Below, piece after piece: positions 1-64,000 of a stretch of 64,000 nucleotides of DNA. The stretch is taken from assembly GCA_051362555.1 (NCBI GenBank), contig CM120648.1:15248587-15312586 (forward strand), written 5' to 3'. The first letter of the stretch is position 1; every line of letters begins with the position of its first letter. Under the pieces are notes generated by a model that was not told the origin of the DNA, ran no database searches, and saw nothing but the letters and a program-made list of their open reading frames with translations. Source of the stretch: Lingula anatina (taxonomy: Eukaryota > Animalia > Brachiopoda). The translations under genes were made by a program, and so were the position numbers.

Positions 1-195
1 TCTTCTAAAAAAAACTGCTCCCTGGTTCTTGACGGAATAACGTCAGAACAGTTATTGTTTGCAAAGTGTGATATTCTTGGTACTGACAGCGTTCATTCAA
101 TTTTAATTGAACTGTTAAAACAGTCATCCCTGATGACTTTGCGGATGCAATATTTGTACCAATATTAAAATGACCAAATCTCAACCCAAACCTCA
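1..195 (+). pseudogene. Degraded LINE ORF2 fragment (region just before the RT domain)
   Basis: Broken frames read ...LDGITSEQLLFAK...IPDDFADAIFVPILK*PNLNPN, resembling the SPGxDGI...IxPIxK motif of non-LTR ORF2; has a stop and a frameshift. Confidence 0.45.
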
Positions 196-1022
196 TAGAA
201 TTTGAGATCCCAATAAACGCAACCAGCAACCATTCATCAATTCTTACAAACATTCCACAATATTTTGACAAACCAAATTCAGACAAAACACCAATCACTT
301 TCAATGAAAACTTCCTTAGTGAATGTGTACAGTAGGCAAAAACGAAAAGTTATGTGAAGTCTCTAATCTAAGACCAACAAGTAACCAAATCCAAGCGATA
401 ATATTTGACAACAAGCATAGCATCAAATAGTTTTGTGAGTTCACATTTTTGCCACAGTGTCAAGTCATCAATTGAAAGACTAGGGAAAAACAATATTTTA
501 ACATATAAAATTTATAAACTCACACCTTTGAATGCGAGGAAAACTCAACCAAAACAGGCTGTGACTTTTGCATAATGAAAGTTCCATGCAACTGTGCAGT
601 CCAACATTCCACTATATAATCTGAAGTGCCGAATAATAGTGCCTACCGGAATAATTGTGTTTATAAAATCAACAAAGTGCACTTTATTTGCTCCATTTTT
701 ATCAGTGAATATACGTAAACTATAAAAACACACAGCAGGCGGGCTGAATTTCGGAACATGAAGTGACAGAGAAAGTGTATTTGTGACATGTGACTAAATG
801 TTGTCGAGAACAGTTGCCTTGTTTCGCTATCTCATATACTTCAAATAAGGCACAGAACTGCAAAAACAAGGCACTCACAGGGAGATAGTAACTGCTGGTT
901 ATTTTTAGGCATATGCGCATGCGTATTTCCGTTACTACTAAATCAAGTGCTCAGAAGCATGGGATTACGTACAGTATATAAACAGAATGCCAACTTTAGA
1001 CCCAAGATAAGCAAATCAAAAT

Positions 1023-1500
1023 AAATCTAGACAAGGCCATGGAGGCAACAAAACAGGGACAAACAATTTTTCAATCATTGGCAGAACCCCTGCTATCTGG
1101 AGAGCTAAAATTACCAGATACAGAACTCAACATTTGAGAAATACTGTTGTATGCAGCTTTGGGCATTGTAAGTTTTGGTCTAGTGTTCTCACTTGGTTTA
1201 GCATATAAACGTAAAGTCCTATCCACCACTCTGCTAGCCGTTGGTCATGCAAAAGGGAATCCTGCACCTGTCTTCAGATACACAACATACATCACCACAA
1301 CATCACCAACAACGGAATATTTTGACCTGTACAAAGCACTAACACATGAAATTGCAACTCCCATTTACTTTCTGATCATCTTTTTACTGCAAATTTTTAT
1401 TGCAATATGTGTCAGGCAAAAAGAAAGCCCATAACTACCTTGCCTAGGAGATAACAGGAGAAAGTGAGTGTTATGGTCCCAATGACAAAAATTAAATCCT
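1023..1500 (+). pseudogene. Membrane-protein remnant, possibly the env-like C-terminus of an old LTR element
   Basis: Frame of ORF 1147-1434 extends upstream through a stop (NLDKAMEATKQGQTIFQSLAEPLLSGELKLP...); two hydrophobic segments flank a Thr-rich stretch; Cys-containing broken frames at ~200-460 may be the ectodomain. Confidence 0.35.
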
Positions 1501-1646
1501 GTCCTAACGAATTAACTATAGAAGGTTCACCGTTGGTGAAAACATCACTTTTGTTATAGGATTAATTAACAGCAAAGATTATATATAATTGAATGGGGAA
1601 ACAGTTTGTATTTGGGACACGCCCAAACTGATGTGCAGATATTCTT

Positions 1647-2004
1647 CAGACATGCTGAAACTGTCGGTCCGATCAGTCATGACCAGGAAAATTTGTCTGG
1701 ACCGGTAAAAATTTGGAAGTGGTCAGTCCAAAGGGCAGACAAGAGTTTTAAGAGCAGCAATTTTGAATTTAGAGTCATCGTTTGACATACTTCCCTAATG
1801 AGATTATATAAAACCCAAAGCGTTTTTCCCTTCCATTTCAAACCTATCACATTCACAAACAAAGTAAGCTGCCTAATATTACTGGTAGTATCGGTCTCAA
1901 ACGAATAGGGTAATTTTCGGTCCGACAAAAATCCATTGGTCTGGCAAATTTTTTACTACTGCCAGTCCAAATATCCGGCCACTGAAAAGTTTTCAGCATG
2001 TCTG
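1647..2004. mobile_element. Non-autonomous hAT-like MITE with 5-bp TSD
   Basis: TIR CAGACATGCTGAAA...TTTCAGCATGTCTG; TTCTT on both flanks. Confidence 0.75.
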
Positions 2005-2186
2005 TTCTTACTCATCACTAGGAACATTCTTGTGACTATCTTATTTTAAGAAACCAGTCAAATAGCCAATAATATCAATTGTTAGTAATGGCAAAACTGT
2101 TCGTCTGCTTTGCACACTCCACTCTACACTTGACCTATTTTTGACTAAAATAGATTTTGCGCAGCGTGTTCATCTACTTAGCGACC

Positions 2187-2550
2187 ATGCCTCCGAAAAA
2201 GCAATTATTAATAGACAGTAGCCAACAGACAATATTGAATATATTTAAGGTGAGACAGAGTCAAGCCAAGTTAGAGAAAACTTCTGAGACAGTAATCGCT
2301 GTGACTGCCTTTGAGGCTGAGAGTGAGAGTGACGCGGATGAATGTTTGACGGAGGCAAAAACGGAGTCAAAAAGGAAAATCAGGAAAAAAAGGATGTGAG
2401 AGGGTTTTTTCATGTCAAAATAGTATATTGAAAAAGGACAGATGTCGTCTTAATGTTGAAACCCAGAACAACGCCAAGTCTGATGACTATAATTTGGCTA
2501 TTGATTTGTGGCAAAAGGACAAGGAAAGGCAGATATATGAACTGAAGTAA
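2187..2550 (+). pseudogene. Internally deleted hAT transposase remnant
   Basis: N-terminal MPPKKQ... joined out of frame to CERVFSCQNSILKKDRCRLNVET...AIDLW (2395-2550), the CERxFS motif of the hAT dimerisation domain. Confidence 0.6.
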
Positions 2551-3113
2551 ACTCGCCACTGTCATATTGCTTAAATAAAGAAACTTGAAAAAAATAAAAG
2601 TAACAAATTGTTAGTTTTGTGGTAACCTTTATTGTTCAAAATGACAGGGATCCATCACAATCGGCAGGGACCCATTGTTCAATATCATGTGCATCCTGTT
2701 GGACTCATAATATTTAAAGGTAAAATGATCACTGCTATGTAGCCACCTTTGTCTGTATTTTATTGTATATATTGTGACGATGTAGTGTGTTAGTTGAGAT
2801 TGTTTTATATTGCTACCGGTAGATGTCTCTATAAGTAAAGTGTTACCCGGTGTGCAAGTTTGAATCTCTCCCGTGATTGGTAACTTAAATGTAAAACTGC
2901 TCACTGTATAATTGGTTCTGATTGGTAAACGTGTACTATCTGAACTTGTATATAAGGTCCGAATTGAAATAAATCGCTCTCTTTGTTGGGACTTTTGGCT
3001 CTAGCCTCTGTGTTCTTGGCTCTTTTGGTCCTCTTTGCGGCTCTCTTTGGCTCTTTATGGCTCTTAACTCTGAGATACCAGTAAGTACATTGTTATTTGT
3101 ACCTTCATAAGGC

Positions 3114-5712
3114 TAGGGGTGGGCAAATGACAAAATTTTTTTTTAAACAGGTGGATTCTATGGCCATTTTTGCTGCTGAACACAAATCTGACAATATTTT
3201 TTACCAAAGCTAAAGATTTATATTGGTATCTGCTATTTGTTTGTGAAAAAAGGCGGGAAATGGCTTTTTGGTCATATTTTCACAGTAAAGTACATAAAAA
3301 TGATGTGTAATATGTCTTTCTATATGTTTTGAGGGTTGCTGAGTTCAAATATGAGCATATTCAAGACATTGGCAATATTGTTAGGGTGACATCTGTAAAA
3401 ATATGTTATTTAAAACAAACATATACATAAAATACAAACTTCGAGCCTAAGATAAATATAAATAATGGCCATTATGTACATACTGAATTCATGGATTACA
3501 GTTTGGTATAAAAACAATGCTGAAAATACCTTCATGGATGTGTACCAACAAATTTTACGCTGTATAATTTTCCTTTTCTTCAGAACAGGTAAAACTTTGT
3601 CAGGTGACATCAACCTCTTACAACCTCTAAGCTCTTGACCTTGGAATAGTACTTAGTTTCAGTTGTGTAGTTTAAGAGTATCTCACCACAACCATGAAAG
3701 CATCAACAAGAAATACACTGAGACCAGAAGGCACTGTAAAGCCCCCTGTCACATTTATTTGGAATCTGAAGTAATCAAGCAGAATGAGCCATAATGAAGA
3801 ATTTTCAAAATTCGCGCCACATTCGTTGGGTAATTTCAAATTGACCTTAATTCCAGCAAGAATACCTCAGAATGCGCTTCGAACCCACCTGGAATGATTC
3901 GTGCACATTTCAGTTGTATTGTATTAGCTCTCAAATGCAGCTCGAATGTAGTTGGAACACATTAGGAATATCGTTAATGCTAATGCCGTTCACCCTAAAT
4001 ATAGTGAGAATATTTAGAATGCACTTCAAATGCCATACAAGTGTGGTTTCATTGTTGGCTGAATCCCAGCCTGCAATCAAGATGCATTCCAGTTGCATTC
4101 CTGCTCATTGGAGGCACAATGTGGAACATTCTGACAAGATTTGAAGCACCTTGCCATTTCGGTTCTCCCTCGAATGTGATCAAAATGTTTCGAATGCTGT
4201 TGGAATTTCGTAAGAATTTTAAGAATGCGCTCATAGTGCAGTTAGAATACACTTGAATGCCATTCGATATTTTTCCACTTGGAAAGCACTTCGAAAGTTT
4301 TGAGAATGAGCAAAATATTTTAACAGGACGCAAGAATGGACCCAAACATTTAGAATGCGCTTAGAATTTTAAGATACTTCAAATATCCAGGAACAAACAA
4401 GAAATTTTTATTCCGACTACATTCTAGCTCATTCCGCCTCTAGTGTGACTAGGTTATAAATGAAGACAATAAGGATATTGTCACCGTTCACCCAAAACTC
4501 CTTATTTACTGCCTTACATACATTCTTTTCGGTGATAAATAAATTTTCAGTGTTCAGTGATTACATTAATTAACATTTACACATGTCATCTTACGGGTGA
4601 CGGTATAATTGCAGTTTGGGGGTAAAAACTGAAAGATCGGTTTCTCTAATGTCTGTTTTACCTGAACACCCGTGATCACTATTTCAAAGCCAATTTAATG
4701 ACACCATTTAGTACCCCAAAACCCTGCCAGCGATTTTTTAAAAGCCTTAGTTCAGATTTGATCGTTGATAAAGCAAAATAATACCTTTGTTTTTAGAAGA
4801 TCGGTCATTACGGACTCATGACTCCATAACAAAAGCATTTAAACCATAACGTTGGCATGGGATTGTAGCTCATGCCCTTGTGGTCCATTGGCCAATCCTT
4901 GTGATAAAATCTTGTTCAGGGATGAAGTTAAGCCCTGTATGCATTGCTAACTAATCTCAAAAAAGAAAGCTGTTAAATAGATGATTAAAGCTTTGAGTTG
5001 CTTATGCTTATAAATACATTGCAACGAAAAAATATAAACGCCGTTATTTCATATTTTCAAGAGTTTTTTCATTGTTTCAAAGCAGCACAAAGACAGATAC
5101 ATTATTGAATAATTAGATGCAGGAAAAAACTCATTTTCGGTATCTGGATGGTAATAAAGAGTAACAATATCCTTAATGCTCTGCTACTGAGTGTTCTACT
5201 GTAAATATTCCCATATGTAACTAACATTATGCTATTCTATATGTCAAAACTTTTCAGTTTCATGTGATCCTTGAACAATACTGACCATATTTGTTGTATT
5301 ATTGTTTTTCCTAATTTAAAAGCCACAGTTGCATATAAACATTTGTATTTATGTACACAGAAATGGTGATTTTGAGGTGATTGTTACCTCAAATTGACCA
5401 AAAAATCCTCTTTTTAACCCAAAATGAAGTGACCCAACCAAAATGATGTATCTATTTATGCTCATTGATCATGAAATCATATGGTTAGACATATAAAAAG
5501 CCATGTTTGAACTGATATTTAAAGATTTACATGAGAAACATGTGATTTGAGGGAGCGTTTGGTGGCCATTTTGAAAAATCACCTGATACCAATATCAGAT
5601 GTAATTTAAAATGAAGATACTTATTAGATTTGTATTCAGCAGGCAAAATGGCCATAGAATCCACTTGTCTGAAATTAAATTTCCCAAAAAAGCTTTCATT
5701 TGCCCACCCCTA
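3114..5712. mobile_element. Non-autonomous DNA transposon inside the LTR; 7-bp TSD (hATw-like)
   Basis: 17-bp perfect TIR TAGGGGTGGGCAAATGA; ATAAGGC duplicated at 3107-3113 and 5713-5719; the 3' LTR shows the empty site; no transposase ORF. Confidence 0.9.
3740..4456. mobile_element. PIF/Harbinger-like MITE nested in the 3114-5712 element
   Basis: Imperfect TIRs (CCTGTCACA / TGTGACTAGG), TAA on both flanks, interior rich in GAATG/CATTC. Confidence 0.5.
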
Positions 5713-5743
5713 ATAAGGCACTCGGCCGCGAAGGCGTAACAAT

Positions 5744-5762
5744 TGGCGCAGTCGACAGGATT
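5744..5762 (+). promoter_or_regulatory. Primer binding site of element 1 (tRNA-Ser-like)
   Basis: TGGCGCAGTCGACAGGATT 2 nt after the LTR end; close to the complement of a tRNA-Ser 3' end. Confidence 0.75.
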
Positions 5763-6195
5763 GAGTTTGTGTTGCTTATTAATTGACAGGATATTATTTT
5801 GTGAAGCTAACGTCATTAGAGGATACAATTTGTGTAGCATATGTTTTTAAATTGACAGAATTCAATTTGTGTAGCTAACGTGATCAGTTTACAGGATAGA
5901 ATTTGTGTAGCTTATGTAGTTAGCAGATATAATTAGTAGTTATTAGTGTTATTGGAATTTTTGAAAAGCTTTGTGTATGACTGAGTGAGAGTTGGAAAGA
6001 AAGTGACACGTGTTAGACAGGACTTGTTGCAAGACGCGAACTAGTCGGGACATATTGCAGTGATATTTCATTTTCATTGTTGTTTGATACTTGAGGCAAT
6101 TCAGTAAATATTTTCAAAGTAGTATTCATTTTAGTAGTTTAGAGATATTTGGTATTAATTTTCTGTTGTGATACTACAACTGCAGAGACATTGTG

Positions 6196-6264
6196 GACCA
6201 CGTGTACTGAGTAGTAGTCGGAAAGACCACGTGTACTGAGTAGTAGTCGGACAGACCACGTGTA
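6196..6264 (+). repeat. 29-bp tandem repeat (~2.4 copies) in the leader of element 1
   Basis: GACCACGTGTACTGAGTAGTAGTCGGA(A/C)A units start at 6196, 6225, 6254. Confidence 0.85.
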
Positions 6265-6723
6265 ATCACAGGCCCGTGCTTGTATACAGTGTAGAGCCTT
6301 GTGTAGTGATTAGAATACAGAACATAATTTAGTGAGTTTATTTACAAAGAAAAGCAGTTATTTAAAATAAAGGTTTCAAATTTGTGTTTTTCACTGACTT
6401 GCTGAATGAAGGAGTGAGTGTGAATTGTTTATTGTATATTTTTATCAATATTGCAATAGCATATATTGATAGAGTACTATTCTACCTTGTTCGTCTGTGT
6501 TGAAGGTGTTTTCATCATAGGTGTACATGTGAGTAGGTTGAATAGTGTGAGAGATTTTGTTTGTATTTACTGTGAAGTTTAGTAGTGGCTTTTTGCTGAA
6601 ACTTTCTTCAAACAGTAAAGTGTGGTAGTGGTGAAAGTATTTTATTGTGTAGGTTTTGTGGCACAGCTGCATTGCTATTATCAATAAAATTGTGTAATAG
6701 GTTGTGGGAAACTGGAAGTGAAA

Positions 6724-8777
6724 ATGGCGTCGGGTATTGTGGAAAGTAGTGTTGTGTTGAATGTGCAGACAGCATCTGAGACAGAATTGAAAAATTTAAA
6801 AGGAATTGGTCCAGTGAAAGCTCATAGATTGGTGTCTTTGAGAAATCAAAAAGGAAAATTGTTGTTGAGTGATTTGGAAGAAATTACTGGTATAAGTGTG
6901 GCAGATTGGCAGAAATGGGAAAAGAAGGGTATTGTGATTCTGGGTGTAATGGAAGAAAAAGATGAAGGTTCAAAAGTTGGAGATGAGAAAAAGGAAGAGA
7001 GTGTGAATTGGGAAGAAAAGTATAGAAAGTTGATGGAGCGAGTGAAGGTACAAAATGAAATGATATCAAATCTTCGAGATGAGGTTGAAGAAGCTGGTGA
7101 AAAGATAGAATTTTTATCTAGTGAATTGGAGATGAATGATGTTAAAGTGAAAAAGTTGGAAGTTGAAAATTCAGAAATGGTAATTGATTACAAAAAGTTG
7201 AAACAAGAGAGGAATGCTTTGGAAATGAAAAAAATGCATTGGAAGATGATAAATCTGTATGGGAAAATGAAAAGAGGGCATTGGAAAGAGAGAAATATGC
7301 TTTGAAAAATGAAAAGTATAGTTTAGAGAGTGAGAAGTGTGATTTGAAAATTGAAAATGATATGTTGAAAGAAAGAAATGTAAAAATTCAGAGCGAGTTG
7401 GGAAAAACTAAACAAGTGTTGATGAAAAAAGAAATGGAAATGGAGGAAGAGTGTAGAGAGTATTCCACAAAAGTAATGTTACATACTCAGGTTGAAACAC
7501 AGAATGAACTGTTGAGAAAACGTGTAGAAAATTTGCAAAAGTGTGAAATTGAAAAAATGGATTTGAAATTGCAATTGGATGAAATGACAGCGCGTCATGA
7601 TCATTTGCAAACTCAGTATGAAAGAATGAATTTACAACATGATTTAGAAAAAATCCCAAGACCAACTCCTAGAAATATTAAAAGTAGACCCACACCTGCA
7701 CCTAGAAGTAATAAAAAGAAAAGTTTGGAAACCCCTGTGAAAAAACCAATACTGAAAATAGAAGAGAGTGATAGTGAAAGCGAAAGTGAATCTGAATGTG
7801 AACAGAAAAGAGTCCCTTTAGTTGAAAGAGAAAAAGGACCTGTTCATAAAATGCCTAGTTTTAGTGGAAATGGAAGAGAAAATTGGGAAGCTTTTGTATT
7901 TAAGTTTAAAGGAATGGCAGAAAGATATGGATGGAATGATAAAAGAAAAACTAGCAGAATGATTGAATGTTTGGAAGACAGAGCTCTTGAGTACGCGGTG
8001 GAGTTTGGAAACTGCAAATATAAACGTTTGAAAGAAGTGATGTCAAAACGTTTTAGTATGAAAGAGTTTGCTTCATCTGCACGTAGAGCACTTCAATCAA
8101 TGAGACAGGGTGAAAGTGAATCTTTGCAAGATTTTTCTCATCGTGTGTTCATGGCATCTAGAGAGGGATATGCAGGTGGTGAGGGAATAGCTGTGGATTC
8201 ATTTTTGAGAGGGTGTCGTGACAAATAATCTGCAAAATTGGCTATGGATAAAGAGCCTAAAGATTTATTTGAAGTGTTAGAGTTTGTGAAAGTTGCAAAC
8301 AATAACTTCAAAGCAGTGTATGGTACAGGTGGCAGAAATGTGCATATTAGACAAGTTGGAATGTCTGATCAGAGTGTGGAGAATGGAAGTAATAACCAAT
8401 TACTCTACAATATGCAAAGAACCATGTCTGCTATGTGTGATCAGATGAAAAGAATGAATGATGCATGGGTGTCACCGTCAAATTCTCAGAGAAATTCTGG
8501 TAGAATGATAAAGTCACCACAGAATGGAAACGTAAATCAAAGTAGAGGGGGTCCACCACAATGTTTTAAATGTGGAGAAAGAGGTCATGTTCAAAGGGAT
8601 TGTAAAAATGAAATTGTAGAACATCCACCTAATCCCAATGTTAGTAAAAATGCCAGCCCAAGTTCTATTTACATTTGTCATAAATGTGGACAGAGAGGTC
8701 ACATTCAAACAAATTGCCCTCAAAATAGAGAAATGCCAAAGAATCCTCCTCCCGGTGCAAGAAATTCGGTAAACTAG
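6724..8777 (+). pseudogene. gag: Gag of element 1: HhH domain, coiled coil, capsid-like region, two CCHC knuckles; one frameshift (~7230) and one stop (8226)
   Basis: ORFs 6718-7305, 7239-8228, 8238-8777; MPSFSG..WEAF..KF and Q..GESLQDF capsid motifs; CFKCGERGHVQRDC and CHKCGQRGHIQTNC. Confidence 0.88.
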
Positions 8778-8833
8778 TACGGGACGAATTGACCGACCGG
8801 ATTTCGGATCCCTTATTTCATGTTGAAGGTCGG
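8768..8833 (+). promoter_or_regulatory. Putative -1 programmed ribosomal frameshift signal (slippery site plus pseudoknot)
   Basis: G_GTA_AAC directly before the gag stop; pol is in the -1 frame and open from here; 6-nt spacer; stem 1 8781-8788 with 8803-8812; stem 2 CCGACC 8793-8798 with GGTCGG 8828-8833. Confidence 0.65.
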
Positions 8834-11800
8834 ATTATGGATAGTGGAAATGTGAAAATGATGAATGTTGGAGATTTAGTGGGAGAAAATTTTGTGATTC
8901 CTGTTAGTGTAGGTGGTGTGAAAACATTAGCAGTTGTGGATACAGCAGCTCAATTTACTATTGTAAATAAAAGATTTTATAGTAAATTGCAGGGTGTGCC
9001 TGAGTTTTGCGAGACTCTGAAATTAATGCTTGCTGGAAAAAATGCATTTATGATGGGTCATAGAGTAGAAAATTTGAGTATTGAGATAGATGGGATAGAA
9101 TATAAGGAAAATGTGTATGTTGCAGATTTGCAAGAAGGAATTGATATGTTGTTGGGATTGAAGTTTTTGAAGGAGAGAAATTGTGTAGTGAATTTAGTTG
9201 ATCATACTTTGATCATTGGAGAAAAATGTGTGCAGGGAAGCATAGAAGGTGACTCTGATTTGAGTAAAGTGAATGGTGAGACAGAAGCTAAAAGTGATGA
9301 GAAATGTGTTGATGAATTAGAGAGAGAAGTTGAAATTTGTGAAAATATCATGAGAACGAAAAAGAGAATAGTAGTTCCTCCATTGACAGTGATGAGAATT
9401 TCTGTTTGTGCAGATTATGAGTTAGAGAAAAAGAAAGAGTATGTAACAGAACCTTGTGTTGATAGACAAGTGTTGGTATCTTGTGCATTAGTTAAAGGTG
9501 ATGATGTTGTTCCTGTAGAAATTGTGAATGATGGAGAAAGAAATGCCGTTTTGAAAGCAGGTAGTGTGTTAGGTGTTATTAAGGAAGTTGAGACAGTTGA
9601 TTCTGAAGTGAGATGTAAAGAATATGTAGATGGAAAAGCTAGGGTGTCTGCTGTGAATTAAGTTGAAATGAAGTTGAAAATAGATGAAAATATGGATAAA
9701 GAAGAAGTGATGAGAAGTTTGAAAAGAGATTTGCCTGAACATTTGCAAGATTTATTTGAAAGAACAAGTGAGGAGCTTGATTCAAATGAAATGGTTGCAT
9801 TGTGTGAAACTTTGAGAGATTATGAAGATGTATTTGCAAAGCATGATCTTGATTTAGGATGTATGAAAGGTGTTAAGCATACTATTAACACTGGTATTGC
9901 AGCTCCTGTGAAACAGAAATTGTGTAGAACTCCATTGGGAATGGAAGGAGAAGAGAGAAAGATGCTTGAAAAGTTGTTAGCTTCTGATATTATTCAGCCA
10001 TCAAATTCTGAATGGGCTTCCCCACCAGTATTGATAAGAAAGAAAGATGGGAGTGTTAGATGGTGTGTGGATTACGGGGAATTAAATAAGAAAACTATCA
10101 AAAATTCTTATCCTATTCCAAACATTGGTGATTGTTTAGATTGTCTGGCTGGAAATCAATTTTTGAGTTTGATTGATATGGCTCAAGGATATTTTCAAAT
10201 TGAGATTGATGAGAAAGATAGAAACAAAACTGCTTTTATCACCAGATATGGTCTGTATGAGCATAAGAGAATGGCTATGGGACTTACGAATTCTCCTGCA
10301 AGTTTTTCAAGAGCAATGCAGTGAGAGGTTTGACTTGGGAGAAAGTGTTAGTGTACCTGGATGATATCACAGTGTTGGGAAAGAATTTTGAAGATCATCT
10401 TAAGAATTTGAAAGAGGTTTTGGAGAGATTGCGTTCTTACAACTTGAAGTTAAAGCCTAAGAAATGTTTTCTTTTCCAAACAAAGTGTGAATTCTTAGGA
10501 AAGTCAATCAGTAGAAAAGGTGTTGGTATAACTGAAAGTAAGATTGAGTGTGTTAGAAAGTGGCCAGTACCTACAAACAAAAAGGAAGTTGAAACATTCC
10601 TTGGTTTCATAAATTATCATAGAGATCATATTCCTCAATTTGCTGAGAAAACTGCTTGTTTGTATGAGTTGACAGGGAATAAAAGTGTTTTCAATTGGTT
10701 AGATGAACATCATATAGCATTTGAAAGTTTAAAACAAGAGTTAACAACTGCCCCTTGTTTAGCCTTTCCTTTGTCTGAAGGTGAATTTATACTTGATACA
10801 GTATAGGAGCAGAACTTTCACAGATACAACATGGTGAAGAGAAGGTTATTGCTTATGGAAGTAAAATTATGTCACCTATACAGCGGCGTTATTGTACAAC
10901 TAGAAAAGAGCTCTTGGCTGTTGTAAACTTCTGTAGACAATATAGACATTATTTGTCGGGAAGAAAGTTCAGAATCCGAACAGATCATCATAGTTTAGTG
11001 TGGTTGTTAGGATTTAAAAACCCAGATGGTCAGTTAGCAAGATGGTTAGAAGAATTATCTCAGTATAATTTTACCACTGAACATAGACCAGGAAAGAAGC
11101 ATGGAAATGCAGATGCATTATCAAGAATACCTTTAGCTATGAAAGAGTGTGATTGCTATAAGGTGGGAGTGAAATTGAGTGACTTACCCTGTGGAGGATG
11201 TCATTATTGTCAGAGAGTACATAAAAATTGGTCAAGGTTTGAGACTGATGTGAATGATGTAATTCCTCTGGGAAATAAGAAATCAGATGACAATGTAATT
11301 GAATCGAATGCAGTTGGTGATATGAAGAATGAAACAAATTGTGAGAAATTGAGTTCAGTTTTGATGTGTCAGAGGGCTGATACAAATGAAAAAACTGACA
11401 AGAATGAAAGAGATGAATTATGCAATTGGTTGAAAGGATATGACTTGAAAAAATTGCAGAGAAAAGATGCAGATTTGAAAATAATCATAGGTTGGTTAGA
11501 GAATGGTGAACCTAAAGAATCAGAGTTGTATTTGTGTAGTATGGCAGTGAAAGGATTGTGGAATTGCAAAGAGCAATTGATTCTTTTGAATGATGTGTTA
11601 TATTACAAATGGGAAGAAAGAGAGGATAGAAATTTGTGTTTAATTGTACCAAAAGATTTGGTCAATGAAGTTTTATTTTTCTGTCATGATTCAAAAACAG
11701 CTGGTCATTTTGCTTATGAGAAAACTTTGCAAAAACTCAAACAATCATTCAAGTGGCATAGAATGAATAGAGATTGTAAATTGTATGCGAGTTCATGTGA

Positions 11801-12827
11801 ACTTTGCAATAAAAACAAGCATAGTACTGTTCGACCAAAAGCCAAAATGAAATTACATCATGCAGGATTTCCTATGGAAAAGGTTCATTTAGATATACTT
11901 GGACCATTTACACTAGGTGAATTTGGGAATTCTTATATTTTGGTGATGATAGATCAGTTTACTAAGTGGATAGAGTGTGTGGCATTGCCAAATCAGACAG
12001 CTGAATTAGTAGCAAAAGCATTTTTTGAAAAATTCATAGTTACTTTTGGTTGTCCACAAGAGATATATACAGATCAAGGTTCAAATTTTCAAAGTAGTCT
12101 ATTTAGAAATTTGTGTAGACTATTAGAAATCAAACAACTTAGAACAACTGGTTTTAGAGAAAGTGCTAATGGACAAGTTGAAAGATGCACGGGTATTATT
12201 ACACAGATGATTAGATGTAATGTAGAAGGGAATGTGAGATATTGGGATAGAGATTTACCTCAATTAGTTATGGCATTACATTCAACTGTGAATGCATCAA
12301 CAGGGTTTACTCCTAACATGATGATGTTAGGGAGAGAAGTTTTTATGCCATTGCACTTACTAACAGGTTGTGTGAATGAAAATTTGATACCATATGAGAC
12401 TCATGAATGGTTGAAAAACTTGAGTGACAGCCTAAATAGATCACATGAAATGGCTAGAGAAAAATTGAAATGTGTGCAGAAACGTCAAAAACAATTGTAC
12501 GATGCAAAGTTGAGAGAGAGTGAATATACTTGTGGTCATAAAGTATATTTGAGGGATGAAAGTCATAAAAAAGGAGAAAGTAAGAAACTTAGACCCTTAT
12601 ATAGAGGACCATATGAAGTTATCAAAGCATCCCCACCTCTCTATACAATTAAAGATAAAAAAGGAAAAATCCAAGTGGTACATCATGATAGATTGAGAAA
12701 ATTTGTTGAAAGAGGGAGTGATTTTCAATTGAATGAGCCACAATTGGTGGAACCAATTGTAAAAAGATCAAGATTTGGTAGACAAATTAAGATGCCATCT
12801 CATTTAAGAGATTTCGCCTTAGAATGA
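8768..12827 (+). pseudogene. pol: Pol of element 1 (protease, RT, RNase H, integrase); stop at 9659, frameshifts near 10320 and 10800
   Basis: VVDTAA protease; WASPPVL and YLDD in RT; FILDT / KELLAVV / TDH in RNase H; HDSKTAGH..CELC and D-D-E integrase; GPY motif. Confidence 0.93.
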
Positions 12828-12946
12828 TCATATTAATGTATAATTAGTTATTAGTTAAGGTATAGTTGTATATAAATACTTCCTTAATTTTCGGCAGTGC
12901 TGAAATAAAAGGAATTTAATTATTTGTATTTTTTTTTATTTAGGTG

Positions 12947-13239
12947 ATGGATGATACCAACATTAATAGAATTTTATTAGATGTAGAGATCAAATGGACA
13001 ACAGAATGGATTGAGAATCCCTCATCTTTGTTTCATATAGCACTACATAATTTATTACCAACTTCACTTTGTGAGGCAAGAACTCTAAACTACCTTGGAA
13101 ATCTATGGAATGAGAACATTCTGAAAGAAAAGGGGATGGATTTTATCATTGACAATATTCAGGTTTATAAACATGAGATATCAAATGAAGAAATGCTACA
13201 AATCATATTATTTTTGAGAGAGAAAATATATGGATATTA

Positions 13240-13240
<1 letters not shown>
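12947..13240 (+). CDS. Accessory ORF A of element 1, 97 aa, unknown function
   Basis: Intact ORF inside the element; poly-T tract and TAG acceptor end at 12943, just before the ATG. Confidence 0.5.
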
Positions 13241-13291
<51 letters not shown>

Positions 13292-13862
13292 AAATAAATA
13301 AATATAGTAGATAAAGTATATTATAGTTTGTACTTCCTATTATATTTCAGGTAATTTGATCAAAACAACAGTACAAGTTGGTATAGGTTTTCTAAATATT
13401 TGTTTGAATTTTGTTGTTGAGCATAATTCATTGAGCACTGCATGAATAGGTTGATAGCTACTTTTGTCTTTTTTGGATTATGGTTATTAAAAAAAAAAAA
13501 AAAAATTAAATATTACCTAACATGGTTACATTGTTCAAACTAATATGTTGCAGTTTAGCATGTGTTTTGCATGTAATCGGATTATAGGTTGTCAAGGTAA
13601 CAATTCTTTTCTTATTACACATTTTAATGATGGTATTTTACTTGGGGATTTGGTATAAAAGTAATATTTGTACATAGTAAATGCGGCGATGCTGTAATAC
13701 TGTGTTAGTAATTAATGAAATACTATGTTTATGCTGTAATACTATGTTAATAATGTAAAATTATGTTTATAATGTAATATGTTAATATTCATTTGAAAGA
13801 AAAGATCATTATCATGTATGTTCATTCAAGAAAATAAACCATTGTATAAGTTTATTTCAGAT

Positions 13863-14528
13863 ATGGATTTAGACATGCTAGATGAAGCTTGTTTTGTCCC
13901 GGATTATGATGACACTGATTTGGTGGAAGATCCTACTGTCCTAATTGGTGAAGAGGGGGAGGAAGTTACCCACTCAAAGTGCAGAAGGAAGAAACAGAGG
14001 AAAGAAGTCCAGTGTGGTTTGTGTCTGGTGTCCAGTGCTGACCTAAGTAGACATCTTGGACGTCATGTGAAATCTGTTCATTTGCCATGGTATATGACTC
14101 CAGGATTGGTGTGCTGGTATTGCAGATCGATGGAAAAGGACAATTCGCTTTTACGTTAACATCATGGTGATGTTCATTCGTGTGGAACTGGTGAATTCGA
14201 GGAAAAACTGTGGATCCAATTAGTGAATGGATTTTTGTATTTCCTGATATTGACATTAAATATGAGAAATATATGGGAACTGATGGACTATGTGAAAAGT
14301 GAAGGACTAGTAATGTTGCCAGATAACCGTTCCAAGGAGGACATTAACTTTGTGAAAATATACATTTATGGAAATGATATGGAGCCTAAGACTGAGATTC
14401 TGATTTCTTTGTTGACTTTGTTTCACTGGAGAACTTTGTATCATCTGTTACAAAAACTTTCATCAGAGGATCGTGAACTCAGTAGTTATTGGTATCGGCG
14501 GATGGAATTTACTTTGCTACATGGATGA
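13863..14528 (+). pseudogene. Accessory ORF B of element 1: acidic N-terminus, CxxC..H-x4-HLPWY..CxxC Zn-binding region, helical domain; one in-frame stop (14157)
   Basis: ORFs 13818-14159 and 14223-14528 share a frame; TTTATTTCAG acceptor ends at 13860, ATG at 13863. Confidence 0.65.
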
Positions 14529-14890
14529 AAAATGAACTATATAATGATTTGACATTTCACATTGACATTGTTATCATTACTAATGTTGTTTTGAGCAACT
14601 TTTGAGTTAAAATCACTTTGTTTACTTTTAAAGTTGATTTAAAGAGATAATGGATTTAAAACTGTTTTGCATTCCTAAGGATGGACATTTATGCTGAGAG
14701 ATGGACTTGATTGACTTTGCTTGTGTTAAAGTTAAATGTTGAATCTTGGCATAACAAGAATGACTTATTTGCTTTACTTGCTTATTTTAAATGTAAAATA
14801 CGATTTCAGTTGTTGAATTATAATAATTGTTAGTTAAGAAATTTAAATTAATGGTTTATATTGTAATGATAGGGGGGAGTTTTGTTCGTC

Positions 14891-14904
14891 AAAAGGGAGG
14901 AGAG
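14891..14904 (+). promoter_or_regulatory. Polypurine tract of element 1
   Basis: AAAAGGGAGGAGAG abuts the 3' LTR. Confidence 0.85.
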
Positions 14905-15265
14905 TGTGACGATGTAGTGTGTTAGTTGAGATTGTTTTATATTGCTACCGGTAGATGTCTAGAAGTAAAGTGTTACCCGGTGTGCAAGTTTGAATCTCTC
15001 CCGTGATTGGTAACTTAAAGGTAAAACTGCTCACTGTATAATTGGTTCTGATTGGTAAACGTGTACTATCTGAACTTGTATATAAGGTCCGAATTGAAAT
15101 AAATCGCTCTCTTTGTTGGGACTTTTGGCTCTAGCCTCTGTGTTCTTGGCTCTTTTGGTCCTCTTTGCGGCTCTCTTTGGCTCTTTATGGCTCTTAACTC
15201 TGAGATACCAGTAAGTACATTGTTATTTGTACCTTCATAAGGCACTCGGCCGCGAAGGCGTAACA
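14905..15265 (+). repeat. 3' LTR of element 1
   Basis: TGTGACG...CGTAACA; about two substitutions and one 2-bp indel versus the 5' LTR by eye. Confidence 0.95.
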
Positions 15266-15570
15266 ATATATATATCCTGCCTGTATTTCTTTATCATATA
15301 AACTGCACATATTCTCTGCTAAATTAAATAGATAGATACTGCTGAGTGACAGGTAACCTGGCCAATAGAAAGCAGGTAGGTCCTCAGTCATTCATCCCCC
15401 TCCCAAGAGATTTTAAGGTTAAAGGATGAAGAGAGGGAAAAATGGGCTGCACAGGAAAAAGAAATGGAGGAAAGCAGAACTGTCATTCTTTGCTAGTGGT
15501 TACAAAATGTTAAATTTGACCAAAAATTTCAAACGTTCTCTGGGAAGCTGTAATTTTGCAATGTGATAGC

Positions 15571-16174
15571 TAGACTTGCCCTTCAAGAAATCGATGGAAA
15601 ATAGCTCTTTTTCAAATTTGAATGGGCACTGTAGAAAACGTATGATAGCTTAAGCTCTCAAATTATGCACATAAGTGTGATATCATGTGAAGTGTTGTAA
15701 ATTTCAATCCAAGCGGTTGCGTATATTTTGAGACAGAACGCTTTAAATGTGCAGCAAACCGTAACGCTAATCCCTTCAAGATCTCGACAAAAACCAGAAG
15801 TGCACCGTGACATCACTCACTTGTATTGGAAAGCTCCTGGGTGATTTTCTGAAGAGAATTATTTCGTATCTTATACAAATGTTCAGAAAATGACCATGTA
15901 GATAAAAGAAAATTTACTAATCAAAATTGAAACTGCGTAATTAGAGAGAAAAACACTGTGCATTTCTGACCTCAACTTGTCAGTGTAAACAAAGTGTACT
16001 GAATGCATTGCAAGCAAGCACGTGAATGCCGCATTTGATACTTTGTATCAGACACTTAATTTTACTATACAACACTGTTTACGATGGGCATAACAGTAAA
16101 AACAGTGAAAAAAACACGAACTTCCGGTTTACGTCAATTTCTTGAAGGTGGCGATTTCTTGAAGGGCAAGTCTA
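15571..16174. mobile_element. MITE with 23-bp TIRs
   Basis: TAGACTTGCCCTTCAAGAAATCG...CGATTTCTTGAAGGGCAAGTCTA; TSD not clear. Confidence 0.75.
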
Positions 16175-17620
16175 CACCATCACAGTTTATCATTTCATAA
16201 AAAGGGAAACAGCAGATGCCCTTGTTAAGGCACATGGGAGAGTTGAACAGCTATACTCACCAAATCCAAGACGCATTTCACTGGGAGATATATTTGGCAC
16301 AAACTAATGAAAGTCTGATGGAATGTTTTCAGTTTTAGTTTAAATCATTTATGCTCACAAACTACTATTTGAAAGATTGTTGTACACATTTTCAATCAAT
16401 CCGAGGAGGGCCCCCAAAATTTTAGATTCTGTCAGGGGGTCTCGATTCCAGAAGGATATTACGTATGTCAGGATCAAGTAAAGATGAAATGCCAAATGGT
16501 TTCATCAGCCACTGGTCTGCATGTCATTCCACCTTCAAAGGGGAGAAAGCCAAACCAAGGTAAGAGGCCAAGAGCTGTAAGAACAACCACTTTGAAATGA
16601 GGTCTTTGAAATAAAGGGGAGGACTCTAGCTTTGACAGGACACTGGACAGACAGACACGAAGAGGAGAATTGCAGGTGGAGAGATGTATTTCAAGCCGTG
16701 TTTAGAGGTTGGGGGTCAAGCGTGCTTTGGAAGGATGGGGAGGATGTAAGCTTAGACATATTTGTGTGCATATGTAGATATTTATATCAGCTACAGATTT
16801 TTTAATTTTTTGCTCTGATTTAAGGTTATTTAATATTTTGGATCTTGTAAGTCACCTCCTATTGGGTGTAAATACAATGCATGTTAATCAATTGTTCTAA
16901 TTCCCAATAAACCTTGATTTGGGTTAATGCACTTGAGGAGTACCTGAGATTAATAACTTTTAATTTTTCAAACTTATAAGTGATAAAACTGATACATATT
17001 GTGTAATATGAGGTCATCTTCTTTAACCAAAAATGGGGGAGGGGGGAGTGCCATAATAAACCTTGTAGAAAAGATTCATACCCAAATATCTGAGATTACA
17101 GTAATTAAGACAACGGTTATCTAAATATGATATTGTTTTGTACAAGGCTGGTAAGACAAGGGTCCCTGTTGGCACATGAACCATCTTTATTGTTGGTAAT
17201 GGGTATGAGAGAAATGTACCATTTGTTGGAGACCCCTTAGGAAATGTTTTGTCTCCACAATTTGGTACTTAAGAAAGTAAGCACATTGCCTATTTTAAAC
17301 TTATGTTCATATAATTATGTATCTTCATAGTCGAAAAAACTGCTTAGTAAATATGTCTGATAATTGTATAATTCCACCTTTAATCCACACAATGCATAAT
17401 TACAATAATTGCAAGAATTGTTTACATGTATAATAGACCTTTTCAACTCACATTAAACAGCTCCTTTAAAAGCACAGGATTCAGGATTTTTTTCTTGCAA
17501 CATTTGACTAACTACATTAACCCCATAATGATCGTAACCACAATGATGCAGTAAATTTTCCATATACCACAAAGACCCAATACTACATCAGTGTATATCA
17601 ACTCTAGGAGCAAGGGGCGC

Positions 17621-19480
17621 TGTCAAAACACACGTCTTCGAAGGCCCAGCTCTGAATGATGTTATTTTGGTAAAGTGGAATTCAACTAGGGCATGAGGCA
17701 ACCCCCAACAAGTATGTCACTTGGCCCAGGGGCCGACCGCAATGTTGAACTATACTGAACAAAAATATAAACGCAAGAAACTAAAATGGTCAGTTGAAAT
17801 GGATAATCATGAAAAATGCCCAGGTTGATGGTTTATTTGTGAACTGATGGATTTGTTTTGATCAATTATAGTGGTCTGGTTTCACTTGGCCGCTCCCCGT
17901 GAGTATACTCAAAGGTTCAGTTTTTACACCCATAAGGCTAATGGAGCATGACGGAGTAGAGGTCAATCTGCAAGACCAATACTCGGACATTCTCTACCAT
18001 CTAGGCAATAAAAGGACACACCAAAATGTGTATTTCTGCCAGTTGTCAACATGCCACAGGTGTCTGGAACCATGAGGGAGCATGTCATCAGCATGCTCAA
18101 TGCTGGCTTGTCAGTAACAGAAGTTGCAGCATGCCTGAATGTGCATCATTCCACTGTCAGAGACACTGGTACCATTAGGAACCACCCTCATGCACCATAT
18201 CGCCTAACAAACACCTGTGGAATGTTCTGGATCAGAGTTTCAGCCATCGTGTTCCAGCTCTCGAAAATGTTCGACAACTGCAAGAAGCACTCCAGGAGGA
18301 ATGGGATGCATACCCTTAGGCCTCTATTGACAACTTAGTGATGTCCATGCGCCGCTGGTGTACTGCTCTGCACAAATTTAATGGTGTCTGTGAACTCTGG
18401 GTGTTGACCCCCATGGTGTATTTGATGCCCTAACTCTTGGACTATGCATTTTAACTTCCCCTAATGCTCTCAAAGTGATGTCTATTTGTCGAGAAAAATA
18501 TGCTGTTATTTTTGGCTATATACTCTAGTTCCATATATTAAAATAAATCTACATATTCTTTCGTGCTTTTATATTTTTGTTCAGTATATCTGAACCGGGA
18601 CCTGTGTTCAAGACATAACACACATGACAATGACCTGGCAAGCAGCCAATCACAGAGCTCCTTTATGACACACAGCTCCCTTATGTTGGTGTTCCCATCG
18701 AACAAAGTCTTTATTTAAAACAGCACACATTTAATGGAAGGCATAAGTCGGTAATTACAGTATCTTTCAACTACACACACTCATTATGTACAAGCATACA
18801 AGTATTACCAAAGGAAAACAATTTCCAACAGTGGAAAGGACAAAGGAAAATGGAATCTAAAATTTGGCACAGCACAGCGCCGCCAAGAACGAGAATCCCA
18901 GAGGCCGGAGCCTATAACAGTTGGTCCTCCAGGAAATAACGAGAATCCCTATCATGACAAGGCTGTCAAAAGCGAAAGCTTACCTCAAAGGCTGCTCTGA
19001 CTTGGCAGACCACATGCTTAAACAACTTAGAAACAATGCCCACCTCGTGAGATGCCAATTAGACTTCAGGGGATGTCCTGATGATGACCTACTTCTAGCA
19101 CCAATAATAAAGATACAGTACAAAGCTGGGAAGGAGCTTAAATCCACAATTGAGGCCCATACACAAGCTTTCCTAGATACAGCTAAGAAAAGATTAGCAA
19201 AAGCACAAGAAAGGAAGGCCAAAGCAGAAAAGCACTTTGACATTCAAGGTGCATACATGTTAACAAACCCACTCTCAGCGCACATGGTAGTCAACCACCA
19301 TCTGGATTATGCAGCAAATGAGACTCCTCATCCTCGCAATGAAAGACAAGAAGAAGGGCTGTGTGCTAGCCAGAAAAGCAAAAAGTAGAATAAACACACG
19401 TCTTCTGAGGCCCAGCTCTAAATTGTGTTATTTTGGTAAAGTAGAATTCAACTAGGGCATGAGCCGCCCACCCCCTGACA
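17621..19480 (+). mobile_element. Unclassified element bounded by ~80-bp direct repeats, containing one ORF (18921-19388)
   Basis: AAACACACGTCTTC...GAATTCAACTAGGGCATGAG at ~17626-17697 and ~19392-19463; outer ends TGTCA/TGACA; no TSD seen. Confidence 0.5.
17753..18586 (+). mobile_element. Internally deleted Tc1-like transposon
   Basis: TIR TACTGAACAAAAATATAAA; TA flanks; HTH-type transposase start at 18051 fused to C-terminal ..HLWNVLD..LQEALQEEW..MSMRR. Confidence 0.85.
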
Positions 19481-20299
19481 CAATTTTCCAGAAGAAGATG
19501 GAAACGTAGAAGTAGGAAGGGACTCAGAATGGAATGCACATATAAATAAAGATTATTGCATGCCCATAATCTAATTTATCAAGCTAAGATTTTACCCGAG
19601 TCGCTTCCTACAGCTGCCTCTGTAAATAACATTACGTCATCCACTTAACCTTATGGCACTATTAGCCAATCATGCTGCGGGTTTGAATCACGTGCGGAGG
19701 AAGACAGAGACCACGCATCTTGTGCACATTCCTGAAGACACTCTTTGGCTTACAGCTCAGCCGCATGGACAATTAAGACAAGCGCGTAAGTAGAAGTCAA
19801 CACCAAATAACACCAATACCGATCAAGGGTAAGTTACTACCTTCGTTTATTCACTTTCCCACCCAACCCTGTCCCCCTTTTACATTCAACTCACATGCTT
19901 CTGTTTACATTTCTCAACACTTACCTAGTATCAAAATTTATGATACTCAATTAATTGGCGGGAAGTAATCCCCACCTTTTATGATCTACAGATTTAAGCT
20001 TTAAGCTTTGCGTAATCCAACATAATATTATGTAATTGGCAGCTCGCGAACCGCGATCCATTACGTAGGAAGTGACTCCATTGCCCCATTACTTTACCCA
20101 TTATCAACCATTAGATCATAAAATGAACAAAAATTTGAAATATGAATAGAAAGTCTTAGCTAATGATAAAGTCAAGAAACCACACCAATGTTCATTTTCT
20201 ATTTGTCAAGTTTTATTATAGACCGACAGCAGAGACATAACGCAAAGGCAAAAGGCAGAGTCCAAAGGCACAACTTGTAACCAGAATATTGCAAGTAAC

Positions 20300-21250
20300 T
20301 GTTTTTGTTGAACCATGTTTTCCAGTGTATTATGATACTGGGTGGTGACATTAAAACACTTGATAGTGAAATTACAACTGCAACTGAATTACTGGTTCAA
20401 TTACTAAAACCACAAACAATAGCAAGCAAGATAAACCTCCAGCTACAAAATACAAATTTAGGAAATGAGATTTAATTCATGTAAGACCGTCATCCAAAAC
20501 CATTCCCTCATCTTTTGTAACCTCTACCATCACAGGAATTGAAAGCAACTGAAGCAAGAAAATTTGTCTCTACTACTGGTCACAACTGACTTAAATTATA
20601 TCCATCCGATTAAAACTTATATAATATCCATCCATACACAAAATACAGTTTCTAGACATGACACCAGTATAATCATAACTTTTCCTGACAACATTTCTTG
20701 GATTTTTTTTCTAGTTTCTAAAATTACTACATTTTTGCAATGCATAAAAATGATACCACACATTTTGCAACTGAATTATAAAATGTTCCAGAGTTCGAAG
20801 CTATGTCATTGCAATCTCAAAAACACATTCCATTATCCTTGCAAAGTTTTCAGCAATCTTCAGGAGATGCACAAAAAATTGTAAACTAAAAGAAGTAACC
20901 AAACAACATGTTTAAACACCTCAATATCAGACCAAAAGTCAAATACCAAATCTCTATGCAACTTCCAAGTCATGTCTGATACTTTACAACCAAATTTTGT
21001 GTCTTTATACAATGGATATATTTTGGCCATAAATGTCCCCACAATCAAAGTCACCTGTCAAAATTATACATTATATAAGCAATTCCAGGTTGTCACTTTT
21101 GTACAATCCAAATCCCATGTGGATGTTCATCTGAAATTCCTAGTCACCTCATTCTCCCGATGCAATACTGCACTGAAGTCAACTACAGCAAAACTTTGTA
21201 TCCCATCAATATGGCTCTACTTCCACTTTTTATAGGAAATGAAATATTTG
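20300..21250 (-). pseudogene. Possible old LINE remnant (AP-endonuclease region); boundaries approximate
   Basis: Minus strand near 21035-21070 reads IILTGDFDCGDI, like the GDFN motif; otherwise heavily broken. Confidence 0.3.
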
Positions 21251-22015
21251 ACAATGTAAAATCATCTACACTTTAACTCTTGGGTACCATTCAAAAATTC
21301 AAATACCAGACATATGTTTACACATAATTCTTTGAAAAGCTAAACCTCTTAAAACACCTATGTTATCTTCCACCAAATCCTAGAAGTGTCCCGAACAGTA
21401 AAATAGACTTTCACTCTGTGATGTAGTTAACAGCAGCATAACTACAGTCTATTTAGAATTTAATTTTTTTTTAACTTTCCAGTATTTCTTTTTGTGGATA
21501 TATTATCACTGAACCAATGGTGTAACTAACTGCTGAATTAACAGTTGTCACAGTCTTATCCTTCATTTATTTTTCAGCAGACTATCACTCTGGTGATACT
21601 GTTAGTAATTCAAAGTACTGAAGATAGAAACAAAAGATCCCTCTTGCCTTTTAATGTTGAAATAGCAGGTAGTCTGTTTGGAGTTGCAGCAGAAAAAGAA
21701 GTAAATTGAGTCATCCAGCATGTAAATAAGCTACAAAAATGGCAAAATATGGCACTTTCAAATTTTGAAGAAATCACTCAAAAGTTGTCCTCTGTCATAA
21801 CCACCCAAATTCAGATTTCAAATTTTGCAGCACAGTTAAAAGAAATCCATGACATTGATATGGTAATGACTGGTGACAAGAAAGCACTTGATAGTAAACT
21901 TACAGTTGCAATGCACGCGTTAAAACATCACATGAATTTGCGCTACTGCACATGCACTAAAATATTACTCTTTGTGGGATAGCAAGCAGACATCTTGTTT
22001 TGAAGCAGTGTAAGA

Positions 22016-22170
22016 ATGAGTGAAAATGATGCGGTGTTTTTATCTGATGATGATGTTCCCAGGACGAAACTACCAACCCCAAATATCAGAGTGCATACAA
22101 ACCTTGTTTTAAAATGCTGGTTGGCCTGTCGCGGACTTAGAGCAAGTGGGAAAAGATCAGAATTGATAGG
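22016..22170 (+). pseudogene. SAP-domain fragment, probably from a DNA-transposon accessory gene
   Basis: LSDDDVP..L....LKCWLACRGLRASGKRSELI fits the SAP pattern L+xxLxxRGLxxSGxKxEL. Confidence 0.5.
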
Positions 22171-22310
22171 GACAACCCAACATTCAGAGAATTCAGACAG
22201 ACTATGCTTATGTAAAAGAAATGCTTAAGTCATGTAGAAATCTATGGAAATCTGCTTTTGCTTATGAGATATTTGAAAAGAGAGCACTTCGAGGACTGAA
22301 AACATTCTGA

Positions 22311-22853
22311 CAGGGCTCAACACAAACGGTTGTCCGATTGCCCGGGGCAATTAAAATCAGTGGTCGGGCAAGAAAATTTTACGTCCAGTTGCCCGACGGA
22401 CTAGTGATTTTTTTTCCTATTGGCAGTGCAATGTTACATCTGATGTTAAAATATTGAAACATTTCACGTGTTTTTTCCCTTTTGCACAATAAAGTTACGA
22501 CGCGCTTGTAAACTGCAACACTTGCCTTTTGTCAACAAACAAAGCGTTGCACGATTGCGTCAGATGCGCCAAGTGCACTATAATGGTCACAGAAGTCAAG
22601 GAGGTCCGAATTTGAAAATTAACCTGTCCGACTAATTGTGTCAGGTACCACTGTCACGATTGCCAATCCACTTGTTCATGGGTTTAGAAAAATAACTCAA
22701 AGATGACATTTAATTAACACAATTGATTTTTTTATACATCAGTAAAATGTAATGATAAAATTTATTTATCAAGTGGTTCAATATTTTTCATTAATAATGG
22801 GCAAGTTGAGGCAGAGAAAGGGCAACCTGGTTAAAAAATTTATGTTGAGGCCT
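22311..22853. mobile_element. Degenerate hAT-like MITE
   Basis: CAGGGCTCAACA...TGTTGAGGCCT; GGGCAA subterminal repeats; flanks CATTCTGA / CATTCATA. Confidence 0.5.
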
Positions 22854-24352
22854 CATTCATAGTGGTTTAATGTATTCAAAGAATGTGCACTGTTGACAAG
22901 AGCAGTAAACCATCCATAGATAGATTATCACTGAATAAATGGTGTAACTAACTACTGAATGAACAGACTATCACTCTGGTGATGCTGTTAGTATTTAGAA
23001 CAGCTAACATCAGTCTGATCGAAGCTGGAGGTCAGTAATTCTGTTAATATTTTTTCATGTTCAAACACGTATTAAACTTTATTGTGGGGAAAACTTATCC
23101 CATTTTGCCTTTCTTTTAATATAAGTGGGGGGAATATTGTAATTTAAGCATTTTCCTTCCTTCACCTGGTCTGCTCTTCATGTGAAAAGAGTGAAAAGAA
23201 AGGAACACTGTAGGTGAGTTAAAACAAGCCAGGTGGGGAGGTCACACCCCCTGCAGACCATAATCATCATGATATTATTATGAACTTTATCTAAGATTCT
23301 GAGCTCTAAGAAGAAACCTCTAGAAAGGATACTAAAGAGGAAGCAAACTCACAGCAATCGCACTCACACTCAATAAGTAGAACCAGTAGATGCTTTAGTA
23401 TGTATTCATATCATTTCCCATTTAACTTTATCAGAAAGTTTAAATGTCACTGAAGGGACTTAAGAAATAGTTACTTTTTACCAAAATATTGAAACAAACG
23501 ATTAAGAAACACTTTTATTCCATACAGCTTATACACGTACCAATGAACTATGTTCGTGAACTTTTCAGCTTTTTAAGGAATGATGAATGTTTTTTATTCA
23601 AAGTTTTTTTCCATTTCCTTTCAATATTTATTTTAAAAGTAAACTCGTTACCTAATCCCATTTCAATACTGTAACTTACATTTTATATATACATTTAATG
23701 TATGTTTTTATATATTGTAAAGAAGCACAATAAACCCGTATCATTATAATAATTATTGTTGTTGTTGTGATCGAAGATTTTTCTTTCCTCAACCTGGTAT
23801 GCTCTTCACGTGCCAAGACAGGCCAACAGGTAAGTCAGGTCAGGCCAATGATCGTCATTATGAAATCAACACCTATCATTGTCTTATATCTTAAACTCCG
23901 AGGCGGACGTGTGCAAGACAATTGCAAGCAATCTAAACAAGTCTACAATAGCAATAACCACAGTGATCACTCTCCAACGCAGTGTTGTCGGTTGTGGACT
24001 ATAAAAATGAAAACTGCAGTGCCACCTACAGTTCAGTATCAAATTAGTAGCGAAAGATTCAACATCACTCACTCCGCTACGAGACATCAGGCATACCCTT
24101 TATATCTAGTTCGCATTCCCTGACCCATACAACATCTATACTGTACTTAATCATACCAGTGTAGCTGACATTCAGCATTAGTGCCAGAGTAGATTTTGAT
24201 CAAGGAGCTATTAATTTGTGAAGAAGTATCAGGGTAAATAAAAGTGAAAAAAGATGAGTTGTCTATGCCCCTGAACACAGCGTAGCAAATGCTACTAGAC
24301 TGCAGCTACCACAAGAATAAGTGAATTTAGCTGCTCGGGTTCACTTCATCAG

Positions 24353-24569
24353 TATAGTGCCAACGGGTATGTTTATGTCTCGATCTGGAAAGGCAGATCA
24401 CGTGAGAGGACTGAGAACGAGACTGAGAGCCAGATTATATGCCAGACTTCTATATGAAGAGACGTGCAATTCCATACACTAAGAAAGTGACAAATTGGTA
24501 CAAGCTAAAGAGCTTTAAAGGTAAGAAACTATACTATTACCTTAAGTAGAATCCAAAGGGAATTCTATA
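24353..24569 (+). repeat. 5' LTR of element 2
   Basis: TATAGTGCC...AATTCTATA, direct repeat of 27250-27466. Confidence 0.92.
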
Positions 24570-24570
24570 T

Positions 24571-24590
24571 TGTCGACAAGGATGAGATTC
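24571..24590 (+). promoter_or_regulatory. Degenerate primer binding site, tRNA-Ser(GCU)-like
   Basis: TGTCGACAAGGATGAGATTC versus expected TGGCGACGAGGATGGGATTC (3 mismatches), 1 nt after the LTR. Confidence 0.65.
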
Positions 24591-24643
24591 ACATTCCATT
24601 GCCTGCTAAACAGGGACCCAGTTCTGAATCTACTAGCCTGGAA

Positions 24644-26411
24644 ATGTCAAAGGACATCAGGCTCAAGGATGACCCCACCATAACTCATCAAAGGGTGATT
24701 ATGGGTGAAGAAATGGAAATTGACTCTGATGAAGAGGAAGCATTATTATCCGGAGTAACGCCTCCAGGAAGTACAAAATCAGAATGATCAACTGGTGCAG
24801 CAAAATTAACTTCAGAGATTAAAGAATCTCAGAAGTCAGATATTCAAATGGAAGTAGAGGCAGGGCACTCAAAGGAGTTGCCTTCTCATAAATATAAAGT
24901 GCCTATATATGAGCCCAGACGTGGTATGGTATCAAAGGAAAGGAAATCAACAGAAGAGAAAAAAGAATCATATAGGGAGAGGAAAGGCTCTCCTTATCAT
25001 AAAGAATGGAAAAAACAGAGAAGTTGTTCATCCTCACCTAGGAGATAAGAGTATGGGCCAGGCCGGGGAGGTTATTATCAAGGAAGAAAGGTAACACATA
25101 GTTCACCAGCTGCGAAAGCGCCGCTTCCAGATAGAACAAGAGGATGTTTGCTGTCCTGGTGCAAAGGCCCAGATACAGCTGATCATGCATTTGAATGTCA
25201 TCTGCCTTTAATTTTCCATCCTATGTTAAGAGGATCGGAGATTAATACACAAAGAATGGCTGCCCTGCAAACAATAACTCGCAGGATAATGGGGGTCCGT
25301 AAAGACGTACCTGACTTAAGCACATTGGCTTTCATAAGAAATTCTGAGGAAAGCCTCATTTCTGGAGAGAAAGAAGCCAGGGAAGAGTTTAAGCAGCACC
25401 TGGGCGTATCTGAGGAAAGCCTCACATTACGTCTTTTGAATAGGAAAGTGTTGTTGGATCTCTTTTCCATGATTAATAAAGACATTCAGGAACAGCTTAA
25501 ACAGCTGTTTGAACCTGAAGAAGAAGAGATAAGGAAATTGTCCCAAACTCCAGAGGCATTTGATGCTCATTGCCATCTGGATCGAGCTCAGAAATTCCTA
25601 AAATTACCTTTAGAGGCTGGGCTACAAGAAATAATTGGGGCTGTTCCAGTAGATAGCTGCAGGGTTAAAAAGAAAGGGTTTACTGCAGTATATTGTGATC
25701 CTGAATCGTACCCAAGTTCTGATATATGCAAAGGCATTCAGGAAATTGGAGGAGTGGTTGCTGTAGGCATGCATCCTAAACATCAAGTGAAAAGTGAAGA
25801 ATGGGCCAGTTTCTAAATGGTTGTGGCTCAGCCAGAAGTGGCTGCATTAGGAGAAATTGGATTTGACATGACTTGTAAAGTCTGGAAGTGGGATGAGCAA
25901 CTTCAAAACTTAGAAATTGCTCTATCCTTTCAAGTTTCTTCAACCAGGAAAAGTCCTGGTACTACATGGCCATGGATTAAGGAATTCAAATGAAGCCGAT
26001 GATGCAGCATGGAGAATTATTCTAAATGTTCTTTGTGTGGTGCCAGCTGTGGGTCGGGAAAGGCTGATCCATTGCCATTGCTTCCTTGGATCCATGGACC
26101 TAATGAGGTCATGGTTAAAACACTTTCCGAATACTTATTTCGGAATAGCCGGAGCAGTACATCAGTTCAAAAGTGATACTGGATCTACTGCCTACAAGAC
26201 AGTGCATAGCATGCCACTAAATAGACTGCTACTGGAGACAGACAGCCCATACTTTTCAAGAGAAGTTGAGGCTGCATCTACACCTCCTCATATAGGACAA
26301 GTAGCAGAGGCAGTGTCTGTGATCAAAGGACAATCATGGAAAGAAATATTAGCAAAGGCTAGTAAAAATGCTTACTGCCTATATGTAGAGCGGTTGGCAC
26401 CAGAGATATAA
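24644..26411 (+). pseudogene. tatD: Disordered N-terminus + C-x4-C..H-x4-HLP Zn motif + helical domain + TatD-family DNase; 3 in-frame stops, 1 frameshift (~25930)
   Basis: One frame from 24599 to ~25930 with stops at 24785, 25046, 25814; TatD motifs in order: FDAHCHLD, VGMHP, ALGEIGFD, VLH, HCF, FGIAG, RLLLETDSPY. Confidence 0.9.
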
Positions 26412-27235
26412 ACTGAATGTTTGTCAGGCCAGACTTAGTGCGACCTGTCCCGTGATAGCGGCAGGGGTATGAGTGATACTACTGACTGCGAGTGCTACAT
26501 ACACAGACTGTGGAAAGTATATTCCTAGAAAGGTGAGGAATTACCTTTTCTTTAAGAGTTACGAAAAACAACTCCATAAAATATGATGACAGTAAATCCT
26601 CCTTCTCTTCATCATTATTGAAACTGTCCTCATGTTCATTGTGGAAAGTTTTTCATAAGCCCAGTTCAATTCTTGTAATTTCCTTGAGCTGGCCTCTTTA
26701 TCATCTGGATTGTTATCTAAGATACTACAATGCCAGCCTTTTATAAGCCTGCTTGATTTCTACTTTAAGGATGTGGTATTATTATCCTTTCCTATTCGTC
26801 TTTCTTCCTTTTGGGAAAGGGAATATTAATCATCCCTATCATGTTCTCTTATTTGCTGCTCTATCTTTATTTGTAGTAATTGATGTAGACATGGATTGGA
26901 TTTATGCATCCAAAGGGATGTATAGATTCAAATGGGAATCAGATTTTAACTCTAGGAATTTCTTGAGCAGTATTTCTCTTCACCTTCCTATGAGTTTCTC
27001 CTAATGTGATTTAGATTACTATCTAGTTATTATTTTATTATTATTATTTAATTTATTATATTAAGCTGTTGTTTCAATTTCACTTTCTTGTTGGTGAGTT
27101 TATCTTTACATCTTCTAGGTTTTTAGATCTTTTCTGAAGTCACTTCTTTTGTTGTAAAGATGTATAAGATTTCCCCCCTCTATATTTTTATCTAATGGAC
27201 AAGATAAATTGTTATGGGATAAGCCTTTTTTGGAT

Positions 27236-27249
27236 AAAGAGGGGAAGAG
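27236..27249 (+). promoter_or_regulatory. Polypurine tract of element 2
   Basis: AAAGAGGGGAAGAG abuts the 3' LTR. Confidence 0.85.
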
Positions 27250-27466
27250 TGTAGTGCCAATGGGTATGTTTATGTCTCGATCTGGAAAGGCAGATCACGT
27301 GAGAGGACTGAGAACGAGACTGAGAGCCAGATTATATGCCGGACTTCTATATGAAGAGACGTGCAATTCCATACACTAAGAAAGTGACAAATTGGTACAA
27401 GCTAAAGAGCTTTAAAGGTAAGAAACTATACTATTACCTAAAGTAGAATCCAAAGGGAATTCTATA
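27250..27466 (+). repeat. 3' LTR of element 2
   Basis: TGTAGTGCC...AATTCTATA. Confidence 0.92.
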
Positions 27467-27645
27467 TCAGTAAATAAAACCAGTGAAAACTTTATTATTA
27501 TTTAATATTATAAATCAAACTTCAAAATTCACTTTTCAAATACTTGCCTTACTGAACATATTCCGTTAAATTTTTTATTGGGGTCAACTATGCCTGTGAT
27601 AGTTAATTATAAACAATAAATTGGAGCAACTGTGCTCCAAACCAC

Positions 27646-28088
27646 AGCCGCGAAGTGGAATCCACCACAAAAATGGCGACCTTGACCTGATTACTACCTC
27701 CAAGAGTGTATCGCCAGAGTTTTGAAAAAAAAAACATCTTTCTGGTGCAGAAGTGAGTTAATTTTTCCTATGAAGAACTGCAATGCAATCTCAAAAAGGT
27801 CTGCTATTCATACCTAGAGGTCTATTTTGGTCCATTTTTACCTTTTTAAAGGGATCCTTTAAAACATAGAAATGGAGAGAAATGGATAGAAATGGACTGA
27901 AATGGGCCGAAATGGACCGAAATGGACGCATGGCAAACCTCTATGAGATCGCACTTGGGTTTTGCATAGTAAAAATAAACTTACTTTTATACCAGAAAGA
28001 AGTTTTATTGAATTTTCTGGTGATACACCCTTCGAGGTAGTAATCGGGTCAAGGTCGCCATTTTCAAGGTGGATTCCACAACGAGGCT
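27646..28088. mobile_element. MITE with long imperfect TIRs and an internal 10-bp GAAATGGACC-type array
   Basis: Left arm GTGGAATCCACC..AAAATGGCGACCTTGACC is mirrored at the right end; a second copy is at 37967-38212. Confidence 0.7.
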
Positions 28089-29253
28089 CTATTTTAAAAC
28101 ACAGTTGCTTGTATCAAAAGTCCAATTAGATAATTTAAACTGCAAACCTTTGACTTAAGTAACCAGAACCAAAGAAAGCTACAATAATGTGTGCAACATG
28201 ATAATATATATTTATTTATTTTTTTTTTTTTTTTGCGAATTGTCAGCAGGGAGGGGACTAATAGTCTAAGTTAAATAATGAAATTTCTGGATTATATATA
28301 ATTAGGAATAAATATATATCCTTATATATCCTTAACCGAAAGAGTTAAAGGATGTGGAACTTGCAGTGTATTTTATTATAAACCAGTTTGAAACTGTTGA
28401 TCTCTATAGCATAGGGCATGTCCATTGCCATATCTGTAAGTTTTCTGTATTTTTCTGTTAGTGTTGTGAAATGGGTGAAGAGTGAAAAAAATTTCAGGTA
28501 AGAAAAGTGATGTTTCTTTAACGCTGAGACCAGGACTTCAGATTGCCAGTGAACCATTACAGTTATTAATAACCAGTTAACGATCTCTGCTAGCTGGTAG
28601 AGATAATGATAAAAATGTGACAAGTGAGTAGTTATGTCACTGACAGGTAAGTCAGACTTACATTCTTTATTTAATTAAGTGCAAATTGATTTGGCTACTA
28701 TTCCTTTTGGCTTCTGTGAGCTTGTGGAGTTAACACCTCATTAATTAATCACCACTATCAGATCAGGTCCTATGATAAGATATTTGTATCTTTACCAATT
28801 TTTTTCATTGAACAGATCCATTCTATCAAGTGTTCATTTTGGCAAAAAAAAAAAAAAAAAAATTTACATTCTCACCAATAGTTAATGAATCCATCCCAAC
28901 ATCAAAGGTTTTTTTTTTTTTTTTTTTTTGTAACAATTTTTAAACAGATTATCATTAATAACAGAGCCATCAATGAGGAGGTCATGTGGTCTGATGGCAA
29001 GCACAGATTTCAAGCTAATTATCATAACGATCCTTTTGGCGTTTAAAAAGAATTTATTATATTTTCATTTACAGTGTATTTATTGTGAAATATGAATCTT
29101 ATACAAAGAACTATTCCCCCTCAATTTACCATGACCAATCAAAGTGTGCCTGACTCTCAGAAAGTATTTAAAACCCAGCTGTAGAGAAGGCATTAGTTCA
29201 GTTTCTTTATGAACCCTTGCATATAGAGTTCTAAGATACAACCAAGTATTAAT

Positions 29254-29351
29254 ATGAAGTCTAAGAAGCCTCGATACCCATGCAGTGTCTGCTCAACTGC
29301 TTGCACATACGATGTTATTGAGTGTTCCTCTTGCAATCAATGGACTCACAG
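29254..29351 (+). other. Isolated exon-like fragment encoding half of a PHD finger
   Basis: MKSKKPRYPCSVCSTACTYDVIECSSCNQWTH followed by AG|GTAAGC donor. Confidence 0.55.
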
Positions 29352-30681
29352 GTAAGCTGAATTGATAAGATAGTAAGAAAACATACTTACAGGGTTGGAA
29401 GACAAAATTTGTCTACTTATTTGCTTGTTATAATTGTTACGATCATAATCAGGTAGCTTTTGGAATATTTGGGAACCAAAAATATTACTTTTGCAACTGA
29501 TGCAGATCTGCAATAAAAACTTTAATCTTATACTTTTTTTATTACAAAATGGTAGGCTCATCCCTGAATAGGTAAATTGGATTAACTAGCTTAGAATGGA
29601 TTAGGTTTTAATGCTGTCTCAGATCACAGAATAATTTTTTAAAAAATTTTTCACATTGGACTGCTTTTGATTTGTTATTGTTATGAAGTGATGTGCTACA
29701 TGTATGTAGGGGATTTCATTATTATTTGTTGTAGCTGGTGTTTTGGTATACCAACCGACTCATATATATCGATCACTGTCCCTACCTGTGTCATAGCTAT
29801 TTGACATCACCCTATAACTCATCTCATTTTACTATATATTTTACCTTGTCAAATTGAACTGTCGATTAGATTTACTTCGATTATTAAAGGCACATCTTTT
29901 CCATCTACATGTAGTTACAACTTAGTTGCTGTTTGTGTCTGGAAATTAATTGTCCATTTCTTCTCACTAGGAGACACTTTGTCTTATATAGTAAATAATA
30001 TTAACTTTAAAGAGGATAGTGTATACACTTCTTTCACATACCTCTCTGAGGGGTTAGAATAAAATATTGTGTTAATGAAAAAAAGAGGAATAAATTTATC
30101 AGTGAAATTATGACAATAACGAAGTAAAATTGAATCAAATAAAAGTAATAATAGGTATGAGAATAAAGCAAAAAAGGCAATATTTTAGTAAAAAATCTAA
30201 AACCCACATAACTTTACATAACATTTCATTATATGAAACTTTACTTTGGATTTTTTTAAAGTATCCAAGAGTCAATGCGGTTCCATATTTTAATCATATT
30301 CTATGGTTTGTTCTGAATTGGGGCCTTTCATATCGTGTCTTAAATGTCAGTTGCCAATTATTATTACTAGTACTAAAGGTTTTTTTTTTTAATATTTGCA
30401 TGCCATTTAACTACTCTTTTATCTGGTTATATAATATGACCTTGAGGATTTTTGATGATTTGGATGATTTTGTTTAATCTAGTCAATTATTTCATAACAT
30501 GCTACATGTATGTGTAATTACTTTCCATTGGAAGAATAAGCCATTCAGATCATTCTTTTGGATACTGAATTAGTCTAGAACAAAGTTAACATTAAGGTTG
30601 AATTCCTTGATAGAAAGGGAATTTCCAACATCATTTTTCAGTATAAGGGCCATTCCGTGGTATTTGGTCCAGAGACCTTAA

Positions 30682-33600
30682 GTGTGTGTCCATGATAAGA
30701 CCAGTCAGAGGGTGGCAAGGTGGGGGTCAACAGATTTCAACCAAATTCATAATATTGTTGCATATATAGGAGATATTAAGATTGAAGGCAACAATCCCAA
30801 AAGAAATCATTGGATATAATTATAATATGATATTATATGTTTTGGCCATTTTTGGCTTGATTTTCAGCTTCGGTCAATAAAGCCACTTCATAAGCAAATA
30901 TTTCAAAACTGATGACTTTTTAAAATTAATTGAAAATTTACCTATTTAAACCAGCCATTTGCCATTGAGAATATGTTACTAAATTTCAGTTTAACCCACA
31001 AACTAACGAGCCACGCCCATTTTTATGACCCCACCCCCCAAACTCACTTTTCTACCAAGCAATGTTCAAACATTCATATCTCTCTTTTTGCAGGCTTGAC
31101 AGCCATAAAATTTTATAGGGATCCTAAGCATATATTGGTCTAATCATACAAAATTCAAAAAGTGTGTTAAACACAACAGAAGACATTGAAAAAGTGCCTC
31201 AAACTTTAGCAGAAAACCAAACGGCCGAAATCAAGATATCAGTACATTTTGAGATAATACCTTCCAATAATCAAGTTTAATCAAAGACTCACAGCCAGGA
31301 ATTCAAACTATGCTTTGATAAGGGCAAATCTATCCAATTTTTATAAATACAAAATGGCTGCCATCAAATCTGTCCCAAAATACAGTTACCCTAATTCCTC
31401 AAAATAATCAAGAGGCCCATTTTTGCAGGTTTTTTATTTTGAGATCTGTAATACAGGATTGCTCAAATAATATTCTTTTCAAACAGAGCCATACAACTTC
31501 TGAATAAATTTAAATTACTAGTGACAAGTTATCCCCCCCCCCCCCCCCAATTTAATAAGTTATTACTGTGCATATCCAGTGTCATCAGCATTGTGTATAT
31601 ACCTTATTTTCAGGGAGCAATAGAGAAAAAAAATTACAAATGATTTTTCTAAAGGTAAAAGGGAATGACTGTCTCATTTTATCAGTTTTCTCAAGTGCAA
31701 CACTAATTAATCCACTTGTAATGATTTATATTGCATTTTTCAACCATTCTTTTTCCTTTCAAATGATTCATAGGCTTTGTAAATACATGTGATATCTTGA
31801 TATCTATATTCTTTTTCTATAAAGAAAATTAAAACAGAGTCAGCAACATACAATGACAGGAGGAGTACTTTATTTTCATATCATCAATTGGACAGTAAAA
31901 GAACAAAGCAGTTACTTTTTACAGGAGTGAAATCAAGTTATGAATCTCCAAGGTTCCAATATCATGGTCATCTTTTCTATATACTGAACACAACAGTGAT
32001 GGGTAGTGTTCAACAGATTTTAATCTTATAACTGATTGATCCCCAAGTTTCTTCTTCTGGTTGAGAGATCCAGGGTCTCCTACAGTAATGATAATTCAGC
32101 AATCTTAGAATAAGTGTGGTAACTTGAAGCAACATGCCACTATAGTTTAGTGTGACTGAACTGTCAATTGTCAATATTTGTCAATTCAATGGCGCCAATC
32201 CTCCTTTCCTACAAAACTGAGTGAGATTGCCAAGCCTAAGATGCATATTTGTTATGGGGGATTGTCCCAAGGTGGCTCTAAGTCCAATAAAGGTTTGCCA
32301 GGATATCCACTACTGCGTCTACCTGAAGATGGCAGGACAGGCTGTCAAAAGAAAAAGTATTAAACATATTTTAAACTCATGTTAATTGCTGTATAAGAAC
32401 AATTATTAAATAATATTCTGATCAAACATATTGCATAAGTGTAAAAAAGGAAATCAAATATGCATGATTGTAGCTACCAGAATTTCATGATAGAAAAAGA
32501 AACAAATGAAAAAAAGGTAAACCTTTTTTCTTCTATGTGGAAGTGTTCCAGGCATTACAAAGTTGGTGCTCACATCTGAATCTGATGAATTGGCCTGTGC
32601 AATTTCAGGTGACTTTTCTATTATTGTCTGTAAGATTGTCCAGGTCAAGGTTCACATACAGGCCTAGGATGTAAAATCTGAAAAATAAACATAACATCAA
32701 TAAATGCTTTACAACAACAGAGGCTTACTGTGTTCAGAATAGAAACTATCATAGCAGGATCAATCTATCTCAGCGGAGTATCACACTCGGGCTCAGTCGT
32801 TGTAATCAGCTTAATTGTCTGGCACGCCCCCTTGCAAAGCAACATGAACAACATAATGGACTGCAAAGTTTTCCTGATTTTACTAAAGTACCTTTAGTTA
32901 CAAGTGTCCTGTGTAATATGTAAGTCTTGAAAACTGAAGCACAGTTGTGTTACAAAGTCACATAATTATAGCTAGGCGGTTAACTTCAACTTCATTGTAA
33001 ACACACATGAATCTGCATAGTGAATATAAAACTAAAATATAAAAAACTGGCACAAGTAACATCCCCTAAAATGCCAAAACTTGAAACTGAATGTGTGTTA
33101 CATACATACATGTTTACCATGAAACAGAAATCAAGTAAAACTCTGTGAATTGAAATATACCAGTATGTCTTTTAAATTTGCTTATATTCTTTATAATACT
33201 GAATAATATTCAAACTTATTATTTAAAATGGTTTGACTTTTTAGTGTATCTGATTCTAGTATATGTATGTCACCACTGATCACTTACCTTACAACAAACA
33301 TCCAGAGCTAAATCGATGAGATGGATATATTGAGGAACCCAAGCCTGACAACAGTCTGAAGTGGTTCAACCAAAAAATGCACATTCTAAGGACGACCAGC
33401 TGCTATGGTCATTTCTTGTTATATTCTGGTGCACACCAATCATTCTGAGATGTACCTAAGCATCTCTAGTGTGTGTTCTTCATAAATTTAAGAAAGTATT
33501 ATGTTTTAACACTGTGAAGACGATGTGTTTTGCTCTACAGTCACGCTCGGCTGTCACCTTGATTGGATAGTAAACGGTTGTCGTAAAATCGCTAAAAGAT

Positions 33601-35067
33601 ATTAAAACCCGGTGCATAAACTTGAAAACCACCTAGGACAACCTTAGACTGCCACATTAATCCAATACAATGCAAAAATAAACTATAACAAGTGGTTAAA
33701 GCCTTCAAACCGAATGTCGTAAAGTCCCCATATACCTCCATAGAGACAATAAAATATCGCATTGTCCAATGGCATGGCTTATTTTTCGTAAGCCCGGTGT
33801 ACGGTGACCTCTGCGGTTACGTCATTTTCTGAATTGGATTGTAGAGAGGACTAATTCAAACATCAGAGATGGAATTTGGATATACGGTTTGATTGTGCGT
33901 ATGCCATGCACGGAATTTACAAACGAGCGACGGGATGATGTAGCCTGCAGTATTAGCGGTAAGCGTGCCAAGTTTTAGGCCGCTCCGATGCCCGGCAGTA
34001 TTTTATTTCGATTATTATGTTGGAACTGGATTTATCTTGTTTCAGAAGCTTACTATATTTTATTGTCTCTATGGAGGTATATGGGGACTTTACGACATTC
34101 GGTTTGAAGGCTTTAACCACTTGTTATAGTTTATTTTTGCATTGTATTGGATTAATGTGGCAGTCTAAGGTTGTCCTAGGTGGTTTTCAAGTTTATGCAC
34201 CGGGTTTTAATATCTTTTAGCGATTTTACGACAACCGTTTACTATCCAATCAAGGTGACAGCCGAGCGTGTCTACAGTTGCTCCGGTGATAATCCTAGTA
34301 CCCGCCATGTTGAATATAGGTCACAGAGTTAGCATCGTTATTTTACATTTAGTTTCTACAACATAAACAAATTTAAAAAATGCATTTTCGCTTCATAAGT
34401 TCGTCTGCAGGGCAAACATATTTATTTTAAGGGCTTTTCACAAACCTATACATGGTTTTGACCTTTTAATTTAGTTGAAGAAACAGTTTAGCATTTAAGT
34501 AGTATAAAAATTTTCGTTTTTAGGCCCTTTTTAAAATTGTTATAGTTCTTATTTTACAAGGTTTAACACAGATTTTATTTTACAAAATTTATTTTTCAGC
34601 CCTTTTCTATCAGCACATACCAAAATTATATGGATACAACCTGCAAAAAAGAAGTTTTGTGCATTTAAAGAAGGGGAGGGGGTCAAACATACGGAAAACA
34701 TGCCATATTAGAATCAACCTTGTGTGGTCATGACAGTGCCTTTTCAAAAAATCTGTACTGGGTATTAAAGGTCTTTCCTTAACCTATCATGTGGCTTACC
34801 TAAATAATTCCTTATGATGTACATGATTTTTTAAAAGAATATTTAAAATTATTACTTTTCAAGAGCTAAAATATGCTATATTTTGGCAAAATTGCCAATA
34901 AAAGATCTGCCCCCATATCTCTAAAACTAATGATCCAAAATAAGAAAGCCAGTGGCTCACAATATCTTTTATGTTGATGGTTTACCACACCAAAAATTAT
35001 TAAAATCTGCTGACCCCCACCTTGCCGCCTTCTGACTGATCTGTCTGGCTTTCTCATGGACACGCTC
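30682..35067. mobile_element. Non-autonomous DNA transposon with TTAA TSD, Sola3-like
   Basis: ~55-65 bp imperfect TIRs (GTGTCCATGA...GGCAAGGTGGGGGTCA.CAGATTT); TTAA at 30678-30681 and 35068-35071; right end CTC. Confidence 0.75.
33542..34270. mobile_element. Young MITE with 216-bp TIRs and 8-bp TSD, nested in the Sola3-like element
   Basis: 33542-33757 is the reverse complement of 34055-34270 (no mismatch seen); TCTACAGT on both sides. Confidence 0.92.
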
Positions 35068-35780
35068 TTAAAATTTCAAAAAAGACTCCTACTTACAAAA
35101 CTTATAATTTCTGAAACCAGACACCACTAGACACCAGAATCCCCCCAAAAAAGGTTTTGATGATTATTATTTTATTGAATCTTTTATCTGGAAAATTTAT
35201 AAAATAGTGTTATGGAAGGACATTTTTATTTTTGATGTAGTTTACAAAATATTGATTATTTTTAATAATAAAGGCTACAGACATTAAATATAAGTTATTT
35301 TTTACATATAACCAAGTGCATTACATTGAAATTTTTCTGAATAGAAAAGAATGGATTAATTAATATCAAAATGTTCTTCCACGACAATTTAGGTACCTAT
35401 TTTTTAAGTTTTCTCAGTCATTACAAAAGCTAAAAACTTTTTACTTCATATTCTCCTCAAACATGGTATGGGTCAACAACCTTTGAAAAAAAATTGACAT
35501 ATAAGATTTCAGTGGATTAATAAATCAAAGTTATTAAAACTGTTATGGAAGGACATTAAGTGTCATGGATGGACACCTCACATATTTTGGGTGAATACCA
35601 GGCAGATGGGTGAACAATGAAGTCCTGGCCCTTTCTTTCAGATTACTTCAAGTTGGAATTTTAAGATCTTCCATAATCTAATTATTGCTGTCTTTTTATT
35701 TAATAGCACACTATTTTAATGATTTTGATATAATTGTAATGTAGGATTGCATAAAATTTAGACATTTGCTGAAAAATCTC

Positions 35781-36036
35781 ATGTTGCCTGCGTTTAGGAG
35801 TTAGGGCATCAAACTGTGATACAGCCCACTTGAAAGGTCTGCGACACTACGACCCTGGAGGACAGCCCAGAGTATAGTGATTGGTACTTTATTATTAATA
35901 TCCGTTTTTTATAATACTAACAGGTGAAGGGGATATCTTTCAGCAGTTCCATAATAATGTTGCCTGCGTTTAGGAGTTGGGGCATCAGATCTGTGATACA
36001 GCCCATGTGAATGGTCTGCGGAACTACGACCATGGA
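35781..36036. repeat. Two diverged direct copies of a ~79-bp unit
   Basis: ATGTTGCCTGCGTTTAGGAGTT.GGGCATCA...CTACGACC.TGGA at ~35781 and ~35957. Confidence 0.8.
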
Positions 36037-37179
36037 AATGCGGCTCAGGGTGGCACTAGTTTTCTAGTGGCATCCACATCGCACTGCCCAAACTGAAAGC
36101 AGATCAACAGCATCAAAGTTAAGAAAGCTCTGGCAATCGTACCCGGGCACCTCCAAAAGTTGCTGAACGAAGGAAACTGAGGAAATCTCATTTCCTACCT
36201 ATAAACGGTCCTTTTCAGGACCACCCACTTTTCTCAGGAAAGGCTTCCAATATGTTCCATTTAACTACCTAAACCTATATACCCTTTATAATACAGGAAT
36301 ACCTAGCATGACTGCTTGATGAAACTGTAACAGGACTGTTATTTAAAAAGGACTCAGACTGATCTGGTAGAGACTTGAAGTGGTATTTTTTTATAAACAT
36401 GTTGTTTATTGCGATACCTATGAGAGGTAGAACAGCATGAGTGGACAAATGTCTGAATAATGTGATGAAACAAACAGAACAATTTACGTGAACTAAAACT
36501 AAAAAATAAATGAATAGTATTTTTAATAAACTAAACTAAAAATAATTATCTGTATAACAAAATAAGACAACATGAAACTCTTAAATAAAAAAGCAAACCA
36601 ATCAAGCCAATATTTACCTGTAAGAGGTAGAACAGCGTGAGTGGACGAATGTGCCGCCAAATGAGGTAGGGCATGTTTCTGGGCCTTGCACTCAAATGCA
36701 GTTATAATTCCATGTAAACGCCATGAAATAGATTTTTACTCATTAAATTGATTCTTTTGGTCTTTGATGAATTAGCAGTTCAAACGCGGCAGATATATAT
36801 TGAGGTTTCTTTACGTTGCATGGTATGTGTTGAAAGAATCTTAATATCTATTAAGCGAACTTATTTCTTTTTTAATTTAGGAATAAACTAATGATAATAA
36901 AATGAAAAGAAAACAAATGATTTCAATTTTGAACCAGTATTATTTTAGAAAACCATTGACTTTTTGTGCTAATGAACAACGCTGATAGGCCTACATTTCT
37001 GTGAAACTTGAAGCAACTAGCTTTACTTTATTGATACCCTATACAGGTTATACATATACTATATTCGATCACAAGCCTATGAAAGTAGATTTTTAATCCT
37101 CTAACAATTTTTTTTTAGATGCCGACATCTTTCATTTCACTATCCGGTTAAAAAAAAAACATTTTTATGACTGGTGTAC

Positions 37180-37282
37180 CATGAAATTCTGACTCCCCTA
37201 AAATGTGACTCCCCAGTCAGATTTCCATAAATTATGGAAATCTGACTGGGGAGTCACATTTTAGGGAAGTCAGAATTTCATG
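37180..37282. repeat. 103-bp near-perfect palindrome, probably part of a MITE
   Basis: 51-bp arms around one A at 37231, one mismatch; built from GACTCCCC units. Confidence 0.85.
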
Positions 37283-37966
37283 ATTAATGGAAATGTAACT
37301 CCCCGGTCCAATAGTGAAAATTTGTCTCCCCCTGGGAAATTTTAACTCCGCCCCCCCCCCCCCCACACACACACACACACACACAAAACATTCATAAATT
37401 TATTTTATTTGAGTAAATGACTATGATCTTGTAGTATGCATAATGGAGGACACATTGGCACTTAAATTTTTGTTTTAATTTTCATGAAAAATTTTAAAAA
37501 ATTAAAGATTTGTATTTTACCACACAAGGACTCCCCCTATGAAAAAGTATTTATTTGACATTTTTCAACATATTTTCTTTTAGGGTACTTTAGGAAGAAT
37601 ATATTGGATAAGAATAAGAAAATGAAAGATTAGTATTCTATGAAAAAGCTATTGATATTTGATACATTGAGACAATGGGTGGTAAAATGCACATTTTAGA
37701 TTTTCTTAATTTTCATGTTTTTTTTTTAAATTTTTTCTCACCTAATATTCAACCATCAAACTTTCAAATATTAAGTTACTTTTTCATAAATTGACTAGCT
37801 CAGGTCTCCCCTATATTCTATATCAGTAAAGCACCATCTTATGTGGAATTTCCAACTATTACCGTATTTTACTATTTTATATGGGAGGACGGTTGTGGTC
37901 GGTTGTGCTAGGTTGAGGACGGTGTTTAGGTACACTGCCACAGCCTCGTTGTGGAATCACCGCCAC

Positions 37967-38212
37967 AGCCTCGTTGCGGAATCCACCTTGAAAATGGCGA
38001 CCTTGACCCGATTACTACCTCGAAGGGTGTACCACCAGAAAATTCAATAAAACTTCTTTCTGGTATAAAGGTAAGTTTATTTTTACTATGTAAAACCCAA
38101 GTGCGATCTCATAGAGGTTTGCCATGCGTCCATTTCGGTCCATTTCGGTCCATTTCGGCCCATTTCAGTCCATTTCTATCCATTTCTCTCCATTTCTATG
38201 TTTTAAAGGACC
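37967..38212 (-). mobile_element. Partial inverted copy of the 27646-28088 MITE
   Basis: Near-identical reverse complement of ~27845-28088; terminal ~25 bp tandemly duplicated at ~37937. Confidence 0.8.
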
Positions 38213-38234
38213 GTTTTTAAAGACCCGTGCTGAA

Positions 38235-38393
38235 CAGGCCTGTACCCAGCAATATAAAAGGGGGGTTCTGAACAAGTGGACCTTTCACCATGAAAGTTTC
38301 GTATACCTATGTAAATTTTCACCAAGAGCGGACCTTTTCCAGGTTAAATGAGTGTTTCGTTCGACCCGCCCCCCTCTCCTGGCTACAGGCCTG
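38235..38393. mobile_element. Short hAT-like MITE, 5-bp TSD CTGAA
   Basis: CAGGCCTGTA.CCAG...CTGGCTACAGGCCTG; same family as 40251-40397. Confidence 0.75.
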
Positions 38394-40250
38394 CTGAAAA
38401 TAAAAGATTTATTGGGCGGGGCAGAAAAAAATGAAAAAATGCCCACAAAGATCAATGTTGAGAGTGGAACAAATTTAAGAGCTAGCCAGACTACTTACCG
38501 AACCGTTGTTTATGCCATGAAAGGACGCAGAAAGTGCAGAATGGCCTACTCCTTCAAATCAAACTTGCGTCTGTCATAAGCAGTATATGTTCCCCTTGGC
38601 GTCAGACGAGTAAAATGTTCCCGCTCTGCTCAACTATGTATCTAGGTCACAACAGCTCCGCAGCGAACACTGTCAGTCAAGCTACTGGTATTAGGGGGAC
38701 TGGTACATCCGGTGAGAAAGGGGTGAAAGGTTAAGCGTGGCGCAGTCTTTCTCTGCCTTCAATTTATTGTATCTTTTGATATTTTAATAATAATTAATAT
38801 CAGTCACTTTTCAAGACGTGAAAAGACGTGAAAGAACCTAGTAAAATAACTGAAATTTATCTAAGGCCAACCCAAGTAGGCCTACCCCCCAACCCATCAT
38901 TAACTCACACACACACACACACACACACACCTTTAATAATGATAAACGTTTTCAGGGAGATAGGTTTCAAACTATTGTATTAACTTGTCTGCGGATTTTG
39001 AAAGACAGTATCAATATCCTTCATTTCGCTTAGTTAAAATAAATTTAGGTAATTTTTTCTTGGTAGCCTACATCCCTTCCCTACACCACAGATACGTTTC
39101 TTTACATGTAAGTAGCCTACATACAATATAATTTTAGACAACATTTACCCCCCTTTTATTAATGTCTTCAGAGCATCATCGTCTGCATACTCTGAAAACT
39201 ATCGCTTCCCAGGAAGTGAACAGTTAACGCGGTGTGCAACATTTTAGGGAGAGGCTGATGAAAGGCAAAAATGCAAAGTTCTGCATGGTAAAACCGGAGA
39301 AGTGGGCTTGTTTTACGCTCCTCTGTATCATTATGTGTATAATATATTCTGTTTTAAAGTGTCCCATGCACCGTATCTTTTGCTTATAACTTGATAATAA
39401 TTCTTTTTCTTCTGTTTTCCCAAAAAATGTCCCGTGAACCGGCAAATAAAGTTCATCAGAAGCGCGTGCATACGATTTTTCGGACTAACGAACTTTGGGA
39501 CCAATGAACCTTTGCATTATTGAGACGCCCCCGAGGCTCATTCCTATACGTCCCCGTTATATTTTTTTTTCAAAAGTACACCACCCACTTGAGACAAAAA
39601 AAAAAAAAAAAAACATTCGAGATTTCGTGGAAAAATAAGAAAACAAATACTGAAATGATATGCTCTGTAACTTTACACATACAAATTAATATAAAAACAG
39701 ACTGTGTGCAGCTTACCTTTGTGATTTGTGACAAATGACTGTAGAGTGGCAGGTTTGGGGGGGGGGGGCAGGGGGTCCTGACCATCCCTTCAATTTCTTT
39801 AAAAAATCATATCAATGCTTTCTCTTAAAATTAGAATTTGAATTTGAATTAGGCTTATAGTTCTTAACTGTACCAAATGGCACCGTTCGCCCTCTAAAAT
39901 AACAAAAATTTTCGCCGTCCCTGAACCCCATGCCAAGAGAGGGGGGGAGGGGGGGATGGTTGGCTCCGCTTCCAGCCCCCCCCCCGGGCCGTAGCCTCCG
40001 GGGGGGCAGGGGGGGCAGCTGCCCCCCCTGGGATTTAGAATTTTCCACACTGGTAGGCGGACACCCCCTCTCCCTTCGGGGGCTTTGCCCCCTCGTGTCC
40101 GCTTACTGCCCCCCCCCCCTGGCATTTTGCTCAGGCTACGGCCCTGCCCCCCCCCCTCCCCCCCCCCCCCCCCCCCCCCCACAAACACACACACTTCAAA
40201 GAATCCTGGATTTGTATGCTGATGCTATGTACTTCACTTTGATCTTCAAC

Positions 40251-40397
40251 CAGGCCCGCAGCCAGCAATTTCAAACGGGGGGGTTCTTTTTCTGAAAAAG
40301 TGGACCATTTACCATGAAACCTTCATGTGCCTAGATAAATGTTTACCCAGAGGGGACCTTTTCCCAGCAAAAGGGGGGTCCCCTGGCTACGGGCCTG
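40251..40397. mobile_element. Short hAT-like MITE, 5-bp TSD TCAAC
   Basis: CAGGCCCGCAGCCAG...CTGGCTACGGGCCTG; shares the AAGTGGACC.TT interior with 38235 and with a truncated copy at ~44432-44588. Confidence 0.75.
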
Positions 40398-42647
40398 TCA
40401 ACGGTGGTTACGTTTTACAGATTACACCCAATTTTTATTTATCTTATTCTTTTTTATTTATTTTGCTCAAAATTGGCTTCAACCAACGATAAATAACTCA
40501 CCGCTCAATTTGTTGAATTATTGGTTAAAAAAAAACATTACAAAAGCGATAATGGTCGCCTTTGTCTTCGTGGAAATGTTGGATTTTATCATTTATGCTG
40601 TCTTTGGGCAATCCTAGAAACCACTGAATTAATTTAATGCGCTGCAGTTACTGTTTTTTTTTCTTTTTAATTTTATTTGTAATAAAGATCTAAGGCGAAA
40701 AAAAAAAAAACACACGGCTTTATTTTTTGTAACTTCATAAATCCTTAAAACGGGTGGAACAGATAAATCCGATGGTACGTATTGCCTGCGAGATCGTTAT
40801 AAAGAAACCAATTACGAACAGCACTAATCTTCTGTCTTGTACATGTACCCCTTGATTTAACTGTGCCACACCCAGCCCGGTTAAAGGGATAACAACTGTT
40901 CGAAAGATTACATGATAAACAACTCATAGAAATATAATAAATTCTGTTTTACCACCAAAAAGAAAGGATATCAAAATCATATCATTATAGACCTGTAGTT
41001 CAGAAAGATGAGCGATGTTCGATAACGGTATTAAAACTTCCATTTACATTCAATAGTGCTGGGCAGAGCATCTCCATATTAGAAGAGATTACGATGGATT
41101 TTGAGGCCCTAGAAAATCAAGTAATGTAGATCTACGCTAAATAAAAGTGGCAAAATAGGCTAAACAAAATTGATAAGTTGATTAACAAGCAGCGTCTGTA
41201 ATATAGGGGCCTAATGTTACAAATTACAATAATATATAAAAAAATTAACTGGTCGGTAGACGAATTTCTTTTGTAAATCTCAGATATGGTTAATAAGCAT
41301 GGCAAATAAATTCTATGGTCATTCGGACTCGGAATTAAAAAAAATGTTTATTTAAAGTTGTTCGTCAAATCCAAAATGAGGATGATTTAAAAGGGTTTCC
41401 TTGGAATCGATTGTAAAAATTTCCACATAACCCAACGCATTTTTCAATTTGAAAAAGAAACCACCCGATCCATGGTAGGCCGGGCTATTATATCGATGGC
41501 TAATAATGCCAGTAAAATGAAACTTGCATCGAGGGAGTGAAGATGTGGGGGGATAAATATGTGGGGAAGCAACGATGTGGGGGGAAATCTGTATGGGGAA
41601 GTAACGGTGCGCCTATAACGGTAACTTTACAAGGGATCTATCGATGTGGGTCGTTTTGATGTACATAATGCAAAAATCTACTGGAGGAAGGGGGGGGGGG
41701 GGTATCGGTGCTGGAGAGTGTCGGTGAGGGAACGCACAGGCGCAGGGGAGTATAGAGATTTTTTTTTATAAAATGTCATTCACCATTTCAAAGTATGTAC
41801 AAGTTAAAAATAAAACATAACTTTGCTCAAAAATGCAGTTATTTTCTTCTCTAAATTTATACAGGTGATTGATATACTTAGCACCCATTATTTTTTATAC
41901 ATATCTGTTGATAAATATACATGTATGTTCCCTATTTTTTCTTCTCTAGTCAGTTTTTTACAGTTTATTGATTTCCATATTTTTGAAATTTTTTAACACA
42001 CTCTACAAAGAATTAAAGAATATCATACTGTACAGAAGGACAGTGTTTGCATACATCATGTTCTGAAATCTCACATAAAGTATTTTCCTGTTGAATAAAT
42101 TCCATGCAAAAGTTTCCACTGATGTCAGATTGAGTACATGCCAAAAATATGTCATTCCACACTACACTTGGTACTCTTTCAATAAGAAATATAATATTTT
42201 CTGATTTATTCAAAACAAGTATTAATCTCACTTCACTGGAAGTGGTATCTTTTAGTTGTATTCCAGAGAGTATCGAGATAACCCCGCCAAGTTACAGAAA
42301 CTCTTAAAGACATAAATTAGTTTTTAGTAAAACTTTAAAACTGCCATAATTCATTTTAAGTTCTTTTATAAAATAGCAGGCAGTTGTTCCTTCCCAATTT
42401 TGGAGTATAAACAATGAAAGCGCTGTTCAATCGAATTTGTTAAATTGTCTCTATTTCAGAGTAGATAAGTGTATAAAGAGAGTTTTTAGTTTCAAATGGT
42501 GGTGAGCTGAATGTCCCTAAGTGATTCAGATAATTTTTGGAAAAAGTTTTCGAAAGTGCCCTATTAGCTGATGTGATGCTCACGAGAATTTCTACATTTG
42601 TTAGGGACTACTTTAAATGGTAATCAAACTTGACATGTCTTTGGTTA

Positions 42648-42870
42648 TACCCCCTTTACACTGGACGGCGTCCTTTCGGCGTCCTTTCTGCGACCGTGAA
42701 ATTTGGCATTGCTGTGGTCTTAATAAGGAGACACGAGCATTGATTTTGTATCAGAATGAATGCTCAATGATCGGCCAGTTGTCGGCACGTAAAGTATTAT
42801 AATTTTTTAACTCTCAAATGGGGCCGTACTGCTGGACGCAGAAAGGACGCCGTCCAGTGTAAAGGGGCCC
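42648..42870. mobile_element. PIF/Harbinger-type MITE
   Basis: CCCCTTTACACTGGACGGCGTCCTTTC inverted at both ends; TTA on both flanks. Confidence 0.8.
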
Positions 42871-43631
42871 TTAGCAAGAATAAATCTACCTCGACTTAAT
42901 GCATCTTTTAGGTCCTGCGTGGAAACATTTCAAATCACATTTGTTACGTATACGCCAGTAATTATTTTGGTGTGAGGAATATTTATACAGATGTTTGATA
43001 AAATTCAGCATGATATTTATTTACATTTTTCAATGGAATGTTCGATAATAATTTCATCCCGATTCAACCTTAGTAAAACTTCCACATACTTTTTTCAATA
43101 ATTCATTTCCACACAATCTGTTCCTGAACCATCAGATGAGGTGCTATACACTGAACTGAAGTCACTGGAGGTGATGGTCAACTTCTAGGTGCCATTAATC
43201 AACCACATCATTACTCCCCATCATAAACAGATCCAGAAATTAATTTTTCACAAATCTCTTGGAGTTGGGAACAACCCTCAGTGCGCGGTTTTGGCAATTC
43301 AATGGAGTCTTGAACAAAATGTGGAACCACGATGTTTTTTGTATATTGGGTTTTATTTTTCCTCTCATATTTTCAGTTCACATATAGAATAAGAAATTAA
43401 AGTCAAAAATGAAATGACAGATTAAACCATTGGTAAAAGACACAATATCTATCGAACCAATATTTTATATGTGTACCAGAGCTGCTAATACAGGAGTTTT
43501 TGGGTAGTTGTTATATTTCAGCGGAGTTCAATGCAACATGAAACTAGGAACGCACCAAAGCTTACTACCTGCGGTTGCCATGTATCAGCAGTCACCACGT
43601 CTATGCCAGGCGCTTACCAGCAATTAATGTA

Positions 43632-43867
43632 CAGGGGCGGATCCAGGATTATTTGAAGGGGATTCCGCAAATGCGAAAACGAGCCTTCCCCCACCTCTGG
43701 CGTGGAGAACAATTTTGTTATTTGAGGGCAAACGGTGCCATTTAGAACCATGTTTCAACTAGTCAAAATTCTTATTTCAAGAGGGGAATATTAATGTGAT
43801 TTTTTTTCAAAATCAAAGGGGGTCGGGACCCCTTCTGTCACCCCCCCCCCCCCCAAATCCGCCACTA
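43632..43867. mobile_element. Short hAT-like MITE
   Basis: CAGGGGCGGAT...ATCCGCCACTA; flanks AATGTA / CATGTA. Confidence 0.55.
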
Positions 43868-44870
43868 CATGTAAATGAGGTTCACTTAACTAACCAGTGA
43901 GAAAAAGACTTGCACGAATTCTGATAAATTTGTGAAGTGGAATAAGGTATCATACAAAGTACCTTTATTTGGACTATTGTATGCATATCACAGATTCACA
44001 AGTACTGGGGGTACCTGCATTTACCAGAAGTGTTTCTTACAAGGCTAAATTTTGAGTGCTCATAGGTAATTTGAGAATATGTAATTAATGAACAGTTTAC
44101 CAATCTAAAAAAATACTACTACAACTTCCACTTTGTTTTCTCCTGAAGGTGGTTTTTTCAAACTAGGATCCAAGATATGGCCATTTTGCTGATGGTGTCA
44201 TGTCAGTTGTTTTGAGGGTGAAAGAATGATTTTCTTTTTCTGGTGTTGTGCAGGAGTTCTACAGGGTAGGGGTTGTTACCGCTTTTCTGAAAATCACTGC
44301 ATTTAGATTTTATCAGTTACAACTTGAAAGTCTATCAATTTTCAATATGCATTTGTAAACAAGACTGCATACCTTACATCAGTCTAAAAGGTATCAATAA
44401 TCTGTAACACTCGATTGTTTATCATACTGAGCAGGCCCTAGCGAGCAATTTCAAAAGGGGGGTTTGTTTTCTGAAAAAGTGGACCTTTTTCCATAAAACC
44501 TTCATGTAAATAGATCAAATTTTACTCAGAGTGGACCTTTTCCTATCACGAGGGGCGGTTCTTTCGAACCCCCTGAACCCCACCTGGCAATTTTGGCAAT
44601 TTTAACTACAGTGACCAAGAGTGATCATGTGAATTGATTGTTATCTATATCCAATTAGGATTCTTGAGGTGAGGTCAAAAGCCTCCAGTTGCTTAGACAG
44701 ATAAAATAGTGCCTTAGAACAATGACAGCCCTTCCTGTTATCAAAATGTTGCTTGGCATAGTCCTTTAGTACCCATGATATGACAGATCAATGCATAAAT
44801 AACAAAAAAAAAATCAGGCTTATTTATATTTATTACAGGGTATTACTTAGCCTGCATTTTATATATAACC

Positions 44871-46173
44871 TCAAGTGTTATCTTCCAAGTGCACCCTTTC
44901 ATGTCTGTTTAAAGCATCTCTACGAGCAAATAACACTTCACAGTAATTACACTTGTATGGTTTCTCTCCAGTGTGAAGTCTTTCATGAATCACCATGGTT
45001 CTTTTTTCTATAAAAGATTTTTCACAGAACTGACAATGAAACACTTTATCTCCTCGGTGAATCCTTTCATGGTTTTTGCAGTGACTTTTTTCTATAAAAG
45101 CTTTCCCACAGAACACACATTTGTAGGGCTGCTCTCCAGTGTGAATCTTTTCATGTCTGTTGCAGGTTGGTAATTGGGCAAAAGTTTTCTCACAGAACTT
45201 GCACTTATATGGCTTCTCTCCAGTGTGAACTCGTTCATGCTGAACACAGGCGAATTTCTTTGTGAAGGCTTTGCAACAAAATTGACACTTGAAAGGTTTT
45301 TCGCTAACGTGAATCATTTCATGCATTTTAAGCTTTGAAGAATTAGGAAAACCCTTTCCACAGAAACATGTATATGGTCTCTCTCCCCTGTGAATTTTTT
45401 CATGTGTTACACAACGGTTTAAGCGAGAAAATTCTTTGCCACAATGCTGGCAAATAAACACCCTATTTGGTCTAGGTTTACAACTACTGTCTTTATCAAT
45501 GTCTATGTTTTGTTTTTTATTTGTTCTTTTGCACTTCTTGCACTGGTACACTTCCTGCAAATCTCTAAACCAAGGAGAGGACTTACAAGTCTTTCCGCAA
45601 GTCTGGCAGCAAATGGAAGTTTTTTCCTTACAGTTGTTGGGTTTATTTTGGCCATCATTATTTTGGCTGCCAGTTTTCATGCTTCGTTTACGTGTGTCCC
45701 TTATAATTCTCTTCACATCTTTGGCAGTCTTGTCTTCATGTTGTTCACAATGAGGAAGTTGTGGCCTCGAGTTAATCACTTTCACATTATTGGTATTGTC
45801 TTGATCTGTGGTAGGCTGCCCTCTGGTGTCAGCTATGTCTTCACTGGTAGAATCTTCTTCACCTGAATTGTGCTGACACCTGGTGACAGAAGTGTTGTCA
45901 TTGGTAGGATCTTCTTCATTTGATTTGTGCTGACATCTGGTGTCACTAGCGTCGCAATCTGTAGGATCATCTTGCCCTAATGCATTCTGCCCTTGAATGG
46001 ATGCTCGCTCTTCATCGCTTCTGCCCTCAAGCTCAAAAATACGCACATACATGTATATGGTCTCACTAGTGTCTTGATTGGCAAGATGATCTGATGACTT
46101 CTGTCCTTTAGTGGTAGCAATGTCCTGATCAATGGAAATCCCACATGACATTTGCTGCCCTCTGGTGTCCAGC
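44871..46173 (-). CDS. C2H2 zinc-finger gene, last coding exon (seven tandem fingers)
   Basis: Seven C2H2 fingers with TGEKPY-type linkers; acceptor TTTTGTCTAG at 46174; TGA at 44871; AATAAA just downstream. Confidence 0.92.
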
Positions 46174-46420
46174 CTAGACAAAATACCCACTTGTTTAAGT
46201 TTTAACTATTTCAAATATTACAAAATAACTATGTACCAGCACATGTAAATTTATGTAATTAGAATCTATTTTCCAATGAACTGTGAGAAAACAAAGCTTT
46301 TTTACATTGTAACAATGTTATAGTTGATGTGGTTGTAGCAGCTGGAAAAGCAGAAAATGTTCACTTGTAAAAAAATGAATGTTATCACATTCTGATGACT
46401 GAATATAAAATTCTCCTCAC

Positions 46421-46507
46421 TCCAATGTCTTGTCCTCCTCCTCGTCACCAGAGGGCAGCAGTGGATCCCCCTGGAGATCAGCACACAGCTGGGTGTGTAG
46501 ATTATGT
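46421..46507 (-). CDS. C2H2 zinc-finger gene, middle exon (87 bp, phase 2/2)
   Basis: Pyrimidine tract + CAG acceptor, GTGAG donor; reads HNLHTQLCADLQGDPLLPSGDEEEDKTL and joins both neighbours in frame. Confidence 0.8.
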
Positions 46508-46579
46508 CTGTGAATGAGAAAAAAAGGACAATCTTGCATTTGATCAAAGAAACTAATATGATAAATAAATCACACACAC

Positions 46580-46727
46580 TGTTGCATATTATAATGTAAT
46601 TAACATATCTCCCATAATGCATTGTTTTTTCTCTACCAGTTAGCCAGCATGGCTGGATGTGTTATGTAATAAATGAGTTATTAAAAAAATGTTAACTTGA
46701 GTTACATAACAACAGAAAACTACGACA
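46580..46727 (+). repeat. 5' LTR of element 3
   Basis: TGTTGCAT...TACGACA, identical to 51072-51219. Confidence 0.96.
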
Positions 46728-46745
46728 TGGTGTCAGAATCGGGAT
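46728..46745 (+). promoter_or_regulatory. Primer binding site of element 3 (tRNA-Leu-like)
   Basis: TGGTGTCAGAATCGGGAT directly after the LTR. Confidence 0.8.
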
Positions 46746-46838
46746 CTACATTGGATGTAGCATAATTTGGAGATTGGATGACCCACAAACTACAAGATAA
46801 AAACGGATTTAGAATCACTAAAAAAAAAGAAAAAAAAA

Positions 46839-49800
46839 ATGGAGCACATGTATGGGATACAGCCGCCTCACATGGACTGGGAATCCATGGACTTACCGCG
46901 TACGTTCAAACTTTTCAAGGAAAAGTGTGAATTGATATTCCAAGGACCTTTAGATGCTGTGTCAGAGGAAAGACAAGTGAAATTTCTTCTCCTTTGGATC
47001 GGAGAAAAAGGCCGCGAAATTGTGAAAACTTTTAACATTGATGATCCAGACGTGTTGACCTCGTATTGGCAAAAGTTGGAAGAATACACAAAGCCCAAGA
47101 GTAACTTTCGAATTCAGAGATTTAAACTTAGAGCATGCAGACAAGAAGCAGGTGAGAGCATTGATTCTTTTGTCAGACGAATCAGACTCGTGGCAAATGA
47201 ATGCAAATATACCGATGTTGATCAACACATAATTGACACTCTCATTTTTGGCACTAACTCGGAGAGAATTCAGGCGAAATTATTACAAAGAGAGGACGAT
47301 TTGACTCTAGATCAGGCTCTTGTTATTGCACGAACAGAGGAAGCAACTAAGAAACAGATTGAGGATCTTCACAGTACAGCAGCAAAGGAAATTCATGCAC
47401 TACGGCCAAGTGGAAACAGTCAAAGAGGGAGACCGCGTTTCAGACAGCCACAACATCGCACTCCTCGCCAGCAAACTCAATCAAAGGTACCAAGCAAGCA
47501 ACGCTCACGACAGCCACTGCAAGAATGTGGTAAGTGTGGAACTGAACATGTTTTTCAACAGTGCCCAGCTAAAGGTACAATTTGTCTCAAATGTGGCAAG
47601 CCAGATCACTGGAAAAGGGTATGTAGAACAAAAACAGTAACTGCATCGACCCATAGTAAAACTGTGCATTCAGTAGCAAATGAAAGTGGCAGTAGCAGTG
47701 TATACTTTGACTCTATATATGTAGATAGTATTCAGTCAAAACAGTCCCCAGTCAAGCCATTTGCTGACATTGAAGTTAAAGTTGGGAACTCTACTTCAAC
47801 ATTACGTTGCAAAATAGACACTGGTGCTGAGGGAAATGTAATACCACTGTCTTCTTTCAAAAAACTTGCAATTAAGCAACCACTAAAGCCTACAAATGAC
47901 ACGATTACTGCATATGGTGGCAGTAAGTTACCAGTATGTGGAATAGCAACATTGACATTCACAAATGACAAGGTCATGGTGACCTCAGACAGTTATATTG
48001 TGGACTGTGAAGGACCAGTTATACTAGGAATGGAAACCAGTCAGAAACTGGGACTTGTTACTCTGAACATAAATACAGTGACAAGACAGTCCATACTATC
48101 AGAGTATAAGGATATCTTTGAAGGTATCGGGAAATTGGATGGGGAATATCACATTAATATTGACCCCACTGTTTCTCCTGTTGTTCACCCACCACGGCGT
48201 GTACCTATTGCATTGCAGCCAGCACTCAAGGAGGAGTTGGACTCTCTCGTTGAGCAAGGGATCCTGTCACCAGTCACACAACCAACGAAATGGGTAAACT
48301 CGTGTGTATGTGTAACCAAACCCAATGGAAAAATACGTCTCTGCCTGGATCCAAAAGACTTAAATACGGCAATTAGACGTCCACACCACTACACACCAAC
48401 ACTGGATGACATCCTACCTCAACTGAGTGGCGCGCGTTATTTCAGTATACTTGACCTTCGGAGTGGGTATTGGAATATCACGTTAGATGAAGAAAGTTCT
48501 CTTCTGACTACCTTCAATTCGCCCTTCGGAAGATTTAGATACAACAGACTACCCTTTGGCCTCTCGCTATCTCAAGACGTCTTCCAGGCCAAGATTGAAG
48601 AAGTATTCAAAGACATTCCAGGGTGTACCGGAATCGCCGACGACCTCATCATAGCAGGTTGGCAAGAAGACGGATCTGACCACGATGCGACTCTGCGCGT
48701 TGTATTAGATACAGCCAGAAGAAAGGGGATACGCTTTAATGAGGACAAGATGATTCTTAGAAAGGAGGAAATTCCATTCTTCGGTCATATTATAGGAAAA
48801 GACGGGCTAAAACCAGACCCAGCAAAGGTAGAAGCCATTAATGTAATGAATGAGCCGAGAAATGTATCCGAGCTACAAACATTCCTTGGGATGACCAATT
48901 ATCTAAGCAGATACATTCCCCACATGTCTCAACTTACAGCCAGTCTCAGAGACCTGTGCAAGAAGGAAAGTGTTTTTCAGTGGAATGCTGAACACAGTAT
49001 TGCATTCAACGAGATTAAAAGAGAAATAGCAAATGCAACCAACCTACAATTCTACGACAGTAGCAAGTCACTTACACTCCAAGTTGACGCTTCATCTTAT
49101 GGATTAGGAGCTGCCTTAATCCAGGATAAAGGCCCAGTTGCATATGCTAGCAAAGCACTCACAGAAACAGAGTCACGTTACTCAAATATTGAACGCGAGA
49201 TGTTAGCAGTAGTGTTTGGTCTTGAAAAGTTTCACCATTATGTCTATGGTAGACATATTAAAGTAGAGACTGACCATAAGCCTCTAGAAGCCATTTTCAA
49301 GAAGCACCTACACAACGCACCACCGCGTCTGACCCGCATGTTGTTGAGAACACAGTGTTATGACACAGAGATTGTGTATGTCCCAGGCAAAAATATAGGA
49401 CTAGCTGATGCCCTCTCTCGCATGAAACCTTGTGATGGTGACGACATCAAGGGACTTGACATTACAGTACATGAATTACACTCGTACATGAACGCAAGTC
49501 CAACACGCATTGAGCAAATTCGCGAGGAAACTAGTAAGGAACCACAGCTAGCAGCTCTTCGTGAAATGATTTCTGTAGGATGGCCAGCTACACGCAGCGA
49601 GTGTCCAGAAATTCTTCACCCATACTGGAACTACCGTGATGAGTTAGGCATCGCAGATGGAATCATAATGAAGGGGAATAGGATGATTATTCCTACAGTA
49701 CTTCGCCCTGACCTACTTAAACAGCTACATTATGCCCACCAGGGAGTGGAGAAATGTAAGCTACGTGCAAAATCATCAGTATTTTGGCCTGGCATGAATA

Positions 49801-50765
49801 ATGATATTGAGCACACAGTCGGACTGTGTCCACCTTGCCAGAAACACCAAGCTGCCAACAGTAAGGAACCCTTATTGCCAGCAGATGTACCTCCCCGCGC
49901 ATGGCACACATTAGCAGCAGATTTGTTCTATTGGAGACAAACTGACTACTTATTAGTTGCTGACCAGTACAGCAAATATCCCTTAGTGCGGAAACTTCCA
50001 AGTACATCATCAGGCAGTGTAATTGCACACTTGAAGAGCATATTCGAGGAACATGGCATCCCTGAGATTCTTAAAACTGACAATGGACCTCAGTTTTCAT
50101 CAGAAGGATTCAAAAACTTCGCAAACACTTGGGGATTTACGCACATTACATCCTCACCTATGTATCCGCAGTCAAATGGATTCATAGAACGAATGGTACA
50201 GACTGTTAAAAGTCTATTTCAGAAAGCATGGGAATCGAATTCAGATCCCCACCTATCCATGTTATGTCTTCGCACAACACCCATTGATCACAACCTACCA
50301 GCGCCTTGTGAGTTATTGAATAACCGGAAGTATAAAACAAATATTCCCGCTGGACAGTCACAGTTGAACTCCGACTACAATGTAGCATTACAGAAGAGAC
50401 AGGAGGCAAGTAAAACACACTATGATCAGCATGTCAAACCGCTTGAACCTTTACATGAAGGAGAATTTGTTCGCATGTATGACACCCAGAATAATACATG
50501 GCAACCTGCCAAAGTTAAAACTGTATCAGACAAACCCAGATCTTATTATGTGGAATCCAATGGTGGAAATTACCGACGCAACAGGAAACACATTCATAAG
50601 ACAAAAGAACATTTTGATTTCAGAAACAATGAGATTGAGGAAACTGATGAACCTCTTGTTGACATTACAAACACAGAGACTGTTACAAAATGTGAAACAC
50701 CTCAATCTCAACCCTTACGCAGATCAAGCAGGAACATTAAACCTCCAGAGAGACTGAACTTATGA
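46839..50765 (+). CDS. gag-pol: Gag-Pol polyprotein, 1308 aa
   Basis: Two Zn knuckles; IDTGA protease; IADD RT; VDAS / EREMLA / TDH RNase H; HYAH..CPPC and D-D-E integrase; no stops. Confidence 0.96.
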   Translation: MEHMYGIQPPHMDWESMDLPRTFKLFKEKCELIFQGPLDAVSEERQVKFLLLWIGEKGREIVKTFNIDDPDVLTSYWQKLEEYTKPKSNFRIQRFKLRACRQEAGESIDSFVRRIRLVANECKYTDVDQHIIDTLIFGTNSERIQAKLLQREDDLTLDQALVIARTEEATKKQIEDLHSTAAKEIHALRPSGNSQRGRPRFRQPQHRTPRQQTQSKVPSKQRSRQPLQECGKCGTEHVFQQCPAKGTICLKCGKPDHWKRVCRTKTVTASTHSKTVHSVANESGSSSVYFDSIYVDSIQSKQSPVKPFADIEVKVGNSTSTLRCKIDTGAEGNVIPLSSFKKLAIKQPLKPTNDTITAYGGSKLPVCGIATLTFTNDKVMVTSDSYIVDCEGPVILGMETSQKLGLVTLNINTVTRQSILSEYKDIFEGIGKLDGEYHINIDPTVSPVVHPPRRVPIALQPALKEELDSLVEQGILSPVTQPTKWVNSCVCVTKPNGKIRLCLDPKDLNTAIRRPHHYTPTLDDILPQLSGARYFSILDLRSGYWNITLDEESSLLTTFNSPFGRFRYNRLPFGLSLSQDVFQAKIEEVFKDIPGCTGIADDLIIAGWQEDGSDHDATLRVVLDTARRKGIRFNEDKMILRKEEIPFFGHIIGKDGLKPDPAKVEAINVMNEPRNVSELQTFLGMTNYLSRYIPHMSQLTASLRDLCKKESVFQWNAEHSIAFNEIKREIANATNLQFYDSSKSLTLQVDASSYGLGAALIQDKGPVAYASKALTETESRYSNIEREMLAVVFGLEKFHHYVYGRHIKVETDHKPLEAIFKKHLHNAPPRLTRMLLRTQCYDTEIVYVPGKNIGLADALSRMKPCDGDDIKGLDITVHELHSYMNASPTRIEQIREETSKEPQLAALREMISVGWPATRSECPEILHPYWNYRDELGIADGIIMKGNRMIIPTVLRPDLLKQLHYAHQGVEKCKLRAKSSVFWPGMNNDIEHTVGLCPPCQKHQAANSKEPLLPADVPPRAWHTLAADLFYWRQTDYLLVADQYSKYPLVRKLPSTSSGSVIAHLKSIFEEHGIPEILKTDNGPQFSSEGFKNFANTWGFTHITSSPMYPQSNGFIERMVQTVKSLFQKAWESNSDPHLSMLCLRTTPIDHNLPAPCELLNNRKYKTNIPAGQSQLNSDYNVALQKRQEASKTHYDQHVKPLEPLHEGEFVRMYDTQNNTWQPAKVKTVSDKPRSYYVESNGGNYRRNRKHIHKTKEHFDFRNNEIEETDEPLVDITNTETVTKCETPQSQPLRRSSRNIKPPERLNL

Positions 50766-51071
50766 ATAAATTCAGTAATAGTGACTGTAACAAGTCAGTT
50801 GTGAAAGTGTCACAAATTGACTGTAATTTGAATAAGCTTAATCATAATTGTTTCATTTATGAACTCTGGACTTGAGATTCTGTTGACTTTTGTGTTAAAA
50901 CAAACAAACAAAAAAAAACATTTACATGTGCCTATGAACTGTGAACATTGAAATGTCTTGGAGACAAAGACAACACGGACAGTGAACTGATTATGTTTAT
51001 TAGCAACTTAAAAAAAAAAAAAAAATATTTCCAGGATTTATTTTTATTAAAAAAAAAAAAAAAAAGGGAGA

Positions 51072-51219
51072 TGTTGCATATTATAATGTAATTAACATAT
51101 CTCCCATAATGCATTGTTTTTTCTCTACCAGTTAGCCAGCATGGCTGGATGTGTTATGTAATAAATGAGTTATTAAAAAAATGTTAACTTGAGTTACATA
51201 ACAACAGAAAACTACGACA
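51072..51219 (+). repeat. 3' LTR of element 3
   Basis: Identical to the 5' LTR; preceded by the PPT. Confidence 0.96.
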
Positions 51220-51404
51220 CACACGAGCCTTAATTTTTCATTGTCCAAATCCCTCAAGACAAATGGACATTGGATTTGACATAAAATAGTTCTACATGTA
51301 CAAATGCTTCGTACTACTAGTATATCCTTAAGAGTCTTTTAGTTTAATCTATAAACATTTGAAAATTAAGCATTTATTCCTGACAATCTCATGAAATCAC
51401 TTAC

Positions 51405-51562
51405 GTGTCTAGGAGGTACTTAGCCAGACCTTCGTTAGTTACAAGATTCATTTGTTCTTTTAGAGTTTTCCACCTCTCTATCTGCTTGCCGATGTTGATA
51501 CAGTTGCTGCCTCCGCAGACATCCTGAGGACGCACTAGGATGGATTTTCCCCTCGATAGCAT
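51405..51562 (-). CDS. C2H2 zinc-finger gene, first coding exon
   Basis: TTTCAG acceptor at 51569, ATG at 51562, GTAAGT donor at 51404 (phase 2); reads MLSRGK...INIGKQIERWKTLKEQMNLVTNEGLAKYLLD; spliced CDS 1548 nt = 515 aa; probable 5' UTR exon ends at 51751. Confidence 0.75.
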
Positions 51563-51595
51563 CTTTTTCTGAAATACTGAAGCATTGAACAATGA

Positions 51596-51630
<35 letters not shown>

Positions 51631-54600
51631 ATAATGCCTGAAATCAGTTACCTATAATGGCATTTAACAGTTATAACCATTACTAGTCTGGGACGTTACA
51701 AACACATTGTTTCTGCAGAATCACTTTCGTTCGAAGGATGACATACTTACAATGGAAAACAAGTGTCAAGCGATATTGCACAGATTCCCATTTCCTTCCT
51801 CGCTAACACAATCCTCGTTCTTTTTCTGTGAAGGAACTCTGACGTGCCGTTTTACAGCCCTCCTCTTTTGACATGAAATTACTGATAAAATCTTCTTCCA
51901 TACCAAACTCTAAGAAACCTGTCTTGAGGAACGCCTCGCCGCTCCAAAGTGGCAAGAGGAGGTCGTAGGCTACTCGTTGCTGGCCGTTGCACCGTTAATA
52001 CACTCTGATAAACGTATGAGCACAACTCGACAGGCATGTGATTCTTTAAAAACAGATCAAATCTGTGCAAACTATGGAGATACTAATAACACTTTCAATG
52101 TTTTTTATTATTATTTTTTTTTTTACTAAGAATCATCCTCGCACTTTGCTTCATTGATGAATTTAATTATAGGCCTACGCCACAATGGCACTAAGAGATT
52201 ATGAAAACTAAAGCCCTATTATTTGTTGTTGTATTTATTTTTCAGTCAGAAAAAATTAGGAAACAATTTGGGACAATATTCCATGTTTAATGTTAAGTCT
52301 GTATATACTGCATTTTGCATTTATTGCATAAGTTTTGCATTTCTTGGTAATTATCTCCCAGTGACCTTAAATTCTTTTCTTCCAGCTCATAGTTTAGGAT
52401 ATATTTTTCTTTTTAGTTGCCCAAAAAGTTTGAAATTACTGCAAAACATGTGACAAACCTGTTTTTCTTTTTAATGAAGCCCATATTGCTGTATTTTTGT
52501 CCACTTCGCATTTATTTAGTACAGGTAAGCCTCACCCTAGATTTTGACCCACTTAGATCAGGCTAACCCTAACCATTATAACCATTATAACTAAATGGAG
52601 GGCGGGCTCTCTGTTACACGGACCATCAGTTTCGATACACTTCGTCCTTCGTGAAGAAAGTGATTTTACTCGGTGATTCCTGATTTTCACCACGCCAGAC
52701 TCATTTTGATTGAGATATGTATAATGTTTACTCAATGTGTTTTGTGATTTGATGACTTTATCTCCCGATAACTGTTATACCCCCTTATTCTATGATACTT
52801 TGCTGTCTGTTAATTATTTTGCAAACCTTTTACAAACAGTATCAGTCGCAAGAACAATGGCTTATGTACAAAACGGTAATCATATTTGTGGCTGAAATAA
52901 TGCCATCAAGTCTGTTTTGTGGCAGGAACAACGTACTACATGTAGCTATATATTTCCCACTCAACAGAATGGTTACTTCATGATCTTTCCACATTCGGAC
53001 CCATTTGGAAAAGTTTTCAGAACACAAATAAGCAAAGTAAAGCGCTTGAATAATGAAAATAAATTAACTTTATTTACAGATAAAAATCACAATAAATATG
53101 GCATCGAATCAGCGTCAGGGCACAATCATTACATATCGGTAAACGCCTGGATCGGCTTCTTTATTGTCGGCTGCTTATCTGTTGAAATGGCAAGAAAGGT
53201 TGGCTTACCCATATTTACAATAATTAAAAAATTGGCTTTCGTGGCCTATACTGCGGTCTAAAATATTTACATTGCCCGTTGTGATAACATATTGACATGG
53301 AGAGACACCGTTTGCTCTCATTGTACCGTTTACTTTTTAACGATATCAGAATGTATCTTTTTACACAATGAACATATGTACAGTTCTGATGGACTATACA
53401 CCTATGTATGTATACCCCTAAAGAGCGAAAGAAAAACCTTTCTCAGTTCCGATGAATCATACATAGAACGTATGCAGTGAAACAGTTCACATTTAAACAA
53501 CCTTTTTTTTCTTTGTCACAATCCCTTTTTCTGGATTTTGTCAGCGTTCCACAATTTAATGTTTCAAGTTCGATACACATGCTTCAAAGTAAGAACGATG
53601 AAAAGAACACTTAAATCTCAAATATTAATTTTTGTTGTTGTTATAAGAAATCAGAACAGCGCTGAACATTTTGTGATCAAAAAATTATTACATTCCCTAC
53701 AGAGTCGCCAGATTCATTTGCCATACATTTCCGTCTTTTTTTAGAAAAAAATCATAGGGAGTGGCCAATGATTAGGGAGCGCTCTGCTTACAGGTATCAA
53801 GTCCAGGTCAACTGCACTTCTTTTCTGACTTAAGTAGAACTCTGAAACGATGATGTAGGAAAACGCCCAGGATTTGAAGTTCCTAATTACGCTGTACACC
53901 TGTTAACTTATTCACTGGGCTAATAAAACTGCCGTGCTGCTGTAGAGAAACCACTGAAATGGAAGTCCAGTCACTACTGCCTATATCATCTATACCCCTC
54001 GAATTATATTCCACAATTTACCAGTTAAGTGTTTATTAGTTTATCAATTGTGAATTGTGAATTGTGGACGGAAGACAGTTGGCTTTCTAGGAAGCATTGT
54101 CTTTGCGGATTGCTTTAAACAACTGAAAACTGAACACTTCGGCTGAAAACCCAGGAGCATTCTCTCTGCTACAAACCTAAACATCTTATGATCTAGCAAA
54201 AAATAAACTTCGTAATATCTTTCTTAAACCTAACTATGCACGAATCCTTAGATGTTTCTTGTTTAAAACTAAAACATTTTTCGAGTTTTTAGGAAAAGAT
54301 TCATACTTTAAGACAACTTTAAGGCTGTATAAAGAGTCCATAACAAGGGATTCTTGCAGGAACAACCGCAATACTGCACTTATAATTTGAAGTGCAGACA
54401 AATGAAGGAATGAATATCAATGTTAAATGAGATGAATGAGCTGACGTGGTAAAACATATCACATGCCACTGTGTTTGCACATAACTGAGAAATCGTTCCG
54501 GGCATCACGTGACTGCATGACGTCACTTTGCTTTTTGTGTTAAAACAAGCGTGTCCACCTTGCGTTCCTTTCGAGCCGTCTGTTTTACGAGAGAATGATA

Positions 54601-54814
54601 TTTCTGGTAAGAGTGCGGAAGTGACAATCACATTGGATGATGTCCTTGTTTTTCATGATGCAGGGACAAGTGATGACAATACTGCAGAGAGAGACCTTGC
54701 AGAGACTGCAGTGTATGGTCATGATGCCGTAATGTAAGATAGCAATGCTGCAGTACAGTGATTTCGGAGCTACAGTAACCGCATTGGATGACGACGATCT
54801 TGTAGACACTGTTT

Positions 54815-55282
54815 TCATAAGCAGTAGTGTTCCTCCACCTCCCGCCTACATTCCTTACACTTGACGTAACAACACCAGTGGAACTTACACATACATCTCT
54901 CTACCACCATCTTCCGCCTCGTCTTGAACCCCCGCCCGCAACACATCAAGTCGCAGCCGTCGATGGCCTTGGAGCTGCTGTTACACAGTCGCCCCCTGGT
55001 CCCCAGGGAGCCTATGCTGGGGTCCGGGTCACAGAAGTCAGGGGAGGGTACCAGGTACACCAGGTCCTCGTGGGTGTGGGGCTTGAACTGCTTGTTGACA
55101 GGGACAAGCTGCCGCCTCGTACCGATTCTCTCCTGGATCGCCTCCGTCGCTCCGTCAAATTTCTCCTTGAGTCGCGCCCCGACCTCGCGGAAGGTAGGCA
55201 TGGCCCGCCAGCAGGTCTTCAGTTCACAGGACCCGGAGACGCCATGACACTTGCACTCTACCTTCATGTGCTTCTCCACAGA
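54815..55282 (-). CDS. Wnt4: Wnt4, last coding exon
   Basis: [65 protein letters not shown]; TTTCAG acceptor, phase 0. Confidence 0.95.
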
Positions 55283-57999
55283 CTGAAATAAAAAGAAACT
55301 CATTATGAAATAATACGAAAACCCATTATAAAACAATAGGGAAACTCTTTATAAAATGACACGAAAACTCAATTGCTCTAGTTGCACTTAAATGACCACG
55401 CTAGATTTTAACAAAAACTCTACATTTTGCTAAAACTATTAATGTGAGAAAAATAAATTATGTTGGATTTCCTTTATTTCCATTGTGCTATCAAGTGCTT
55501 TAATTCGGTATTGCATCTTTTTTGTTAAACTGATTTGAACACTCATGGTTTAAAACAGATAATTCTGACCACATAAAAACAAGAGTAAGTAACATTTCAG
55601 CATGCGTTCAAACCACAGGCAGCTACTTGTCCACAGATAAAAACTGTTATGAAAACTTTTCCGGAGGATTTTGAACATAGGCAAATGAAAAGGCAAAATT
55701 TCCCAACATCTTCTGTAAACATTCTTTTATTTCCCGACCTTAACTCTTTCGATTTCCATCTTTTAAACACTATAAAAATCACTTGGGTGACAACACAGCA
55801 CTGACAAAGGGAACAGTTGCGCGCATTTCACCGGGCGTTTTAAACATTCCGTAAACGGCTCAGAAGATGTAAAATCCAAGGGAATGAACGCAAGTTCCCT
55901 CGATTTCCAAATACTTTGTCAGGGCTGGGTGTATATTAGGTAGTGTAGTAATTACCCAGAGGTGATGACAGCGGTACACCAGGGTATGCCAACACTGCCT
56001 ACACTGGATACATGTGCTGACATGTGGCACACGAGACCAGATGGAAAACACTGCTGATATCACTTATACTTCACTTGCTTTTCACTGGGAAAAAACGAGG
56101 CAATCAACCAAGGCATTTGGCGGCTTCCAGAACCAACTTGAAAGAACTCTGAAAGCGTTCTTAGGAGGTATTCCGACAAAAGCAAAGGACCACCACGTGA
56201 CAATAGGCCTCGTCCATTACATAAACATCAACAAACCTATCGCTTAATTAAAACAATCATGGATTCCTTTAATATTTCTTTTTTATTTCTTTGTCTTTAT
56301 TATCTTTACATATTTAATAAATCCTTATCCAATAACATCAGACTATACTTTCAATAGTGTACTTCATTACCATTTCATATTACTCATCTATATCTTAGAG
56401 TATAATATAAGTTTAGTGTAATAATAATTATCCATCAAAATCTCATGACATCTTTAATGACCTTCAATGATGTGTTTCTCTGTAGTTTGATATGACATTC
56501 AATACATTACACTGACCAACTCACTCCTCAGAAACCATCAAATTATCTTCATTGTCCTTCATTCATGTCGGTATTTTGTTTATACTTCAAAATTTCGCAT
56601 TCTTTAAAATTTCACGACTTTTAAATTAAGGCTTACAAAATGAAATTTCCATAAATAAAATGTAGATACAGGTCAGCTCTGTCATTCTATTCCAAAAGCT
56701 ACACAGTTCCTTTCCAGTTAACCATAGGAACTCCAGAACCACAGATTCATTTTTCATTAAATACTCACGGATATGTCACTGACTTCTTCATGACGTTTTT
56801 AAAATTATGTCTCTGTAACAGAACATTCCAGTGTAAAGCTGTTCTACCTCACCAAAAATAAGAACGCGTTTGCGTCATGTTCATATGACACCGTGTACAT
56901 AGACAGACCCGGTAAAGAAATAAGGTAGATCTACTCAAAGAAACAGTTACAACGGTTTGAAGGCGCAAATATTGACATACAGTCTGATGTATTCTACAAA
57001 CGCAAAAACTTTTCATTTGACGATGTCCCACTCAATAAAAGCAGTCATTCTCTCACTTTTTTATCGCTACGACAAGAAGACCATTCTCAAAGCACTCTTT
57101 TTTCAAGTTCTAGAACATTCAACGACGTGCCTTTACTAAAATTTCGACAGTTTTATATCAGAGCCTTAGAATAATGAAATATGGCACGCGTTTTTTAAAG
57201 CTTTTTACAAAAACTCTTGCATAAGAGGACTTGTGAACCTAATGTCCACGTACAGTTATGAAATTATATCAGTTGCTGAATCAAATACTTTCACAAGGCA
57301 CACATTCTTACACTTAAGAAACGAAAGAAAGTTTACCAATGCATTATCTGTAAAAATGGCGCAAATCATACCATCCAACATTTATGATACTTTTTCAGTG
57401 TTTAGAAACCAGAGCTCGAAATAATGATATCAATTGTTAAAATGAGGGGGGACATGTTTCACGTGCTCTTATCTAGCTCGATAAGACGAAGGAAGGTAGG
57501 CGCACATGAAAAGGGGCACACGTACAGAAAATACAGTTGTAAGTCAGCCTTAGCCCCCATTTTAATAAGGCAGAAACGCATGACGATTCAAACAGTCATC
57601 ACTCACGTACGGAGAGATGAATGTTGACTTTACCACAGTAATGTCAAAGCTGAGGTGTCGGCGTAAAAAATCACTTTGAAAAAGAGATGGGTTCTTATTA
57701 GGGGAGTCTTAATGTGTTTACTTTAATATCAGCAACTAGGTTCTAGAAAGCATTATGAGGGAGAGTGTGCGGCCTAACTTTTCCCAGATTGCCAGATGAA
57801 CATTAAAAAGCATTTTGGGCTCTCCTCAAATCCTTGATTTTTCAGAGGAACTCGACTAAGTGACTACTAACTGTCATTAGGATGGTAGTTATGTACCAAT
57901 AAAATGAACACTTGAAGCAGCATGTATCTAATGTACTGAGGGGGCGCATAAGTACCTGCTACCCTGTGGATACAGGTAGCAATATTGGCCTCGGCTACC

Positions 58000-58668
58000 C
58001 ACCCTGAGCTTCAGAGATAACTTGACACTAACCTCTTCACAATCGCCTATCTTCATCGTGTCAAGTTACCTCTGAAGAAAATAGTTTGACCTAGTTTATA
58101 TAAGCCAATCGAATCCAAGTTTCAAAATTTTTCACCAAAGTTTGGTGAAAACGCTGATTGGTTGACCGTCAATCGGCAATCCTCGGCTGATTCCGCAAGC
58201 TCCATACTAACAACAAAGTTATTGTCGAGTGCGGAGACATCCGAGTAGTTCCGAGTGCATAACCGTACACAAAGAAAGCATGGCGTCTCCTACGAGTGAC
58301 TACGTAAAATAATGTGTTAAGTTATCTCTTGATTCTTTGCAAAATATGAGTATATCGGAATTAAAAGCAGAGCAGTTTGAGGCCCTGCATCATTATCTAC
58401 TGAGGGATGATGTATTTTGCGTGCTGCCCACAGGTTACGGCAAGTCCCTGATATTCAGCCTTATCTTTGATTGGTCCGGATTTGAACAAAGCGCGCTTTG
58501 ACTCGTTCGCGTTCATTGGCTAGATCGTTCAATGAGTCATTGAGTGCGGGCTTTAAATTTGATTGGCGGGCGGCGGGGGCAATCGAATGTGATCAGAGGT
58601 AACTTGACACGATGAAGATAGGCTATAGTGAAGAGGTTAGTGTCAAGTTATCTCTGAAGCTCAGGGTG
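58000..58668 (+). mobile_element. MITE with ~76-bp TIRs, 8-bp TSD and an N-terminal RecQ-like helicase fragment, in a Wnt4 intron
   Basis: CACCCTGAGCTTCAGAGATAACTTGACAC... inverted at both ends; CGGCTACC on both sides; 58280-58465 reads ..ELKAEQFEAL..DDVFCVLPTGYGKSLIF. Confidence 0.88.
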
Positions 58669-58847
58669 CGGCTACCGTGCTTACCGTAACAGAAATAATG
58701 CATACATAGACCTCCGGGAATTAGACACTTAGTGTAAACTAGAATACAACAATTCTGGGTTAAGACAACAAGAAGGGAAGTTTTCCTGCCGCCAAGGCAC
58801 GTGTCTTTTTGACCTACCGCCTGGCGCATGCGCAATGTCACACCTAC

Positions 58848-59122
58848 CCGTCTTCCGGCCTCGTTGTTGTGCAGGTTCATGAGCGCCCTTCCTCCCCCTT
58901 TATGCCGGTGTCTTTCCCTGGCGTCCACAAACGCTTTGGAAAACGCATTTCCATAGGCTATGTTATCCGAGCATCCGGACCAGGTAAATCCATCCGGGCT
59001 CTTTCCATTAATTGTCCTATCACAACCACATTTTTCTAGTTCTCCGCTACTGCAAGCCCGCGTTACGCTGTGGGCGACACCTGCCGCAGATATGGCGTGA
59101 ACGAACGCTGCTTCCCTCGTGC
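58848..59122 (-). CDS. Wnt4: Wnt4, penultimate coding exon; upstream exons lie beyond the window
   Basis: [63 protein letters not shown]; AG acceptor at 59123, GTAGGT donor at 58847; in frame with the last exon. Confidence 0.95.
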
Positions 59123-60147
59123 CTAAAATAAGTTATAAAGACATTGCATAAAAACGAAATGGTACTTTTTGTTTTTGTAAGTTACAATCCTCACGTGTTT
59201 AAATTTAAGTACTGTTGACAATAATTTAGGTAAAACGCTCAAAAAGGTTAACAATTTCAGCGTGGCAATAATGGCATCGGTATTTCCAAGTTTCTTCATA
59301 TTCAGACTGGTTTGGCCTCTACGCCACGTTCTATCTGGAATGGCCTGTACAACACGTTCTTTCTCAGTAAACATTAAACACGCACAGCAGTCACATTAAA
59401 TCAATTAAACATTGCATTTTAGTTATATTTAGTTAAGATCGACGCTGATCAACAAAGATTCAACATTGATTCAACGTTGAAAAAGCAACAATGTAATTGT
59501 TGTTTTGATCCAGATTTGTAACCACAAAAAGAGTATAATAGGTTCAAGATTCAGTTGTACATGTGGATTGATTTTTATCATCGGCATTAAATTCACATTG
59601 AATTTAAGATCAAATTATAATGATCCCCTAGTGAGAGGACAGCAATTTGTGTTGATATTATACCAATAAAGAATGTGTATTATATGTGGTAAGATTTCAA
59701 AGTTGTATCTAATTTTCAAACTCAATCATTAGCCTATATTGGGTGTTGATTCAAACATTGCGGGCCTGCAGGGTGAATTCAACTGGCTATCTTTCGTTCT
59801 TTAAGTTTAATAAACTTTGACTATTAGACACAAGCAACTTCTAGTAAGTTTAATTGCACACATTGAACATTACACCCTTATGTGGCAAAATGAAATTATC
59901 CGGGAATGCGAACAATCTTTTAATCACAAAGGTATATCTGTTTTTAGTTTTTAAAAATGTAGCATGGCGAATTTCACTCGAACGGTAAAATGTACAAATT
60001 AACATGTAGAAAACGGGAAATAACTCGTATTTCTGATAGTGTACCTTGGTGGTAACAGGTAAATTGTTGCATTTACCAGGGATGTTTTAAGCGCATAAAA
60101 AAGCGTAATGTTTGCATTTAGAGACCTTTCTTCTTTCACTATACATA

Positions 60148-61809
60148 CAGGGTTACCACTTAATATGGAATATTTTTTATCATTGTTATTTTTGAGTGCT
60201 GATTAAATTTTTTTGGCTAGAGTCATTAAAAAAAAGTATGTCACTGAGTGATAATAACATCCAGTCTTCTGTTGTGAGATATTTTGGTCAATAATATCAA
60301 ATCTGACATAAGATGCTATTCAAAAGAAAGGAACACCCCCAGAAAACCATATCAACAGTTTGATGTCAGTATAAACTTTAAGATAAGATATTAAGGAAAA
60401 TGATAGCCTCCAGACAGTGATATGTCACACATGTCAAAGAACTCACTACAGTAAATCATGAAAAGTCAGTAATTGCGGGTATGACCTCCAGCAGCCGCTT
60501 GCAGCGCCCTCATCCTACATGGCATATCCTGTGACACGTTTTTTAGAGTTTGGGTGGGGATATCATTCCAAGCAGTGATATTTGCCTGTCGCTGTTCATC
60601 ACTATTTACCGGCCGAGGACCATAGCTATTAATTCTGTGAGTTACTTCCGCCCACAGATTTTCAATTGGGTTCATATCTGGAGAGTTTGCAGGCCAGGGC
60701 AGTTGCTGAACCCATTGGTTTTGAAGAAAAACAGTGATTCTGCGGCCTCGATGTGGGGTTGCGCAGTCGTCTTGGTACACAAAGTTGTTCCTGAAGATGA
60801 ATCTTACCAATCGAAGCATTGTTTGCTGTAGAATGTCTCTGTAGGAATCCTGGATGAGGTTGCCTCCTAGGAAAACCAACTGGTTCTGGGCACCGACATG
60901 AAATGCTCTCCAAACAGAGACGTTACCATCCCCTGCTTGCACCCTAGGAGGTACACAATCATTGTTTTATGTCCCTCGTACACGTCGGTGGACACGGATT
61001 CGAGGATCAACCCTAAAAAAATCCATATCTGGCCTTATCACTGAAAACAATGTGATTCCAGTGTTTTGGCTGCAAACGCACGTGGTCCCCAGCCCTTTGC
61101 AGACGTCGCTGTATATGACCTGCTGTTAACAGTGGTTTCCCTACTGGCCTTCGTGCAAAATAACCGGCTTGCAGTAATCTCTTGTTCACGTGGGACCTTG
61201 AAACGGGCGTTTGAATGACATTCTGCCTCTCTTTTCTGAGGACACTGGTTGCCTTTGTACGACCAGCACGGCGTCCACTAAGGAGAAGGCGATCCTGTCT
61301 TCTTGGTGTGATACGCGGACACCCTGGTCGAGGTATTGGAGTAGGTGCCCCAGTAGCAGCATTTCTTTGGAGGATTTCACAAACGGTTCCTGATAAATGT
61401 TGAATTACCTGGCAATGGTTGTCCGTTTCTGGCCATTTTCTCTGAGAGCAAGAATCCCATAGTAAGCTGCGTTGCTTTGTTGTCGTACCATATCTTCACT
61501 AAGGTACCTGTCAAGTCTCAGAGCGATCCCTTCGTTGCTTCTCTAAACACGCTCCAAAGATTGACCAAACCCATGCGTTTTTATACAAGGGCAGACATTG
61601 CCGAAAAGACCACCCTCACATTTCTGACCACAGAACATGCAACTGCATGCATCAATTGTTTCGAGAGTTGTGTTGTAATTAGTTAACACATCTGGCTACA
61701 CATGAAAAGACACCTCAGCTTTGGATTTAAAGTAGTTAGAGAGAAATTAAATATTTTGTAGAAAATTTATTCGCCAAAAAATAATATTCCATATTAAGTG
61801 GTAACCCTG
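60148..61809 (-). mobile_element. Full-length defective Tc1 (DD34E) transposon in a Wnt4 intron
   Basis: TIR CAGGGTTACCACTTAATATGGAATATT; TA TSD at 60146-60147 and 61810-61811; 1662 bp. Confidence 0.93.
60466..61491 (-). pseudogene. Tc1 transposase pseudogene
   Basis: ATG at 61491 with an early stop; IVFSD; YQDD followed 34 residues later by E in WPANSPDMNPIENLW; GGHT C-terminus. Confidence 0.88.
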
Positions 61810-61874
61810 TATGTGTATGTACCCTTCAAACATTTCGGTTTTTTATTTAAAACTTGCACCCCATTTCCATAGAT

Positions 61875-62262
61875 TTTTAGATCGATCTATCCCTGTGGGG
61901 AGTCTCACTAGATTACTGTCAGCTTGGCCGGCTTAAGCGTCTGTCCCGCCTACTAAAAGCTGTAAGGGGGTAATTAACTATGGTGTCCGCTCGGCTGACC
62001 GCAATTTAGCCTGAACCCCCAGGGAGTTAGGTCGATCTAAAACTTAATCTTTAGATCGATCTAACACCCCATTCTCATAGATTAAATCGACCTACATTGG
62101 ATCGACCTAACTCCCTGGGGGTTCACGCTAAATAGCTGTCAGCCGGGCGGACACGAAAGTTAATTACCCCTTACAGCTTGTAGTAGGCGGGGACGGACAC
62201 TTAAGGCGGATTATCTGACAGTAATCTAGTGAGACTCCCCGCGGTGATAGATCGATCTAAAA
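61875..62262. mobile_element. Foldback-type MITE with ~165-bp imperfect arms
   Basis: TTTTAGATCGATCTATC..GGGGAGTCTCACTAGATTACTGTCAG.. mirrored at ~62100-62262. Confidence 0.8.
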
Positions 62263-64000
62263 GTTGTGAGAACAGAGCCTAAATCTCTGGGAAAGCACCC
62301 TTGAACACTTACTGCTCCTCCGGTTTACAACAAATCCCACCAAATGAGTGGTAATAAATTCGTTTACATATGTAATAGCACAAACGTTCTGAAAATATGT
62401 TTTCAGGCTGTGTACCGCGCTTTTCCTGTTCTCGCGACAAACTACTGCCAATTGCATTAACTTGAATTCAGACTGCGCGTTTTCAGTTGTTTAATTGTTA
62501 GGCAGTACCACATTTAACGACCACAAACACTCCGCCATTAAGCAATAAGGAACGCGAGTTCAACACCTCGACTCCATTACCCCAAGCACCTTAGACGCTT
62601 GCGGCATGTGCTAATATACCAACTTCATTTTCCCAAACCTTCTTTTTCATTAATCTACCCTAACGCTAAGCATTTCAACACCTGGCGGGAGGGAAGCTCG
62701 GGAAGCCCAAGTGTTGAAACGTTCGCCCTCAGCAGCCGCCAATCTCAGCTCTTGCTGATTAGTTTACGATATAGAGAAAGATTTCATGTCGGCTTGCTGA
62801 GACACAGAGAGAGAGAGCGGTTTCGTTCTGGGTCGTAAACTACCGTCTTACTGCGAGATACACTGATTAAATTCATTTACGTACGTTTATCTAATTAAGA
62901 TTCACGCAATTAATAAATAGCTTTCGAGCTAAAAATGATGGTATTAAGAATCTTAAACGCGTTGCGATTAGCAGTGCGAGCCTGATAGCGGTAAAAACCA
63001 GTAGCTTTACGCCTCGTGGTTCACGAGGAAGTTAACTTACTTGACGCCCCACCGAGAGGAACGCGTGAAGGCACTTAATTCTATTAACATTGAAAACAAA
63101 CTATGTAAGTGATCCCCCTGATTGACAGAGTGGAGAAATGTTGCGATACCTGACCAAATGAGACGCTATAAATAACCACGACTCAGACGTTATAATTCTC
63201 CTGACTTTTTTCAGGCACTCCACAGCAACCTGTCAGCTGGCAGTGTTTGCACAGCGTCCGGTGTCAGCAATATTGTTGTTTGATTTTACAGGTGCAGTGA
63301 CAGTGATCTTTAAGTTGTCCCTGTGAGTTTAAAAAGCGCTCATAACAAATAATGTGTTTGGGATAGTTCATGATATACATTTTTAACACTACACCTTTAA
63401 TATTGTAATCCACACATGTTTATTATAATCCACAGAGACAAGTGAAGTGAAGCCTAGTTCATTAGTCAAGGCATTAGTTTGTTGAATAATACAAACCTAC
63501 CAAATTTATTTGTTGGGTCTAATGAACGGTTCAAAAACCATATCAAATTTTTGATTGCTTATTTGCATGAAAATGTTAATTTACCTCTCTCTTATTTCAG
63601 TAACATTGGGACATAGCATCTGTTGTGCTAAATATTTCAGGTTTAAATTCCCCACTGTTTTCATTTGCAGTTGTTATACTGATTATAATGTTTGTCTGTC
63701 TTTCCATTTATTTTCCTTGAAGGAGTTTGCCAACAATGTCTTATTTACTAAATTAGGTAAAATGATGTCAACACGTCGAAAAAATATAAAACTCCAAAGC
63801 AAGTTAAATTTCCTGAGAACATATTCGACCCCTCCACCCTTGAAAAAAGAAATAACCTAAAATGAATATTGTTCCAGTAAGGGATAACATGGTAGAACTT
63901 TGGTTAGTTTTCAGTTTCCTCCCATGAGTCACACAGGTCACGTTTAACGATAAAACAAAAGCAAGCTTTAAAGCATTTTTAAGGATGTTACATGTATACC

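Follow-up and report, generated by a model that had tools for sequence, protein, structure and literature searches.

The window, a 64,000-nucleotide stretch of Lingula anatina DNA, carries a 3114-bp LTR unit at 24353-27466 in which the 217-bp LTRs, the primer site and the purine tract are all present. The two LTRs differ at 4 sites (K2P 0.019) and their termini are TG...TA, not TG...CA; the 5' LTR begins TA through one substitution. Contigs from 3/4 DNA runs carried the empty site, joining 24347 to 27466 with a skip of 3118, equal to 3114 + 4 bases. The presence of TCAG at both ends, together with these contigs, indicated that the LTR boundaries and the target-site duplication are real. The following features were identified:

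24349..24352, plus strand: left target-site duplication TCAG, from the empty-site joint
24353..24569, plus strand: 5' LTR, 217 bp, ending TA, from comparison of the LTR pair
24571..24588, plus strand: primer-binding site, one T after the 5' LTR; 11/13 letters as in the gag-bearing relatives L007 and L010
24584..24595, plus strand: deletion junction, ORF3-like codons starting at the 3' end of the primer site (domain A profile and comparison with ten relatives)
24644..26411, plus strand: broken, 5'-truncated ORF3 of ~590 codons (stops at 24785, 25046 and 25814; frameshift near 25928-25934)
25130..25555, plus strand: domain C, a C2H2-type finger (C-x4/5-C...H-x4-H-L-P) and a helical domain (family profile iE 6e-18; four ligands kept)
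25550..26390, plus strand: group II TatD domain (HxH) with its six metal-site positions intact
26540..26778, minus strand: decayed J-domain gene fragment, antisense (J helices 26628-26778; frameshift at the HPD position)
27236..27249, plus strand: polypurine tract, directly before the 3' LTR
27250..27466, plus strand: 3' LTR, 217 bp, TG...TA, from comparison of the LTR pair
27467..27470, plus strand: right target-site duplication TCAG, from the empty-site joint

Six-frame translation and Pfam searches revealed no gag and no pol between the LTRs, and the unit therefore does not qualify as an autonomous Gypsy (Metaviridae) element. The original prediction had described such a unit, with its TCAG duplication, primer-site-like stretch and purine tract, its lack of gag and pol and a frame broken by 3 stops and 1 frameshift, and all of this was confirmed. 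The primer of the 24571-24588 site is presumably tRNA-Ser; no tRNA gene was found within the 64-kb window. Two gag-pol elements in the window were considered as partners and rejected, since they have other LTRs and other primer sites. BLASTP gave no significant similarity between domain C and the neighbouring element's ORF3, the family profile being the sole link between the two.

ORF3 and the antisense fragment in this copy

The Pfam TatD_DNase profile matched both halves of the broken frame (E 1.9e-8 and 3.8e-16), and the 25550-26390 domain retained all the metal-site residues of group II TatD proteins (HxH plus E, H, H, D), in line with the TatD domain originally read from the order of its motifs. 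The zinc finger proposed at the same time was recovered as a C2H2-type finger, the four ligands of which were invariant in 66/66 relatives. The fold of this copy's own protein, modelled from the single sequence, was uninformative (pLDDT 37).

The family profile for domain A, an N-terminal domain of 117 positions, matched the element only at positions 91-117, encoded at 24596-24679. This copy has therefore kept the last 27 positions and lost ~88 of the 117, whereas domain A was filled in 44 of the 47 relatives of at least 600 aa. The missing stretch extends from where the primer site stops to roughly codon 88 of ORF3; gone with it are gag and pol, the splice acceptor and start codon of ORF3 and the greater part of domain A. 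The frame of ~590 codons first proposed is present, intronless and TatD-ended, but it is incomplete.

Among the matches listed (40 of 683), 8 of the 12 substitutions private to this copy, at which all other copies disagree with it, alter the residue; judged from these letters, the private substitutions look neutral. The frame contains 3 stops, compared with 0.6-0.8 expected from an LTR age dated by 4 differences only (P 0.035-0.067). This single copy is a dead remnant.

The TatD gene had been taken for the only cargo of the unit. This did not hold, as the minus strand carries a broken J-domain at 26628-26778. Its pieces matched DnaJ profile positions 15-28 and 31-54, in order, and DnaJ was the only Pfam family matched by each short piece, with E values of 0.059 and 0.098 that were each below the cut-off. 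The frameshift-aware DnaJ score was 85, as against at most 45 in 60 shuffles. A stop and a frameshift occupy the HPD place, leaving no intact HPD in an open frame, and the main J-domain frame is interrupted by 19 stops over 258 codons. Pfam scans with whole frames from the antisense region did not pick up the fragment, which was found with short pieces only. Minus-strand 26540-26675 and an abundant transcript are ~89% alike. The 69 related loci described below gave no match to the J-domain at E 1 or better, and no related description of DnaJ capture was found in the literature searched. The J-domain piece likely stems from a host mRNA, was captured by the family at an earlier stage and has lost its coding function.

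A Gypsy clade with a TatD third ORF

Domain C and TatD were present in 58 of the 69 related loci fetched, and 26 of those 58 had at least 2.2 kb of upstream sequence. Upstream gag/pol on the same strand was found in 24/26 loci, and the C-terminal part of the integrase in 23; the relatives of the gene sit behind gag-pol in PR-RT-RH-IN order. In a quick tree search (142 rows, midpoint root, no host TATDN sequences), the TatD of the element grouped with two L. anatina proteins (SH-aLRT 99) and nested among pol-linked sequences. Another sequence, P0155, consists of the closest relative (the L. anatina protein P0004) preceded by an rve integrase core, a layout indicating that the integrase-TatD linkage is seen within the genus Lingula too. 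The gag-bearing L007 and L010 resemble the element in their TG...TA ends, the one T after the LTR and the primer core (2 mismatches in 13). As read from gene order, the TatD gene is a regular third ORF of a Gypsy clade. The gag-pol-linked relatives and the tree support the earlier proposal that TatD here is a mobile-element gene rather than a one-off copy of an ordinary gene. The possibility raised at the same time against a satellite reading of the unit, that other copies carry gag-pol, largely corresponds to what was found, on the strength of the 24/26 relatives in the fetched loci.

The six metal-site positions were intact in 116/127 clade sequences. Intact relatives of natural origin include XP_013405738.1 and XP_013389674.1. 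An acceptor-like site was located within 15 nt of 13/19 ORF3 start codons, compared with 69/2679 other ATGs. In intact parents, ORF3 would likely be expressed through splicing of the message, in the manner of retroviral env, and selection would likely preserve it as an active nuclease of the two-metal type, the predicted activity.

Fold-search results for the ORF3 protein were dominated by the TatD barrel. The model of P0004, an intact relative, had the TatD TIM-barrel fold and aligned to E. coli YcfH (6l25) with a Z of 29.1 and an rmsd of 2.7 over 249 residues. YcfH was also the best solved match of the family profile (E 1.9e-36), followed by TATDN3 (4e-15) and TATDN1 (1.8e-12); TATDN2 was absent from the 17 solved matches. 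Identity between the clade TatD and solved bacterial TatD structures was 21-24%. A CDP/HCF pattern may be common to the element's TatD and TATDN2. The TatD group II nucleases YcfH, YjjV, TATDN2 and TATDN3 have 3'-5' exonuclease and AP endonuclease among their known activities, and TATDN2 removes the RNA strand of R-loops (PMC10085689; PMC10711561). As in the group II proteins described there, HxH and the other metal-site residues are found in the element; unlike them, its TatD is intronless, resides in a mobile element and is joined to two domains that belong to no Pfam family. The most likely task of ORF3, at somewhat less than an even chance, is the trimming or clearing of RNA:DNA hybrids and single-stranded by-products arising from the element itself; a second, more doubtful option is that it disturbs the host's small-RNA or DNA-sensing defence.

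No relatives were found in viral contigs, word-index protein searches retrieved one distant TatD with the C-terminal piece and nothing related with the N-terminal piece, and Atlas searches gave no usable match. We found no description of a clade with a TatD ORF3 in the literature searched, which took in few subscription journals and no Repbase entries; TatD did not appear in the gene family expansion or bivalve literature among the top 20 of 216 matches listed. Collectively, the data point to a widespread marine-invertebrate retrotransposon group with a predicted TatD nuclease as ORF3.

Origin of the short copy

We consider the unit likely to be an internally deleted Gypsy copy with a zinc-finger-TatD ORF3, born short by an error of reverse transcription, integrated as such and then decayed. 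That the short form arose before integration is quite likely in its own right, and it is fairly likely that the unit has not gone on to multiply as a short form. In retroviruses, large deletions were reportedly traced by Pulsinelli and Temin in 1991 to strand-transfer errors within one round of reverse transcription. Junctions of strand-transfer deletions tend to cluster at the primer end. The unit likewise resembles a provirus, its two LTRs enclosing an interior with a large deletion; unlike the retroviral case, primer-end clustering is deduced here from two junctions in an invertebrate Gypsy element. Plus-strand strong-stop DNA, which ends with the primer site (PMC9278108), may have switched to a short stretch of matching sequence within ORF3 on the unfinished minus strand, or else a mis-spliced ORF3 message could have given rise to the short form. 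Integration of the short DNA would have been carried out by the parent's enzymes. Origin from a normal spliced ORF3 message was rejected because such a message keeps the start codon and domain A.

The second of the two junctions was seen in 3/4 DNA runs, where 24583 was joined to 25042 at the primer end with 5 shared letters; this form is supported by flanking stretches of 24-36 letters that are 80% alike, intervening letters not included. Both breakpoints, the one in this copy lying within a few bases of the primer end, argue against a full-length element having inserted and lost gag-pol later by ordinary chromosomal deletion, as do the absence of the insertion from some haplotypes and the mere 1.9% difference between the LTRs. 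Proviruses are reported to undergo large deletions made by the host (bioRxiv 10.64898/2026.03.31.715508) and the empty-site joint is silent on when the interior was lost, but we regard such a late deletion as very unlikely.

Run X1 contained 137 matching contigs, 109 of them less than 99% alike to this copy, which indicated many diverged copies; many were 90-99% alike and several covered the TatD end and the J fragment. Such copies might be expected if the short form had arisen once and been moved repeatedly in trans by a gag-pol parent, the truncated TatD being passive baggage. All cis parts are retained, the second short form likewise begins where the primer site ends and might be descended from the present short form instead of the parent, and L050, from another organism, is a second LTR-ORF3-LTR unit without gag/pol. 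The surplus of stops over the LTR-age expectation also fits a gene that was dying before insertion, hence earlier rounds of non-autonomous movement, and counts against the origin that we favour. However, contigs identical to this copy had a depth of 49-52, compared with 50-54 for the flanks (run X1), so that no identical sister copy was seen by contig depth, itself a weak guide to copy number. Moreover, among the contigs listed, none from another copy spanned the 24584-24595 junction, and the primer core is mismatched to that of the relatives at 2/13 letters. Repeated movement of this kind is therefore unlikely, and the preferred reading remains a copy that was born short and did not spread.

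The unit was originally thought to have integrated in its present form, as a satellite mobilised in trans that spreads a nuclease. Integration in the deleted form is probable, but the satellite itself found little support: the gene is a regular ORF3 of gag-pol elements and this copy is truncated, neutral-looking and has no identical sister. A satellite maintained by selection for spreading a functional TatD nuclease, with translation starting at Met 24644, should have a cargo frame that is whole and under selection in the short form; here domain A is cut, the frame has 3 stops and 1 frameshift and 8/12 changes alter a residue. The junction does spare domain C and TatD and is followed by the in-frame Met, every metal ligand is kept, and L001 combines gag, protease and an intact 755-codon ORF3 with a lack of RT, RNase H and integrase core. 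In addition, 8/8 listed differences in a diverged copy were silent in the region just behind Met 24644 (among the matches listed, 40 of 683), but this pattern is expected equally from autonomous copies. Relatives have other residues at the place of the Met, which lies within a 33-codon out-of-frame upstream frame beginning at 24582, and the frame of L050 is broken as well. RNA depth over the frame was at most 5.3 in the three RNA runs with reads on one strand, and all first mates were oriented as the antisense J reads, in libraries of uncalibrated orientation; no sense transcript of the element was seen in the RNA runs, and no RNA holder was listed among the indexed runs. We consider a nuclease-spreading satellite at this locus highly improbable. 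For marine invertebrates at large, gag-pol-less TatD units might form a recurring, self-renewing satellite class, thrown off at the primer site, moving in trans, sometimes selected for the nuclease (as L001 might be) and gathering antisense pieces of host mRNA, a view that we hold to be decidedly unlikely.

Relation to known elements and database genes

In the bdelloid rotifer LTR retrotransposons Juno and Vesta, ORF3 encodes a DEDDy 3'-5' exonuclease or a GDSL esterase, and TelKA2n is a derivative that lost parts of gag-pol and kept ORF3 (PMC5408684). The TatD clade is like Juno and Vesta, as described in that paper, in having an enzymatic, non-env third ORF behind pol, with a predicted function in a 3'-5' exonuclease family. 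It differs in the TatD TIM barrel, in place of DEDDy, and in the extra N-terminal helical domain and C2H2-type finger. The main text of PMC5408684 does not mention TatD, DnaJ or Lingula. Interior deletion is a described origin of non-autonomous LTR elements (TRIMs, Helenus and Ajax; PMC10886601), which the unit resembles, according to the features given there, in having two LTRs, a primer site, a purine tract and no mobility genes, and it shares a 4-bp duplication with animal Helenus. Unlike TRIMs, defined in that paper as less than 1 kb with no coding interior, the 3114-bp unit has a 590-codon frame, with most of the coding ORF3 and a captured fragment aboard.

The clade is of greater interest than the single dead copy. 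Gypsy elements of a brachiopod, a scallop and organisms hosting sulfur-oxidising symbionts have retained an ORF3 TatD that has conserved ligands, a splice acceptor of its own and two uncharacterised partner domains, and this ORF3 offers a testable case for the role of enzymatic ORF3s in retrotransposons. L. anatina LOC106170426 and LOC106158303 and P. maximus LOC117320398, labelled as uncharacterised host genes, are likely transposon genes. Similarly, the bacterial 'TatD family hydrolase' in symbiont genome bins is likely a transposon gene in animal DNA.

An LTR unit with a broken TatD frame

The unit had been predicted to be a complete LTR element with a TCAG duplication, no gag or pol inside and a frame broken by three stops and one frameshift, and all of this held. 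Its features are:

24353-24569, 5' LTR (217 bp)
24644-26411, sense frame with three stops and one frameshift near 25928-25934
27250-27466, 3' LTR (217 bp)

The two LTRs differ at four sites (K2P 0.019), TCAG lies at either end, and neither gag nor pol was found within the unit. When four DNA runs from this species were placed on its region, empty-site contigs joining 24347 to 27466 were recovered in three; the 3118 bases skipped are the unit plus one duplication copy. It follows that the unit is a true insertion, missing from some haplotypes. The frameshift near 25928-25934 is missing from other copies' contigs in all four runs. An HMM search, proposed as a check, showed that Pfam TatD_DNase matches each half of the sense frame. 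The unit is embedded in a multi-copy repeat, adjoining a fold-back repeat (window 24144-24346 and 27625-28109), and another unit, at 33539-34273, has perfect inverted arms of 219 bp.

The encoded protein is closest to entries from Lingula anatina (identity 41% and 35%), and named matches of this kind make Lingula the likely host. A full HMMER scan returned 277 relatives with E no higher than 0.001, and the best 150 were used; named clusters (9/30 looked up) were four from L. anatina, one from Pecten maximus, two from Candidatus Thiodiazotropha bins and two called 'TatD DNase family protein'. The 47 relatives of at least 600 aa have four parts in common: an N-terminal domain A that is helical and spans ~115 residues, a lengthy disordered segment, domain C (a C2H2-type finger and a helical domain) and TatD. 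A structure model of the L. anatina protein P0004 was confident over A, C and TatD (mean pLDDT 72.7), and its TatD barrel matched YcfH with a Z of 29.1. Of the 127 family rows (out of 136) with letters at all six metal-site positions, 116 have every one intact, and the four finger ligands are kept in 66/66 relatives; the unit retains both sets. By its HxH motif, the mark of group II TatD proteins (PMC10085689), the unit's predicted TatD domain belongs to that group.

TatD as the third gene of Gypsy relatives

Two scans gave 69 related loci, 58 of them with domain C and TatD. Upstream context was counted for the 26 with at least 2.2 kb upstream, the 32 shorter loci being left out. In 24 of these 26, the TatD gene follows gag/pol on the same strand (integrase C-terminal part in 23); the proposed gag-pol-less satellite with a TatD cargo was mostly not borne out. 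Where loci were long enough, the pol order was PR-RT-RH-IN; the two exceptions were L039, with pol on the opposite strand, and L050. A maximum-likelihood tree built by a quick search from 142 TatD domains, host TATDN1-3 not among them, clustered the unit with L. anatina P0004 and P0005 (SH-aLRT 99), amid pol-linked rows. Protein P0155 has an rve integrase core followed by the complete P0004 sequence, and the gag-bearing loci L007 and L010 have the unit's TG...TA ends, single T and primer core. Five loci (L035, L038, L042, L046, L047) form a more distant TatD branch outside the main clade (SH-aLRT 95 for the five), and two of them lie behind pol.

Several contigs with a TatD third gene (ORF3) were filed in bacterial symbiont bins; because they carry Gypsy gag-pol, we infer that they are host-animal DNA. 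The Gypsy elements and TatD genes in Sedimenticola or Ca. Thiodiazotropha bins (L059-L069; P0008, P0018, P0160) are likely animal host DNA under bacterial annotation.

Of 19 ORF3 start codons, 13 have an acceptor-like site no more than 15 nt away, versus 69/2679 other ATGs (no start was usable at 6/25 loci, and the set includes two pairs of near-copies). It is therefore likely that splicing yields the message for ORF3. Enzymes of TatD group II act as two-metal 3'-5' exonucleases and AP endonucleases (PMC10085689), and TATDN2 strips the RNA strand from R-loops (PMC10711561). A separately spliced, conserved finger-nuclease would process hybrids and single-stranded by-products of the element itself, which we tentatively put forward as its most likely job; a role against host small-RNA or DNA-sensing defence ranks next. 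The nearest published case is that of the rotifer elements Juno and Vesta, with a DEDDy exonuclease as ORF3 (PMC5408684). In the literature searched, neither TatD nor captured DnaJ was described for LTR elements, an annotation that Repbase or supplements may hold, and 'TatD' is missing from the main text of PMC10886601, PMC12440569 and PMC10294476. A Gypsy variant with a TatD ORF3 is apparently undescribed.

Origin of the deletion and other short forms

The unit lacks gag and pol, and its ORF3 has lost the acceptor, the start codon and ~88 codons; ORF3-like codons start where the primer site has its 3' end. The domain A profile matched the window at positions 91-117 of 117 only; this domain is filled in 44 of the 47 relatives of at least 600 aa. 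The Met at 24644, where relatives have other residues, falls within an out-of-frame upstream frame starting at 24582. A second junction form, resting on sides of 24-36 letters, was present in 3/4 DNA runs; here 24583 is joined to 25042, five letters being shared, and the landing point is behind a pyrimidine-rich TAG.

That two junctions fall at the primer end suggests reverse transcription as the source of the deletion: a strand-transfer error would produce a large internal deletion from that end. Such errors reportedly produce large deletions (Pulsinelli and Temin, in 1991). The primer site is where plus-strand strong-stop DNA ends (PMC9278108). The short form would fit equally well with mis-splicing that used a donor at the primer end. 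Our verdict is that the unit is a real but dead deletion derivative of a Gypsy variant.

In run X1, 137 contigs fell on the unit's region and 109 were <99% alike, so the species holds many relatives; none of the contigs listed carried another copy across the unit's junction. Contigs identical to the unit had a depth of 49-52 against 50-54 in the flanks, depth being a weak copy-number guide. Substitutions were counted over 27 in-frame differences without stop contact, among the 40 of 683 differences listed. Residues change in 8/12 unit-specific differences (all other copies disagree) and in 4 of the remaining 7, whereas 8/8 differences of one diverged copy are silent. This pattern suggests that the TatD gene was selected in the family and drifting in the unit. 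From the age of the LTRs 0.6-0.8 stops would be expected, and three are present (P 0.035-0.067); as a point against our reading, this excess would fit a short form that was dead already and had moved before.

Short forms recur. Besides the second junction form, L050 is an LTR-ORF3-LTR unit of ~2.7 kb (3225-5943) without gag, pol or domain A; its frame is broken and decayed, its LTRs are 87% alike and no target duplication was readable. In L001 (933-6318, on a contig with overlapping ends) gag and protease are intact, the integrase keeps a tail bearing SH3 and PHD finger, and the 755-codon TatD ORF3 is intact too; RT, RNase H and integrase core are absent.

Antisense J-domain fragment and neighbouring elements

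TatD is not the only cargo, contrary to the original prediction: the minus strand carries a broken J-domain beneath an RNA read pile-up at 26540-26700. The pile-up was seen in 2/4 RNA runs (top-bin mean depth 195 and 207, from ~6% of each run). The sole Pfam match of two adjacent J pieces was DnaJ (positions 15-28 and 31-54, E 0.059 and 0.098); they also match solved DnaJ domains. The frameshift-aware score against E. coli DnaJ was 85, versus 31.6 +/- 4.9 for shuffles (maximum 45 of 60). The piled-up transcript has at least 15 differences from the window over ~135 bases plus an extra stretch, is unlike it beyond 26540, and runs in the J direction if the libraries read as most stranded ones do. 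RNA depth over the TatD frame was at most 5.3, in 3/4 runs solely in the J-read orientation. DNA depth rose in the J-fragment bin in 4/4 DNA runs, other copies' contigs continue from the TatD end into the fragment, and it is absent from the 69 related loci of other organisms. We infer that the family took up a piece of host J-protein mRNA, in antisense orientation, before these copies diverged.

A gag-pol Gypsy with broken frames (HHH-gag, protease, RT, RNase H, integrase) occupies window 2773-15265. Its third ORF (13863-14528) matches the domain C profile (iE 7e-4, window-only search) and has no TatD, and its integrase is 45% like that of P0155; the element appears to represent a branch of this kind of ORF3 that lacks TatD. 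The first 50 ORF3 codons (13863-14010) are 92% like the first exon of LOC106172586, an L. anatina von Willebrand D model, through either capture by a host gene or an annotation artefact. The 5' LTR of this Gypsy is interrupted by a 2.6-kb element (3114-5716) that has terminal inverted repeats and is flanked by a duplication of 7-8 bp. A compact Gypsy at 46580-51219, with identical 148-bp LTRs, one 1327-codon gag-pol frame and a different primer site, is very young, and adjoins an intronless 444-codon C2H2 zinc-finger array at 44871-46205 (minus strand).
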